NCBI GenBank assembly: GCA_041178425.1
Contig: JBEGVH010000028.1
Span: 1-60,544, forward strand
Direction: 5' to 3'
Source: Pseudomonadota bacterium
Lineage (GTDB): Bacteria > Bdellovibrionota > Bdellovibrionia > Bdellovibrionales > Bdellovibrionaceae
Length of the DNA: 60,544 bases
A program made the translations under genes and the position numbers. This document shows positions 1 through 60,544 of this stretch, piece by piece. How positions within the stretch are numbered: position 1 is the stretch's first letter; the number at the start of each line of letters is the position of its first letter. The notes under the pieces were generated by a model. That model ran no database searches. It worked only from the letters and a program-made list of their open reading frames with translations, and was not told the DNA's origin.

Positions 1-419
1 AATTTATGACATGTGAGATCGGGGTCAATGATCGGAGGATCAACTTTTGGTAATCCACAAAAATAAAACAAAGCCGCCACCGAAGACAAAGCGGCAAACA
101 AAATAGTTAATTCAAACATGACCGGAATGAACGCCGGCAAGCTGAATGGCGGTTTACCACCAACATTGATAGGCCAGTTCACCGCGCTCGTCCACCATGT
201 GAAGAGCAAGCCGGCTGAACAACCCGTGAGGCCAGCAATGAAAGTCACATAAGGAATATTTGAACGCTTGATCTCCATCGCCTCTTCCATGCCGTGAACG
301 GGATAGGGAGTGATAGCATCGAGTTTTTTAAAACCCTGACTACGACATTTTTTAACAGCCTCAACGAGCTGATGCTCGTCGAGCCAAATGCCAGCGATAC
401 CCGATTGAGTCTTAGCCAT
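1..419 (-). CDS. actD: Alternative complex III subunit ActD (DUF3341), runs off the left edge of the window
   Basis: Not in the ORF track. Manual translation from ATG at 419 gives [22 protein letters not shown]...[15 protein letters not shown]...[27 protein letters not shown]. The PYPVHG and GGKP...PAFIPxxFELTIL motifs are typical of ActD. Start overlaps the actC stop. Confidence 0.9.
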
Positions 420-1776
420 GGTGACCTCCGTGTGTATCATGTCCTACGTGAAGAACTGGTTTTACCTCAGCAATTGAAACCGCTGGGAACAGGCGTAGGT
501 ATAGTAAGAAGAGAGTAAAGAACATACCGAAACTTCCGATCAAGATCGAAGAATCCATCCACGTCCATCCGTACATTCCCCAATTAGAAGGAAGAAAATC
601 ACGATGGAGTGAAGTGACTGTGATCACAAAACGCTCGAACCACATACCGATGTTTACGAAAATCGAAACCACAAACATCACAGGAATCGAACGACGGAAC
701 TTTTTGAACCAGAAAACCTGCGGAGAGAGAACGTTACAGCTAACCATTGTCCAGTAAGCCCACGCGTAAGGTCCCAAAGCTCTGTTCATAAAAACGAAGC
801 GCTCGTAGGGGTTTCCTGAGTACCAAGCGATGAAAAATTCAGACGCATAAGCATAACCCACCAACAATCCAGTGGTCATGATGATCTTATTCATCACTTC
901 CATATGATCGAGGGTGATGTAGTCTTTGAATTGCGGAAAGCCAATTCTCACGAGAGTCATGAGCGTGATAACCATTCCGAATCCAGAAAAGATCGCTCCT
1001 GCAACGAAGTAAGGAGGAAAGATCGTAGTATGCCAACCAGGAAGATTTGAAACCGCGAAGTCGAACGATACGATCGTGTGAACCGATAAAACCAGTGGAG
1101 TCGACAAGCCTGCAAGCAAGAGATAAAGCATCTCGTAGTGACTCCAGTCACGTGCTGATCCTCTCCAACCCAAAGACAAAGCCCCGTAGATTGTTTTTCT
1201 AACTTTGTTCACTGCCCTATCACGAATAGTGGCAAAATCAGGTACTAAACCAATGTACCAAAAAACGATCGACACAGTGGCATAGGTGGAAACTGCAAAA
1301 ACGTCCCAAAGAAGTGGCGAACGAAAGTTGGTCCAAAGAGGTCCTCTCTGGTTTGGATATGGGAACAACCAGTAATCGAGCCAAGGACGACCTGTGTGGA
1401 GTAGCGGAAAAAGACCCGCTGTCATCACCGCAAAAACCGTCATCGCTTCGGCAGTTCGGGCCACCGATGTTCTCCATTTTTGTCGAAACAAGAATAGAAT
1501 AGCCGAAATCAATGTACCGGCGTGACCGATACCGATCCAAAAAACGAAGGTAACAATCATTGTACCCCAGCCAATTGGATTGTTAATACCTAACAATCCA
1601 ACCCCGGTGGCAACAAGGACGCCAATACAAGCGATGTAATAAAGAAATAGAGCTTTTGCGCTAAGAAACATTGCCAACCATCCACCGGAAGGCAGGCGCT
1701 CCACCGGAGCACAAATATCATCTGTGATATCTTTTAAGGTCTTGTTTCCAAGAACCAGTGGGTTCCGCTTGATCAT
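412..1776 (-). CDS. actC: Alternative complex III quinol-oxidising membrane subunit ActC (NrfD/PsrC family)
   Basis: Polytopic protein with [38 protein letters not shown] and GMWFERF motifs; overlaps the actB stop. Confidence 0.95.
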
Positions 1777-4700
1777 GCGTGCTCCCCTTTCTTCGCTTCT
1801 TCATGGCGCGGATTAATAGTTCGTTCATTGTTGTTTCTAATTTTTGTTTGATAACGAACAGCAGGTGCCGCGTTAAACTCCTCGATGAGAGCGTAACTAC
1901 GAGGCTCCTCTTTGAACTTCTTGTGAACTTGGCTTTGAGGATCGTTCACATCACCAAAAACGATCGCACCCGTTGGGCATGTTTGTTGACAAGCCACTTT
2001 GATATCGCCGTCTTTCATTTCGCGACCTTGTTGTTTCAACGAGTCTTTTGTTGATTTGATTCGCTGAACGCAGAAAGTGCATTTTTCCATCACACCGCGG
2101 ACTCGAACACCCACTTCTGGGTTGAAGGCAAGGTGCTCAGGATTTCTCATCTCTTTGCGATAATTGAACCAGTTAAAGCGACGTACTTTGTATGGACAGT
2201 TGTTCACGCAGTAACGAGTTCCAACGCAACGATTGTAAACCATTTCATTGAGACCTTCGTCGCTGTGAACAGTTGCCAGAACAGGGCAGACAGTTTCACA
2301 AGGAGCGTTGTCACAGTGTTGACACATGACTGGCTGGAACACCGCCTCAGCATCCGCTGGCTCACCGGTGTAATAGCGATCAATACGGATCCAATGCATT
2401 TCGCGACCTTGAAGAACAAACTTTTTACCAACAATCGGTACGTTGTTTTCAGATTGGCAAGCCACAACACAGGCGCTGCATCCAGTGCAAGTGTTGAGAT
2501 CAAGAGACATCGCCCATTTGTGACCATCGTAACGATGATGTGGCCAAATGGTGAAGATATGATGCTTATGCACACCTGCCGATTTGTTCTCGAGGTACTC
2601 TTTGAGAGTCGCTTCAATTACAATCGCACGGCCTTCCATTGTATGGTGCCCCTGAACATTCGCTAGTTGATACTTTTCGCCCAAAGCTTTTAGAGCAACA
2701 CTGCGACCTGAAAATACAGCCGCCTTGTTCTTCATAAGGACAAGCGGATAAGCATCAACACCGATACCAGTACCTACTTTACCGGATCGGGTTCTTCCGT
2801 AACCGATTGAAACAGCGACGACGTCGTCGTGCAAACCAGGCTGAATATGAGCAGGAATCTTGACTTTTAATCCATCAACATCGAGCTCAATTTTATCACC
2901 CTCGGAGACTTTCAATTTCTCAGCCGTAGCGAGAGAAATTGAAGCATAGTTATCCCAAACAATTTTTGTGACAACATCTGGAAGCTCTTGCAACCATCCA
3001 ATGTTAGCTAACTCACCTTGACCGAGCTGCACCGTCGGATAAAGAACTAACTCAAACCCTGACTTGGCTTCGGGCTTAATGCCCACAAGGGCATCTACTT
3101 TTGCGGTTCTTACAGCATCACGTTGGGATCTAAGGGCGCCCACAGTTCCTTTTTGAAGAACGTCGTACCAAAGGTCTTCGAATCCCTTTTCGCCCGAATT
3201 AATAATTTTTTCTTTCCAAACCATTCGGACCGCTTCAAAGTCGGTCTCAACTTTTGCTAATGACGATGAAGATCCAGACCACTTAGCAAAACCCAAAAGA
3301 ACACTTCGCGTGTCGTACATTGGGCGAATTGTTGGTTGTTGAATTGAATAGACACCAGCAACAGCTTCAGAATCTCCCCAACCTTCAACGTTGTGGTGAT
3401 CAACGGCAACGAAATCAGCGCGGATCGCTGTTTCATCCATATGCGAACCAGTGTAGACAACAGTTTCAACTTTTTCTAAAGCTTTTTTAAAGGCATCACC
3501 GAGGAAATAAACAGGATTTACACCGTGAATGATGAGAGTGTTGACTTTACCCTCATTCATAGCCGCCATTAGTCCCATAAGCTCTTCAGTTGACCCATTC
3601 AGCGCCACTTGTGCTTGTCCATAAACAACGGTGAAACCATCGTTGCCTAAAGCCGAGTTCAAGGCATTAACAGCGATCTGTAACAAGACAGCATCTTCTG
3701 TTTGCGCAGCGGTACCACCAGCAACAACGAGTGATTCGCCCTTTGCCTTCATTAAACTCTGGGCCACTTTAGAAATGGCTTGAGGATCTTTAAGGCCAAG
3801 TAATTCAGAGGCATTGGCATAAGCCGCAAGAGTTTGCTTAAGAGCAGGATTCATGGATAAGCCAGAAGACATATCTCCTTTGACTACGATCTCATGAAGA
3901 AGACCCATCACCACTGTTAATTGCTGAGAGGGTTTAATTTTAAAGCGCTTATCAGCGTTAGCACCAGTCAGTGAGTAATTAGTATCGAAGGAAACCAATT
4001 CACTCATTCCAACAACATCACGACGACCATCGGCGAATTGTTTGTTGAAGGCCATTGGAGTTAACCAAGTTCCGAGGAAATCGGCATCAACACTCACAAT
4101 GACACGCGCACGATCAAAACGATAGCTTGGAACCAAACCAGTTCCGTAACTTGCTTCTTGCCCTTTTGCCAAGGCATCAGGACTTGTCGGCTCCCAAGCC
4201 ACATGTTGAGCTTTTGTAGAACCTTGAAAATCTTTAATCATTTGACGAAGCGTTGGAGATGCTACATGACCAGTGAGAATCCATGTATTGCCTATAGAAA
4301 CAGCCGCTTTTACTTTATCGTCAAGATCAGACCAAGTGATACTAATGGTTTCGGCATTGCTACGCGCACCCTCTTTTGTTTTTTCATCACCTTGTCTTTG
4401 AAGATTATGCTTAGGCCCTTGCAAACGATCTGGGTCGTAGCACGACAACAACATCGCTTGACCACGGGCACTGAGAGCTCCAGCACTCAACGGGTGAGTT
4501 GGATTTCCTTCGAGCTTTATCGGACGACCTTCTTTAGTTTTTACGAGCAAGCCGAAAGTTTCAGAGCCATCAAACCAAGTCGAAGAATAGTGCAGAGCCT
4601 GCCCAAGAGTAACTTCTTCCGGCTGCTTAGCATAGGGAACAATTTTTTGCACCGGACGACGAAGACAACCCGCCGAACCAAGAGCTAATGAGGCACCCAT

Positions 4701-4919
4701 AAGCTTGAGGAATTCACGTCGAGCCCAACCGTCTTCGCGATCTTCTTCACGAAGGGGTGAGGACAAAAACTCTTGCTCGGCCATTTTTTGAAATTCAGGG
4801 TCTTTCCCCCACTGTTCAAGACTGCGCCAGTAGCGATCATCAGTCTCTACTTGAGGACGCATCGCCTTCTTCATCGCTTCAATTTCAGGGGAATGATCGT
4901 GGTGATTCATGTCTGACAT
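1773..4919 (-). CDS. actB: Alternative complex III subunit ActB (molybdopterin-oxidoreductase-like domain fused to an Fe-S domain)
   Basis: YWRSLE motif; Tat signal RREFLK...SAGC ending in a lipidatable Cys; [11 protein letters not shown]-terminal [35 protein letters not shown] and CTFC Fe-S motifs. Confidence 0.95.
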
Positions 4920-4938
4920 AATAGATAGTCTCCCGCAA

Positions 4939-5475
4939 TTAATGGTGACAAGTTGTACAGTTTAATGGCGCCTTGTTTTCTGGCTGCCGGTGACAATTAA
5001 TACACCAACCCATCGATAAATCTTCAAACTGGTAAACCGTTTTCATTGTATCAACAGGACCGTGACAAGTATTACAGCTCACACCCTTTTGCACGTGCGC
5101 AGAGTGATTGAATTGAACGTGATCCGGCAACATATGCACTCGAACCCATTCAATGGATTCACCTTTTTCGTAGGCTTCACGCATTTTAGTAATATGAGGA
5201 GAATCCGTCTTAACTTGGAGATGGCAATTCATGCAGGTACTCAAAGCTGGAATATTAGAGTGCTTCGAGCGCTCCACCTGATTGTGACAATATTGACATT
5301 TAATTCCATATTGGCCCACGTGAAGTGAGTGATCGTATGGAATTGGCTGATCAGGCTGATAATTCTTGTTATAACCGATGGCTGGCCGGAATTTACTACA
5401 AGCCCCCAAGACTAAGGCCAAAATTGCGAGACTTAGCCATGTCGTAATACGACCAAATGTTGCTACTTTCTGCAT
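4939..5475 (-). CDS. actA: Alternative complex III pentaheme cytochrome c ActA
   Basis: Five CxxCH motifs (CQYCH, CMNCH, CNTCH, CINCH, CTTCH), PDQPIPYDHSLH and MGWC; first gene of the act operon. Confidence 0.93.
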   Translation of the reverse strand: MQKVATFGRITTWLSLAILALVLGACSKFRPAIGYNKNYQPDQPIPYDHSLHVGQYGIKCQYCHNQVERSKHSNIPALSTCMNCHLQVKTDSPHITKMREAYEKGESIEWVRVHMLPDHVQFNHSAHVQKGVSCNTCHGPVDTMKTVYQFEDLSMGWCINCHRQPENKAPLNCTTCHH

Positions 5476-5937
5476 ACCCTCTTCCCGTAGTTAATGAGCT
5501 AAAAGCTAGACTTTCGTCGCCCATGGATGAAATTTTTATACTAGTGATCTAAGTCCCTATATAAAGACTATTTTTTTTGATTGTCCACGATCTTTTTGAA
5601 AATTTATTGAGAATGTTGACGATGTGTTGTGCCTATATCTTGAGCATTGAATTGGTTTTTAGCAAACTCAAATCACTGAGTGCTTTACCCTTGGGCATCG
5701 AAAAATGCCAGGAAACAAAACTTCCCGCAAAGGATAAAGCCAGTAAAAAGCCCCTCTGTAGGGCATCTCGAGACTTGTCTAAAAAATTCTTAACAATGAA
5801 GGGATCAGAAAACCAAAAATGAGAAGCTTCAAAGCAAATTTTTGGAGACTCTCATTTTTTTTGTGCTAACAAACAATTCTCAACCGAAAATCTTTGAAGT
5901 GCGATTCAAAATTAGCCTGCTTTTTAAGCTTAATATT

Positions 5938-7035
5938 TCAAACATCCAAAGGGTAGTCTGTATAACCTTTCTCACCTGGGGTATAAAAAGTGTTTGCATC
6001 TGCATCTACGAGCGCGTGATGATTCTTCATTTTTGAAACCAATTTAGGATTCGAAATAAAAGGTCTACCAAACGCAACCAGATCACCCTTTTTCTCTTGA
6101 AGATCCGCATCCGCTTTTCGCATATTGTAACCGCCAGAGAGAATAATTGCCCCTTTGAAATTCACGCGAACCGCTTGCTTTACACTGTCTTTAACTTCAG
6201 GGGCACCCATCGAACTATGATCGACTATGTGAACATAAAGAATCCCAAGTTTTTGCAACTCTTGCGCTAAACGCTCATAGAGATCATCGGTGTGTGAACA
6301 AGGAACCATTCCATTAAAAACGCCATAAGGCGACAAACGGATTCCTACTTTTTCTGGGCCAATCTTCTTTGCCACCGCTTTTACCACCTCAGAAGCAAAA
6401 CGAATGCGATTTTCAATCGAACCGCCCCAACGATCTGTTCTTTTGTTACTTGCCGTATTCAGAAACTGATCAACCAGATAACCATTGGCACCATGAATTT
6501 CAACACCATCGAAACCTGCTTGCATCGCTAGCTCGGCAGAGTGAGCAAACTCTTCGATTGTGTGTATAATATCACTTTCTGTCATTTCTTCTGGAATTGT
6601 AAAATTCTGCATCCCCGACTTATCAGTCCACATCTGCCCTTCCGGCGCAATCGCAGAAGGAGCAAGAATCTCTACACCGCTGGGCATATTATCTGGGTGA
6701 CTCACTCGACCACAATGCATGAGCTGAATAAATATTTTTGAACCCCCTTCATGAACCGCTTCAGTGACTTTTTTCCAAGCGTGCACGTGCTCATTCATAA
6801 AAAGACCAGGCATACGAGCATAACCTAATCCGTTATCCGACGGAGAGGTTCCCTCCGTAATAATTAATCCCGCTTCGGTTCTTTGACTGTAGTATTTGAC
6901 CACCAATTCATTGGGTCGATTGTCAATGCAACGACATCGAGTCATAGGCGCCATGACCACTCGATTTTTGAGTTTAAACGGACCTAACTGATGATTAGAG
7001 AATAAGTGATTATGATTATGATTCTGCCCGCCCAT
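5938..7035 (-). CDS. Old Yellow Enzyme family alkene reductase (NemA-like, FMN-dependent)
   Basis: NRVVMAPMTR, GLIITEGT, GFDGVEIHGANGYL (catalytic HxxNxY), AFGRPFISNP and C-terminal FY...GYTDYP. Confidence 0.93.
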   Translation of the reverse strand: MGGQNHNHNHLFSNHQLGPFKLKNRVVMAPMTRCRCIDNRPNELVVKYYSQRTEAGLIITEGTSPSDNGLGYARMPGLFMNEHVHAWKKVTEAVHEGGSKIFIQLMHCGRVSHPDNMPSGVEILAPSAIAPEGQMWTDKSGMQNFTIPEEMTESDIIHTIEEFAHSAELAMQAGFDGVEIHGANGYLVDQFLNTASNKRTDRWGGSIENRIRFASEVVKAVAKKIGPEKVGIRLSPYGVFNGMVPCSHTDDLYERLAQELQKLGILYVHIVDHSSMGAPEVKDSVKQAVRVNFKGAIILSGGYNMRKADADLQEKKGDLVAFGRPFISNPKLVSKMKNHHALVDADANTFYTPGEKGYTDYPLDV

Positions 7036-7204
7036 ACAAACAACTCCTGTTGATGCGTAAAAAAAATTTTAAAATAAATTAAGAGAGATTCAATGAGTTC
7101 CATCATTAAACCACACAAAGTCGGTGTCATCGAAGGATAAAAAAAGAGTCTTTATGACCCATATGCTATCTTGCCAAACCCCGGGCCATCGACCTCAGTA
7201 CTTA

Positions 7205-7540
7205 TTAGAAATTTTGAGCACCTGCAGAGACTATTCCGCGAACCTGACTTCCTGTCACAGATTGACTGCTGTTAGACACCGAAACTCGACCCATCATCTG
7301 CTGCCCCCCAACAACCTGTGAAGGGCTCGAATAACGAACGCTCACTGAACCATTGGCATTAAGAAGCGGCGTCATCGTGGTGGTTTCCGCAGGAACCTGC
7401 ACTTGATTGGCCTCTGGCTCTAATGACTCAGACGGACGCTCCACAACGGTCTTCTCACTTTCAATCATTGGCTGGTCGGCCTTTGAACATGCCACCAAGC
7501 CAAGTATCAACGCTACAGCGATTCCTATTTTCGTCATCAA
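7205..7540 (-). CDS. Small hypothetical lipoprotein
   Basis: TTG start preceded by AAAAGGATG; lipobox LGLVAC; low-complexity linker and a Ser/Val/Gln/Gly-rich C-terminus. Confidence 0.6.
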   Translation of the reverse strand: MMTKIGIAVALILGLVACSKADQPMIESEKTVVERPSESLEPEANQVQVPAETTTMTPLLNANGSVSVRYSSPSQVVGGQQMMGRVSVSNSSQSVTGSQVRGIVSAGAQNF

Positions 7541-7771
7541 ACATCCTTTTATCGCGAACCTACCGTCAGTTTACCAGATCGGTGGGGTCGTCGCCTAGGT
7601 CGTGCTGCGGTTAGCCTTTTTTACCCCCTCATACTCACACTCCGAGCTCGACCAATCGCTAGTCTTGTCTCCAAACGGGACGTCTTAAATCTAGACTCTC
7701 TGCGCTCAACACCAAAGCCGATATAAGAAGGAATCATTGGCTTAAAATCGTGAAAGGAGATCGCCATCCAC

Positions 7772-9793
7772 ATGAAAAAACTCAATCGTTGGATCCATCT
7801 CATTCTAGGAATAACTTTTATTTTCTTTGTTGCATTTGACTCTTCCGCAAAACCTTCGAAGACCTCAAACAAGGCTGCTGCCAAGAAGAGTAAAACCTCT
7901 CGACCCAAAAATACAAACTTACAAAAAGTTCAATTAGTTGAGCTCACCGCTCAAATCGAAAAACTCATTAGCGACGGTTATCGCGACAAAATCAACACTC
8001 AATTAGATGCCAAAGCTTTTAACGTGGGAGCCGTGGTCACCCTCAAAGAAGTCGTTGAGACCTACGACGCAAAAAAGCCCGGAGCCACACTCAGCGCAGT
8101 AAGAAACATTGCTGAAGCTGTAAATCCGACGGATCTCAATACCGGTGTGATTCAACTTTACCCCGTACTCGATCAATACAAACAACAAATCGATGAACTC
8201 CAAAACCGCGTCGAAGTTATGCGCCAAGGCGATCCGGAGACCATCGGAGAATCAACAGCGAAAAAAACACCCAAGTATTTGGTGAGCGGAGTTGAAATTA
8301 TTGTTGGTATCGACGAAGGCTTTAATTTTGATCAAAATGAAGAATTTGAAGCTTGGCTCCAAAACGCAGTAAAAAAAGATTTTGGTCCTCGAGGCAAATA
8401 CAAAATTTCAGTTCTCAAAAAGGTTGCCACTCCTATTGTTCCGCCAAAACCCATGACTCGTTTCGAAAAGTTATCTAAGGTCCAAATACTCCTCGGCTCA
8501 GGCTTTCTTGGCGTCGCCCTGTTATTCCTTTTAATCCTTTATAAATTTATTCCGGAGCGTGAATCTAAAAAACCTCGCCAAGTGTCTGTACACATTCAAG
8601 ACGTTTCGAGTTCCGCTCTCAACGCTTTAGAAGCAAAACAGAATAAAGCAACAAACCCAGCTAACAAACCCCAAGAGCTCGAAAAATCTCGTCCGACACT
8701 CGCTGCCACTGATAATTTAGAAATCGTGGCTCAGAGCTGTCGCGAGATCCAGGGGAAGATTGGCTACATTTACCTATCGACACCGGGAATCATCAATCCT
8801 CTTTTCGAAACTTGGTACGACCAAGGAATTGCCGGTAGGATGAAAGCTGCAGCTCTCGTAGACGCCGTGCTTACCTCATCGGAAAATGCCGATCAAAAAC
8901 TCCTGGTTTTTCCAGAAAAATGGAAAAAAGATGAAGAACTCCATCAAGCCTTCCGCGCCTTTCCAAGTGTTTCTCTCGAAGAAAGACACAGGATACTCGA
9001 CGAGGCGTATTGGGATATTCTTGCCCTGAATATGATCGGACAAGACTCCATTAAATCACACTTTGAAGTTTTGGGTCATCTCCCGGCAGATAGACTCCAA
9101 AAACTTTTGGCTAACAGAGAAAGCAAGGTCAAGGCATTAACCTTGATGCATTTACCTGCTGATAAGGCTCATCATTATTTAACTTTTCTCGACCAAGAAG
9201 AAAGAAAACGCCTCGTTCAAGAGAGCCTTCAATTTGAAACTGTTCCCGAAGAAGAACTAAAAACGCTCGACGAAAGCCTCAAACTTCAACTGGCCGTCGA
9301 ACAAAAGGCAGAGGGCATTGTGAATGTGGTCGATCTTATGCCGAACATCCTCCGATCACTCACTCCGAAAGAAGAACTAGAATGGCTCCCAGAAGCCATC
9401 GAGAAGCTTCCTGATCAAGGCTTTAAACTTAAAAAGAGCTATCCAAGCCTGGCCTTTTTAGTGGAGTGGCCCGAAGAATCTTTAGCCACTTTTTTTGCTG
9501 GTGTCGAAAGCAAACAAACAGTGATTTACCTCAAGTCCGTACCATCGATGATCGACAAAGTCACAAAACTTTACCCGACGGCGATGGGCACTTTGATTCG
9601 AGAGGAGGCTTACTCTCGAAAAACACCCAGCGAAAAAGAACAAGCAAAAGCTTTTCAATTCTTAAAAGAACGACTTCTAAATTTAACAGAATCCGGCGAC
9701 ATCCAGCTCGAGAGAATTTTCAAGGCTCCGACCGAAGACATCGCTACTACTCAAGATTCTGAAACCACAGACGAAGGGAATTCTGCGGCGTGA
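7772..9793 (+). CDS. Membrane-anchored FliF(ring/C-terminal)-FliG fusion-like rotor protein
   Basis: AAGGAG RBS; N-terminal signal/TM, a ~210-aa periplasmic part and a TM at aa ~239-257. Then a FliF-tail-like PGIINPLFETW, directly followed by FliG-N-like GRMKAAALV and VSLEERHRILDEAY, FliG-M-like FEVL..LPADRLQKLLAN..ALTLMHL...VPEEELKTLDESL, and FliG-C-like LIREE...LTESGDIQL. Stop overlaps the motA start. Confidence 0.75.
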   Translation: MKKLNRWIHLILGITFIFFVAFDSSAKPSKTSNKAAAKKSKTSRPKNTNLQKVQLVELTAQIEKLISDGYRDKINTQLDAKAFNVGAVVTLKEVVETYDAKKPGATLSAVRNIAEAVNPTDLNTGVIQLYPVLDQYKQQIDELQNRVEVMRQGDPETIGESTAKKTPKYLVSGVEIIVGIDEGFNFDQNEEFEAWLQNAVKKDFGPRGKYKISVLKKVATPIVPPKPMTRFEKLSKVQILLGSGFLGVALLFLLILYKFIPERESKKPRQVSVHIQDVSSSALNALEAKQNKATNPANKPQELEKSRPTLAATDNLEIVAQSCREIQGKIGYIYLSTPGIINPLFETWYDQGIAGRMKAAALVDAVLTSSENADQKLLVFPEKWKKDEELHQAFRAFPSVSLEERHRILDEAYWDILALNMIGQDSIKSHFEVLGHLPADRLQKLLANRESKVKALTLMHLPADKAHHYLTFLDQEERKRLVQESLQFETVPEEELKTLDESLKLQLAVEQKAEGIVNVVDLMPNILRSLTPKEELEWLPEAIEKLPDQGFKLKKSYPSLAFLVEWPEESLATFFAGVESKQTVIYLKSVPSMIDKVTKLYPTAMGTLIREEAYSRKTPSEKEQAKAFQFLKERLLNLTESGDIQLERIFKAPTEDIATTQDSETTDEGNSAA

Positions 9794-10578
9794 ATGGCTC
9801 GGTGCTCCTAGGCATTCTAGTAGCTCTTACTGTCTTCTTCGGTGGACTCTCGAGTTCATCGAACAACATGAACATTTTCTATAATGCTCATGCGCTCGCT
9901 ATTGTCATTGGTGGAACGATCGCTGCAGCCCTTGTTAGCTTTCCCTTCAAGCAACTTTGGAGAATTAAACTCATCGTTCTCCGAAAGGTCATCGGACGCC
10001 AAGGGGAACCAATCCAAGATGTCATTGGAGAAATAGTCCTACTCTCGGCTCTCAATCGGGAAGAACCAGAGAACTTTCGTGAAAAATCAAAAATAGCCAG
10101 AGACTCCTTTTTAAGAGAGGCCCTCGAACTTTATCTTGATAGCGCCATCCCTCAAGAAAAAATTGAGAGTCTCCTGCGCAAGCGAGCCGAAATCAACTTA
10201 CTTCGACAAGAATCAGAGGCCAATGTGATTCGCTCGATTGCGCGATTCCCCCCGGCTTTCGGACTCCTCGGAGCTGTCATGGGCATGATCACACTTTTAA
10301 GAAGCCTCGGAGCTCCCGACTCCTTTAAACAAATCGGACCCGCTATGGCTATGGCCATGGTTGCGACCATGTACGGAATTGCGATGGCTAACTTTTTTCT
10401 TTTGCCCATCAGCAGTAATTTATCGAAACTGGCACAAGAGGAATTTCTAAGACGAAGCATTATTATTGATGGGATTAAACTCATTCAAGGCGGAGAACAT
10501 CCTCTGATCGTCGAGGAAAACTTGAAAAGCTATCTACAGTCAGGCGAAAAGGTCAATAAGAAGGCTTTTGCTGCATGA
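9790..10578 (+). CDS. motA: MotA-family stator A subunit
   Basis: NAHALAIVIGGT, DSFLREAL, FPPAFGLLG, IGPAMAMAMVATMYG and IIDGIKLIQGGEHP; GTG start overlaps the upstream TGA. Confidence 0.93.
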   Translation: MNGSVLLGILVALTVFFGGLSSSSNNMNIFYNAHALAIVIGGTIAAALVSFPFKQLWRIKLIVLRKVIGRQGEPIQDVIGEIVLLSALNREEPENFREKSKIARDSFLREALELYLDSAIPQEKIESLLRKRAEINLLRQESEANVIRSIARFPPAFGLLGAVMGMITLLRSLGAPDSFKQIGPAMAMAMVATMYGIAMANFFLLPISSNLSKLAQEEFLRRSIIIDGIKLIQGGEHPLIVEENLKSYLQSGEKVNKKAFAA

Positions 10579-11381
10579 TTCATCCCCGATTTAATCGACG
10601 CTATCGCAGTCAAAATGCCTCGAAGGTCAAAGACGTCTTAACCTTACTTGAAACGACCACCTCCTCTCAAAAAGCGACCGCCGACGCTCCTTCACCGATC
10701 GAAAACCCACTGGTTGTGCTAAGAAGAATTGCCAATACCGAAGAGGCCGAAAGCGATTCCATTTGGCTTATTTCCTACGCCGACCTTATGACCCTCTTGT
10801 TTGGTTTTTTTGTGATGCTAATGACGTTCTCTAAGATTGATCAGGAGAACTTCGAAAAAGCGCGCAAAGAAACCACTCGCTTCTTTGGCGGCGAGTACAA
10901 ACTGCCCATGCAGAAACTACAATCTGATTTAGCCAAAGAAGTTCATCAACAGCAACTGGCTGAACAAGTTCATTTTGAGCTTGATAACCGAGGATTGTCG
11001 GTGACTTTTCGGGGAGCCCTCTTCTTCGATTCGGGATCTGCAGAGCTCCGACCAGAAGCGGAGGCTCTCACTCAAAAAATCTTACCCGTCATAAAAAACC
11101 TCGGACCAGATATAAAAATAATTGTTGAGGGACATACCGATGATAGTCCTATTTACGATGAACGCTTCCCCAGTAACTGGGAACTCTCCAGTTATAGGGC
11201 GACCCGCGTGTTGAGGCTTCTTCAGACCCTTGGAGTTCCCAAAACCCAACTTCGAGCCATTGGATTTGGAGACTCAATGCCGGCCTTTCCAAACCGCGAT
11301 GAGAAAGGCCACGTGATTGCCGAAAATCAGAGCCAAAATCGCCGCGTCGTTTTACGAATTATCCGCTCCACGGATAACTAG
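10575..11381 (+). CDS. motB: MotB-family stator B subunit with OmpA-like peptidoglycan-binding domain
   Basis: WLISYADLMTLLFGFF with the essential Asp, a plug helix, FDSGSAEL, VEGHTDD, NWELSSYRA and NRRV; ATGA overlap with motA. Confidence 0.95.
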   Translation: MIHPRFNRRYRSQNASKVKDVLTLLETTTSSQKATADAPSPIENPLVVLRRIANTEEAESDSIWLISYADLMTLLFGFFVMLMTFSKIDQENFEKARKETTRFFGGEYKLPMQKLQSDLAKEVHQQQLAEQVHFELDNRGLSVTFRGALFFDSGSAELRPEAEALTQKILPVIKNLGPDIKIIVEGHTDDSPIYDERFPSNWELSSYRATRVLRLLQTLGVPKTQLRAIGFGDSMPAFPNRDEKGHVIAENQSQNRRVVLRIIRSTDN

Positions 11382-11388
11382 CTTTTAT

Positions 11389-12414
11389 TTACCTTATTTC
11401 TATATTGTAGCCCTGACTGAGGCTCTTCTGAAAGTTTTCTTCGGTGAAGGGCTGAACCTTAAATTCAAAAGATTCATGATAGGCTTCGTCTGTGAAGGTC
11501 CACTCAAATTTCGAATCCGTGAGCGAATCAACAGTTAATTCATGGACGGGGCGCTGCCCTCTAAAAAAACTCTCTTTTACAATAATACGCCGATCTTTTT
11601 TTATTATTAATTCACAACTCTCTTCGCAAAGAGGTCGGGCGGCTATCCGAATGGTGTCGGGAACGTTCATCAAAAAAACGATTTTATTTTCTGGTTGTGG
11701 AAAGGTCGAAGGCACTCGACTGGCCCCTAACCTCACTTTATCGGCCGAGAGCTCCTGAGGATCGCCGAACTCTTCTTTTTTAGCCCAGATTTCTTGTGAA
11801 TCGACAACTGCAAAAAGTCTTTCAATTTTATACCTTTTATTCATATAGAGATTGATGTCGTGTATGAGAGGCTGTATCCATTCATCGCCAGTGGCTCTCT
11901 CGGCCACAACACCCTCAATCGTTGGTCGAATAAAGGTTAACCCCGGTTCGAGCTCGATAGACTGATTCAATAATCCTGTGCTCACAACGATTGATCTTGC
12001 AAATTCAGTCTTTAAGAGAACATAGCCATTCATCAAATGGAGTCGGAGGTTTTGATCCTCAAAGAACATTTGAATTTTCGCCCCCGCAGGGAGAGTCATT
12101 CCAAAACCTGGCCCCAATTCGAACTCAGCTCGACCAGATCTGACGGTCTCGATCAAATCGCCATCAAACAATGGGTCGCCTTTTTGGATTGGGATAAGAA
12201 TCGAATCATGCAAGACCTTGCGCTGAACAACGCCCTCGACAACAACCACCTCTCCGATCAGAGACAAATCACTTTTGTTGGTACTCAGAAAGCGAAGGAT
12301 CACGGGATCAACAGAAATCCAGCTTAGCAGAACCAAAATAACTGCGGCACTAACGAGAAGCCACTCGTAATCTAGACGAAAGATGGAGGCGGGCCTAAAT
12401 TTTATTTTCCACAT
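11389..12414 (-). CDS. Single-pass membrane protein with FecR-like beta domain
   Basis: N-terminal TM followed by IGEV...VQRK...GDPLFDGDLIETVRSGRAEFEL, the FecR-domain GDx(l)xxGDxIxT pattern. Confidence 0.65.
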   Translation of the reverse strand: MWKIKFRPASIFRLDYEWLLVSAAVILVLLSWISVDPVILRFLSTNKSDLSLIGEVVVVEGVVQRKVLHDSILIPIQKGDPLFDGDLIETVRSGRAEFELGPGFGMTLPAGAKIQMFFEDQNLRLHLMNGYVLLKTEFARSIVVSTGLLNQSIELEPGLTFIRPTIEGVVAERATGDEWIQPLIHDINLYMNKRYKIERLFAVVDSQEIWAKKEEFGDPQELSADKVRLGASRVPSTFPQPENKIVFLMNVPDTIRIAARPLCEESCELIIKKDRRIIVKESFFRGQRPVHELTVDSLTDSKFEWTFTDEAYHESFEFKVQPFTEENFQKSLSQGYNIEIR

Positions 12415-12495
12415 CTGCTAAAAATAGTAAATACTATAGACAGGGAATGTCTACGCTTTTTGGACCAAACAATTAATATTTAGACATTAGGTGAA

Positions 12496-13980
12496 ATGAA
12501 GCTTAGTCTGAAATTTTTATTTTTTACTATTGGACTTCCGAGCCTGGCGCTTTTCGTATTTATTTTAATCTCATACCAAAATATCACCGAAGACAAAACT
12601 CAGACGCTGAATCATAATGCCAATACCCTGGCACTCACCATCGCCCAACAACTAGACTCCACAGACTGGATGTCCATCGCGCCAACACTCAAAAGAATCA
12701 TTCCTACACAAGCCATTGTCTTTAACAAAGAAGGACAAATCGTTGCGACCTCGAATGCGTCGTTACTCGAAAAAGATCTCGGAGTTTTTTTAACTAAAAG
12801 CGCCGAAGAAAAATACGCCATGCACCCAGCCAACGAGGGCTCCTTTGAAGACTACGCTGCCGATGGCCGAAGCGCGATTTTCAATTTTGTGCGGCTCCCA
12901 GAGCAAGTCGGAACACTCATGCTAGTGACAAAAAAGGATGATGCCTTTCGATCAGTCTTTCTCTTGATCGCGAAATCAGTCGCCGTTTTTTTTGTATTTA
13001 TTCTGATTGGATTTGGAACGTCACTTTGGTTTGCCAGGTCTGTCTCCGCCCCGTTGGAAATGATTGCAGACCACACCCATAATTTGGCCTCCGGAAACTT
13101 TAATATTTGCCTTCCCAATTTAGGCCAAGACGAACTCGGCAGCCTGGGTGACCAATTTAATTCGATGATTCAAAAACTAAGAAAATCTCTCAGTGACCGA
13201 GAAAAGTCGTTAAAAATTGAATTTGAAAAAGAAATCGCGATCGAAAATCAAAGAATCTTCTACCCCTCAAAAAACTTCAAAACAGAAAATATAGAGATTT
13301 GTACGGCCGCCATTTCTAATCTGTTGGGAGAAAAAGATTGGTGGTATTACTCGCAAACGCCTACTCATTTAATCGTCTGCATGATTCGATTACCCTCTCT
13401 CGCCTCACAGGCATCGATTTTAAGTGCGGTGGCCCGAACCTCCTTAGGGTTTATTGCAGAGAACTTTTCGAGTACCGCCAAGGCAACAGCTCAGCTTCAT
13501 CGCAGCCTTTTAGAATGCACAAAAGGATCCTTCGAGACTCCGTGTCTTTTCTTAGCCATCGACCTATCGTCAGGTCTCTTAAGCTATACAAGTGCAGGGT
13601 TCCGCCCGCCGCTTTACGTGTTTAACGCCACAGCAGATAAGCAGTCAGAAGATCTCGAAATCTTGGAACCTAATCACAACCGAGGAGTCGGACGAACCGC
13701 CGATGACACCTTTCAAAACGCCCAGTTTCAACTCTCTCCTCAATCGACTTTGTTTATTCACTCAAGTGGCCTTTATCAGATTAAAAACCCAAAAATGGAA
13801 CACTTGAGCCTCGAAACCATCGAGCTCTGGATGAAAGAAACCAATGCCAACCAGTCAAACCTAGAGAGCTTAAAGGTATTAACAAACAATCGAATCAAAA
13901 ACTTCAGAGGTAATACTGACAGTGAAAGCGACCTTACCTACATGTTTATACGATGGAGTCCTCATGTTGAAAAAGCTTAG
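12496..13980 (+). CDS. Two-TM sensor with HAMP domain and degenerate SpoIIE/PP2C-like domain
   Basis: Two TMs flank a Cache-like region; HAMP motif PLEMI...GNF...DELGSLGDQFNSM; PP2C-like DWW, LSYTSAGFRPP and TLFIHSSGL; most metal-binding Asp residues are absent. Confidence 0.8.
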   Translation: MKLSLKFLFFTIGLPSLALFVFILISYQNITEDKTQTLNHNANTLALTIAQQLDSTDWMSIAPTLKRIIPTQAIVFNKEGQIVATSNASLLEKDLGVFLTKSAEEKYAMHPANEGSFEDYAADGRSAIFNFVRLPEQVGTLMLVTKKDDAFRSVFLLIAKSVAVFFVFILIGFGTSLWFARSVSAPLEMIADHTHNLASGNFNICLPNLGQDELGSLGDQFNSMIQKLRKSLSDREKSLKIEFEKEIAIENQRIFYPSKNFKTENIEICTAAISNLLGEKDWWYYSQTPTHLIVCMIRLPSLASQASILSAVARTSLGFIAENFSSTAKATAQLHRSLLECTKGSFETPCLFLAIDLSSGLLSYTSAGFRPPLYVFNATADKQSEDLEILEPNHNRGVGRTADDTFQNAQFQLSPQSTLFIHSSGLYQIKNPKMEHLSLETIELWMKETNANQSNLESLKVLTNNRIKNFRGNTDSESDLTYMFIRWSPHVEKA

Positions 13981-14587
13981 TTTAACTTACCCACTGATCC
14001 TCCTTGGAACACTCTCTAGCTGTTCGCCCACTTTAACCGTTAAATCTGAGCCCGCCGGGGCCAATGTTTTTCTCTTAAAATCGAATGGCGAAAAACAATC
14101 CTTGGGAACCACTCCGCTGGTGGTAAAGGTGAATGAGATTGAGACCATGGCCCCCCTCACTTCGATGACGGGAGAAATGCTTCCACTCTCGTTCGAGGCC
14201 AGCGGCTTTAGAACGACAGAGGTTCTCGTTCCACCGATGCGCACCGGAATCATTGATGCCGGCATCAATGTGCAACTACGTCCAGAGGCTGCGGCAACTT
14301 GCAACAATGCCTCAGCGGATGAACTCCTCCGCTACTTACATAATGCACAAAAATTTGCGAATGCAGGGGTTTACCAAGCCGCCATCGATGAGGTTAACAA
14401 GGCGACCGAAAAGAACCCCCAATTCATTCGAGCCTACTCCATGAAGGGTTCTATTTATTTTGTTCAAAATCGACTCGACGAAAGTCAAGCGATGTACGAG
14501 AAAGCTCTTACAATTGATCCTAACTTTGATGAAGCCATAAAAATGATCGCTGAAATTAAAAAGAAGAAGAAGGCTGGGCCGCGATGA
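13964..14587 (+). CDS. PEGA-domain plus TPR lipoprotein
   Basis: ATG at 13964 with GGAG RBS; lipobox TLSSC; PEGA motif VKSEPAGANV...LGTTPL; TPRs AYSMKGSIYF...YEKALTIDPNF. Confidence 0.82.
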   Translation: MLKKLSLTYPLILLGTLSSCSPTLTVKSEPAGANVFLLKSNGEKQSLGTTPLVVKVNEIETMAPLTSMTGEMLPLSFEASGFRTTEVLVPPMRTGIIDAGINVQLRPEAAATCNNASADELLRYLHNAQKFANAGVYQAAIDEVNKATEKNPQFIRAYSMKGSIYFVQNRLDESQAMYEKALTIDPNFDEAIKMIAEIKKKKKAGPR

Positions 14588-15165
14588 AATTGAGTCGTTT
14601 AAAACTCTTCACTCTTTGTTTAATCTTCACTCCATTTACTCACGCTGAAGTTTCTAGAATTAGAGCGAGTGCCTCTGCCGGCTTCGGACAAGCTCAAGTC
14701 AAAGATCAAAACTACAAGAGCGCCGATCTTCAGGGTCCTATCAGCAACACCTTCACTGTCGATTATTCGGCGAATGGCGAATCTGAGTGGGGAGTCGAAC
14801 ATAAAAGAACCTGGAGTGCGAGGAGCGGAACCGCTGTGGGCCTCACCGGACTCACATACAAAAATTTCTTTTGGCATAGTCGTCCTCAAATCGAAAGTGT
14901 TCCCTTTCCTCGACTCCCGCGCGGACAATGGGATATTCATGCTATTTCTCCTTACATTGGTGCTTCCGCGGGCATTGGCCAAGCCAGCATCATTGATAAA
15001 AAAATGAACGCGATTGGTTTTTACCTTGGAGTTACGGGCGGTTTAGACTGGTATTCACAGCGAAACTGGGGACTACGAATGGAAGCTTCTGGGAGCGCGA
15101 CATTAGGAGGCCAAGGCCGCATCGACACCGTCTCTGCAGGCCTTGGAATATACTTAAATCTCTGA
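14584..15165 (+). CDS. Putative small outer-membrane beta-barrel protein
   Basis: Signal peptide (FTHA|E); alternating Gly/aromatic strands SPYIGASAGIGQ, GVTGGLDW, WGLRMEA and a terminal GLGIYLNL; ATGA overlap with the upstream gene. Confidence 0.7.
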   Translation: MKLSRLKLFTLCLIFTPFTHAEVSRIRASASAGFGQAQVKDQNYKSADLQGPISNTFTVDYSANGESEWGVEHKRTWSARSGTAVGLTGLTYKNFFWHSRPQIESVPFPRLPRGQWDIHAISPYIGASAGIGQASIIDKKMNAIGFYLGVTGGLDWYSQRNWGLRMEASGSATLGGQGRIDTVSAGLGIYLNL

Positions 15166-15192
15166 TCTAGATGACTGATCTAAATTGCTGAT

Positions 15193-15936
15193 CTATTCTG
15201 CTGAGGCTAAACAAATTTTACTGAAGCTTATTGGATCAAGCGAAGCTCCGCCAACAAGGAACCCATTGACGTCTTTGATACGTAAAAGTTCCGATGCATT
15301 TTCAGGCTTCACACTACCACCATAAAGGATCGGCGTCTCTGCTGATCCTCCTTGAGAAATAATATAAGCGCGAATTTGAGCATGAGCTTCAGCCACCTGC
15401 TCCACCGATGCTACCTTTCCGGTGCCAATCGCCCAAACCGGCTCGTAGGCGACGATCCACTCTTTCTTTAGATCAATAGCATCCATGAAAGCTTTTAGTT
15501 GTTTTTCACAAACAGATTTTGTTTGGCCGCCTTCGCGCTCCTCCAACGTTTCACCAATACATAACATCGGTACCAGTTCGAGCGACTGAACCAACTGACC
15601 TTTAGTGGCAATGGAAGAATCCGTTTCTCCAAATATCTGACGTCTCTCACTGTGACCCAACAGAATCAGTTGACCACCAATGTCTTTTACAACGGGTGCA
15701 GAGATTTCTCCGGTAAAAGCTCCGCTCCCTTGACTAAAGCAGTTCTGCGAACCAAAACGCATCGACGTTTCAACAAGCGATTGAGCCGTGGCTTCGAGAT
15801 TAGTGGCTGGAACAAAAAAAACAATCTTGCTTTGTAAATCGTTAGAGACCAACCCTTTAAAGTTTTTAAAAAACTCGCGTGATTCGCGGGGGCCCTTGTT
15901 TAATTTCCAGTTAGCGGCAAAAATAATAGTTTTCAC
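15193..15936 (-). CDS. tpiA: Triosephosphate isomerase
   Basis: AANWKLN, GAFTGEIS, LGHSERR, AYEPVWAIGTG, YGGSVKP and GFLVGGASL; likely GTG start at 15936. Confidence 0.97.
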   Translation of the reverse strand: MKTIIFAANWKLNKGPRESREFFKNFKGLVSNDLQSKIVFFVPATNLEATAQSLVETSMRFGSQNCFSQGSGAFTGEISAPVVKDIGGQLILLGHSERRQIFGETDSSIATKGQLVQSLELVPMLCIGETLEEREGGQTKSVCEKQLKAFMDAIDLKKEWIVAYEPVWAIGTGKVASVEQVAEAHAQIRAYIISQGGSAETPILYGGSVKPENASELLRIKDVNGFLVGGASLDPISFSKICLASAE

Positions 15937-15960
15937 AATACACTCTTTTCTATCCAAAAT

Positions 15961-15993
15961 AAAAAAAGGGCCGTGAATCTCTTCACAGCCCTT
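15961..15993 (-). terminator. Intrinsic terminator-like hairpin between pgk and tpiA
   Basis: AAGGGCCGTGAA-tctc-TTCACAGCCCTT stem with an A7 run that reads as a U-tail on the minus strand. Confidence 0.7.
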
Positions 15994-16007
15994 CTTAATT
16001 ACACCTT

Positions 16008-17210
16008 TTATGAGCGAATTCTCACGCGAAGAACTTCTAAACCTGGTAATTTATCTCCTTGGAGGTACTCAAGACTCGCTCCACCGCCCGTAGATATGTG
16101 AGTCATTTGAGAGGCAAAACCCGACTGTTCAGCTGCTGCAGCCGAATCACCACCACCAATAATTTTAGTCGCTTTCGATTCAGCAATAGCCTTTGCCAAA
16201 CCAAACGTGCCCCGCGAAAAAGCCGTTTTTTCAAAAACGCCCATAGGCCCGTTCCAAAAAATTGTTGAGGCACCCTTAACGGCTTCTGAAAAATTTCTCA
16301 GAGTTTGTGGTCCGATATCTAAGCCCATCATGTTTTCGGCAATGGCAGCACCAGAAGTTACCTCTCCCGCCGTGGCCGTAAACTCAGAGGCTACAATATG
16401 ATCAACCGGCAATAACAAGGTTTTGTTTCGAGCTTCCATACGTGCGATCATTTCACGCGCGTAATTTAATTTTTCAGTTTCTACAAGACTCTTTCCTACT
16501 GCGATATTTTGCGCTTTCAGAAAGGTGTAGGCCATCGCTCCACCAATAACAAATCCATCAACTAGATCGATGAGCTTTTCAATGACCGCAATCTTATCAC
16601 TCACTTTAGAACCACCAAGTACGGCAATATAAGGTCTCTTTGGGGCCTCAAGGAGCTGATCTAACATTTTAATTTCTTTTTCAATCAGAAAGCCAACACC
16701 CTTCTCTTTCATCAGACTTGGAAGCGCATGAATTGTAGAGTGAGCACGATGGCTAGCACCAAAGGCATCGTTAATATAAATATCTGCCAAGGGCGCCAAC
16801 TGCTGAGCAAATTCAACGGAATCTTTGGTTTCACCCGCATGAAAGCGAACGTTTTCCAGAAGAATGATTTGGTTTTTTTTAAGACCTGTCAGTAGCATTT
16901 TTGTTGCCTCAGAGTCTGGTTCCTCCACCAATAAAACTTCGACATTAAGAATTTCCGATAAACGCTTACCAACTAATTCAAGACTGTTGTCTTTATCACC
17001 GGGCCCCTTTGGCCGTCCCAAATGAGAGGCGATTATGAGTTTTGCCCCCTGTTCGAGCGCATACTTAATGGTTGGGATACTTGCTTGAATTCGGGTTTCA
17101 TCGGTGATCTTTCCAGCCTCGAGTGGAACATTAAGATCTAAACGAAGAAATACTTTTTTGTCTTTTAAATCGAAGTCACGGATTGTTTTAATCCCTTTTA
17201 AACCAGCCAT
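16008..17210 (-). CDS. pgk: Phosphoglycerate kinase
   Basis: RLDLNVP, SHLGRP, LLENVRF, NDAFGASHRAH, WNGPMGVFE, GGGDS and STGGGASLE. Confidence 0.98.
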   Translation of the reverse strand: MAGLKGIKTIRDFDLKDKKVFLRLDLNVPLEAGKITDETRIQASIPTIKYALEQGAKLIIASHLGRPKGPGDKDNSLELVGKRLSEILNVEVLLVEEPDSEATKMLLTGLKKNQIILLENVRFHAGETKDSVEFAQQLAPLADIYINDAFGASHRAHSTIHALPSLMKEKGVGFLIEKEIKMLDQLLEAPKRPYIAVLGGSKVSDKIAVIEKLIDLVDGFVIGGAMAYTFLKAQNIAVGKSLVETEKLNYAREMIARMEARNKTLLLPVDHIVASEFTATAGEVTSGAAIAENMMGLDIGPQTLRNFSEAVKGASTIFWNGPMGVFEKTAFSRGTFGLAKAIAESKATKIIGGGDSAAAAEQSGFASQMTHISTGGGASLEYLQGDKLPGLEVLRVRIRS

Positions 17211-17229
17211 TGATTGCTCCTGTTTTATG

Positions 17230-17259
17230 AAAAAAAGAGGCCCTTTTAATCGGGCCTCT
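17230..17259 (-). terminator. Intrinsic terminator-like hairpin between gap and pgk
   Basis: AGAGGCCC-N8-GGGCCTCT with an A-run that reads as a U-tail on the minus strand. Confidence 0.65.
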
Positions 17260-17285
17260 AGAACGGATTATGAAATCAATTAATC

Positions 17286-18290
17286 TTAAAGACCTTTCAC
17301 TTCAAGGTACTTGATGAAGTCAACCATTCGATGGCTGAACCCAGTTTCGTTATCGTACCAAGAGAAAACCTTACCCATACGAGAGCCAATCACCATTGTT
17401 GATGGAAGATCTACGATTGAGCTATTTGGATTTCCATTGAAATCAATGCTAACAAGTTCTTTTGTTTCAACCGCGAGCACTCCTTTTAAAGGACCTTGAG
17501 CCGCTTTTGTTAAAGCAGCATTGATAGCTTCAATAGAAAGATCTTGTTTTGAATTAAAAGCAAAATCCACCAAGCTCACATTTGGTGTGGGAACACGAAT
17601 GGCCGTTCCATCAATTTTACCCTTCAACTCAGGGAGAACCTTGCCGACGGCTTTTGCTGCACCGGTCGTAGTTGGAATCATTGATACGCCGGCTGTTCTG
17701 GCCCGACGAAGATCTTTATGAGAACCATCTAAGATCCTTTGATCGTTGGTGTAGGAATGAACTGTAGTCATCATTCCGTGTTCAATTCCAAAAGTCTCGT
17801 GGAGCACTTTAGCAACTGGCGCTAAGCAATTCGTTGTGCAGGAAGCATTGGAAATAACAGTATGAGCGGCAGGATCATAGGCTGTGTGGTTTACGCCATA
17901 AACCATCGTTAAATCGGCTCCATCAGCAGGGGCAGAAACGAATACTTTTTTTGCTCCCGCTTTTACCTGCTCCATAAATTGAGCTTTATCTTTGAAAGCT
18001 CCAGTACACTCAAGGACAACATCAACCCCGTTGGCTTTCCACGGAAGTTCTGCCGGGTTTTTTACTGCTGAAATATTAATGGTTTTGCCATTAACGATAA
18101 GCTTACCACCCTCGGTGTGAACATCATTCTTGTAAATGCCATGAGAAGAATCATATTTTAAAAGATGGGCGATCGTATCAACACTGCCTAAGTCGTTGAT
18201 GGCTACGATATCTAAATCTTCAAAACCAGCACGAAATAGAACACGTCCAATGCGTCCAAAACCGTTAATTGCAACTTTTAACTTAGCCAT
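17286..18290 (-). CDS. gap: Type I glyceraldehyde-3-phosphate dehydrogenase
   Basis: INGFGRIGR, SNASCTTNCLAP, PTTTGAAKAV and WYDNE. Confidence 0.98.
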   Translation of the reverse strand: MAKLKVAINGFGRIGRVLFRAGFEDLDIVAINDLGSVDTIAHLLKYDSSHGIYKNDVHTEGGKLIVNGKTINISAVKNPAELPWKANGVDVVLECTGAFKDKAQFMEQVKAGAKKVFVSAPADGADLTMVYGVNHTAYDPAAHTVISNASCTTNCLAPVAKVLHETFGIEHGMMTTVHSYTNDQRILDGSHKDLRRARTAGVSMIPTTTGAAKAVGKVLPELKGKIDGTAIRVPTPNVSLVDFAFNSKQDLSIEAINAALTKAAQGPLKGVLAVETKELVSIDFNGNPNSSIVDLPSTMVIGSRMGKVFSWYDNETGFSHRMVDFIKYLEVKGL

Positions 18291-18372
18291 GATTAACTCC
18301 TTCTCTCTTTGTGTATTTTTAAAGTAATTTTTATAGCAGCACTGTGGTCCCGTTCAGAACAAAAGGCAAGAC

Positions 18373-19143
18373 TCAATGCAGTTTTGCAAAAGTCCTCATG
18401 GAATTATTCCAAACAGCCTCACTAAAAGTCTCAAGAGAGAAACCTTTAATTTTTGCCACCGTGGCTGCTGTGTGAACCATATAGGCCGGAGTGTTTTTCT
18501 TACCCCTCATTGGAACCGGAGCCAAAAAGGGAGCATCCGTTTCTACATGCAGACGATCCATGGGCACAAATTCGGCGATTTTTCTTAATTCATCAGCATT
18601 TTTAAAAGTCACAACCCCACTCAAACTAATGTCGTATCCCAAATCGAGGCACTGTTGGGCCAACCAAAGAGAACCAGTGAAGCAATGAATGATACCCTTC
18701 ACTTGACCACGAAAGGGGCGAAGTATTTCAACGGTATCAGCTTCGGCGTCTCTGGTATGAATTTCGACGGGCAATCCCAACTCGCGCGCCAGCTCCAGCT
18801 GCTCATGGAAGGCTCTTTTTTGAGTTTGAGGAGTGGAATTGTTGTAGTAGTAATCGAGCCCCATTTCACCGAGTCCAACAACGCGAGGGCCTTGGGCCTT
18901 TTCGCGAATAAAATCGCTCACTCGATGATCCCATAAACCAGCGTCGTGAGGATGTATTCCCAAAGTGCAGAATACCATGGGTGCATATTTTTCTGACAGT
19001 TCGAGCACTATTGGTAAATCGGAGGGATCGGTGCCAATCGTAATAACACGCTCTACGCCCTCTTGCTTTGCAAGTGCGAGGGCCGATTCAACCCCTTCTT
19101 CCAGCTTATCAAGATGCACATGAACATCGATCCAACGGGTCAT
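18373..19143 (-). CDS. tatD: TatD family hydrolase (YcfH-like)
   Basis: DVHVHL, GIHPH, GEMGLDY, IHTRDA, IIHCF and ETDAPFLAP; ATG at 19143 with GGAGG RBS; classic tmk-holB-tatD order. Confidence 0.93.
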   Translation of the reverse strand: MTRWIDVHVHLDKLEEGVESALALAKQEGVERVITIGTDPSDLPIVLELSEKYAPMVFCTLGIHPHDAGLWDHRVSDFIREKAQGPRVVGLGEMGLDYYYNNSTPQTQKRAFHEQLELARELGLPVEIHTRDAEADTVEILRPFRGQVKGIIHCFTGSLWLAQQCLDLGYDISLSGVVTFKNADELRKIAEFVPMDRLHVETDAPFLAPVPMRGKKNTPAYMVHTAATVAKIKGFSLETFSEAVWNNSMRTFAKLH

Positions 19144-19155
19144 ATCAACCTCCAA

Positions 19156-20109
19156 CTAATCTTTTATCATGAGGGGCATTAACCACTCTTCTACAAGCAA
19201 AACCGGGTCTCTGTGCCCCAGCAACCCAGCTTCTAGGTGCAAGCCTCGTTCCCACAAACTCCATAAGTCTTCGGCGGACACCTTGGATAACCCCTGGAGG
19301 AGAGGCGACCATCCGGATTTAGAAGGATCGGCACCCTCGTAGCGATGAACAAGAGACTCCTTGATAACCATGAGCCAGTAGCGAATAAACAGAAGAAGTT
19401 TATCTTTGTCTTTTAGAGTGTCCCGCCAAGACCCCAGCACAAAAAAGCTTTTATCATTAAAAAACTGAGCCAAAAGGGCGAAAGCGTCTTCTCGAACCTC
19501 ACGACGAGAGTCTTCTTTTTGCTCTAATAATTCCTTCACCGACCCACGAGCCAATCGAAGAAGCTCAACATCACCCTTAGACCAAGGCTCCAAATCACTC
19601 TCTTTGAGTGGGGCAAAAGCCACTCGTGTGGCGCGCGACCTAATTGTTGGCAGTACTTGCATCCAGCGATGAGTAATAAAAAAGAAATAGGTGTTTGGCG
19701 GAGGCTCTTCAAAAACTTTCAGGAGAGAATTTGCCGCCTGAGCGTTCAAAGTGTGAGCGTCGTTGACGATGATCACGCGAGAACCTCCGCTTTGAGCGAG
19801 ACTTAAAAAATCTTGTATCTCTCGCGCTCTCTCCATTTTGATGAGATTTTTCTCTGGCTCCACGGCCAAGACGTTTTCATGGAACCCCGATCGAATTTTT
19901 ACACACGAAGCACAGAGACCACAGGCCTCTCCAGGCGCAATAGGCCTCTGGCAAAGCAAAACCTCTGCCATCCCCCATGCAAATCTTTTTTTTCCAATGC
20001 CCTCTGGACCCACAAATAAAAATTGCGAGGGCAAACGCCCCTGCAAAAGGGCATTCACTAAAGCCTCACGAATTCGATTGTGTCCTACGGTTGACTCGAG
20101 AATTCCCAA
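19156..20109 (-). CDS. holB: DNA polymerase III subunit delta'
   Basis: LFVGPEGIGK, zinc motif C..CGLCASC, AANSLLKVFEEPP and LPTIRSR; lies downstream of tmk. Confidence 0.92.
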   Translation of the reverse strand: MGILESTVGHNRIREALVNALLQGRLPSQFLFVGPEGIGKKRFAWGMAEVLLCQRPIAPGEACGLCASCVKIRSGFHENVLAVEPEKNLIKMERAREIQDFLSLAQSGGSRVIIVNDAHTLNAQAANSLLKVFEEPPPNTYFFFITHRWMQVLPTIRSRATRVAFAPLKESDLEPWSKGDVELLRLARGSVKELLEQKEDSRREVREDAFALLAQFFNDKSFFVLGSWRDTLKDKDKLLLFIRYWLMVIKESLVHRYEGADPSKSGWSPLLQGLSKVSAEDLWSLWERGLHLEAGLLGHRDPVLLVEEWLMPLMIKD

Positions 20110-20744
20110 AGGCCTCGCTCCTTCATTTTTTCAATAAGCTCTCTTAACAGATCTTCTGGTGATTGCATAGCCGACAAAACAAGCCACTCTTTCGGAGAAT
20201 CTTGTGCTTGCTCCAAAAAGGAGGCGCGCACACGCTCATGAAAATCACGAGCTTCAGCTTCCATTCGATCTATCGTTTCATTGGAGTTTTGAAGCCGATG
20301 AGCTTGCCGCCGCTGCGCTTCTTCGTAAGGCAAATCAAGAAGGATTGTTAGAACAGGCTTGAGTCCGTTCGTTGCAAAGTGATTCAGCCAGTCCACCGAT
20401 TCACGAGGAATTTGTCTCCCCCCCGCTTGAAACGCCACCGAACTCGCCGTAAAACGATCACAGAGAATCCATTCGCCAGCGTTCAACTTGGGTTGGATAA
20501 GAAGATCTACGTGTTGAGCCCGTGCGGCAATATAGAGTAACAACTCTGTACGTGCCGCCGGAGCCTCTGACTCACGACGAAGGATAATGTCTCGAAGCTC
20601 CTCGCTAATCCGAGTTCCGCCCGGCTCGCGGGTAACAGTGACTCTCTCGCCAATCGCCTCCAATTCGCCTTTTAGAGCTTTTAGAAGCGTTGATTTTCCG
20701 GCCCCATCAAGCCCTTCAAATACAACAAAGCGGTTTTGAACCAA
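20085..20744 (-). CDS. tmk: Thymidylate kinase
   Basis: FEGLDGAGKST, TREPGGT, AARAQH and CDRF; likely TTG start at 20744 with GAGAGG RBS. Confidence 0.96.
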   Translation of the reverse strand: MVQNRFVVFEGLDGAGKSTLLKALKGELEAIGERVTVTREPGGTRISEELRDIILRRESEAPAARTELLLYIAARAQHVDLLIQPKLNAGEWILCDRFTASSVAFQAGGRQIPRESVDWLNHFATNGLKPVLTILLDLPYEEAQRRQAHRLQNSNETIDRMEAEARDFHERVRASFLEQAQDSPKEWLVLSAMQSPEDLLRELIEKMKERGLWEFSSQP

Positions 20745-20833
20745 AGTACACCTCTCAAATGAGTTTCGAGAGACAATACTTGCACATTTCAAAGTGAAGC
20801 AAACGTTTATTCGCAGCGTATGCTCCAACTGAG

Positions 20834-22237
20834 TTAGAGACTCAGCCGAAGACTAAAATCGTCGCCACTCCCCTGCTCATTGATCCCATTCTTACCCACA
20901 GACCAAATTTGACGTCGACGGGGATCAAAATGAAGAGACTGCCCCGAAAAATAATCCCTCGGTGCCTGCAAAATAAGCTTTTCCCTAACGAGATCATCAA
21001 AGGTATTTGGCCACCTCAAATACCTTTTTTCGTAATCAGAAACAGCAAGAGTCATTTTTAAAAAAGAGAGTCGATTAAGGTCTATTTTCATTTGCGTGAC
21101 GTCCATCGAACTCCAAATCTCACTTATTTTTTTTAAGTAAAAAATCTCATACAGGCGTCCAATAGGATTGCTGACTCTTGCAAAATGAATCTTAGCTTGT
21201 GACAAGCGCATGGAATCAAATAATTCGATGGGCTGGTCGTAGGCTTGAAAAGGCCCCTCCAGCGACATTCCCAAGAGAGGAAAGATCATTGAATAACTAA
21301 CTCCTAATTCACTCTTTAGGTTTTTCACTTTTTCATCGATGACTGGATCGAGCCATGGCTTAATAACAAAATAATTGTTCTTTTTTAGTTCGGCGAGTGT
21401 CAATGTGAGATAGTGTTTAATGACTTGTCCACTGGCTTCGACATCGACAGTCAGTGAACTCTCTCTAAACAGAGCCTGCAGTTGTGCTTCGAGTGTTTGC
21501 TCTCCTTCGATCCCTACCCGATGAAAAAGTTTATCCAATTTATTTTTTTTTGAAATCGCAAAGGGGACCTTCCAGGGATGTTGACCCATCAGCTTTGCCA
21601 ACTGATTGGCTGAAGGCCGTGGAGTCATTGGCGCTTTTATTCTCTCCCACTCGGCCAGAATTTCTTTTTCCATGCCTTGGGTTAAATCAGAAGACCAATA
21701 GCCCATGCGTATTTCAGTTTCTACTAATTGGGGGTACAAAAAAACCAATCGCTCGAGTTCATCCAGGTAAAGTGAGCGAACATTGGCTCCCAACCGCCGA
21801 GCCAATGATGAAGACTCATTGAGATTTTCAGCCACCAAATTTCGAATTGATTTTAGTGAGTCTTCAATAGTTGCAGAATCTTTTTTAAAGGTTGCGTATC
21901 GAAGCCTCAGAATCTGAAGCCTAATAGACGTCAATATATCTCCTAACAAGGGTCCTTGGCGCCCCTGCAATGAGTAACAAGAAAAGTTTCGAATCGCCGC
22001 CTCGTTGGCCGAAAGGAGTTTTTTTAGGTCTTTCTCTTGAGACGATGACATCCATGAGGACGCATTTTGAAGGGCCTGATACTTTTCTTCAATGGCCTCA
22101 GGTTGAACTAATGGGGAACAAACCCGAGCGCTCTGCTGGTCTTTCAGCTTGGAGTCGGCCACCGAAAATTCACTCATAGCAAGAAGTCCAAAGACGAAAA
22201 CGCATGGTAGCCCAAAAAAACTCCCCCTTGTTTTCAT
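20834..22237 (-). CDS. Hypothetical secreted helical protein with GspG/pseudopilin-like C-terminal module
   Basis: Signal-like N-terminus; C-terminus AVSDYEKRYLRWPNTFDDLV...PRDYFSGQSL...IWSVGKNGINEQGSGDD resembles the T2SS-G globular domain. Confidence 0.6.
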   Translation of the reverse strand: MKTRGSFFGLPCVFVFGLLAMSEFSVADSKLKDQQSARVCSPLVQPEAIEEKYQALQNASSWMSSSQEKDLKKLLSANEAAIRNFSCYSLQGRQGPLLGDILTSIRLQILRLRYATFKKDSATIEDSLKSIRNLVAENLNESSSLARRLGANVRSLYLDELERLVFLYPQLVETEIRMGYWSSDLTQGMEKEILAEWERIKAPMTPRPSANQLAKLMGQHPWKVPFAISKKNKLDKLFHRVGIEGEQTLEAQLQALFRESSLTVDVEASGQVIKHYLTLTLAELKKNNYFVIKPWLDPVIDEKVKNLKSELGVSYSMIFPLLGMSLEGPFQAYDQPIELFDSMRLSQAKIHFARVSNPIGRLYEIFYLKKISEIWSSMDVTQMKIDLNRLSFLKMTLAVSDYEKRYLRWPNTFDDLVREKLILQAPRDYFSGQSLHFDPRRRQIWSVGKNGINEQGSGDDFSLRLSL

Positions 22238-22500
22238 CTAACCCCCTGTTACTATTTATTTTTTCTTAATTCTCAAAGCTAGTTTACGAATTCATAGCCG
22301 CTTTCCACTAGCCCAAAAGACAGGTTCAGTGCAAAACTCGACCATCGTCGTGATTAAATACAAAAAGACAGGGCCTCATTTGGCGGAAAGCTTGATAAAA
22401 AAAGTAAAAACGGCATTTCATCTGGAAACCGCAGTGAATTTGGGTTAGTGGAAGGGCGAGAGACTTTAAAAATGCATCTACTCTCGCCGGGAGGTAACCA

Positions 22501-23271
22501 ATGGTTTATAAACTTATGGTCCGCACACTGAAGGGAAAAGCCCCTCGCCATCTTTTGGTTTTTCACTTCCTTTTTTTGATGGCAATAAGACCCTCTGTGA
22601 GTGCCAGCGAACTTAACCTATCGAGTAAACGCTTCTCCGATTTTCGAACGACTTTCTCTTCGAGCCAGGAACTCTCGGGCGTCTATTCTAAATATCAAGA
22701 TTGGAGCCAATGGTCAGAAACACAGACTCAAGCGAAAGACTCAAAACGTTTTGACCCAAACAATAAACATGGTTTTGTTTTCTCGGTCACGACTCTTCGC
22801 TTTCGACAAAACATCGATCTTTTTGAACGACCCCACTTATCTCTTCCCTCGGCCCAAGAGCTCTTTTTTCCCGAGATTCAATATAAAAATTGTAATTCGA
22901 GTTCCTGCCAAGCCGTTCAAAAGGTTGGTCCCTTTTTACCCGACGCTCATTATCTTTCTTTTTATCGAATCGTAAGATTGAGTGGCCCCGAAGATCTGCT
23001 AAAATTCAATGTGCCAAAAAAGCTTTTAACTGATTTGTCTCGCTTTCCAAAATACCTGATGCTGCAAACGGGCACTCACTGGTCTAATTATTTTCAAAGA
23101 GCCAACAGCATCACTGTCTTCGAACCAGATCAATCGAACCCTGACTGGATTCAGATCCGTTCTTACCAGGTTCTTTCTTTGAATGCCATTGGAGCCGTTG
23201 GAAAATCTTCGATTCGCAGCGCTCTCAATCGCCAAATTGAAAGCTTTCTGATAGCCTTCGGAAAGCTCTAA
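22501..23271 (+). CDS. Hypothetical secreted protein (start uncertain)
   Basis: 256-aa ORF with a GGAGG upstream and a signal-like segment ending SVSA; no family recognised. Confidence 0.55.
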   Translation: MVYKLMVRTLKGKAPRHLLVFHFLFLMAIRPSVSASELNLSSKRFSDFRTTFSSSQELSGVYSKYQDWSQWSETQTQAKDSKRFDPNNKHGFVFSVTTLRFRQNIDLFERPHLSLPSAQELFFPEIQYKNCNSSSCQAVQKVGPFLPDAHYLSFYRIVRLSGPEDLLKFNVPKKLLTDLSRFPKYLMLQTGTHWSNYFQRANSITVFEPDQSNPDWIQIRSYQVLSLNAIGAVGKSSIRSALNRQIESFLIAFGKL

Positions 23272-24197
23272 AATTCAAAATCAATCAAACTTCGCATCGG
23301 GAAAGAAACTTGCCCCAGCATCAAGTAATTTAAAAACTTAGATAGGGCTTTGGTTTCATTTCCGTTACCGTGCAAAAGAACGACACTGCCTGGCTTTGGC
23401 GATTCTCCCTTTCCAATCCATGCATCGGAACCAACAGCCACAAGGCCGAACTCCGTGAGCCTGGCCATGAGTGCCTCATTTGCCACCAGACCAGGAAACC
23501 GAAAAAATACGGAAGGAACAACATTGTAATTGAGTAGTATTTTTTCTGTTTCTAAAACTTCTGATTCAAAATCAACACCTGGAGTGAGTAGAAAATTTTT
23601 TGAATTCGGAACACCCCGCACATAAGGATGGGTCCATGAATGGTTCAACCAATGTATCGCCAGCCTTTGGTTTTTTTCTTGGTCTCTTAACCAAGCAAAA
23701 TCAGATCGATGAGATTCAATCCACTTTCCACTCACAGCAATATTTATCGTTTCCGAAGGCCTAAGCTCTTCTTTTAGTCGCTCGAAAAATTCCTGATCTA
23801 AATTTCTCTTTGACGGACATAGGTCTATCGTAACAAAGCTCCCTCTATAATCCCGGCTCGGCCGATGAATCCCCGCATTTTCAGGATCGAGAGCGCCGAG
23901 CCATTGCGATTTGAGCGCTTCCGAATAGCGCGTTTTTTCATTTAAAAATTGATCTTTCGAAAGGCGTACACAACGAACGTCTGACATTTGTTTTACGGAG
24001 GTTTCTAATGTCGATGCGTTGACAAGCAAAACATAATCGCGCCCCTCTTGCTGCCATCGACGCAAACCAATCTGGTGAGAGTCTTGACGAGTGAAACACC
24101 TTTCAATCACAACACGATAGTTTTCAACGGCCCGACTCTCAGGCAAGCTGAGCGCTGTATTGGAAACAAAAAAAAGAGCTAGTATAAAGTATCTCAA
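23268..24197 (-). CDS. Secreted polysaccharide/peptidoglycan deacetylase (NodB/CE4-like)
   Basis: Signal peptide; CE4 motifs TIDLCP (variant motif 1), NHSWTHP, FFRFPG and LLHGN; TTG start with GGGAGG RBS. Confidence 0.82.
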   Translation of the reverse strand: MRYFILALFFVSNTALSLPESRAVENYRVVIERCFTRQDSHQIGLRRWQQEGRDYVLLVNASTLETSVKQMSDVRCVRLSKDQFLNEKTRYSEALKSQWLGALDPENAGIHRPSRDYRGSFVTIDLCPSKRNLDQEFFERLKEELRPSETINIAVSGKWIESHRSDFAWLRDQEKNQRLAIHWLNHSWTHPYVRGVPNSKNFLLTPGVDFESEVLETEKILLNYNVVPSVFFRFPGLVANEALMARLTEFGLVAVGSDAWIGKGESPKPGSVVLLHGNGNETKALSKFLNYLMLGQVSFPMRSLIDFEF

Positions 24198-24210
24198 CTA
24201 CGCCTCCCGC

Positions 24211-26103
24211 TTATTTTGCTCTGGAGCAACCGACTGAGACTGCAAGATCTCGTTTTGTTTGAACACAGCGTTCATCTTTATTGGGGCACTTTAAACGAAC
24301 GTGAAAATGGTTGTAGTGGCCGCGCTCAGGAACCAAGCGACGAAGGGTATGAAAAACAATAGGGTCGATTTCTTTGCCCTTCACCAAATCACCAGCCTTC
24401 GCTGCCTCGGTGCACATGGCCTGCTTTACCGAAGGATGCACCAGAATAAAATAAACTTTGTCGTGGTAATAGGTCATTACAGACTTAAAAAATTTCCAAT
24501 GAAGCGATCGATCGAAATCATCACTAAGGCCCTTACCTTTGGTTGAACTTAAACCATAGTAGTGATCTTTTTTTCCATTAAAGAAATATCCCACATCAAT
24601 ATCGAGACCATTTTGATGACTTTTATGAGGGCGCAATCGACCACCGTTTTCGTCACTGAGATCACCAACTTCCAGCATCATACCGGGCGACAGCCGATTC
24701 AACAAAAGTGATGATTTCACTAAAAATTCAACGGTCCCATAATTACCGAAATAATTTTTTTGGTTGGGGTGCACTACTCTTATCCGACTTCTCTCGCCTA
24801 GCTTCTGCACAACCGCCAAGAGATTGGTTGGTTGCTTCAGTGTTCCTCGAGAGTGAGCTCCGATGCTTTGATCTCGGAACTTTTGGTTAATAAGAGTTTG
24901 AGCCTCTGCCTCCGAAGGAATTCGATCCTTTCCACCTTCGGGCGGAGTGGCCGATTCAGGATTATTGGGACGCTCCACTTCGAGTTCAGGCGCGACGGTT
25001 GGCGTGGGCGTCGGCGTGACCTTCGGTGCTACCGTCGGCGTGGGCGTCGGCGTGACCTTCGGTGTTACGGTCGGCGTGGGCGTCGGCGTGACCTTCGGTG
25101 TTACGGTCGGCGTGGGCGTCGGCGTGACCTTCGGTGCTACCGTCGGCGTGGGCGTCGGAGTGACCTTCGGTATTACAGTCGGCGTGGGCGTCGGCGCTAC
25201 GGTTGGCGTTGGTGTTACCCTTGGGGAACCTTTCCCCTCGGCGTCTATCGCAGGTCGTTGTCCGTTATCTAGCTCTATGGAGTTCTCTAATTCTGAGTCT
25301 TCTTTAGCAGGCTGAGGTAGACGTGCTTCAATGTCCTCAATAGGCCTTTGAATCAAAGATGGTGGACCTTCTTCGATGACGTCGCGTTCAGACTCAATAG
25401 GTTTTCTCTGGTATAGATCATCGAGGGCATTTTCGTTAATACCAACCACCTCGAGATCTTGATCAAAACCTTCTAATTCATCGTTAATAGTTTCTTCGGA
25501 TTCATCACCATCGTTTTCTGTGGGCGATTGACCTTGTTCTGGCATTAATTTCTGTTCCGTCTGACCAGAGTAAATGATCCCCTGAACTCGAACAAAGAGC
25601 TCAACAACAAAGGAATTGCACTGCCCCTCAGAATTAGTCTCGAGGCAGTACAGTCGCCCTCTCACATCAGTGCCAGCAGGTTGTTTATCAGAGATTCCCG
25701 AGACAGCCACCAGATCCGAGTAACCTTTTTCAGGAGACCAATTGCCCGCGAGAACAAAAGAAATATCTCCAGACATTTTGGTCGAAGGGTTATTCCACTG
25801 GGCACTGCCACGCACAACCACACGATTGCGATCTTGAGTCCAAGCGACTTTGATATCACGATTTAAGAGTGTGCGCGGCAACCATGTTTCCCCCCGTGGA
25901 GAAATTCGAGGTAATTGTATGTAATTGTTAGAGTTTATATCTAGAGGCGCGGCCTTGACCACAGTGTCTTCGGGAACTTCAAAGTTCTCTTCGAAGGGAG
26001 ACAGAGCACCGCCACCGGCTCGCGTTTGTCGATCCCTAAAACCTCTAGTTGGGGTACAAGAGGCTAAAATCAGTGCACTTATGGCAAAAAGGATTCTTTT
26101 CAC
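24211..26103 (-). CDS. Lipoprotein with Pro/Thr linker and C-terminal penicillin-insensitive murein endopeptidase (MepA-like) domain
   Basis: GTG start at 26103 after AAGGAG; lipobox LASC; MepA/LAS motifs GDLSDENGG..HKSHQNGLDID and HYNHFHVRLKC. Confidence 0.85.
   Translation of the reverse strand: MKRILFAISALILASCTPTRGFRDRQTRAGGGALSPFEENFEVPEDTVVKAAPLDINSNNYIQLPRISPRGETWLPRTLLNRDIKVAWTQDRNRVVVRGSAQWNNPSTKMSGDISFVLAGNWSPEKGYSDLVAVSGISDKQPAGTDVRGRLYCLETNSEGQCNSFVVELFVRVQGIIYSGQTEQKLMPEQGQSPTENDGDESEETINDELEGFDQDLEVVGINENALDDLYQRKPIESERDVIEEGPPSLIQRPIEDIEARLPQPAKEDSELENSIELDNGQRPAIDAEGKGSPRVTPTPTVAPTPTPTVIPKVTPTPTPTVAPKVTPTPTPTVTPKVTPTPTPTVTPKVTPTPTPTVAPKVTPTPTPTVAPELEVERPNNPESATPPEGGKDRIPSEAEAQTLINQKFRDQSIGAHSRGTLKQPTNLLAVVQKLGERSRIRVVHPNQKNYFGNYGTVEFLVKSSLLLNRLSPGMMLEVGDLSDENGGRLRPHKSHQNGLDIDVGYFFNGKKDHYYGLSSTKGKGLSDDFDRSLHWKFFKSVMTYYHDKVYFILVHPSVKQAMCTEAAKAGDLVKGKEIDPIVFHTLRRLVPERGHYNHFHVRLKCPNKDERCVQTKRDLAVSVGCSRAK
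24988..25218 (-). repeat. Coding 36-bp tandem repeat (PKVTPTPTPTV[A/T], about 5-6 copies)
   Basis: Near-identical CGTCGGCGTGGGCGTCGGCGTGACCTTCGGTG(C/T)TAC units, in frame inside the MepA-like gene. Confidence 0.92.
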
Positions 26104-26304
26104 GTTCAACTCCTTTGCTCCGCGGGGCCAATGCGCCCCTTCTTTATGCAGTCTCGAGACCAGCTCCCAGTGCGGCAAAGCGCAGAACAAAGGGAGGCAA
26201 TGGAACTATTTACTGTCGCTCTGCCGAAAATGCGCCGCGACTTGGCTTCGGTGATGGACAGATGTCGGCAAACCTGTTTCTATCCGCGGCCAGATGGGGG
26301 CTTC

Positions 26305-27516
26305 ATGTTAAGAAATTTATTATGCACTTTTGTTCTAATATGTTCTTCGGCATTTACCTGGGCGGCATCGCCGCAAATTCCGGTGGGACCAGATTCGGTT
26401 TTCATTCAAGATACTGCCGCTAATGAAATCAAAATAATGTCCTATAATCTCTTAAACCTGTTCGATGCGGATAAAGATGAGTTCAGCGACGACTGGATGT
26501 GGCTCCCCAAAAATTATCCAGGCAAACAACGAGCGTGCCAAAACCTTCCTGACGCTCGCCGTGCAAAAGAGTGTAGCGAATTTGATTGGACCTACGAAAA
26601 GGTCGAATGGAAACTAAACCAAATTAAAAAGGTCGTCGACTTTCAAGGCTCTCAGCCCGACATGTTAGCGGTTATGGAAATAGAGAACGAAAACGTCATT
26701 CGCATGCTGGCTAATAAACTTGGCTACAAACACTATCTCATAACGACAAGCGCCGACAAACGTGGCATCGACGTTGGCCTGCTCTTCAACCCTCGCCCTG
26801 ATCTCACTTACGTTGGCTGGGAACCCCTCTACGTTAAATTCGCTTCCAATCGCCCCGGAAGAGACATCATGCGAGTCGACTTTAATTGGAAGGGGCGTCC
26901 ACTTTCTGTTTACGTGAACCACTGGCCGTCTCAACGTAATCCCACCGACGAGCGCGTGGTATGCGCTAAAGTTCTCGCTCAAAACGTAGACCAAATGATT
27001 CAAACAAGGGGTCCACAATGGCACGGCGTTGCGGTGGGTGATTTTAACACCATCGATGCTGATCGACCCAATCCGTTTAATGATGTTATTCATAGTGCAC
27101 AGTGGAATAATCATCTTTTCGATGCAGAAGCCTATGCCCGCCAATCAACAACCAATCCATCACTCCCTTTCACTCCTCCAGGGAGTTACTATTACGGAAA
27201 AGAGGATGTGTGGAACCATCTTGATAGAGTCGTTATCACTCAAAATCTTGCAGACAAAAGAGATATGGAATTCGTGCAAGATAGTTTTCGAATTCCGTTT
27301 CCAGAATTTATGAGCTTCTACTTGAAACGCGGGGGCAAAAATAATCACGAAGAACACCAACCTCTTTCGCCAATGCGTTCAACCCCTGAGGCCAATGGGC
27401 CAGTTGGCCCGGAACGAGTCCTTAGAGTTCCCAATCGCTATAACTTTGAAACTCTCGACGAATCAAAGAGAGGGTTTTCAGATCATCTACCAATGATCTT
27501 TAAATTAAGACAATAA
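26305..27516 (+). CDS. Secreted endonuclease/exonuclease/phosphatase (EEP) family nuclease
   Basis: Signal peptide from ATG 26305; SYNLLNLFD, EIEN, DKRGIDV, NHWPS, GDFN, LDRV and GFSDHLP. Confidence 0.9.
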   Translation: MLRNLLCTFVLICSSAFTWAASPQIPVGPDSVFIQDTAANEIKIMSYNLLNLFDADKDEFSDDWMWLPKNYPGKQRACQNLPDARRAKECSEFDWTYEKVEWKLNQIKKVVDFQGSQPDMLAVMEIENENVIRMLANKLGYKHYLITTSADKRGIDVGLLFNPRPDLTYVGWEPLYVKFASNRPGRDIMRVDFNWKGRPLSVYVNHWPSQRNPTDERVVCAKVLAQNVDQMIQTRGPQWHGVAVGDFNTIDADRPNPFNDVIHSAQWNNHLFDAEAYARQSTTNPSLPFTPPGSYYYGKEDVWNHLDRVVITQNLADKRDMEFVQDSFRIPFPEFMSFYLKRGGKNNHEEHQPLSPMRSTPEANGPVGPERVLRVPNRYNFETLDESKRGFSDHLPMIFKLRQ

Positions 27517-27519
27517 AAC

Positions 27520-27552
27520 AAAAAAGCCAGCGACGGATCGCTGGCTTTTTTT
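27520..27552. terminator. Bidirectional intrinsic terminator
   Basis: AAAAAAGCCAGCGA-cgga-TCGCTGGCTTTTTT perfect stem between convergent genes. Confidence 0.9.
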
Positions 27553-27558
27553 ATTTCA

Positions 27559-29589
27559 CTAATAAGTGAATAACCGACATTCGATGGGAATCCGACTTCC
27601 TTTGGTTCTGTTCCCAGGAAGAGTCGTCATCTCCATTCGCAAAGCCCTCAATTCCGAAAGCTTCTGACGTGAATCGATGGAAGTGAGAGCTAAACTGATC
27701 TGTTTTTGCCTTAATTCCAAGTCCGCTCTTTTGGTGTCACTGATTGCCTTTGATTTCGCTAGAGCGACCATCGCTTCTGACGTCTTTTTCAGAATCTGTT
27801 GGCCCATCGTCTCGAGCCTCATTGTTGTCTCTTGAATATCCATAGTTAGATACCGTATTTCGTTCTTATCTTTCGCTTTTAAGGCCTCAGAAAGAAGTGC
27901 ATTGAGGCTTTCCTTCTTTTCAAACAGGTTTTCTTTATTAACGAGAAAAAACTGAAGCATATTATCAAAACGAGGGTTTCGACGTCCCTCTCGAAGCTTT
28001 TGCTCGGTGATCATCAAATGATCAACAATAGCCGCATCGACAGTTTCGAGTTGTTGTTCAATGGCAATGCTCGGATCCACCTGATTGTTAGCAGATACCA
28101 ATTTTGCCATATTTACTTCGGGAATCCGCTTGAACATTTCTAGCATTTCGACAGCACCATCTTCGAGAATCAAAAGACTAATAAACGGATTGGCAAAAAA
28201 GATATCCGGCAGTGGAGAAAAGTTCATTATCATATGGGTTCTCAACACCGGAACGGGGTGACTTCCCCCCATATAATAGGCACGTTCTTTTTCTGAAACG
28301 TTTTGATAGAATTCTTCAGCTTGCTTCAAGAGTGACTTCAATACCCCTTGCCGATTCTCATTCGCAAAAGCAATCCCCAGCAATTTACCCATGGAAGAAG
28401 CCAGATACTCATTTTTTGAAACCGAGCTACCAAAGCGATCGGCAGAACTTTCTTGTGCACGAGAGATAGCTTCATCCACCACACTCAAACCATCGGCGAG
28501 TTGTTTGGCATCGACTTTAATAAGACCCGCTTTTGGCAGTTGCTCGCTCAATTCCCTGAAAAACGCCACCGCATCTTCAGGAGCATTCATTTCGGCCAAG
28601 GCTCCCACCGTGAGATTAAGAAATCGCTGCAACAATTGCTCCCTCTCAGTTTCGGGAATTTTTAGAAAAACCTGAACGACGCCATTGACCAAAGAATTGA
28701 AAGCATTAATTCGACGATTTTTAAAGGTGTTACCCAACATAGAGTCCACATAATCCATCGTAATACGGGATTTTGTGCCGTTCTCACCGATCATACTGCC
28801 ATCGGAACAGAGCTTCGAAAAATTGACCAAGCCCCGTTCATTGGGCGCCGGAACAGTGATATCACCCTGGGTGAAGGTTCTGAGTACAAGAGTGAACATC
28901 GAGTCCAAAAGCATACCATTAACCGGATGACTCGCGCGGATGTGGCCGAGTTCGTGCCCTAAGACGGCTCGCACCTCGAACTCATCCATTTTTTCTAGCA
29001 AAGTGGAATGAACAACCACGATAATTTTATCTTGAGACCCACTCACCGTAAAAGCGTTAATACTTCCAGAGCCTTCCTTAATATAGATACGACGATTCGC
29101 GATGGCCTCAGGAGAGAAACCCAAATCTCTTGAGGTCTCCTCGACAAGATGATCAAGGCGATCATAAGTTTTCGTTACTCCTCTGGCGAGCCGATGCATG
29201 GTTACATCAGCATATCTTTCAAAATCTTGCAAAAAAGCTTCTTGGTTTTTTAAAATCGCACGATAGATTGACTCCAAGCGAGGATCGGAGAGAAAAAAAC
29301 TTCTTAAAGCTCGATCCACCGGATGAGTCAGACTGTTCAGCTGTTTATCTAAATAAATTCTATGGAGAATTGGATTTTCCATAAAACGACCCAACAGCAT
29401 CCGCGAACTCAAGGGATTTTCGGGAGACAACGTCAGAAAGTCTACTTTTGTTTCTGGAGCTTGATCATTGGCCCTGAGTAGCTTTGGCAATCCTTTTTGT
29501 GTTTCATTAGCGGCCTTAACAAGAATAGAGCCGAAACTGATTGTAAACACAGACGCCAAAAGAAGGCGGGCATTCGTCCATTGCATCAT
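27559..29589 (-). CDS. Secreted M48 family zinc metallopeptidase with long helical C-terminus
   Basis: Signal peptide; INAFT, AVLGHELGH (HExxH), QESSADR and SHP..R. Confidence 0.85.
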   Translation of the reverse strand: MMQWTNARLLLASVFTISFGSILVKAANETQKGLPKLLRANDQAPETKVDFLTLSPENPLSSRMLLGRFMENPILHRIYLDKQLNSLTHPVDRALRSFFLSDPRLESIYRAILKNQEAFLQDFERYADVTMHRLARGVTKTYDRLDHLVEETSRDLGFSPEAIANRRIYIKEGSGSINAFTVSGSQDKIIVVVHSTLLEKMDEFEVRAVLGHELGHIRASHPVNGMLLDSMFTLVLRTFTQGDITVPAPNERGLVNFSKLCSDGSMIGENGTKSRITMDYVDSMLGNTFKNRRINAFNSLVNGVVQVFLKIPETEREQLLQRFLNLTVGALAEMNAPEDAVAFFRELSEQLPKAGLIKVDAKQLADGLSVVDEAISRAQESSADRFGSSVSKNEYLASSMGKLLGIAFANENRQGVLKSLLKQAEEFYQNVSEKERAYYMGGSHPVPVLRTHMIMNFSPLPDIFFANPFISLLILEDGAVEMLEMFKRIPEVNMAKLVSANNQVDPSIAIEQQLETVDAAIVDHLMITEQKLREGRRNPRFDNMLQFFLVNKENLFEKKESLNALLSEALKAKDKNEIRYLTMDIQETTMRLETMGQQILKKTSEAMVALAKSKAISDTKRADLELRQKQISLALTSIDSRQKLSELRALRMEMTTLPGNRTKGSRIPIECRLFTY

Positions 29590-29854
29590 ATACCTCTTTA
29601 TAAAAAATAAGGGGGTTCATGCGTCGTTTCTGCAAATCCCAAGCTTTAAGTCTTAATCTCGAAATGCACTCATTTCATGAACTTGCGGACCAGCCATGCC
29701 AGATCGCCCTGTCGAACTTCAGTACGCGAGGCCCTTTTTTGCCGCCCCTGGATAACTTCGCCTCAGTAAAAACCTTTTCATAATTAAATTTGATATCTCA
29801 TTCGGAGAGCATTAATCTGTACGCATTGAAAGACCTCTAACCACCAAGGAACTT

Positions 29855-31114
29855 ATGAATCACTCGATTGAAATTGTCGGATCCATCCTTTTTTGTTTAG
29901 CCGTCCTACATACCTTTAGTGTTAAATATTTTCATAAACTCGGAGGGCGATTTCGCGAAGGCTCAGTGGGAGAAAATTTTTTTCATCTAATGAGTGAAGT
30001 TGAAGTGGTCTTCGGTCTTTGGTCTCTTTTCTTCTTTTTAGCCATTGCCTACCTTGAATCTTTCGCATCAGCGCAATCGTATTTAGATTCCCGTAATTTT
30101 ACTGAACCGCTCTTTGTTTTTGCCGTCATGGTCGTAGCTTCAACAAAGCCAGTCATTGATTTCGCAACCTCACTCATCGAACTTATTGCCAAAACAATCC
30201 CTCTCCCAAAATATCTATCCTTTTATGGAACCTGCCTTATTGTTGGACCCCTCCTAGGTAGCCTCATCACCGAGCCAGCGGCTATGACCGTGACCTCAAT
30301 GATTCTTCTTGAACGTGTTTACCAACAAAAAATGTCCGACCCATTCAAATATGCCACTCTAGGACTTCTCTTTGTGAATATTTCGATCGGTGGTACACTC
30401 ACCCACTTCGCGGCCCCTCCCGTGGTGATGGTGGCCAGCACCTGGGGATGGGACACACTGTTTATGTTGAATCACTTTGGTTGGAAGGCAGCCATCGCAG
30501 TGGTTCTATCTACGATTTTTGTGCTTGTAAAATTTAGTCGCGAACTCAAGGGCAACTCAGCAAAAACCATGTCAAAGCCAACCACCCCTATCGCAATGAG
30601 TCTTCTTCACATTGTTTTTTTAGCTCTGATTGTCATGACGTCTCATCATCCCAAGTTATTTATGAGCCTTCTCTTGTTCTTCTTAGGTTTTGCTACAGTG
30701 ACCAAAGAATACCAATCTCAACTCAAGATCCGTGAAGGCCTCCTTGTGGGATTTTTTTTGGGTGGGCTCGTTACGATTGGTGGTGCTCAGGTGTGGTGGG
30801 TGCAAAAAGTAATTATGCAACTCAACTCTTGGTCGCTCTACCTAGCTTCAACTGGGCTCACTGCCATTTTCGATAACGCCGCACTCACTTATCTTGGATC
30901 CTTAGTTCCGGGCATTAGTGATATGTCCAAATACGCCCTTGTTGCTGGAGCGGTTGTCGGAGGCGGTCTCACTGTGATTGCCAACGCACCCAACCCTATT
31001 GGGTATGGAATTCTCAACTCACGCTTTGGCAAAGATGGAATCAATCCACTTCTCCTATTAAAGGCTGGGCTAGTGCCTACTTTAATTGCTGCTGCCTGTT
31101 TTTGGTTTTTGTAG
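29855..31114 (+). CDS. Putative Na+/H+ antiporter (DUF1504-like)
   Basis: Polytopic membrane protein with EVEVVFGLW, TEPAAMT, NISIGGTLTHFAAPPV, DNAALTYL and GGGLTVIANAPNP. Confidence 0.8.
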   Translation: MNHSIEIVGSILFCLAVLHTFSVKYFHKLGGRFREGSVGENFFHLMSEVEVVFGLWSLFFFLAIAYLESFASAQSYLDSRNFTEPLFVFAVMVVASTKPVIDFATSLIELIAKTIPLPKYLSFYGTCLIVGPLLGSLITEPAAMTVTSMILLERVYQQKMSDPFKYATLGLLFVNISIGGTLTHFAAPPVVMVASTWGWDTLFMLNHFGWKAAIAVVLSTIFVLVKFSRELKGNSAKTMSKPTTPIAMSLLHIVFLALIVMTSHHPKLFMSLLLFFLGFATVTKEYQSQLKIREGLLVGFFLGGLVTIGGAQVWWVQKVIMQLNSWSLYLASTGLTAIFDNAALTYLGSLVPGISDMSKYALVAGAVVGGGLTVIANAPNPIGYGILNSRFGKDGINPLLLLKAGLVPTLIAAACFWFL

Positions 31115-31301
31115 ACAGAGAGCTTTTGCTGAAGTCGTGCCAAAACCTGACTTACATCGATTCTGATGAGGCAATTCTACCCTAAACAATTTAGTTTGAT
31201 GGTTTTTCTAAACATCAACGACCGCTCTGTTGTAAGATATCGAAGTAGTCGAAAAGCGAATACATAGATCCATCGCGAAAATTGAACGGAGATCAAAGGA
31301 C

Positions 31302-33128
31302 ATGACCATTTTGGAAGCGAGAGAACTCCCGTTTTATATAAAAGAACTTGTCTCTCATTATAAGAATAACAAAACTCAACTCCTCGCCATCTTGAGAGAG
31401 CTTCAAAGAAAGTATCGTCACATTCCGCGAGAGGCCATCGGTATACTTGCGGAAGAACTCGATGAATCTCCAGTTCATATCGAGGGCACAGCGAGTTTTT
31501 ATCATTTTTTTTCTTTCGAACCGCGAGGCACCTACACCATTTATTTAAATAATAGCGCCACATCTGAGATGTGCGGCTTTGAAAATGTAAAGAAAGCCTT
31601 CGAGGAACACGCAGGAACACCTTTCGGAACAACCTCCAAAGACGGACAGTTTGGTCTCTTTACCACCTCGTGCATTGGTATGTGCGACCAAGAGCCCGCC
31701 GCAATGATCAACGAAGTCATCTTCACTCAACTCACTCCTGATAAAGTAAAGACCCTCGTTGAAGGAATGAAAAAAAATCTACCGATTCAGACTCTCATTA
31801 CAACTCATGGCGATGGCCAAAATGCCAACGCCGAAATTCAAGCAGAAGTCAGAAACAATATTCAGTTGAAGGGGCCCGTGTTTTTTGACTCGCACACACC
31901 GGGCTCCAGCCTTAAAGCCGCCATGGAGTTAGGATCCCTCGAAGTGATCGAAAGGGTTCGCAAGTCGGGACTCCGAGGCCGCGGAGGCGCTGGCTTTCCA
32001 ACGGGCCAAAAATGGGGTTTCTGTCGCGCCACGGATTCCGATACCCGCTATGTTCTATGCAATGTCGACGAGGGAGAGCCTGGCACGTTCAAGGATCGCG
32101 TTCTTCTCACAGAGATGCCACAGTTGATTTTTGAGGGAATGACAGTTGCTGGCTACGCGATCGAAGCTAAGGAAGGACTCCTATATCTGCGTGGAGAGTA
32201 TGCCTACCTCAAACCATACCTCGAAAAACAACTCGAAATCATGCGTCACCAAAATTTATTGGGACGACGAATTCTCGGCACTCGTTTCAGTTTTGATATT
32301 CAAATCAAAGTTGGCGCGGGCGCTTATATCTGCGGTGAAGAGTCTGCGCTGATCGAGTCAGCCGAAGGAAAACGTGGCCAACCACGCAATCGTCCACCGT
32401 TTCCGGTTGTTTCAGGGTATTTGCATAAACCCACCATCGTTAATAATCCTGAAACCTACGGATGCGCCGCCAAGATTGTTCTCCATGGTGCCGAATGGTT
32501 TCGTAAAATGGGAACACCAGCCTCTGCTGGAGTAAAACTACTCAGTATCGCCGGCGACTGTGCTCGACCAGGTATTTACGAAGTTGAGTGGGGAAAATCA
32601 GTCCAAGAAATTCTTGATCTCTGTGGAGCCTCGAATGTACTCGCCGTCCAAGTGGGTGGGCCCTCAGGAGTACTCCTCTCGGAAAAACAAATTCACCGTA
32701 AAATCTGTTATTCAGATGTAGGTACTGGAGGCGCTTTCACAATTTTCAGTAAAAAAAGGGATCTTTTTTCTATACTTCACAATCACATGGAGTTCTTTAC
32801 AAAAGAAACCTGTGGCTTCTGCGTGCCTTGCCGAGCCGGAAACACATTACTGTTAAAGCAACTTGAAAAAATTATGGTAGGTAACGGAACCCAAAAAGAC
32901 ATCGAAGACATTAAACACTTGGGCCATTTAGTGAAAACAGCGTCACGATGTGGATTGGGGCAAACATCCCCTAATCCATTGCTTACGAGCATCGAAAATT
33001 TTAGAGATTATTTTTTGAGTAAAGTTCGCCCTGAGACTGATTATAATTCTCAATTTAATTTAGAATTTGCGGTTCAAGAGTCTTGTGAGGCCGCTCATCG
33101 ACGCCCTAACTTGGAACACGAAGATTAG
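31302..33128 (+). CDS. hoxF: NAD-reducing [NiFe]-hydrogenase diaphorase subunit HoxF (NuoE-like plus NuoF-like)
   Basis: GLRGRGGAGFPTG, DEGEPGTFKDR, GAGAYICGEESAL and CGFCVPCR...SRCGLG; N-terminal NuoE-like ASFYHFF; heads the hoxUYH cluster. Confidence 0.93.
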   Translation: MTILEARELPFYIKELVSHYKNNKTQLLAILRELQRKYRHIPREAIGILAEELDESPVHIEGTASFYHFFSFEPRGTYTIYLNNSATSEMCGFENVKKAFEEHAGTPFGTTSKDGQFGLFTTSCIGMCDQEPAAMINEVIFTQLTPDKVKTLVEGMKKNLPIQTLITTHGDGQNANAEIQAEVRNNIQLKGPVFFDSHTPGSSLKAAMELGSLEVIERVRKSGLRGRGGAGFPTGQKWGFCRATDSDTRYVLCNVDEGEPGTFKDRVLLTEMPQLIFEGMTVAGYAIEAKEGLLYLRGEYAYLKPYLEKQLEIMRHQNLLGRRILGTRFSFDIQIKVGAGAYICGEESALIESAEGKRGQPRNRPPFPVVSGYLHKPTIVNNPETYGCAAKIVLHGAEWFRKMGTPASAGVKLLSIAGDCARPGIYEVEWGKSVQEILDLCGASNVLAVQVGGPSGVLLSEKQIHRKICYSDVGTGGAFTIFSKKRDLFSILHNHMEFFTKETCGFCVPCRAGNTLLLKQLEKIMVGNGTQKDIEDIKHLGHLVKTASRCGLGQTSPNPLLTSIENFRDYFLSKVRPETDYNSQFNLEFAVQESCEAAHRRPNLEHED

Positions 33129-33143
33129 AGAAGGACCATCGTT

Positions 33144-33857
33144 ATGGAACACGGACACATTAAAGTCACTATTGATGGCAAAGACATTCTCGCAAAAGAG
33201 GGACAATCCATTGTGCAGGCAGCTCGCGACAATGGAATTTACGTTCCCACTCTCTGTGATTTCAAAAGCCTCCAACCTGCGGGCACTTGCAGGGTTTGTA
33301 CTGTGAAAGTGGGAGGCCGCTTCGTTTCTGGTTGTACCACTCAAGTCAGCTATGGAATGGTGGTTGAAAACGAATCTTCCGAGCTCATCGATTTGCGCAA
33401 ATCACTCATTGAAATGCTTTTTGTTGAGGGCAACCACATGTGCCCGAGTTGTGAAAAATCAGGCAATTGTGAACTTCAAGCTCTCGCTTACCGCTACCGC
33501 ATGACCGCGCCTCGATTTCCATTTTCATTTACTCAGCGGAAACTCGACGCCTCGCTACCGCACCTTGTTCTAGAGCACAATCGATGTATCCAGTGCCTCC
33601 GCTGTGTTCGAGGGGTAAAAGCTAAAGATGGCCATGATCTTTTTGGATTCACAGACCGTGGCGGAAATATCCAAATCACCATCGACTCAACTGATCCAGA
33701 ATCCGCCTCAGAATCGACCGCACAAAAAGCAATGGATATTTGCCCCGTGGGAGCTTTGATAAAAAAAGGCTCGGCCTATAAAGTTCCCATTGGCGAGCGT
33801 AAATACGACAATGAACCGATTGGCTCCGATATTGAAAAGCAAGGAGAACATTCATGA
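33144..33857 (+). CDS. hoxU: Diaphorase Fe-S subunit HoxU
   Basis: PTLC...GTCRVC...GC [2Fe-2S], HMCPSCEKSGNC His-ligated cluster, and CIQCLRC...CPVGAL. Confidence 0.93.
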   Translation: MEHGHIKVTIDGKDILAKEGQSIVQAARDNGIYVPTLCDFKSLQPAGTCRVCTVKVGGRFVSGCTTQVSYGMVVENESSELIDLRKSLIEMLFVEGNHMCPSCEKSGNCELQALAYRYRMTAPRFPFSFTQRKLDASLPHLVLEHNRCIQCLRCVRGVKAKDGHDLFGFTDRGGNIQITIDSTDPESASESTAQKAMDICPVGALIKKGSAYKVPIGERKYDNEPIGSDIEKQGEHS

Positions 33858-34402
33858 GTAAGAAAAAACTCGTTATGGCCACCACATCTCTCGCTGGATG
33901 CTTTGGGTGCCATATGGCGTTTCTCGACATTGACGAGCGGATTCTCGATCTCGTTGAATTAGTCGAATTCAACAAGTCGCCCATCGATGATATCAAAACC
34001 TTTACCAAAGACGTCGACGTGGGAATTATCGAAGGAGGCTGTTGTAACAGCGAAAATGTTCGTGTTCTTCGCGAATTTCGCAAACACTGCAAAATTTTAA
34101 TTTCGATGGGCCAATGTGCAATCACAGGTGGACTGCCCGCCATGCGAAATGGCATTCCACTCAAAGAATTATTTGCCGAGGCTTATGAAGATGGTCCAAC
34201 GGTAGACAATAAATTGATACCCAACGATGACGAAATACCGATGCTTCTCGATCGTGTTTACCCTTGCCATGAAATTGTTAAAATTGATGCTTTCTTACCA
34301 GGGTGTGCACCCCGCGGAGACTTAATTTGGGAAGCTCTCACTGCCATTATAGAAGGTAAAAGCCTCGATCATCTTTCGTACGAAAATTTTAAATACGACT
34401 AA
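33854..34402 (+). CDS. hoxY: [NiFe]-hydrogenase small subunit HoxY (single proximal cluster)
   Basis: SLAGCFGCHM, IEGG, GQCAITGG and PGCAP; no Tat signal. Confidence 0.93.
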   Translation: MSKKKLVMATTSLAGCFGCHMAFLDIDERILDLVELVEFNKSPIDDIKTFTKDVDVGIIEGGCCNSENVRVLREFRKHCKILISMGQCAITGGLPAMRNGIPLKELFAEAYEDGPTVDNKLIPNDDEIPMLLDRVYPCHEIVKIDAFLPGCAPRGDLIWEALTAIIEGKSLDHLSYENFKYD

Positions 34403-34414
34403 GGAACAATTATT

Positions 34415-35881
34415 ATGTCACGCAAAATCACTATCGATCCAGTCACTCGAGTTGAAGGTCATGGAAAAGTAACCATTAAACTCGATGAACAAAACAATGT
34501 CCTTGAATCGCGACTTCATATTGTTGAATTTCGCGGTTTCGAGCGTTTTGTGCAAGGTCGGCCCTATTGGGAGGCGGCGGTGCTCGTACAACGACTCTGC
34601 GGCATCTGCCCCGTCAGCCATCATCTTTGCGCTGCGAAAGCGATGGACTACATCGTTGGAGTACCCTCTCACACGCTCTCACCCACGGGCGATAAAATGC
34701 GTCGCCTCATGCACTACGGACAGGTTTTTCAGTCGCACGTTCTGCACTTTTTTCATCTCGCTTCGCCAGATATGCTCTTTGGTGCCGATGCCGACCCCAT
34801 TCAGAGAAATATCATCGGAGTCATCAACTCTTTTCCTGAATTGGCAAAAAAAGCCGTGCTCATGCGAAAGTTTGGCCAAGAAATTATTAAGGCCACGGCC
34901 GGTAAAAAGATTCACGGCACGGGAGCCATTCCCGGAGGAATTAATCGACACCTCACAAAAGAAGAGCAGACCCATTTTCTAGCTGGAACCCCTGAATTCA
35001 ATGCTGACATCATGGTCGACTGGGCTCTCGAGGGCTTAGAACTTTTCAAAGACTACCACGGCAAAAACAGATCCCTCGTCGACAGCTTCGCCGATTTTGA
35101 ATCAAACTATTTGAGTTTAGTAAGAGCCGATGGCGCTTTAGATCTTTATCATGGCGGCCTTCGCGCGGTCGACCACCAAGGCAATAAGATTTTTGATCAT
35201 GTCGACTATCAGAATTATCGCGATTATATCACCGAAGAGGTTCGTAGCTGGACCTATATGAAATTTCCGTACATCAAATCTCTCGGTAAAGAAAAAGGCT
35301 GGTATCGCGTTGGGCCGCTTGGGCGAATGAACACCATTGATTTTATTCCAACTCCCCTGGCACAAAAAGAGTTTGAACTATACAAAGCCTATACCCACGG
35401 AAAACCCAACGGCAAATCCATGCATATGCACTGGGCCCGCTTGATCGAGATTCTCCATTCGGCCGAAATGATGAGAGATCTTCTAAAAGACCCCGATTTA
35501 TTTTCGGGAGAATTGGTTAAAAAAGGCACTCATACCGGCGAAGGTGTTGGGGTGATAGAAGCTCCGCGTGGAACACTTTTTCACCATTACAAGGTCGACG
35601 ATCAAGATTTGATAACAATGTGTAACCTTATCGTATCAACGACGAGCAATAACGAAGGCATGAATCGGGCTGTCAACTGGGTGGCGAAAAACATTATCAG
35701 TGGAAGCAAAGAAATTCCCGAAGGCATGCTCAATCAGGTGGAAATCGCCATCCGTGCCTACGACCCTTGTTTGAGTTGCGCCACTCACGCCGTGGGACAA
35801 ATGCCACTCGTTGTAAACCTTGTTGACCACGATGAAAAATTACTCGATCAAAAAGTGAAGAATGCCACCGAAACAAAATAA
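34415..35881 (+). CDS. hoxH: Group 3d [NiFe]-hydrogenase large subunit HoxH
   Basis: TRVEGHGK, EFRGFE, L1 motif RLCGICPVSH, EAPRGTL, L2 motif AYDPCLSCATH, followed by a 30-aa cleavable tail. Confidence 0.95.
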   Translation: MSRKITIDPVTRVEGHGKVTIKLDEQNNVLESRLHIVEFRGFERFVQGRPYWEAAVLVQRLCGICPVSHHLCAAKAMDYIVGVPSHTLSPTGDKMRRLMHYGQVFQSHVLHFFHLASPDMLFGADADPIQRNIIGVINSFPELAKKAVLMRKFGQEIIKATAGKKIHGTGAIPGGINRHLTKEEQTHFLAGTPEFNADIMVDWALEGLELFKDYHGKNRSLVDSFADFESNYLSLVRADGALDLYHGGLRAVDHQGNKIFDHVDYQNYRDYITEEVRSWTYMKFPYIKSLGKEKGWYRVGPLGRMNTIDFIPTPLAQKEFELYKAYTHGKPNGKSMHMHWARLIEILHSAEMMRDLLKDPDLFSGELVKKGTHTGEGVGVIEAPRGTLFHHYKVDDQDLITMCNLIVSTTSNNEGMNRAVNWVAKNIISGSKEIPEGMLNQVEIAIRAYDPCLSCATHAVGQMPLVVNLVDHDEKLLDQKVKNATETK

Positions 35882-35906
35882 ATGAGAACCCTATAAATCG
35901 GAAGCT

Positions 35907-36410
35907 ATGACCGAGAAATTAAAAAACATCATTCGTACAATCCAAGATATTCGTCCTCTTCCTGAGAGGGGACGTCTTCTTATTTATGGAATCGGTAACA
36001 TCGGCCGCGAAGACGACGGGTTAGGCATTCGCCTCATTGAAAAATTAGAATCACTCTCGCTGTCTCCTTACATTGAACTGGAATCGAACTACCAACTCAA
36101 TGTTGAAGATGCGTTCGATATTTCACGAGTCGATGGTGTCATTTTTGTGGATGCAACCATCGAGTCAAATGCGCAAGCTCCTTTTCAAATAAGAGAAATT
36201 GAGGCCGCTAATGAAATCGCTTTTTCTACCCACGCAATGGGGATGGATGCCGTTCTCGCCCTGTGCGACCAACTCTACAACAGACGTCCTCTTGCTTTTG
36301 TTTTAACGCTTCCCGGATACCAATGGTCGATTGCTGATCAACTCTCACCCCTTGCCAATGACAATCTCGAGCAAACCTTCGAAACTCTTTCAAACCTCTT
36401 AAAATATTAG
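35907..36410 (+). CDS. hoxW: Hydrogenase maturation endopeptidase (HoxW-like)
   Basis: GIGNIGREDDGLG, IFVDA and STH motifs; directly follows hoxH. Confidence 0.88.
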   Translation: MTEKLKNIIRTIQDIRPLPERGRLLIYGIGNIGREDDGLGIRLIEKLESLSLSPYIELESNYQLNVEDAFDISRVDGVIFVDATIESNAQAPFQIREIEAANEIAFSTHAMGMDAVLALCDQLYNRRPLAFVLTLPGYQWSIADQLSPLANDNLEQTFETLSNLLKY

Positions 36411-36545
36411 AACACCGCCAAAATAGATCCCCTTTTGGCAAAAAACCTCCTTGCCATTTTTAAGACCTCCGACTACTTGAATTTGAAGTCCAAAAAATAT
36501 GAGACTTAACCTCTCGTTTTTGCCGGCCAATAAGGAGAAACCTCC

Positions 36546-39500
36546 ATGTTTCAAAAAAGTATAGTGATACTCACTTTTGCCTATTCTCTCACTTTCAGTT
36601 TGACGGGATGCCAATGGCTTGCCCAGTCGAATCGGCATATTGATCATGGAGCGAAAGGTCCGATAGCCCAACTTCTGTCGACCCGCTCCGAAGAAGGGGG
36701 CCCACTGAGAGTTCTCGTTCGGTTTCCGTCAGCACCCCTAGCAAAGACCCCCCAACTTCAAAGGGCCGATCAGCTGATTCTTATCGAAAAGGAACACGCA
36801 CAGTTCAAACAAAAGCTCTCCCAAATTTCTAACGACATTCAAATAATTTACACCTATCGAACCATTTTAAATGCACTGTATGTGGTTATTCCTGAAAAAT
36901 TCGCCGCCGAGGTAGACCCTGTTCTACCCAATGGCACTCAAGTGAGCTTAGCGGTCTCTTTTCGTCGCCCAGAAATCCTCTCTCACGAGTCCGCCACCAC
37001 CCACGATCTGAGCCAACACAATTCTGTGAAATTCATTGGCGCCGATCAACTCCACAAAGAGGGTGTTCGTGGACACAACATCAAAGTGGGTGTGATCGAC
37101 ACTGGTATCGACTACACACACTCAATGCTCGGTGGATCGGGACTCATTGCCGATTATCAAAAAATCGATCCCGCCCAGAATAATTCTCAATTTCCGAACG
37201 CAAAAGTGGTTGGAGGCTATGACTTTGTTGGAACCGACTACGACTCGGCCGCCGCAAAGCCCGCCCTACGCATTCCTAAACCGGATTCTAACCCACTCGA
37301 TGAATCGGGCCATGGCTCCCATGTGGCCGGCACTATTGCAGGGATTGGCGATGGAAAAACAAGCTATACTGGAGTGGCCCCCGATGCCGCCCTCTACGCC
37401 CTCAAAGTTTTTGGCGCCGATGGTAGCACCGACGATGCGGTGGTCATTGCGGCCTTGGAGTATGCGGCAGATCTCGACGGACAGATCAACACCAACGATC
37501 CTCTCGATGTTGTCAATCTCTCACTTGGAAGCCCTTATGGCACACCCAAACTTCTCTATAAAGAGGCCGTCGAAAATTTGAATCGAATGGGTACGATCAT
37601 CGTTGCCTCCGCTGGCAATTCAGGAAATAACGGCTATATCACTGGGGCACCAGGCGTCTCCGACGAAGCCCTCAGTGTGGCCGCCGGTATCGACGACATG
37701 GATCACAACTGGCATGTAAAGGCCGTCGAATTTCAGACTAACACGGGCGAAGAAATTCTTGGCGAAATGGCTGAATCTACCTTCACAAAAACAATCGAGT
37801 CATTCGAAAGCATTAAGGGAAAACTCGTTTATATTGGAAAAGCAGGCACTCTCACGCCGGAGCAAGCAGAGGCCCTCAAAGGTAATATCGCTCTGATCGA
37901 TCGCGGAGAGACACCCTTTTATGACAAAATAACTAATGCAAAAAAAGCTGAGGCGATCGCTGCCATCGTCATCAACGACATCGGTGGTATCCCGATGCCC
38001 ATGGGTGGAGGACGCGAGACTTTAGATATTCCAGCCATCATGATTACGATGGAAACCGGTCAAAAGATCCGCGACCTAGCAGTCAAAGGCCACTTAGTGA
38101 CGGCTGATTTAAAAACAAAAAAACAATTCGCAAAACCAGAACTTATCGATACGATCACCGGATTTTCCTCTCGTGGCCCTCGAAGCGAAGACTCCTTGAT
38201 TAAACCAGAAATCACGGCTCCCGGCTCGAAGATCGTTAGTGCTCAGGTTGGAGGCGGCACGGAGGTGACACAAATGTCTGGTACCTCCATGGCTGCGCCT
38301 CATATGGCGGGAGTTATGGCTCTTCTCAAACAAAAAAATCCGTCATTGACGCCTGGGCAAATAAAATCCCTAGCGATGCTGTCGGCGAAATCAATTCATT
38401 CCCCCGATGGGCAGACGTACCCTATCGCCCAACAAGGAGCGGGTCGAGTTCAGGTTCCGGCCGCTGCAGACACTGGCATCACCGTTGAGCCAGCCTCACT
38501 CTCTTTAGGACGGCACGAAATTCAATTGAGTAAAACCCTCGTAAAAACCCTCACATTCAAAAATCTGAGCAAAGAATCCACTCAGCTGACCCTCGAACCT
38601 TTTCTTCACAATAACGTTCAACTCTTATCACCGAGAACCATAAACTTAAAAGGGAACGAAGAAATTTCTGTGAGTCTGAAATTTCGATTAACAACACCAA
38701 ACAAAAAAGATTTTTCTCACGAGCTGGATAGTTTTTTAATCCTCAAGGACCAACGCCAAAAAACTTATTCTTTGCCTCTGCTCGCCGTTGTTTTAAAAAT
38801 GAGCGAAATTAACGCTAACCATGTGTCCGTTCATTCATCGTCAAAAAACGACAGCACCGGAAGCCTCGCCACGCTTCACCTCCTCAATAAGTCTCCACAC
38901 TCGGGCAAAGCTTATCTTTTTCACCTTCTTGGCAAAGATGCCCTTAAAGATGAGCGAGGCTTGCAAAAAAATAAATTGAGCACAGCCTGTGACCTTCAGT
39001 CGGTCGGTTTTAGAACTCTAACTTTAAAGGAGAATGGGTTTTATAAAGACGTTTTACAGATGGCTTTGAAACTCTACGCGCCGGTCACCACATGGAACAA
39101 CTGTGAGTTCTCTGTTCTGATCGACGCCAATGGTGATGGCATAGCCGAACAAGAACTCGCTGGTGTCGATCGCCGAAACACCGAAGGTCTTGGCAAGGGC
39201 ATGGCGAGCCTTCTCCTCGACGCCACTAAAACAAGAACTCTTCGCAAAGAGTACCAAGATAAAATCGAGAAAAATGAAAAAGACGTTTCCCTCGATTTTA
39301 CATCGGCGATTGAATCCACCATGGATCTTATGGATTTTAAACAATCCAGTCTCATGATTATTCAGACACCGATTGAAAAACTTAAGACTGTTCCTGGTAA
39401 ATCGCTCCGAGTGAAGGTGGCGGCATTGAGTCTCGAGATGGATGCTATCGAAAGCGATGATTTTCTTGGCGAAGGCTGGCTGGAGCTTCCCCTCAATCCT

Positions 39501-39692
39501 GAGGCTCAGACGCTTCGAGAGATTCCTAATGAGATTGAAGTCGAGGGCAATAGCGACACTTTGATCTCGATGATCAAAGGAGAGGGCGACTACCCGATGA
39601 TTTTATTTTCTCCGATGAATCATGGCACCATGGCTTCAGCGCAAGATCACCAGGCAAAAATACTGGAGCTTGTCTTTGGAGATAAAGATTAA
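36546..39692 (+). CDS. Large subtilisin-like S8 serine protease (Vpr-like, PA domain), predicted lipoprotein
   Basis: Lipobox LTGC; catalytic triad VIDTG / HGSHVAG / GTSMAAPH; PA insert GNIALIDRG...K..NA; FSSRGP and QGAGRV. Confidence 0.92.
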   Translation: MFQKSIVILTFAYSLTFSLTGCQWLAQSNRHIDHGAKGPIAQLLSTRSEEGGPLRVLVRFPSAPLAKTPQLQRADQLILIEKEHAQFKQKLSQISNDIQIIYTYRTILNALYVVIPEKFAAEVDPVLPNGTQVSLAVSFRRPEILSHESATTHDLSQHNSVKFIGADQLHKEGVRGHNIKVGVIDTGIDYTHSMLGGSGLIADYQKIDPAQNNSQFPNAKVVGGYDFVGTDYDSAAAKPALRIPKPDSNPLDESGHGSHVAGTIAGIGDGKTSYTGVAPDAALYALKVFGADGSTDDAVVIAALEYAADLDGQINTNDPLDVVNLSLGSPYGTPKLLYKEAVENLNRMGTIIVASAGNSGNNGYITGAPGVSDEALSVAAGIDDMDHNWHVKAVEFQTNTGEEILGEMAESTFTKTIESFESIKGKLVYIGKAGTLTPEQAEALKGNIALIDRGETPFYDKITNAKKAEAIAAIVINDIGGIPMPMGGGRETLDIPAIMITMETGQKIRDLAVKGHLVTADLKTKKQFAKPELIDTITGFSSRGPRSEDSLIKPEITAPGSKIVSAQVGGGTEVTQMSGTSMAAPHMAGVMALLKQKNPSLTPGQIKSLAMLSAKSIHSPDGQTYPIAQQGAGRVQVPAAADTGITVEPASLSLGRHEIQLSKTLVKTLTFKNLSKESTQLTLEPFLHNNVQLLSPRTINLKGNEEISVSLKFRLTTPNKKDFSHELDSFLILKDQRQKTYSLPLLAVVLKMSEINANHVSVHSSSKNDSTGSLATLHLLNKSPHSGKAYLFHLLGKDALKDERGLQKNKLSTACDLQSVGFRTLTLKENGFYKDVLQMALKLYAPVTTWNNCEFSVLIDANGDGIAEQELAGVDRRNTEGLGKGMASLLLDATKTRTLRKEYQDKIEKNEKDVSLDFTSAIESTMDLMDFKQSSLMIIQTPIEKLKTVPGKSLRVKVAALSLEMDAIESDDFLGEGWLELPLNPEAQTLREIPNEIEVEGNSDTLISMIKGEGDYPMILFSPMNHGTMASAQDHQAKILELVFGDKD

Positions 39693-39705
39693 AAACCAGT
39701 AGCGT

Positions 39706-40401
39706 CTAATACATCTCGGTGTAAGTGGGCCCTGATAGTGAATAGCAGGGCATGCCGTTCACTTGTTCAAAGAGCAAAGTGCCACCTAGATTGTTGGGGT
39801 ACCAGCTGGTCGTGCCGCCTGTGGTAGGATTATAAATAATCCCCTTTGCCAAACTTAAAAGAATCATCACGCCAAACTGAGAAACTGCCTGCAGCTTCAT
39901 GCTTGTCGGTCCCCAGCCTGTCATACCTGCCGAAACAACTCCCGAAGCCCAAGTTCCAGGTGTCATAGAAATAATTTGATACTGCCCCACGGGCACAGAG
40001 CAAATGAGGGGATCCACGACATTCACAGTGAGGAGGCCTCTTGCAACCACCGGTCCGGTGTAAACCGTCGGAACTTTAGGATCCATAAAATTAAAGCCTC
40101 CTCTTGGGTCACCATAAAAATCAAGACCGAGCATGATAGAGCCCGAGGCACTGCGAGAATCTGTTCCTGCAAAAATAGTCCAAGGAACATCCGCCCCGCA
40201 AGAAGGACAAAGGGCACCGGAGTAGGTTCCAGGATAATATCCTCCAGGATAGCCCGCATAAGGAGGTGGCGACGATTTTACTCTGCTATTCTGACAAGCT
40301 CCAAAGGCTAATAGGATGAGCAAGCCACTAAAAATGACCAACAAACCTTTAAGGCCATTTCTCACCTGCTCGTTCAATTTTAAACTTGAATTGTTTATCA
40401 T
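39706..40401 (-). CDS. Hypothetical Gly/Pro/Tyr-rich lipoprotein
   Basis: Hydrophobic stretch ending AFGAC; AAGGAGA RBS; 18 bp downstream of another lipoprotein gene. Confidence 0.65.
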   Translation of the reverse strand: MINNSSLKLNEQVRNGLKGLLVIFSGLLILLAFGACQNSRVKSSPPPYAGYPGGYYPGTYSGALCPSCGADVPWTIFAGTDSRSASGSIMLGLDFYGDPRGGFNFMDPKVPTVYTGPVVARGLLTVNVVDPLICSVPVGQYQIISMTPGTWASGVVSAGMTGWGPTSMKLQAVSQFGVMILLSLAKGIIYNPTTGGTTSWYPNNLGGTLLFEQVNGMPCYSLSGPTYTEMY

Positions 40402-40419
40402 ACAATTCTCCTTCGCTCT

Positions 40420-41205
40420 CTAATTTGCAAACGCCTTTGCTTGATTAAGATTCGTAAAAGTTCCCAGTTTTTGATATCCATTGTTCGGGTAAAGTGCTGA
40501 CTTCGTCATGACCGGAGTCGTTTGACAATTGTAAGGCCCGATCGATCGAAACCAGCATGGCATCGACACCGACCAGCCGCTTCCCTCGTAATAGCCAGCC
40601 CAACTGGCCGTGTAGTTTTTAAACCAAACTTCGCCGCTGAGTTCGGTGGCGCCTTGGCCATCACCGAGATCGGTGCTATTATTGATAATGAGCACAATGC
40701 CACCCACGGTATCATCAAAAAAACCAGAGAAAACGTTTTTTCCTTGATAGTTAAACCAGTAATTGAACATGTAAAAATCTTTGTTGTCGTAGGTGGTATT
40801 ATCGACCTTTAAATTACCCTGATAGGTGTTACCGCCACTCGTGTAGCGAATTTTAACGGTGCCATAATAAGTCTTCTTATTCGTGGCTTTTGTTAAGGCC
40901 ACGTTGATCAACACATCCTTAGGTTCTACCGGATGATAGGCCACCCATTGATTAAAAACTTGTGTGCTCACCGGAGTAAACTTTGTCGTGGCCCCCGTTG
41001 AAAAAATGGCTGACGGCTCTGTGACTGGCACAGAATTACCCGGTGTTTCGGGAATCGATCCTGGTGGCAGTGGTGTGGGCGTGGTCGTCGGAGTTGCTGT
41101 GGCCATTGGGTCAGTTGAAGCCGATTGTTTATACTTCCCACAGCCACTTGCGAAGATCGCAAGTGCCGGCACTATAAATAAAAGAAGTTTAACATTCATT
41201 TTCAT
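40420..41205 (-). CDS. Hypothetical lipoprotein with Pro/Thr linker and aromatic beta-rich domain
   Basis: Lipobox FASGC, TPTTTPTP linker and GGAGG RBS. Confidence 0.75.
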   Translation of the reverse strand: MKMNVKLLLFIVPALAIFASGCGKYKQSASTDPMATATPTTTPTPLPPGSIPETPGNSVPVTEPSAIFSTGATTKFTPVSTQVFNQWVAYHPVEPKDVLINVALTKATNKKTYYGTVKIRYTSGGNTYQGNLKVDNTTYDNKDFYMFNYWFNYQGKNVFSGFFDDTVGGIVLIINNSTDLGDGQGATELSGEVWFKNYTASWAGYYEGSGWSVSMPCWFRSIGPYNCQTTPVMTKSALYPNNGYQKLGTFTNLNQAKAFAN

Positions 41206-41421
41206 GGAATCCCTCCGGACCTCACCCTAGTGCTTGTGCCAAAACCATACCGAAGTGAGATAAAGGGGGTAAATTATCGATTTCACGAAACTAATGATTG
41301 GTTTTTAATACCTAAAATGCAGGGTATTGGCTTGTCTAACTCACCAGAAAATAACAATTTTTGTTCATCGCCGGCGATAACTACTGAGAGCTTTGTTCTA
41401 TTTCTTTGACGGAAGAAACAC

Positions 41422-41790
41422 CTAAAAGGTTTGGTAGGAGAGTTTTCGACTCTGTCGGAGATCATCGGCCGTTCCAGGTTCGCGATCGGCACCATCACTG
41501 ATCATCGTTAATTCCTGCCCTGAAAGCTTCCAGCGGTAGGGTGTACCCCAAAGATCTTTAGAACCACCTGTTCCGGCCTTTTCCATTTGCTTGTTAATAA
41601 ATAATCGAAACGCTTCGCCCTCTATGTTCTTAGGAAGGGAATCATTCACCGAATAAACACTCAAATAATGAAGGGTGTGATCCATTTGCGAATGCACAAT
41701 ACGCCCCTTGATTTTATTCATCGTGGGCTCGTAGGACTGGGCCCCAAAAGCCATAAGGGTGCACATCATGAGTGTCGGCATAAACCTCAC
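41422..41790 (-). CDS. GspG-like (type II secretion pseudopilin) globular-domain protein
   Basis: KDLWGTPYRW...ISDGADREPGTADDL matches the DPWGxxY...SxGxDxxxGTxDD signature; no G|FTLIE prepilin motif; GAGGTGGA RBS. Confidence 0.65.
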   Translation of the reverse strand: MRFMPTLMMCTLMAFGAQSYEPTMNKIKGRIVHSQMDHTLHYLSVYSVNDSLPKNIEGEAFRLFINKQMEKAGTGGSKDLWGTPYRWKLSGQELTMISDGADREPGTADDLRQSRKLSYQTF

Positions 41791-42155
41791 GATTCCACCT
41801 CACGATGAAAAGTCAGCAAATACACAAGACAATGCCTCAAGCGTGTTTCCCCCCAAGGATTTCGACGCTAGTCCCCAGATTCAGTTTAGGATGTTTTTGA
41901 TTGAAACACAGCCAATGAATAAACAAGGGCAAAAACTCTTATAGAAAAAACCGTAAAAGCCATTAATTATCAGAAGGTTAGATAATTCTAAAAAGCAAAC
42001 CAGCGGATCAAACTGATACAAATGGGTTTGAAAAAATTGGTAGTTCTTAATCGCATGGGCCGATCTGTCCTCAAAAATGAGAAAAATAGAGCCCAAGCTC
42101 GCCTTTCTCATTAGATCAGGGTAAAGGTCGACCACAACCTCTCAGGGGACTCATA

Positions 42156-43097
42156 ATGAAAATGACCGTATCACCACCCATCATAGGCCTTCTTTCGTTC
42201 GTCGTTTCTTTGTTTTTTAATCTTTTTGCCTTCGCGCACTCACCTACTTCCATCATTGGCGAAGGGCCCTGGAACGGGAAAGTCTACAACACTAAAACTC
42301 GTCAACTCATCTCGATGCAGGCTCTCACAGAACAACTCAAAAAAAGCGATGTGGTCGTCATCGGCGAAAAACACTACAGCGAAACCACCCAGAAGGCGGA
42401 AGCTCTTTTGATTGAAATGGGAGCTGGCCCTTTAGATGAACAAACTCCATCGTTCTCGACGGCCTGGGAATTCTTAAACTATGACCAGCAACTCTTGATC
42501 GATCAGGCCTACGATCAGTACCTTAAACGGGAGATCGACACCGACCTGTTCATGAATAAAATCCACGGTGGTAAGTATTCCTCTATGTACGGCCCCCTTT
42601 TTGAATCGACCCGTAACCTACAGGGGCAAGTTCTCGCCGTTAATCTATCGCGAGAAGCAAAAGCTCCCATCTTGGAAAAAGGCCTCGAAGGCATTGAGGC
42701 CTCTCTTATTCCACCAGATTTTGCTGTTGGGAGTTTAAACTACCACCAAAGATTCAAAGAGATCATGGCCGGTCATGGTGATGCTGCCAAAATTGAAAAA
42801 TACTACCTTGCCCAATGCCTCACCGACGATGTGATGGCATACCAGATCGAAAAGAACCAAAAAACTAAAAAGCATTTTCTCATCACCGGAAGCTTTCATA
42901 TGGAATTTAACGATGGCGTTGTCGAACGCCTTCGTACGCGAATGAAATCAGCGACCCTCACAAGCATAAGGATCGTTGATGTGAACGACTTCCTCGTAGA
43001 AGAAATTGATGATTTGATTCATGACCCTCGGTTTGGAGACATTGCCGACATCGTTTACTTTGTTCGTGAGCCTTATAACCCTCACTCCGAGCCTTAA
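42156..43097 (+). CDS. ChaN-family (heme-uptake-associated) secreted protein
   Basis: Signal peptide; DVVVIGEKH, YGPLFE, AQCLTDDVMA and TGSFH. Confidence 0.75.
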   Translation: MKMTVSPPIIGLLSFVVSLFFNLFAFAHSPTSIIGEGPWNGKVYNTKTRQLISMQALTEQLKKSDVVVIGEKHYSETTQKAEALLIEMGAGPLDEQTPSFSTAWEFLNYDQQLLIDQAYDQYLKREIDTDLFMNKIHGGKYSSMYGPLFESTRNLQGQVLAVNLSREAKAPILEKGLEGIEASLIPPDFAVGSLNYHQRFKEIMAGHGDAAKIEKYYLAQCLTDDVMAYQIEKNQKTKKHFLITGSFHMEFNDGVVERLRTRMKSATLTSIRIVDVNDFLVEEIDDLIHDPRFGDIADIVYFVREPYNPHSEP

Positions 43098-43207
43098 AAT
43101 CGGCCCGTTTAAATGCTGAGCATTAATAAAATCTAAATTGACTAGCTGTCCCCAATGATTTCTATACTGTTTCCTCAAAAACAGGGGAAAAGAGGGGAGG
43201 TAATGCG

Positions 43208-43297
43208 ATGTTCACACTTGACGATGGCCGTCTTATAGGATTTTTCGTTTTAGCGGCTGTTATGTTTTTCACGATCCGCGTGATTGCTTCAATTTAA
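43208..43297 (+). CDS. Unannotated 29-aa single-TM small protein (MFTLDDGRLIGFFVLAAVMFFTIRVIASI)
   Basis: Perfect SD GGAGGT at 43196-43201, 6 nt before the ATG; upstream TTGACT (43138)...TATACT (43163); downstream stem-loop; hydrophobic helix. Confidence 0.65.
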   Translation: MFTLDDGRLIGFFVLAAVMFFTIRVIASI

Positions 43298-43403
43298 AAA
43301 CAAAGGTCTGTCGCCGTTTCGCCTGATAATCTCAATCGAATACTTAACGATAGACCTTTTTTGTTTATCGACACATTTTTCTTTTTTTCTAATATCAACT
43401 TTA

Positions 43404-44147
43404 CTACGAGTTTTTATCTAAAAATGGTTTTACTAATTCCATCGGCAATGGAAAAACAATGGTGTTTGACTTGTCACCAGCAAGCTCTGTGAGTGTTTGT
43501 AGGTAAGCCAATTGCAAGGCCGCATTGTTTTCACTCAGAGTCTTTGCTGCTTCTGATAATTTATGAGCTCTCTCAACTTCACCCTCAGCACTGATCACTT
43601 TAGAACGGCGCTCTCTTTCGGCCTCTGCCTGTCGCGCCATCGCTCGTTGCATTTCTTTTGGCAAGTCGATGTGCTTTACTTCTACCAACGAAATCTTCAC
43701 TCCCCATGGTTCCGTCTGGCGATCGAGAATTTCTTGAAGAGCATGATTGATCTTATCTCGATTTGAAAGAAGCTCATCAAGTTGATACTGACCTAACACC
43801 GAACGAAGCGCCGTTTGCGCTAACTGGGATGTTGCAAAATAGTAGTTCTCAATTTTTACAATGGCCAATTCTGGATTGGTCACGCGAAAATAAACCACCG
43901 CATTCACTTTAAGACTCACGTTATCGCGAGTGATGACGTCTTGAGGTTGAACATCCATAGTAATAGTTCGAGTATCAACCCGAATCATCGTTTCAACAAA
44001 CGGAATAAGTAAAATCAACCCTGGCCCTCTGATTCCTGCCAAGTTTCCAAAACGCAACACCACGCCGCGATCCCACTCAGGGAGCACCTTTACCGTAGCG
44101 CTTAAAAAAATCAGCCCAATGACAAATACAACAACAAGAAATCCCAT
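43404..44147 (-). CDS. Slipin / SPFH (band 7, stomatin-like) protein
   Basis: RGVVLRFG, GPGL, QDVITRDNVS, WGVKI and MQRAMARQAEAERERR. Confidence 0.93.
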   Translation of the reverse strand: MGFLVVVFVIGLIFLSATVKVLPEWDRGVVLRFGNLAGIRGPGLILLIPFVETMIRVDTRTITMDVQPQDVITRDNVSLKVNAVVYFRVTNPELAIVKIENYYFATSQLAQTALRSVLGQYQLDELLSNRDKINHALQEILDRQTEPWGVKISLVEVKHIDLPKEMQRAMARQAEAERERRSKVISAEGEVERAHKLSEAAKTLSENNAALQLAYLQTLTELAGDKSNTIVFPLPMELVKPFLDKNS

Positions 44148-44148
44148 T

Positions 44149-44577
44149 TCAAACTCCTTCTCTTTTGCTAACTGTAATCGTTAATCCCTCGACGCTATCA
44201 ATGGTGACATCATCACCAATTTTTAATTCTTGCTTCGAACGAAAATGCCAACGTTCTCCCCGCCACTCTGCTTGACCTTCGCATGAAGAGTCTAAATGAA
44301 TCACCCTTGCCTGTTCTTTCTTTGTCGTGCTCAATTTGTGTTTCCGTCTCCAAGTATCAAGGGCTAAGTAAGCCAAAAAAGAAAGCCCGCAAAAAATAAT
44401 TCCCGCTAAAATTTGAACTCGCAAGGGGTCGTGAGAAAGTAGAGGCATATTTAACAAAAGATAGGCCCAGTAAAAACAGGCAAGCGCTCCTATGAAGAGC
44501 ATTCCTAAACTAACAATAAAGATCTCTAGACCGAGCAAGACTATTCCCAGAACGATCCAAAGACCAATCTCAATCAT
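44149..44577 (-). CDS. Short NfeD-family membrane protein (C-terminal OB domain)
   Basis: LLGLEIF TM region and GQAEWRGERW...GDDV.I..VEGLTITV; directly upstream of the slipin gene. Confidence 0.85.
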   Translation of the reverse strand: MIEIGLWIVLGIVLLGLEIFIVSLGMLFIGALACFYWAYLLLNMPLLSHDPLRVQILAGIIFCGLSFLAYLALDTWRRKHKLSTTKKEQARVIHLDSSCEGQAEWRGERWHFRSKQELKIGDDVTIDSVEGLTITVSKREGV

Positions 44578-45115
44578 TTTGTTTCCATTCTTTTAAAAGC
44601 TCCCAGGCCGGTCGCTTCAGTTTCGTTTGAAGGCTCATCATATGTGGATCAGGAATTATCCAAAAATTAAAATGGGATGACGGCTTTTCGATTTTATCCT
44701 CAAATAATAATAGTATTTTATCTGACTGCAGTTTGAGAAGCTCTACCGTTTCGCACCACAATCCCAAATCGACCTCAACCCAAGGAGCCGTTGCTGAGGT
44801 ATAACCAATAGCCGCTCGAAGTTTACCCAAAAGCTCCGATGCCGACGCATCTTCTCGGAGCGAAAGAAACCCTGAATTGATTCGAACAAAGAGGACTTCG
44901 TAATGATTTTGCGGCTGAAAAGTGCTCTCCGCCGTCCAAAGATCTTGTGAATGGAGCGACGACACCGCCGACAGGTTTTCCGTGGCTGGATTTTCTATGG
45001 TATCCGGAGTGTCTACAACTTCTTGCGAGGGAACCCAAGGAATCGATAAAAATTCCCTTAGACCAAGATTTTGATGTAAGTATGTCAAATATGAATACAG
45101 TTCCACTAAGGGCAA
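44570..45115 (-). CDS. Hypothetical protein with degenerate uracil-DNA-glycosylase-like or HolD-like C-terminus
   Basis: ASELLGKLRAAIG and PDPHMMSLQTKLKRPAWELLK resemble family-4 UDG segments, but the GE.PG and Cys motifs are missing. Confidence 0.5.
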   Translation of the reverse strand: MPLVELYSYLTYLHQNLGLREFLSIPWVPSQEVVDTPDTIENPATENLSAVSSLHSQDLWTAESTFQPQNHYEVLFVRINSGFLSLREDASASELLGKLRAAIGYTSATAPWVEVDLGLWCETVELLKLQSDKILLLFEDKIEKPSSHFNFWIIPDPHMMSLQTKLKRPAWELLKEWKQND

Positions 45116-45185
45116 AGACTAATCGATTCCTCCGGTAGGTTCAACTCCGATGTCCTCGATGATTCAGTTTGCCATTGAATTCAAT

Positions 45186-45737
45186 TTAACGATGAGCTCC
45201 AGACGTCGGGTTCTTTTGCAGCTGATTAATTTGTAAACTCATTCGATACACCTGTGCGTGCAGACTGCTCACAAGATCTTCAAGTTTGCGTAGTCTCTCC
45301 TGCAATGCGGGATCCACCGCTACCCCCTGGGTTGCCTCCGGCGCTTGAGGCAATTGAGACGATGCCTCCATTTGCCCCGTCAACGCTTTACTCAGAGCTG
45401 CTTGCCGCTGATAATGCTGCTTCACTTCTTCAAAATCGGCCATTTCGGGGTCACCCGAGGCGTGACCGCCCCCTTTTGCCTGAGGGGCTCCCACCATGCC
45501 TTTGGGCAAATTTTGTAACTGGGTCTGCAAATTCGAAAGACCGCCACTTCCTAAACCTTGTTTACTAATTGCTGTGATGGCTTCGAAATTTTTCTTTAAT
45601 CCCTTAATTTGCTGCCAAGACGGAGGAAATTTTCCTGTTAACAATGAGACCGAAACTAACATACCAAAAATAGTTACTGCCAGTGAAACGAATATATAAC
45701 GAACAAAGCCTAAAAACAATTTTCCTAATGCCGACAT
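45186..45737 (-). CDS. Hypothetical single-TM protein with C-terminal coiled coil
   Basis: N-terminal TM, GKFPP and the heptad stretch LQERLRKLEDLVSSLHAQV. Confidence 0.7.
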   Translation of the reverse strand: MSALGKLFLGFVRYIFVSLAVTIFGMLVSVSLLTGKFPPSWQQIKGLKKNFEAITAISKQGLGSGGLSNLQTQLQNLPKGMVGAPQAKGGGHASGDPEMADFEEVKQHYQRQAALSKALTGQMEASSQLPQAPEATQGVAVDPALQERLRKLEDLVSSLHAQVYRMSLQINQLQKNPTSGAHR

Positions 45738-45860
45738 ACTACAATGCTAAAGAAGATCCGTTTATTTTCCAAGGCCATTCTTTTTTACATTTCAAAAACA
45801 TTGTCCTCGCCAAGACTCGACCAAGATAGGTAGCCTTCGCCGAAGTGAAAGGAATCCCCC

Positions 45861-47219
45861 ATGTTAAACAATAGGAAATCAATAATCATTAGCAGCATCA
45901 TCGGCTCCGCCATGATTCTCTTCTCGGGTTGCCGAGCAACTCACAACCAAACGATGATCCCCGCTGAATGGCGATCATATTTTAACGCCGCTCCGGTGAG
46001 TAAAAAAATTGAACAAACCAACTCTCAACACAAAGTCCTTGTGGCCATCATCGACTCTGGCGTGGATTACAATCACCCCCTCCTCAAAGACCACATGCAT
46101 TTTGATCTTGATGAAAAAGGCATTGCCACCGGATCTGGATTCGATTTTGTGGGTAATGATTCTTGGCCTCTTCCTTACTTGGCTCGCACTCGTCATCTTT
46201 ATTCCAAGATGGAGACTGATCTTACCGAGTACCAACAAGTTTCCGCAAATATCAAAAAAATGATTTCAAGCCATAAAGAGCTTGAACAGTGGATTAATCC
46301 TCACCGTGTTCATGAAGATGAAGCGGAACAAGGAATCTACCATGGAACTCACGTTGCAGGACTCGCCTCTTATGATGACTCTCGCATCGGAATTCTAGGG
46401 TATCGTGTTCTTCCCGAACAAGAAGCCATCGGTTCATCCAATGAGGCTTCGATCGACACTCTTCTCTCCTACTTAGAAAAATCCATTGAGCACGCTCAAA
46501 AACGGGGCGTAAAAGTGGTTAATATGTCGATTGGTCTTACCTTCGGAGAAGGCGACGAGGGCGCGGCCCACCTTATTGAAGTGTTCAAAAAATTCGAAAA
46601 AATTGTTACCGACCATCCCGATATGGTCTTCGTTGCGGCAGCAGGCAACGAAAGCACTTGGGTGAATGGAGAAACGCGATACTCATTTCCTTGCGGCATT
46701 AAAGCCGACAATATGATCTGCGTGGCCTCTCAGAACGCCAATGGAATTCCGTCGGAGTTCACAAATATTCCCCTGATTACAAACCCGCTCATCTTCGCCC
46801 CCGGAGAACAAATTCTTTCGCCATTTCCAACGCAATTCTGTCAATCGCCGGAACTTTCAAAATTAAAGAAACAAATGGAAGAAACGACGTTGGCGAGCGT
46901 TGCTAAGAAAATTTTGAAAGATTGCCCCATCAGCAAGAAAAACTCTGTGTATCCTCTTTCTGGTACAAGTATGGCTTCACCGCTCATTGCACGTGCGATT
47001 GCTTCGCAGATACTAGAAATGAAACGAGACGCCTCTGGAAAAGAAATTATCGATCTATTCATGAAGAACAGCCAACACGTACAGTACGGGCCACTCTCTT
47101 TAGTGCGATTCAGGCTTCCTGTACCATCTTGGTACCCGAAAGGGCTCGCCACTCAAGGTCTCGGACTCGCGGATAGCTCCATCACTCGCGGCTATTTTGA
47201 GTTTTACTCGAAAAGATAA
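45861..47219 (+). CDS. S8 family serine protease, predicted lipoprotein
   Basis: Lipobox FSGC; IIDSGVDYNHP, HGTHVAG, AAAGN and SGTSMASP. Confidence 0.9.
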   Translation: MLNNRKSIIISSIIGSAMILFSGCRATHNQTMIPAEWRSYFNAAPVSKKIEQTNSQHKVLVAIIDSGVDYNHPLLKDHMHFDLDEKGIATGSGFDFVGNDSWPLPYLARTRHLYSKMETDLTEYQQVSANIKKMISSHKELEQWINPHRVHEDEAEQGIYHGTHVAGLASYDDSRIGILGYRVLPEQEAIGSSNEASIDTLLSYLEKSIEHAQKRGVKVVNMSIGLTFGEGDEGAAHLIEVFKKFEKIVTDHPDMVFVAAAGNESTWVNGETRYSFPCGIKADNMICVASQNANGIPSEFTNIPLITNPLIFAPGEQILSPFPTQFCQSPELSKLKKQMEETTLASVAKKILKDCPISKKNSVYPLSGTSMASPLIARAIASQILEMKRDASGKEIIDLFMKNSQHVQYGPLSLVRFRLPVPSWYPKGLATQGLGLADSSITRGYFEFYSKR

Positions 47220-47226
47220 AGAATCG

Positions 47227-47252
47227 AAAGGCCCACACGAGTGGGCCTTTTT
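47227..47252. terminator. Intrinsic terminator between convergent genes
   Basis: AAAGGCCCAC-acga-GTGGGCCTTTTT. Confidence 0.85.
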
Positions 47253-47257
47253 AATTT

Positions 47258-47776
47258 TTAAAGCCCCGTTTGACTGATACTAGTAGCAATGGCCCCCAAT
47301 GGGGAGTTCAAAATCTGAGCTTTCAGGTCTAACAAAAAGTCGTCCTCTTTGTCGCCGATCAATTTCACTAAAACCCAGAGTAAGTCATCCGAGGTTATAA
47401 AACCTACCATTTGATGAGCATCATTAGTAATGACAAGACTTGAAATTTTTGATTCAAGCATTTTTAGAGCCGCTTGCTTCAAGCCCGCCGCTTCGTGAAG
47501 CGTTTGAATCTCCCAACTCATGTAATCTTGAACGATATCTTCGGAATTAAATTGCTCTCCAATGATTTTGACAGCCCCAGCCTGTTCAACATTTGTATGC
47601 ATGGCTCGCAAAACATCTCTATCACTGAGCACGCCTGCGACATGCTTGGTTTCATCGACCACCACCAAATGACGAACTCTATGTTCAGTCATAAACTCAT
47701 AGGCCTCGCCGATGGTCTTTCCTGGACTCACTGTATAGATTTTTTTATTCATTGATTCGCTGACTGGTACCTTCAT
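47258..47776 (-). CDS. CBS-pair domain protein
   Basis: RVRHLVVVD..GVLSDRDV and KISSLVI..VGFITSDDLL; ATG at 47776 with GGAGGT RBS. Confidence 0.9.
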   Translation of the reverse strand: MKVPVSESMNKKIYTVSPGKTIGEAYEFMTEHRVRHLVVVDETKHVAGVLSDRDVLRAMHTNVEQAGAVKIIGEQFNSEDIVQDYMSWEIQTLHEAAGLKQAALKMLESKISSLVITNDAHQMVGFITSDDLLWVLVKLIGDKEDDFLLDLKAQILNSPLGAIATSISQTGL

Positions 47777-47872
47777 GACTACCTCCAAAACCATTAAACC
47801 CCAACTTCTTAGGATCTTCAGGTTTTGACTGACCGTCCCGACCATTCCGTCTCAACAGCCCGCAGGTCAAAC

Positions 47873-48403
47873 TCAATTTGAAGGCTGTTCTGTCCTTAGG
47901 AGCTGATCAAGATTTCTGTAGTGATGTTTATTAGCGACTTTATCGAGGAGCTCTTTGTAGAGACCTTCATCCATCTGTGGCGTGCGAGAGAGCACCCATA
48001 AATACTTGCGATTGGGATTTCCAACCACAGCGTACTCGTAACGATCCCCCAGCTCAATCACCCAGTAGTCTCCTGAAAAGGGCCAGAAGAATTGCACCTT
48101 CAACTTGGCATTGCTCGAGTCCGTGACCCATGCTTTGCCCGTGGCTCGGCTGATAGGTCCACTCAGAGACCCTTTTTGGCACTCATTAACAACCTTAATC
48201 TTTGAGCCACGACCAAGTGAGTATTCAGCGGTTGTTCCATGACAGTCCCTCTGAAACCACTGAGGTAAGCTGGCAATTTCATACCACCGCCCTAGGTAGC
48301 GCTCTAAATCGACCTGATTCACAGGCTGCAAAGGTGGAAGCTCTTCGGCAAGAAGGCTTTGGAAAGGCACCACTATGAGGAGAGCTAACAATAAAGTTTT
48401 CAT
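47873..48403 (-). CDS. blc: Bacterial lipocalin (Blc-like)
   Basis: VDLERYLGRWYEIA, LKVQFFWPFSGDYWV and YLWVLSRTP; signal peptide from ATG 48403. Confidence 0.9.
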   Translation of the reverse strand: MKTLLLALLIVVPFQSLLAEELPPLQPVNQVDLERYLGRWYEIASLPQWFQRDCHGTTAEYSLGRGSKIKVVNECQKGSLSGPISRATGKAWVTDSSNAKLKVQFFWPFSGDYWVIELGDRYEYAVVGNPNRKYLWVLSRTPQMDEGLYKELLDKVANKHHYRNLDQLLRTEQPSN

Positions 48404-48518
48404 GCTGTTGATCCTAGCAGGTTTTCCGGTACTTACCATCAGAAATTTTTTATCCGCCCCCCCTACACTAAGCAGAATTTAATGGTCTATTGAGACAAAA
48501 TACCCTAGTTTACCGCCT

Positions 48519-49256
48519 ATGTTAAAACCTGGCATTGTGATCTCAAATCTAACCTTGAGTTACCAACGGCACCCAGCCGTCCATCATCTTTCGGGTCACT
48601 TCGAAGAGGGATCGTTGACGGCCATTATGGGTCCCAACGGGGGCGGAAAATCAACACTCATAAAAGCCCTCGCGGGATTACACGCGATCGATGAGGGACG
48701 CATAGATCGATCAAGCACCCACACATTGCAAAACACCGCTTATTTACCCCAAAGTAATAAGTGGGATCGCCAGATTCCCTTGAACGTGTTCGAGTTAGCG
48801 AGCCAAGCACTCCTTCCTGAACTCGGATTTTGGAAGCGCCCAAATTCAGAACAAACAGACCGTGTTCTATCTGCCCTTGAACAAGTTGGCCTCAAAGAAG
48901 AAATGAAACGCAGTATAGGCAGTCTATCGTTGGGCCAATTTCAAAGAGCTCTCTTTGCTCGTGTCATTGTTCAAAATTCTCAAGTGATTTTACTCGATGA
49001 GCCCCTCACCGGTCTTGATGAAAAATCCATCGATTCTTGTTTTGAGCTTATTCACCAATGGCATAAAGAGTGTCGCACGGTTGTCGTTGTTCTCCACGAC
49101 CGTCACCTTGCCATTAAACATTTTCCTCGAACGCTCATTCTTGCTCGAGAAGCACAGGCCTGGGGCCCTACCTCAGAGGTCTTAGAACCCAATCTTTGGC
49201 GCCAAGCGCTCGTTAAAAAATCTCCCTCTCGAGCGGACGAGGAGTGTCTCCGGTGA
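48519..49256 (+). CDS. Zn/Mn ABC transporter ATP-binding subunit (ZnuC/AztA-like)
   Basis: HPAVHHLSG, Walker A GPNGGGKST, LSLGQFQR, LLDEP and VLHD. Confidence 0.9.
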   Translation: MLKPGIVISNLTLSYQRHPAVHHLSGHFEEGSLTAIMGPNGGGKSTLIKALAGLHAIDEGRIDRSSTHTLQNTAYLPQSNKWDRQIPLNVFELASQALLPELGFWKRPNSEQTDRVLSALEQVGLKEEMKRSIGSLSLGQFQRALFARVIVQNSQVILLDEPLTGLDEKSIDSCFELIHQWHKECRTVVVVLHDRHLAIKHFPRTLILAREAQAWGPTSEVLEPNLWRQALVKKSPSRADEECLR

Positions 49257-50152
49257 GTAGCTCTTTTTTATTTAATTTTTTACAGAGTTACACTATTTTT
49301 TCAAATGCTCTTTTTGAATTTGATTTTCTTCGACAAGCTTTATTCATCAATCTCATCACAGGCCTCGTGACTGCGCCACTCGGAGTCTTTTTGGTTCTTC
49401 GAAGGATGAGTCTTATGGGCGATGCCCTCAGCCACGCACTGCTGCCGGGAGTAGCCATTGGATACTTTTTCTTCGGATCCTCGGTGATTGCCATGACGGC
49501 GGGTGGCCTCATTGCGGGACTTGTTGTTGTGGCCTTTACTGTTTGGGCACAAAAGCATTCATCCCTCAAAGAAGATAGTACCTTTGCGGCCTTCTACTTG
49601 ATCTCTATTTCTATCGGAGTTCTCGCTATCTCGAGCCGCGGAAGTTCTGCCGATCTCATGCACATTCTCTTTGGATCTCCGCTCACGGCTTCCCACGAAA
49701 GTCTCACTCTCACCAGCATTGTCTGCTTGATTACTGGTTTTCTCTTTTGGTTTTTTCGGCGTTTTTTTCTTTTGGAAATTTTCGATCCAACGTACTTACA
49801 ATCGAGAGGCTATCAGCCCGTTCTTTTTCAGATGCTCTTTTTAATCCTTGTTGTGGCGGCCCTCGTAGTGAGCTTTCAAACAAACGGCACGTTGCTAGCC
49901 ATGGGCCAACTTCTTCTGCCGGCTATTATTGCGCAACTATGGAGCCAAAGAATGAATGGAATCATTCTGATTGCGATGGTACTCTCGATCGTCGGCTCCG
50001 TCTTGGGACTCTTTCTGTCGTTCACTTTGGATTGGCCACTGGGACCATCAACACTTGCCCTCTGGGGAGCGGGTTATCTCTTGAGCCTTCTTTTGAATCC
50101 AAACCAAGGACTCCTCAAATCCTTTTTTCCGAAGAAGCATTATGAAGCCTAA
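49244..50152 (+). CDS. Zn/Mn ABC transporter permease (ZnuB/AztB-like); start uncertain
   Basis: LRRMSLMGDALSHALLPG and DLMHILFG; polytopic. Confidence 0.9.
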   Translation: MSPVSSSFLFNFLQSYTIFSNALFEFDFLRQALFINLITGLVTAPLGVFLVLRRMSLMGDALSHALLPGVAIGYFFFGSSVIAMTAGGLIAGLVVVAFTVWAQKHSSLKEDSTFAAFYLISISIGVLAISSRGSSADLMHILFGSPLTASHESLTLTSIVCLITGFLFWFFRRFFLLEIFDPTYLQSRGYQPVLFQMLFLILVVAALVVSFQTNGTLLAMGQLLLPAIIAQLWSQRMNGIILIAMVLSIVGSVLGLFLSFTLDWPLGPSTLALWGAGYLLSLLLNPNQGLLKSFFPKKHYEA

Positions 50153-51020
50153 CTTTACCATTATCATTGCCATTTCTATCGCTCTTTCCATTGTTTTAGC
50201 CCACTCCTCTGCATGGGCAAAAGGAATTACGACGAGTTTTCCAATCCTCACCCTCATTACCAAGGACCTTGCTCCACCCAACATTTCTATCAGAACACTC
50301 ACGTCGTCTGCAGAAGAGGCGCATCATTTTGAAATGACACCGAAGATCCTCATCGAACTTCAAAATCAAGATCTAATCATAATCAACGGGTTGAACTTTG
50401 AACATTGGGTTGATTCCATCAAAACCAATCTGCCAAAAACTTTAAAAATCATCAACGCTACGGCCGGCATAAAACCTTTAGTTCTTGATCATCAAGAGGT
50501 TGATCCGCACGCTTGGCATGACCCACAGAATCTTAAAAAATATATCGACAACATTCAAGCCGCTTTGGTGACTCAGTACCCAGAGCACCAAGCCACCATC
50601 AACACCCGCTCAAAAATACTCAAAGACCGCACTCAGAAACTCTTCGAAGAGTATTCACAAAAATTCAAAAGCTTAAACAAAAATCTCACTCTTGTTACAT
50701 CTCACGATTCTATGAACTACTTCGCTCACGCCTATGGATTTAACAGCCTCTCTCTCTACGATAATCATCACGGTGAAAATTTATCTCCGCGACAACTCAC
50801 TGAGAAACTAAAAGAGATCAAGAAGCAGAAACACCGACTGTTTCTGCTTGATAGCTCAGACACCGATTCGAACCTAAAATCTTGGGCACAAAAAACAAAT
50901 TCCGCTGTTATCGGAATTATTTGGAGCGATGGGCTTCCAAAAACTAATCCTCCTCAAGATATCCTCGATTACCTAGAGCACAATGCAAAACTGGTTTTTG
51001 AATCCCAACAAAAAGAATAG
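50142..51020 (+). CDS. Zn/Mn ABC transporter substrate-binding protein (ZnuA/TroA family)
   Basis: EAHHFE, NGLNFEHW, DPHAWHDP, SHDSMNYF and SDGL. Confidence 0.9.
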   Translation: MKPNFTIIIAISIALSIVLAHSSAWAKGITTSFPILTLITKDLAPPNISIRTLTSSAEEAHHFEMTPKILIELQNQDLIIINGLNFEHWVDSIKTNLPKTLKIINATAGIKPLVLDHQEVDPHAWHDPQNLKKYIDNIQAALVTQYPEHQATINTRSKILKDRTQKLFEEYSQKFKSLNKNLTLVTSHDSMNYFAHAYGFNSLSLYDNHHGENLSPRQLTEKLKEIKKQKHRLFLLDSSDTDSNLKSWAQKTNSAVIGIIWSDGLPKTNPPQDILDYLEHNAKLVFESQQKE

Positions 51021-51152
51021 TCCCTAGTTGATAGAGCTATTCTTTAGTCTAGCGTAAGAAGAAAATTTCAATCGGCTACTCCCTTTAATTCGCCCCGGCC
51101 AATTTACCTGATTGCTAAACGGTCACTGAAGAGCTGTAATAGAGAAAGACGT

Positions 51153-51611
51153 ATGAATTCAGGGAGTTTGCATTTGAACACTATCGAGCGTTTCGGCTTA
51201 GCTATCACGTCTGTAATTTGTATGCAGGGCTGTTTTATAATTAAAAATGCTCTCAATAGCGAAATTTCCGCCAACTTAATTCAAATGCACAACGCCCAAA
51301 AGTCATTTAATAGCATCAACAATCGATACACCAACAATCTCAATGAGATCACCGTTGATTTAAAATTGGATGACCCCAATTATCAATACGGCTTTAATCC
51401 AAAATGTTTTCCAGAGGCGAATGCCGAAAGCTTGTCAAATAAGCCCAACTTTGGCTTCAAAAAGAAAAACTTTTTTACGACCTGGCTACAGAAGCAACCG
51501 TGTCGCCCTGATGGCTATACTTTCTACGCCGTACACCAAGTGAACACCGTGGAATTCGAAATTCACGAAATAAATGAAAAAAAACAAACTAAAGACTACA
51601 AAATTCCTTAG
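51153..51611 (+). CDS. Type IV pilin-like hypothetical protein with non-canonical N-terminus
   Basis: SEISANLIQMHNAQKSFNSINNRYT resembles the deltaproteobacterial PilA alpha1-C (EAxxNLxxIxxAExxFxxExxxY); has YQYGF and a Cys pair. Confidence 0.5.
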   Translation: MNSGSLHLNTIERFGLAITSVICMQGCFIIKNALNSEISANLIQMHNAQKSFNSINNRYTNNLNEITVDLKLDDPNYQYGFNPKCFPEANAESLSNKPNFGFKKKNFFTTWLQKQPCRPDGYTFYAVHQVNTVEFEIHEINEKKQTKDYKIP

Positions 51612-51659
51612 TAGTCTTTTTATTGATTAAACCAACGCCGCTCTAAAATGAGCTACAAA

Positions 51660-52187
51660 TTATTTTTGTCGAACAAAATTACCTGTTATGTAATGAGGAA
51701 TTTCTTCCATACGACAACTACCACCGCCATTCACAGGTGGCATCGATGGATCACATCGTTGGCGATAATCGCTGTAATCGTAAATTCCGGCCAAAAACTT
51801 GTTGGAGCCCGAAAAATCTAACTCTAGTTCTCTACCCAAAACCCGACGGCAAACACCGGGATGAAACTCAAATACCGCCCGATCAAGAACGTAGGTTCCG
51901 TTCTTTTTACTGAGCTCTACTAATTTTAAAAGCCCTATTTTCGAACCACAACGCACGTCTAACATATCTTCGCCCAATTGATCGACGTATTTAAGCCGCG
52001 GCTGATCGCCATCGAGGTAAATTTGAATCGTCGCCCGCTTGCCATCAAAACGCCCGGAGTAAGTGCCCTCGACTTTTTTCGCTTCAGACAAATATTCTTT
52101 AGGCACATGCCCATCTTTGATTTTAACTTGCTTACAACCGACAAAACTCAACATTGAAATCAAACAAACTAAGTGAACAAATCGCAT
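51660..52187 (-). CDS. Hypothetical lipoprotein
   Basis: AAGGAGA RBS; lipobox FVGC; four further Cys after the lipobox. Confidence 0.75.
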   Translation of the reverse strand: MRFVHLVCLISMLSFVGCKQVKIKDGHVPKEYLSEAKKVEGTYSGRFDGKRATIQIYLDGDQPRLKYVDQLGEDMLDVRCGSKIGLLKLVELSKKNGTYVLDRAVFEFHPGVCRRVLGRELELDFSGSNKFLAGIYDYSDYRQRCDPSMPPVNGGGSCRMEEIPHYITGNFVRQK

Positions 52188-52290
52188 AAAAATCTCCTTT
52201 GCAACTCATCTTTTTAAACGTCTATTTTTGAAAACCTGGTTCTCGTTGTATGAAAACACCGTTCATTTTAATGGCCTTACTACAAAAGAC

Positions 52291-54000
52291 TTACCGGTAG
52301 GCCGCTTCGGTAATATCAAAACCATAGAGACCATTGACTTCATCTGACACCAGCATCACCTTCACGTAATCACCGGGAATGATGGGGCTCCAACCGTGAC
52401 CACTTTTGCCATGTAAAACAAAAAGACGATTGCCCTGACGATCAAATAAATCAACCCGATCTTGTTTGAATTCTAATTCAAACTTTTGAAAAAAGAGAGA
52501 AACCTCTTTTGCGCCCGGAAAGCTAAACTCCCAGACTAATTTTGCCTTGTCGGGATAAGGGTGAGAGGTCGATGTATTGAGTGTTTTTTTGTTTTTCCAA
52601 TGAACAGGGTCATCTTGATCCATGGGAGGCAATTGATTGGTTAAAGCATAGTAAGCATCAACCGTACCGCCAGTAATAGTTTTATCGCGTAAACCCGCCA
52701 TTGGCCTCGCCGATTTCAGCAACCGATCCTTGAGTTCACGCACAGTTAAATGAGGCTCTTGCGAAAGCACCAAAGCCGCCACTCCCGACACATGAGGGGC
52801 CGCCATCGAAGTGCCAATCATGCGACGAAGAGAATCTCCCCAAAGTCCCGCCACATCAACTCCGGGGGCACCGAGATGCACCGTTGTGGCCCCAAAACAT
52901 GAGCCCGACCACATTTGTCCGTGTTGATCATAGCTCGCAACACTCACCACATTTTCGTTTTTTAGGGACGCCGGATAAATTGGTATTTCAGCATTGTCCC
53001 ATCCACTGTTTCCGGCGGCAGCGACAAAAAGAATATTTTTTTTGTTGGCTTCCTCAACCACCCGCTCCATGATTTCTGAATGGTTACGCCCTCCCCAGGA
53101 GTTATTAATAATATGAGCTCCCATTTGGGTTGCATATTGAATGGCGCGAATGCCTAATTCGTGGGTTCCTTTGCCCTCTTTAGAGGCGAACTTAATTGGC
53201 ATCACCGAAACGTTCCAAGCAACACCCGCGGTGCCGTAGGCATTATTGGCTTTAGCGGCCATCACACTGGCTACATGCGTCCCATGGCCATGATCATCGA
53301 GGGGATCGCCATCATTGTTCACAAAATCGTAACCATGAACATCATCGATAAAACCATTCTTATCGTCGTCTACTCCTGCCTGCCCATTCAACTCCAAGGT
53401 GTTCACCCAAATGTTGTCGGCTAACTCTTGGTGCTTGTAGTTAACTCCGGAATCAATCTCGGCAATCACAATTTCTTTTTTGCCGGTCTGTAAGGCCCAC
53501 CCTTTAACAATTCCCGCATCAACTCCCAACCGACCCGCTCGCCCCCAGCCATCGGCTTGGCCCGTATTTGCAAGGGCCCATTGTTTGGCAAATTCGGGAT
53601 CATTGGGCGTTGCAACTTGATCTTTACCAGCTTGATTTTTAGCGCCTGGGACTTCCATGGTCTCCAACTGATAAATATAATTTGGCTCAACCAACTCAAC
53701 TTCAGGAAGCCTATTTAAAAAAGATAATGCCTCCTGCGCAGAAAAACCAAGAGACTCCGGCACTCGAATCAGTCGAATCGGCATGCCCACAGCATCATAT
53801 GCGTGAACACGATGTGTTTTGAGAAACAAACTTTCTTTTGCGTTAGCTTTGAGAAGGAGAACGTATTCACCGGGAACCGCCTCATAAGAAAAAGCATTTA
53901 AGCTAAAAAGACAGAGAAGAAAAACCCCCACGTTCAAGAAACCTAATTGACCTGGTACCATAAACCGCCCCCCAATTTTCCCCATAAATCTCATAACCAA
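52291..54000 (-). CDS. S8 subtilase with prodomain and C-terminal CUB-like domain (true start probably 53961 or later)
   Basis: EPNY, PNDP..QW, IDSG, HGTHVA and GTSMAAPHVSG; CUB-like HPYP...F..FELE...D...SD......GF. Confidence 0.9.
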   Translation of the reverse strand: MVMRFMGKIGGRFMVPGQLGFLNVGVFLLCLFSLNAFSYEAVPGEYVLLLKANAKESLFLKTHRVHAYDAVGMPIRLIRVPESLGFSAQEALSFLNRLPEVELVEPNYIYQLETMEVPGAKNQAGKDQVATPNDPEFAKQWALANTGQADGWGRAGRLGVDAGIVKGWALQTGKKEIVIAEIDSGVNYKHQELADNIWVNTLELNGQAGVDDDKNGFIDDVHGYDFVNNDGDPLDDHGHGTHVASVMAAKANNAYGTAGVAWNVSVMPIKFASKEGKGTHELGIRAIQYATQMGAHIINNSWGGRNHSEIMERVVEEANKKNILFVAAAGNSGWDNAEIPIYPASLKNENVVSVASYDQHGQMWSGSCFGATTVHLGAPGVDVAGLWGDSLRRMIGTSMAAPHVSGVAALVLSQEPHLTVRELKDRLLKSARPMAGLRDKTITGGTVDAYYALTNQLPPMDQDDPVHWKNKKTLNTSTSHPYPDKAKLVWEFSFPGAKEVSLFFQKFELEFKQDRVDLFDRQGNRLFVLHGKSGHGWSPIIPGDYVKVMLVSDEVNGLYGFDITEAAYR

Positions 54001-54141
54001 GCTTTAAACTGAGGTCAAAGTATTATAGACAATTAAAGCGGTCTGTTGATAGGATAAAACAAACTCAAGATAAGCGAGCATAATTCGCCACTTGAGTCTA
54101 CTTCAGAGACCCTTTTCAAGAACTTGAGATTGGATTACAAA

Positions 54142-56691
54142 ATGAGCGGATACAATCATAAAGAGATCGAACAAAAATGGCAAAAACGCTGGTATGAATC
54201 CGACGTTTACAAAGCATACAATCCCGATGAGCCCGGCTTCGATAAGAACAAAAAAAGTTTTTATATTCTGGATATGTTTCCATATCCTTCAGGATCAGGT
54301 CTCCATGTCGGCCACGCCAGCGGATATATCGGCACCGATATCGTCACCCGGCAAAAGAGAATGCAAGGTTTCAACGTTCTTCACCCTATGGGTTGGGATG
54401 CCTTCGGACTCCCTGCCGAGCAATATGCTATTCAAACCAACCAGCATCCTCGTCACGTCACCGACGTCAATACGGCAAACTTTCGTCGCCAGTTAAAATT
54501 ACTCGCTCTTTCCTACGACTGGAAACGCGAAATTGATACATCTAATCCAGACTACTACCGATGGACGCAATGGATCTTCTTGCAGCTTTACAAAAAGGGC
54601 CTCGTCTATCGCAAAGAGATGCCTGTTTGGTGGTGTGAAGAGCTTAAAACGGTTCTTGCCAATGAAGAAGTCATTAACGGCCGTTCAGAGCGCGGTAATT
54701 TTCCTTGCGTGCGCAAGCCCCTCTATCAGTGGGTTTTCAAAATCACAGCCTATGCCGATCGTCTCCTTGAGGATCTCGATGGACTAGACTGGCCAGAGAA
54801 CGTTAAAAAAATGCAAGCCGATTGGATCGGCCGTTCCTTGGGCGCAGAAATTAATTTTTCGGTGATGGAACACAAACACTCGATATGTGTTTTTTCAACA
54901 CGACCAGACACTCTTTACGGTGTGACCGCCCTAGTGATTGCCCCCGAACACCCTCTTGTTAAAGAGATTACGACGACCGCTTGCCAATCTAAAATAGACG
55001 CCTACCTATCAAAAGCGATGGCAAAATCAGATCGCGAACGCAAGGCCGAAGAAGAAATCACTGCGGAATTTACCGGTGCCTACTGTGAGCATCCATTGAT
55101 GAAAGGTCAAAAGGTACCGATCTACATTGCTGATTATGTGCTCGCCGACTACGGCACTGGCGCGGTGATGGCCGTACCTGCCCATGATGAACGTGATTTT
55201 TTATTCGCAAAAAAATATGACCTGCCTTTCAAGGCCGTCATCGCTCCCAAATCCGATGGCAAAACACTTGAGTCTTGCTTCACCGACGATGGAACGCTTG
55301 TTCATTCCGAGGAATTCTCAGGTTTATCGTCTGCTGAAGCCCGAGAAAAGATCACAAAAAAACTCGAAGATAATCATCTCGGAAAATCAAAAATATTTTA
55401 TAAAATCCGCGATTGGATTTTCTCTCGCCAGCGCTACTGGGGCGAGCCCTTCCCTCTCTACTTCGACGAGAATGGCGAAGTGGTAATGGCCGACGAGAGT
55501 GATCTTCCGATCACTCTTCCCGACATGACAGACTTTGCCCCTAGCCCAGATGGATCATCGCCTCTGGCCAGAGTGAAAGAATGGACGAGCTTTAAGCATC
55601 CAAAAACGAGTAAGACCTGGGGCCACGTCACTCATACCATGCCAGGATGGGCCGGTTCCTGCTGGTACTACCTGCGGTTTATGGATCCAATGAACACCAA
55701 AAAAGCCTTTGATGAAAAAGTGGTGAACTACTGGCAACAAGTCGACTTGTATGTTGGGGGAGCTTCTCATGCGGTTATGCACCTTCTCTACGCTCGATTC
55801 TGGCATAAGGTTCTTTTTGACCTTGGCTTGGTTCCCACAAAAGAACCCTTCAAAAAGCTTTTCAATCAAGGAATGGTTACAGCCTACGCCTACAAGGACA
55901 AAACGCAACGACTAGTCCCATCGGATGAGGTCGAACAAGTGGGTCAAAGCTATCGTCGAAAATCAACAGGTGAGCCCGTCGAAAAATTTATTTCAAAAAT
56001 GGCCAAGTCACTTCGCAACGTGGTGAACCCCGATGATGTCATCGAAAACAAAGGGTGCGATGTGCTTCGAACATATGAAATGTTTATGGGCCCCCTAGGA
56101 GACGAAAAACCGTGGGCCGACGAGGGCATCTCAGGTTGCGAAAAGTTCCTACGAAAGGTTTGGAATCTTTTTATCGACGACAACGATCAAATAAGGGGCG
56201 ATAAAGTCTGTGCTCCAAAAGCTCACGACAAATCACACTACTCACTCCATAAGTGTTTGAAGCGAATTAATGATTCCTTTAACAACTTCAATTTTAACAC
56301 CTCGATTGCGGGCATGATGGAGGCTCTTAACGAAATTCAAGATCAACAAATTGATCTCACCAAAGAGCAATCCGAGTTTTTCTTAAAAATGCTTTTTCCG
56401 TTTGCGCCCCATATTAGCTCTGAGCTTTGGGAACGCCTAGGCAACAAAGACTGGATCGATTTTGCAGGCTGGCCAATTCTCGAAGAAGACAAATTAGTAA
56501 AAAACGATTTTGAATTGGTTTTACAGGTTAATGGCAAGATTCGCAAAAAGGTTGAGGCCAATGTGGGCCTCACCGACGAAGCGGCGAAACAAATGGCCTT
56601 GGAGCAGTTGAATGAATTTATTGCGGGCAAAGAAATTGTTCGAGTGATTTACGTTCAAAACAAAATCGTGAATGTGGTGGTCAAAGGGTAA
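54142..56691 (+). CDS. leuS: Leucine--tRNA ligase
   Basis: MFPYPSGSGLHVGH, GWDAFGLPAE, CP1 editing motifs TRPDT and GTGAVMAVPAHDERD, SRQRYWGEP, KMAKS and QVNGKIR. Confidence 0.97.
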   Translation: MSGYNHKEIEQKWQKRWYESDVYKAYNPDEPGFDKNKKSFYILDMFPYPSGSGLHVGHASGYIGTDIVTRQKRMQGFNVLHPMGWDAFGLPAEQYAIQTNQHPRHVTDVNTANFRRQLKLLALSYDWKREIDTSNPDYYRWTQWIFLQLYKKGLVYRKEMPVWWCEELKTVLANEEVINGRSERGNFPCVRKPLYQWVFKITAYADRLLEDLDGLDWPENVKKMQADWIGRSLGAEINFSVMEHKHSICVFSTRPDTLYGVTALVIAPEHPLVKEITTTACQSKIDAYLSKAMAKSDRERKAEEEITAEFTGAYCEHPLMKGQKVPIYIADYVLADYGTGAVMAVPAHDERDFLFAKKYDLPFKAVIAPKSDGKTLESCFTDDGTLVHSEEFSGLSSAEAREKITKKLEDNHLGKSKIFYKIRDWIFSRQRYWGEPFPLYFDENGEVVMADESDLPITLPDMTDFAPSPDGSSPLARVKEWTSFKHPKTSKTWGHVTHTMPGWAGSCWYYLRFMDPMNTKKAFDEKVVNYWQQVDLYVGGASHAVMHLLYARFWHKVLFDLGLVPTKEPFKKLFNQGMVTAYAYKDKTQRLVPSDEVEQVGQSYRRKSTGEPVEKFISKMAKSLRNVVNPDDVIENKGCDVLRTYEMFMGPLGDEKPWADEGISGCEKFLRKVWNLFIDDNDQIRGDKVCAPKAHDKSHYSLHKCLKRINDSFNNFNFNTSIAGMMEALNEIQDQQIDLTKEQSEFFLKMLFPFAPHISSELWERLGNKDWIDFAGWPILEEDKLVKNDFELVLQVNGKIRKKVEANVGLTDEAAKQMALEQLNEFIAGKEIVRVIYVQNKIVNVVVKG

Positions 56692-56705
56692 GTGCTTTTT
56701 GCGTT

Positions 56706-56737
56706 GGCGGCCAAGGATTGGCCGTCGCAATTTTTTT
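56706..56737 (+). terminator. Probable intrinsic terminator after leuS
   Basis: GGCGGCCAA-gga-TTGGCCGTC followed by a T7 run. Confidence 0.7.
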
Positions 56738-56867
56738 CGTTTTTTATGCCTGCTCCAAAATTGAGAAGCGTGATCCCACTCCGAAACAAGGAGCGCCTCA
56801 AATTGAGAGGTCAAAAAAAAATAAACCATTTCGATTGTAAACTCATTCAAAGGGTGGGACGCTATAG

Positions 56868-57764
56868 GTGGAGGCTCGCTTGTACGTTTCTAGGCTCACC
56901 CTTCTCTCTATTATTTTTATTAATTTACCCTTAGTGTTCAATCAAACTGCGAACGCTAAACCACTTCCAGCTGCCAACAAAAAAGCTTCCGAAGTGCGAA
57001 CGACCGAAACGGGCGGGGGTACGATTGATGAAGCCACACCTCTTGTGACAGAGGCTACCACTTCGGCCCCTATCGACGAAGCGACCCCCTTTCCTCCTCC
57101 TCAAGAGCATCCCATGGCCGAAGAAGCGCCCACCGCATCGGCCGATTCGCCCTCTGAGGAGCAGAAACCTCCCGAACGCTCTATTGCCAGTGAACAAGGT
57201 AGATCCGTCGATATCAAGTATCGCAACACAATCTACAATCTTGCTCTTGCTCACGGAATACTCTACGCAAAAACCAACGACAAAACCTACAAAGGTAAAT
57301 TAGAAAAAGGGCTTCGCGAATTCAGCCACTGGACCTTTGCCATTACCAAAGATAAAGATGATCCCTATGGGTTCGAATTGATTATCAATGAAAAAACGAT
57401 GGATATTATTTTTAAAAAAGATGATTTAGAGGCAGGAGGACCATTTTTGTCGATGGTCTCTCGCGACTCAAAAATGGTCATGCTTGATTTCGGGACCGGC
57501 TCTGGAATTCGCAACCTCGAACTTCGAAGCCCTACGGGCAAACTTCTTTTGAAGGACGAATATTTTGACAAAAAAGATCCTCGAATAGTTGATGGCGCTG
57601 TCTTTTATGAACGCCCAGAAAAACAATTAGAGATCGAGCAAGACGCAGAAACCAAAGTTTGTGAAGATGTTGGCACCCCTTGGGAAATTCAGCCCTACAA
57701 ATTTAACGGAAAAGAAAAACTAAAAGATGAAAGCTCCAAAACTCGAATTGAGTGCACTAACTAG
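56868..57764 (+). CDS. Hypothetical secreted protein with low-complexity Pro/Thr/Glu linker
   Basis: Signal-like N-terminus (TANA|K), repeated IDEATP and a beta-rich C-terminal domain with two Cys. Confidence 0.7.
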   Translation: MEARLYVSRLTLLSIIFINLPLVFNQTANAKPLPAANKKASEVRTTETGGGTIDEATPLVTEATTSAPIDEATPFPPPQEHPMAEEAPTASADSPSEEQKPPERSIASEQGRSVDIKYRNTIYNLALAHGILYAKTNDKTYKGKLEKGLREFSHWTFAITKDKDDPYGFELIINEKTMDIIFKKDDLEAGGPFLSMVSRDSKMVMLDFGTGSGIRNLELRSPTGKLLLKDEYFDKKDPRIVDGAVFYERPEKQLEIEQDAETKVCEDVGTPWEIQPYKFNGKEKLKDESSKTRIECTN

Positions 57765-57821
57765 AGACTAGAGCTTCTAGCTTCGTAAAAATCCCAAATT
57801 TTATCATATCGCAATTACACT

Positions 57822-58493
57822 CTAACTGCGTGGGGAACGACTCCTGGCATCAAAAGCTAATGCGAGCATATAACGCTCTAATTCTTGTTTGAACTCTCTA
57901 CGAAAAAACTTTAACTCCGGAGAAGATACGACTTTCGCCACTGCCCTCGGAGGGTGAGCAAAGGGATACAAACCTGCTATCAAGGTCACCGTATCTTGAA
58001 GAAATATGGCATAATTAAGCTTGGAGAGTTCAGGGCAGGTTCGTTCGCAAGCTCCAGCGATTTCCCCAAAAAATTCCATCGACTTAAACTTAAAAATTCG
58101 GATCGTTTCTTCACTCAGATTTTTCTCTAAGATGGAGGGCAACGCTGTTGAAAGTGCACACAATAGCTCTCTCTCAGAAATCGTTGCTGCCATCGACTTA
58201 ACCAAGGTCTCCAGCGATTTTTTGCCCTTAGGATTTTTATTGAGGTTTTTTTTAAAAGACCGATACCAATCTTGCCACTCATCCCAAAGTAAATCTATAA
58301 GGACCGCCTCACGGGTTTCAAAGTATCGATACACATTGGCTTTTGCCATACCTGCACGGCGAGCTATTTTATTTAAACTTAGATTATTTACATCTAAGTC
58401 TTTTTCTATAAGTCCCCTACAGATTTCTAGCAAATGCCTGCGTCGCATTTCCTTTTGTTCTGGTTTTCTAGCTCTGATGAATCTTTTAGCCAT
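57822..58493 (-). CDS. TetR/AcrR family transcriptional regulator
   Basis: HTH LSLNKIARRAGMAKANVYRYFETRE; divergent from the SDR gene. Confidence 0.92.
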   Translation of the reverse strand: MAKRFIRARKPEQKEMRRRHLLEICRGLIEKDLDVNNLSLNKIARRAGMAKANVYRYFETREAVLIDLLWDEWQDWYRSFKKNLNKNPKGKKSLETLVKSMAATISERELLCALSTALPSILEKNLSEETIRIFKFKSMEFFGEIAGACERTCPELSKLNYAIFLQDTVTLIAGLYPFAHPPRAVAKVVSSPELKFFRREFKQELERYMLALAFDARSRSPRS

Positions 58494-58544
58494 GGTTCAA
58501 TGATAATCAAAATGAGATGGTTTTACCAGCAAATATCACAATTC

Positions 58545-58606
58545 TTGACAGGTGACCAATAGTCACTTATTTTTAAATGACTGATTAAATGACCAATGGT
58601 CACTTA
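58545..58606 (+). promoter_or_regulatory. Sigma70 promoter with two palindromic operators, likely bound by the adjacent TetR
   Basis: TTGACA (58545)-17 bp-TATTTT (58568); GTGAC-caata-GTCAC at 58552-58566 in the spacer and TGACC-aat-GGTCA at 58590-58602; both share TGACCAATRGTCACTTA. Confidence 0.8.
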
Positions 58607-58627
58607 AATAAATTGGAGATAACTAAA

Positions 58628-59581
58628 ATGGCAAAAACATTAAAATGCCCCCCGGAGCTACTTCAAAAAGATCTAACTGGCCTAACGTACCTCGTGACGG
58701 GCGGCAACTCAGGTATTGGCTTTGCGACCGTTCAACAATTAGCCAAACAGGGAGCCAAAGTCATCATAGGTTGTCGGCGACCTAGCCAAGGAGAGCTGGC
58801 CAAACAGTTGGTTCACCAAAACAATCCAAACGCGAAGATTGAGGTAGCCGAACTTGATCTTGCGAGCTTTGATTCCATTAGAACCTTTTCGAATAAATTT
58901 TTGGCAGAAAACGCCCAACTTCATGGCCTGGTGAATAATGCAGGCATAATGTATGCACCCTTCGGCAAAACTAAAGATGGTCTCGAAAGTCAAATTGGCA
59001 CAAACCATTTCGGTCACTTTTTACTTACCGAATTATTATTACCGGCCCTCAAAAGAGCCCCTTCCTCCCGGATTGCGATCCTTTCAAGTTGCTATCATGA
59101 CAAAGCTCAGGGCCATGAGGGATACATCGATTTCGAAGATCTTAATTTCGAAAAAAGAAAATACAATGGCTGGTTGGCCTACGCTCAATCGAAACTGGCC
59201 AATCTGCTTCACGCCAAGGAATTGGCAAAACGCTTGAACGGCACCACAATCACCGTTACCAGTGTTCATCCAGGATGGGTGCGCACGAATCTCGTGCGCT
59301 TTTGGATGCCTGTTTGGGTTCAGGATATTATTCTTCGCCCGCTGTTAAATTTGGCCGGCATGATTGAGCCTTGGGAAGGCGCACAGACGACGCTTTATGT
59401 GTTGCTTGCCCCCGAAGTTGAAAATCATAGTGGAGCCTACTTCAGTCAAACGGGCTTTTACAGAACAAAGGCCGCCACTAAAGGAGGTTGGCCGTTAGCT
59501 TCCCCAAATCCTCACGCTCATAATGAGGCCACCTCAGAGCGACTTTACGAATTAAGCCTTAAAATCGTCGGTCTCAAATAA
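58628..59581 (+). CDS. Short-chain dehydrogenase/reductase (retinol-dehydrogenase-like)
   Basis: TGGNSGIG, NNAGIM, NHFGHF, YAQSK and VHPG; ATG at 58628 with GGAGA RBS. Confidence 0.92.
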   Translation: MAKTLKCPPELLQKDLTGLTYLVTGGNSGIGFATVQQLAKQGAKVIIGCRRPSQGELAKQLVHQNNPNAKIEVAELDLASFDSIRTFSNKFLAENAQLHGLVNNAGIMYAPFGKTKDGLESQIGTNHFGHFLLTELLLPALKRAPSSRIAILSSCYHDKAQGHEGYIDFEDLNFEKRKYNGWLAYAQSKLANLLHAKELAKRLNGTTITVTSVHPGWVRTNLVRFWMPVWVQDIILRPLLNLAGMIEPWEGAQTTLYVLLAPEVENHSGAYFSQTGFYRTKAATKGGWPLASPNPHAHNEATSERLYELSLKIVGLK

Positions 59582-59593
59582 CGAAGGACAATT

Positions 59594-60103
59594 ATGAATA
59601 TCTTTAATCTAATGAATGACTACTTTTTAGGGGAAAAAATCGAAGCTTTGGTTTTTATTTTACCCATTGGCCTGTTGAGTTTAGTTTTGGGAAGTTGGCT
59701 TTTCACAGAAGGGGGCTCCTTCTTTCGAGGGGTTTCGTTGCCGTTTATACTCATGGGAATAATTATGTCTATAGTAGGGGGTGTGGTGGGCCTTCGAACT
59801 CCTGCTCAAGTTGCGCAACTCGAGCAAGAGTTAAAGTCTAATCCCCAACCCACACTTGAAAATGAACTTGCGCGAATGAAGAAGGTCAATGATGCCTGGC
59901 CAAAATATTTAGTCATCTGGACAGCTTTTGCCGTCATTGGACTGGGATTGCGATTTTTAACTAAAAATGACTTTGCTCAGGGACTTGGAATTTCCTTAGT
60001 CTTTTTCTCGGGAGTGACCCTACTCGTCGATGGATTTGCAGAGCGAAGAGCCGTCAAATACACTCAGGCCATCTCCCAACCTACCGCAAAATACCACGAC
60101 TAG
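59594..60103 (+). CDS. Hypothetical 4-TM membrane protein, co-transcribed with the SDR
   Basis: AAGGA RBS, 12 bp after the SDR stop; four hydrophobic segments. Confidence 0.8.
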   Translation: MNIFNLMNDYFLGEKIEALVFILPIGLLSLVLGSWLFTEGGSFFRGVSLPFILMGIIMSIVGGVVGLRTPAQVAQLEQELKSNPQPTLENELARMKKVNDAWPKYLVIWTAFAVIGLGLRFLTKNDFAQGLGISLVFFSGVTLLVDGFAERRAVKYTQAISQPTAKYHD

Positions 60104-60427
60104 TTCGGAGAGTGCGGGAACCAAACTGATAGTTTGGGGAATAGTTTGGGGACGGAGTCTATCTACCCAATCTACCAAACTATTTTGATGCAAATAAATT
60201 ATTCCCTTTTTTTCTAATTCAATGTCTTCAGATTCTGACAAAAACAAATCTTCAAAAAAAACAAATTCAATTCACAAGAATCGGATTGAATGCTTTTTCT
60301 AATTCCGACTAATAAGTTTCTTGAAATTCCAATCTTTTTCGCGAAAAAAAACGCACCCATCCATTGCGAGCTTTCCCTCATCGCGCTCGCTGGGTAATTT
60401 TGTAAAAATAGAATCGATACATTCACT

Positions 60428-60544
60428 CTACGTCGAATCGCTGAGGCGACTCGCACTTTCAAACTCAGCCGCCGATAGTGGCTCTGCTAATTGAAGGGCT
60501 CCTTTTTTGATTCTCGCCACAACTTCTAAAATCCACCTAGCCTC
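60428..60544 (-). CDS. Possible 3' end of a gene entering from the right edge
   Basis: Frame is open from the window edge: EARWILEVVARIKKGALQLAEPLSAAEFESASRLSDST*. Too short to assign. Confidence 0.4.
   Translation of the reverse strand, partial: EARWILEVVARIKKGALQLAEPLSAAEFESASRLSDST

Follow-up and report, generated by a model that had tools for sequence, protein, structure and literature searches.

A natural FliF-FliG fusion encoded with its own MotA and MotB in the Bdellovibrionaceae looks like part of an undescribed motor

Background

In the textbook view, the driving of FliG by MotAB is specific to the flagellum. The flagellar motor core (FliF, FliG and MotA5B2 or PomA5B2 stators, and including engineered FliF-FliG fusions) is a close reference for the module analyzed here, which resembles it in having RBM3, a transmembrane helix, a tail joined to a FliG-N-like segment, FliG-M/C, and a flagellar-type stator with channel aspartate, plug and OmpA domain. 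The module differs from that core in that it is without RBM1/RBM2, the first transmembrane helix and a full β-collar (a helical insert is present), its FliG-N is shortened, and neither FliM/FliN nor an export gate, rod, hook or filament belongs to it; it does have a dedicated lipoprotein and β-barrel, and it occurs in genomes where flagellar genes were not detected.

For Chlorobaculum, a naturally occurring FliF-FliG fusion is reportedly described in work on how the two proteins interact, but our literature search did not find it. Chlamydiaceae, which are not flagellated, do carry a natural single-chain FliF-FliG of ∼330 aa with two transmembrane helices and a cytosolic part that matches FliG-M, and it is discussed with the injectisome (PMC4768692); the fusions of the present module are 550–820 aa long, keep RBM3 and FliG-C, and have their own MotAB. 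As for the injectisome, with its SctJ/SctD rings and SctV/FlhA export gate, neither FHIPEP nor YscJ_FliF gave a match in four module-bearing genomes.

The type IX secretion/gliding system (GldLM or PorLM, PorKN, PorG and the SprA translocon) offers a functional analogy only, in that it too is described as combining an ion-driven motor, a ring, an eight-stranded outer-membrane barrel and large surface proteins (PMC12635249). No Gld/Por homology appeared in family scans, where the core proteins match the FliF, FliG, MotA and MotB families; moreover, the module's predicted ring is an inner-membrane FliF/FliG derivative, and no conserved cysteine column for a disulfide link is present among 30 aligned barrels. 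We know of no case in which ExbBD, TolQR, AglRQS or ZorAB acts on a FliG ring. These are MotA/MotB-superfamily ion motors outside the flagellum (in part PMC12505986), whereas the module stator scores as flagellar-type. The initial annotation knew of no characterized example, and our literature search likewise found no published description of the module.

The gene cluster

The window (the whole 60,544 bp stretch of DNA analyzed) contains the following features.

7772..9793, + strand: 673 aa FliF(RBM3)-FliG fusion, candidate one-chain subunit of a rotor ring (profile and fold matches)
9790..10578, + strand: motA, MotA-type stator A subunit, 262 aa (PF01618, E 2.6e-22)
10575..11381, + strand: motB, MotB-type stator B subunit, 268 aa (PF13677, E 2e-14; PF00691, E 3.5e-17)
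11389..12414, − strand: accessory membrane-anchored protein, loosely FecR-like (family at 10/41 loci)
12496..13980, + strand: accessory HAMP + SpoIIE (PP2C-like) membrane sensor (family at 12/41 loci)
13964..14587, + strand: PEGA/TPR lipoprotein, 207 aa from its likely start (lipobox, TPR, synteny)
14584..15165, + strand: eight-stranded outer-membrane β-barrel, 193 aa (predicted model, fold comparison, synteny)

The first three open reading frames are joined by 4 bp overlaps (GTGA and ATGA, bp 7772–11381), as was originally noted. The accompanying proposal of a self-contained three-gene unit holds for these genes but not for its completeness, because the lipoprotein and outer-membrane barrel genes (13964–15165), 2.5 kb downstream of fusion-motA-motB, also belong to the unit. 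Misassembly does not explain the fusion, since an independent contig from a different study covers bp 5900–15,400 with 129 substitutions and no gaps, and full-length homologs exist. Scans for promoters (14 vs 9.6) and terminators (10 vs 9.6) were at chance level. The same genome carries a separate canonical fliF-fliG pair in a flagellar operon as well as a flagellar motAB, so the fusion is not its only fliF/fliG, a point that had been left for checking.

Architecture of the fusion protein

The 673 aa open reading frame consists of an RBM3 domain, a transmembrane helix, a FliF tail, a degenerate FliG-N, and FliG-M/C, arranged as follows.

aa 4–22: N-terminal hydrophobic signal (hydropathy)
7913..8419, + strand, aa 48–216: periplasmic FliF RBM3-like domain (fold, secondary structure of model)
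8471..8560, + strand, aa 234–263: single transmembrane helix, equivalent to FliF TM2 (hydropathy)
8729..8833, + strand, aa 320–354: FliF C-terminal tail-like helices (hhalign)
8825..9013, + strand, aa 352–414: degenerate FliG-N-like helices, fused directly to the tail (hhalign, weak)
9059..9709, + strand: FliG middle (aa 430–508) and C-terminal (aa 553–646) domains (profile, fold)

Identity to FliF and FliG is low (10–21%); both similarities predicted by the initial annotation were found by profile and by structure comparison. Residues 48–216 superimpose best on the FliF RBM3/S-ring (8z5v; Z 11.9, rmsd 3.0, 98 aligned), with further MS-ring entries at Z 11.1 (6scn) and Z 10.7, whereas the best fold match of the fusion unrelated to FliF/FliG reaches Z 7.8; hhalign matches the start of RBM3 (E 9e-4), and the Atlas lead for this domain is FliF_C (score 0.89). 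The domain after the signal resembles the ring-building C-terminal domain of FliF, as had been read from the sequence. In the model, the insert between the two long strands is a loop and a helix (aa 129–152) and not a full β-collar. RBM1/RBM2, as predicted, and the first transmembrane helix were not found: there is no PF01514 match, the model shows one RBM domain, and the hhalign match to canonical FliF begins at canonical residue 225. A single transmembrane helix was present in 41/41 fusions in a hydropathy scan.

The tail match (aa 320–354) has an hhalign probability of 91% (E 9e-7), a score reached by 0/40 shuffles, and it runs straight into the FliG-N-like segment at W348 to K358 (nt 8813–8845), where the initial annotation had placed the junction; this 11-residue span is kept in 111/119 homologs. 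The same annotation had recognized FliG N, M and C domains. M and C were matched both in profile searches (E 3.9e-19 to 1lkv; E 4.5e-17) and in structure comparison (Z 13.0 and 11.2, rmsd 1.4 and 2.5, respectively), but FliG-N appears degenerate and partly kept: its match (aa 352–414) is weak and partial (E 6e-4, probability 28%, 59 columns), although it scores above 40/40 column shuffles, and the Pfam FliG_N match of the fusion falls on aa 455–535, which is the M domain.

Relatives, synteny, and partner proteins

A full HMMER scan gave 150 clusters of the fusion family at E ≤ 1e-10 (word-index searches gave four proteins each). Fusion frames of 550–820 aa are found across many families, and the distribution is patchy, with full-length strong matches in 32/401 genomes. 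The 61 loci compared comprise a first group of 41, many of which end at contig ends, and a more distant second group of 20. Within ∼9 kb of the 41 first-group fusions lie the lipoprotein (39), barrel (31), motA (25) and motB (24) genes, and all 20 second-group loci have the lipoprotein, motA and motB. Overall, motA is near the fusion at 45/61 loci, so that linkage to motAB recurs elsewhere, and the lipoprotein is present at 59/61.

The lipoprotein has a PEGA-like N-domain and TPR repeats; among 34 aligned members the lipobox cysteine and TPR are found in 34/34 and PEGA in 6/34. The barrel model (pLDDT 87.5) resembles NspA (Z 17.9, rmsd 3.0, 146 aligned) and the OmpA/OprF barrels (Z 16.1), and the gene is present at 31/33 of the closest loci. 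On synteny and predicted structure, the lipoprotein and the putative eight-stranded barrel are core partners of the module. A complex prediction with RBM3, barrel and lipoprotein scored 0.21 against a mark of 0.32, and is no evidence either way. The FecR Pfam match is found in one relative only, under cut-off, and not in the present 11389..12414 protein.

In two relatives (G381 and G210) the 24–26 kb between motAB and the fusion are packed with genes for lipoproteins of 0.9–2.3 kaa with fn3, Ig, NHL and FG-GAP families, and with GYF and LysM genes. Large S/T/N/G/V-rich open reading frames flank 28/40 first-group loci compared to 21/143 tiles of the present genome, a background of one genome set against loci that are themselves related. 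The giant-lipoprotein association is absent from the window and is seen at 1/20 second-group loci.

Stator and torque residues

MotA has the channel helices and is over the MotA_ExbB cut-off, and its best NCBIfam matches are PomA, MotP and MotA, all under cut-off but far above TolQ. MotB bears out the key aspartate and OmpA-like domain ascribed to it, with a plug/transmembrane segment containing Asp70 and an OmpA-like peptidoglycan-binding domain, and the channel Asp motif is present in 44/44 module MotBs. The rotor-facing MotA residues R90/E98 (E. coli numbering) are at the right spacing, with an uncertain register owing to a one-residue gap relative to flagellar MotA; with the same caveat, the aligned MotAs have R in 25/45 and D/E in 24/45 at these positions. 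In a tree the present MotA falls in the module's own lineage, on a long branch, next to the MotAs of two loci where motA likewise follows the fusion immediately. The careful tree search was unfinished and flagellar MotAs lie on very long branches, so module stators are not placed relative to flagellar ones.

The FliG torque helix of the fusion keeps acidic E611/E612 but has Ala604 at the arginine position (E. coli R281, D288 and D289 being the reference). The acidic residues are kept in 34–35/41 first-group and 15–18/20 second-group fusions; the arginine, present in 21/21 canonical FliGs, is R or K in only 14/41 and 3/20, and is replaced by an acidic residue in 14/20 second-group fusions. Torque coupling may thus be altered or lost. 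A stator-rotor charge swap was considered; the acidic residue in the second group is real, the matching MotA register is uncertain, and we make no such claim.

The poorly kept arginine is one reason to consider a pmf-energized envelope device that does not rotate, in which the ring would be a static scaffold or load sensor and MotAB would pull or signal, as in Tol/Ton or stator-based surface sensing; the read-out would come from neighboring proteins of the HAMP-SpoIIE, FecR-like or cyclic-nucleotide-binding kind. The accessory families listed above, a cNMP-binding gene between the fusion and motA at 12/20 second-group loci, and the lack of an evident shaft or filament gene would fit such a device. 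It seems unlikely, however, as the fusion has kept FliG-M, FliG-C and the acidic residues of the torque helix, the stator is closest to flagellar-type families, and sensor genes occur at a minority of loci.

Genomes without detected flagellar genes

The export gate, rod, hook, filament and FliM switch genes are absent from the unit, and it lies inside a flagellar operon at 0/61 loci (flagellin-like genes are near some second-group loci). Canonical FliF is also present in 71/76 fusion-bearing genomes. In 4/76, G381, G210, G059 and G052 (99, 97, 91 and 89% complete, respectively), searches for FliF-N, flagellin, FlhA, rod and FliM all came up empty, and these genomes keep the fusion and MotB, which supports the independence from the flagellum that was originally proposed. 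A further genome, G244, also gave no FliF-N match; as it carries genes for flagellin, FlhA and the rod, it was dropped from this set.

These four genomes bear directly on the idea that the module is an accessory to the standard flagellar motor, a second stator set with the fusion as an extra ring or stator parking scaffold. The present genome and 71/76 fusion-bearing genomes are flagellated, as that idea would have it; against it stand the four exceptions, the location outside flagellar operons, and a degenerate motif in the fusion, which we take to be the FliM-binding motif.

The homologous module of Bdellovibrio bacteriovorus HD100

HD100 has a homologous module in which Bd3014, annotated "FliG protein", accompanies motAB2 (Bd3021/Bd3020). 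In hhalign, Bd3014 proves homologous to the fusion from end to end (probability 99.7%, 562 columns), and its partners are the same (lipoprotein, barrel-sized gene, motA, motB), but it belongs to a distinct subfamily (577 aa), and the gene order differs, with one extra gene, Bd3016. Apart from the annotation, the literature searched holds no description of Bd3014 as a FliF-FliG fusion or as part of a separate machine.

In the published HD100 proteome 6/6 module proteins are detected, the Bd3014-family fusion with 22 unique peptides. A decaying, functionless remnant left when a flagellar cluster was duplicated or lost, to which the low FliF/FliG identity, the strong matches in few genomes and the long MotA branch might point, is hard to square with this detection, the open frames, the fixed junction spacing, the invariant MotB aspartate and the conserved partners, and we consider it very improbable.

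Other HD100 data touch on a flagellar role. The three HD100 motAB pairs all reportedly contribute to flagellar motility (Morehouse et al. 2011, by its title). The module proteins share the time course of FliF, FliG and MotAB3, and motA2/motB2 mRNA rises 289–639-fold in axenic fliL mutants by qPCR (1.4–2.2-fold in their biofilm), although an array found Bd3014 and Bd3021 down in host-independent growth, in conflict with the qPCR. Attack-phase mRNA of the module is 0.5–13.5 RPKM, compared to 1725 for fliF, 2046 for fliG and 332 for motA3, which counts in favor of a non-flagellar machine. A 2026 review treats motAB2 as a flagellar stator, and would have the three motAB pairs drive a single type of propeller (PMC13689555). 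On the other hand, two-hybrid tests gave an interaction of the flagellar FliL (Bd1076) with MotB3, though none with MotB2 (PMC11323537). Together with the apparently flagellum-less genomes, this makes a flagellar auxiliary distinctly unlikely, but stator cross-talk with the flagellum could occur even if the module is separate.

A proposed machine

Sequence, fold and synteny show that a one-chain RBM3-TM-FliF tail-FliG subunit, an intact MotA/MotB pair, an outer-membrane lipoprotein and an eight-stranded barrel form a recurring unit, which is also met in genomes without detected flagellar genes. Since the unit is found in apparently flagellum-less relatives and in HD100, it looks like an undescribed motor; it is quite probably a non-flagellar rotor-stator machine, and we lean toward a flagellum-independent, ion-driven rotary envelope machine built around the part of the flagellar motor that generates torque. 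From flagellar biology we infer that contacts of its RBM3 and FliG parts would let the fusion polymerize as a ring in the inner membrane, and that wall-anchored MotA5B2 units would turn this ring through FliG-C. A ring without RBM1/RBM2 would hold no export gate, and one without FliM/FliN would have no chemotactic switch and so would turn one way. For an output at the outer membrane, the type IX system, with its PorLM motor, PorKN ring and eight-stranded PorG, would be a parallel. Perhaps, then, the module encodes a switch-less, export-less rotary motor that would form a ring, rotate and work on the outer membrane, and maybe on giant surface lipoproteins.

We tentatively suggest that the machine came from the flagellar basal body or from kin of its ancestor, that its rotating inner-membrane ring moves giant surface adhesins across the outer membrane or exports them, and that HD100 encodes it as Bd3014–Bd3021. 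With similar reserve, it might be viewed as the injectisome's mirror image, in which rotor and stator are kept and there is no export gate. That it is the envelope-spanning "rose-like complex" of attack-phase cells is doubtful.

If the module is indeed encoded by Bd3014–Bd3021, serving the flagellum would not be the main task of motAB2, which gives an alternative answer to why Bdellovibrio retains several motAB pairs. The homologous module lies in the harmless and genetically tractable HD100, where its proteins are made, so the proposal is directly testable. If true, the module is a naturally minimal rotary motor; a FliG-MotAB core that was kept while export gate and switch were dropped, and that persists without flagella, bears on the origin and reuse of the flagellar motor.

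The FliF-FliG fusion protein

The three open reading frames described in the initial annotation are present in the window and are joined by 4-bp stop/start overlaps; two further genes of the unit lie downstream.

7772-9793, 673-aa fusion of FliF (RBM3) and FliG
9790-10578, motA
10575-11381, motB
13964-15165, lipoprotein and outer-membrane barrel genes, downstream of a FecR-like gene and a HAMP-SpoIIE gene

Window positions 5900-15400 are covered without a break by a contig of a separate study that differs by 129 substitutions and 0 gaps; this rules out an assembly artefact as the source of the arrangement.

As a single sequence, the 673-aa protein scores above the Pfam cut-off for FliG_M and below it for FliG_C. 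A full HMMER scan found homologues in 191 clusters at E<=0.001 (150 at E<=1e-10), mostly of 570-700 aa, and a profile (A1) built from 119 near-full-length fusion proteins out of 153 matches the FliG middle and C domains among solved structures (E 3.9e-19). The AlphaFold model has a mean pLDDT of 81.5 and a pTM of 0.47, and the top 11 Foldseek rows obtained with it are all FliG entries. In a wide structural search, residues 48-216 matched the FliF S-ring domain RBM3 with Z 11.9 (rmsd 3.0, 98 aligned), 11.1 and 10.7, FliG-M matched with Z 13.0 (rmsd 1.4) and FliG-C with Z 11.2; the best unrelated chain reached Z 7.8. Profiles of 21 canonical FliF/FliG pairs from the same phylum place the FliF tail at aa 320-354 (probability 91%, E 9e-7), FliG-N at aa 352-414 (E 6e-4) and FliG-MC at aa 430-647 (E 4.5e-17), and the canonical FliF profile also matches the start of RBM3 (E 9e-4); the three weaker scores were not reached in any of 40 column shuffles. 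These profile and fold matches, of the kind proposed in the initial annotation, establish that the natural FliF-FliG fusion is real. FliG domains M and C are present as had been claimed, but N is only partial, and FliF RBM1 and RBM2 are missing, as had been suspected. In flagellar FliF, RBM1/2 house the export gate and RBM3 is the S-ring domain.

The acidic pair of the FliG torque helix is mostly kept in the fusions and the arginine is not, suggesting a changed rotor-stator interface (the E. coli residues R90/E98 and R281/D288/D289 are numbered as in PMC12505986; positions on the module proteins are from our alignment). Absence of the arginine leaves room for a device that does not rotate, whereas retention of the acidic pair argues against one. 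In a subfamily of 710-820 aa fusions (loci L105-L117, L123 and L124), most members have an acidic residue at the arginine position, and in most a cNMP-binding gene lies between the fusion and motA genes.

A conserved five-gene unit

Gene neighborhoods do not bear out a unit of three genes; the lipoprotein and barrel genes belong as well, making five. The A1 profile matches at E<=1e-120 in at least 33 places in at least 32 of 401 genomes of the phylum (lower bounds, three candidates having been scored in most genomes), and weaker full-length matches among those listed represent further subfamilies. About 9 kb on either side of 40 listed places were compared with the window. In these 41 loci, many truncated by contig ends, a PEGA/TPR lipoprotein gene is present in 39, the barrel in 31, motA in 25 and motB in 24; the corresponding numbers for the 33 closest loci are 32, 31, 20 and 19. 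In 20 further loci from weaker matches (fusions of 550-820 aa), the lipoprotein, motA and motB are each present in all 20, so linkage to motAB holds elsewhere; its absence would have refuted the initial annotation. Most commonly the lipoprotein gene comes first, then the fusion and then the barrel, in many cases with motA-motB after them; locus L061 has the same order as the window. In the lipoprotein the lipobox cysteine is invariant, and TPR repeats are present; the modeled barrel has eight strands and matches the NspA, OmpA and OprF barrels (Z 17.9-16.1). In L047:10326-11104 the lipoprotein gene, scored as present, is split into two ORFs of 110 and 116 aa.

Other window genes, labeled by eye, read like alternative complex III subunits (412-5475), a 659-aa exported protein with a Pro-Thr repeat linker and a peptidase-like C-terminal part (24211-26190), and a soluble NAD-linked [NiFe] hydrogenase with its maturation protease (five genes, 31302-36410).

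Large lipoproteins near the module

In genomes G381 and G210, 24-26 kb separates motAB from the lipoprotein-fusion-barrel block. Genes for a GYF-domain protein, a long helical protein and a LysM lipoprotein fill this interval, together with one other conserved gene and three genes for large lipoproteins (~1950, at least 870-950 and ~2300 aa) of the fn3, Ig-like, NHL and FG-GAP families. Scored by a rough rule on composition, large proteins of this kind lie next to 28 of the 40 first-group loci (those compared with the window), 1 of the 20 more distant ones and 21 of 143 tiles of the source genome; the window has none by this rule. A link with the module is suggestive for the first group only, whose related genomes are not independent. 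Beside some modules, large lipoproteins carry both fn3 and an FGE-sulfatase domain (L061:5959-8538). The type IX PorKN ring reportedly uses a repurposed FGE fold, to go by one study's title.

Stator genes

The window's MotA and MotB are intact, with MotB Asp70 present, as first read. This MotA has a long end branch in the MotA tree (1.0 vs a median of 0.27), which suggests that it is fast-changing in its lineage. A third motAB of the source genome (L143, contig C40:80596-82388) has a MotA that scores as module-type (E 7.7e-52 vs 4.9e-11 for the copy on contig C10). It has no fusion nearby and converges on four large lipoprotein-like genes (688, 688, 763 and 1311 aa) with weak Lcl_C and NHL matches; this pair may serve the window's ring as a second stator, or may be a remnant.

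Relation to the flagellum

The source genome, 100% complete by markers, has canonical fliF-fliG within a flagellar operon on contig C13, which rules out the fusion as its sole fliF/fliG. It also encodes FliM, and on C10 a motAB adjoins flhB-flhA-flhF-flhG-fliA (names read from ORFs). The window's unit is therefore additional to the flagellum. Away from flagellar genes, C6:143993-144694 encodes a stand-alone protein of 233 aa that matches FliG_C weakly (E 1.9e-4, below cut-off).

Canonical FliF occurs in 71 of 76 genomes picked for a fusion-type match. Of the other five, four draft genomes from three families, G381 (99% complete, 20 contigs), G210 (97%), G059 (91%) and G052 (89%), also lack matches to flagellin, FlhA, rod proteins and FliM, although absence from drafts is not proof. 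All four keep the fusion and MotB while missing five flagellar markers, in line with the flagellum-independent machine first proposed. The fifth, G244, was dropped because it has flagellin, FlhA and rod genes. G210 carries a second module (L144:2844-12057) of a 1591-aa fn3/TIG protein, lipoprotein, motA, motB, a protein of 554 aa to which the fusion family profile gives no match, and a barrel.

The module of Bdellovibrio bacteriovorus HD100

Searches of named genomes with a second fusion subfamily found nine Bdellovibrio and two Oligoflexia records; in each of them motA and motB adjoin the fusion. The window-type and Bdellovibrio subfamilies align over 562 columns, and the type strain's 577-aa "FliG protein" shares a 90% cluster with one of the fusions in these records. 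By title, a 2011 study by Morehouse and colleagues reportedly finds that each motAB pair contributes to swimming, which counts against a non-flagellar reading of HD100 motAB2, though cross-talk could also explain it. Published primers for motAB2 (Bd3021 and Bd3020; PMC11323537) land on the fusion-adjacent motA and motB. The HD100 gene table in PMC3627812 matches the module in order and size: Bd3014 (577 aa, the fusion), Bd3016, Bd3017 (194 aa), Bd3018 (302 aa), Bd3020 and Bd3021. In the same table, motAB1 (Bd0144/Bd0145; 262 and 249 aa) has the lengths of module-type stators and no fusion-sized neighbor among Bd0141-Bd0146; judged by gene length, it is possibly an orphan module stator.

All six module proteins are detected in a published proteome (22, 16, 2, 18, 31 and 17 peptides); inside prey, the five with a time course fall to a minimum at 3-4 h and increase again by 5-7 h (PMC12546842). 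FliF, FliG and MotAB3 follow the same course there, so the module cannot be told apart from the flagellum by timing. In attack-phase mRNA the module genes were called silent and fliF, fliG and motA3 high (PMC3627812). FliL Bd1076 binds MotB3 and not MotB2 (PMC11323537), and according to a 2026 review the three stator pairs would drive a single type of propeller (PMC13689555).

Possible function

By analogy with flagella, fusion subunits would assemble into a ring through RBM3 and FliG, and wall-anchored MotA5B2 would exert torque on FliG-C. A FliG-M motif binds FliM in flagella; lacking RBM1/2 and FliM, the machine would have no export gate and no switch. Force may be relayed to the lipoprotein and barrel, so that surface lipoproteins would be moved or exported. 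The analogy here is with type IX secretion, in which the PorKN ring carries the eight-stranded PorG (PMC12635249); the module barrel has no conserved cysteine for a disulfide like the one there. Attack-phase cells have a "rose-like complex" that spans the envelope and has a cytoplasmic ring of 17 nm; it is absent inside prey, and its authors liken it to a type I secretion system (cryo-ET; 10.1101/2022.06.13.496000). Its identity with the module's machine is a lead only. The flagellar FliG ring is much larger than 17 nm.

Members are named "FliG C-terminal domain-containing protein" or "hypothetical protein" in databases, and the Atlas has clusters of 550-680 aa of similar make-up, candidate relatives, in Balneolota, Pseudomonadota, Myxococcota and Bacteroidota. 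The unit is not described in the literature searched, most subscription journals lying outside the search, and "Bd3014" is absent from main texts among the matches listed. The searches turned up just one published natural FliF-FliG fusion, that of Chlamydiaceae, which is a different protein (PMC4768692). The module was checked for an export gate, a switch and axial parts and has none of them, so the unit is not a member of the flagellum, though every part belongs to a known family.
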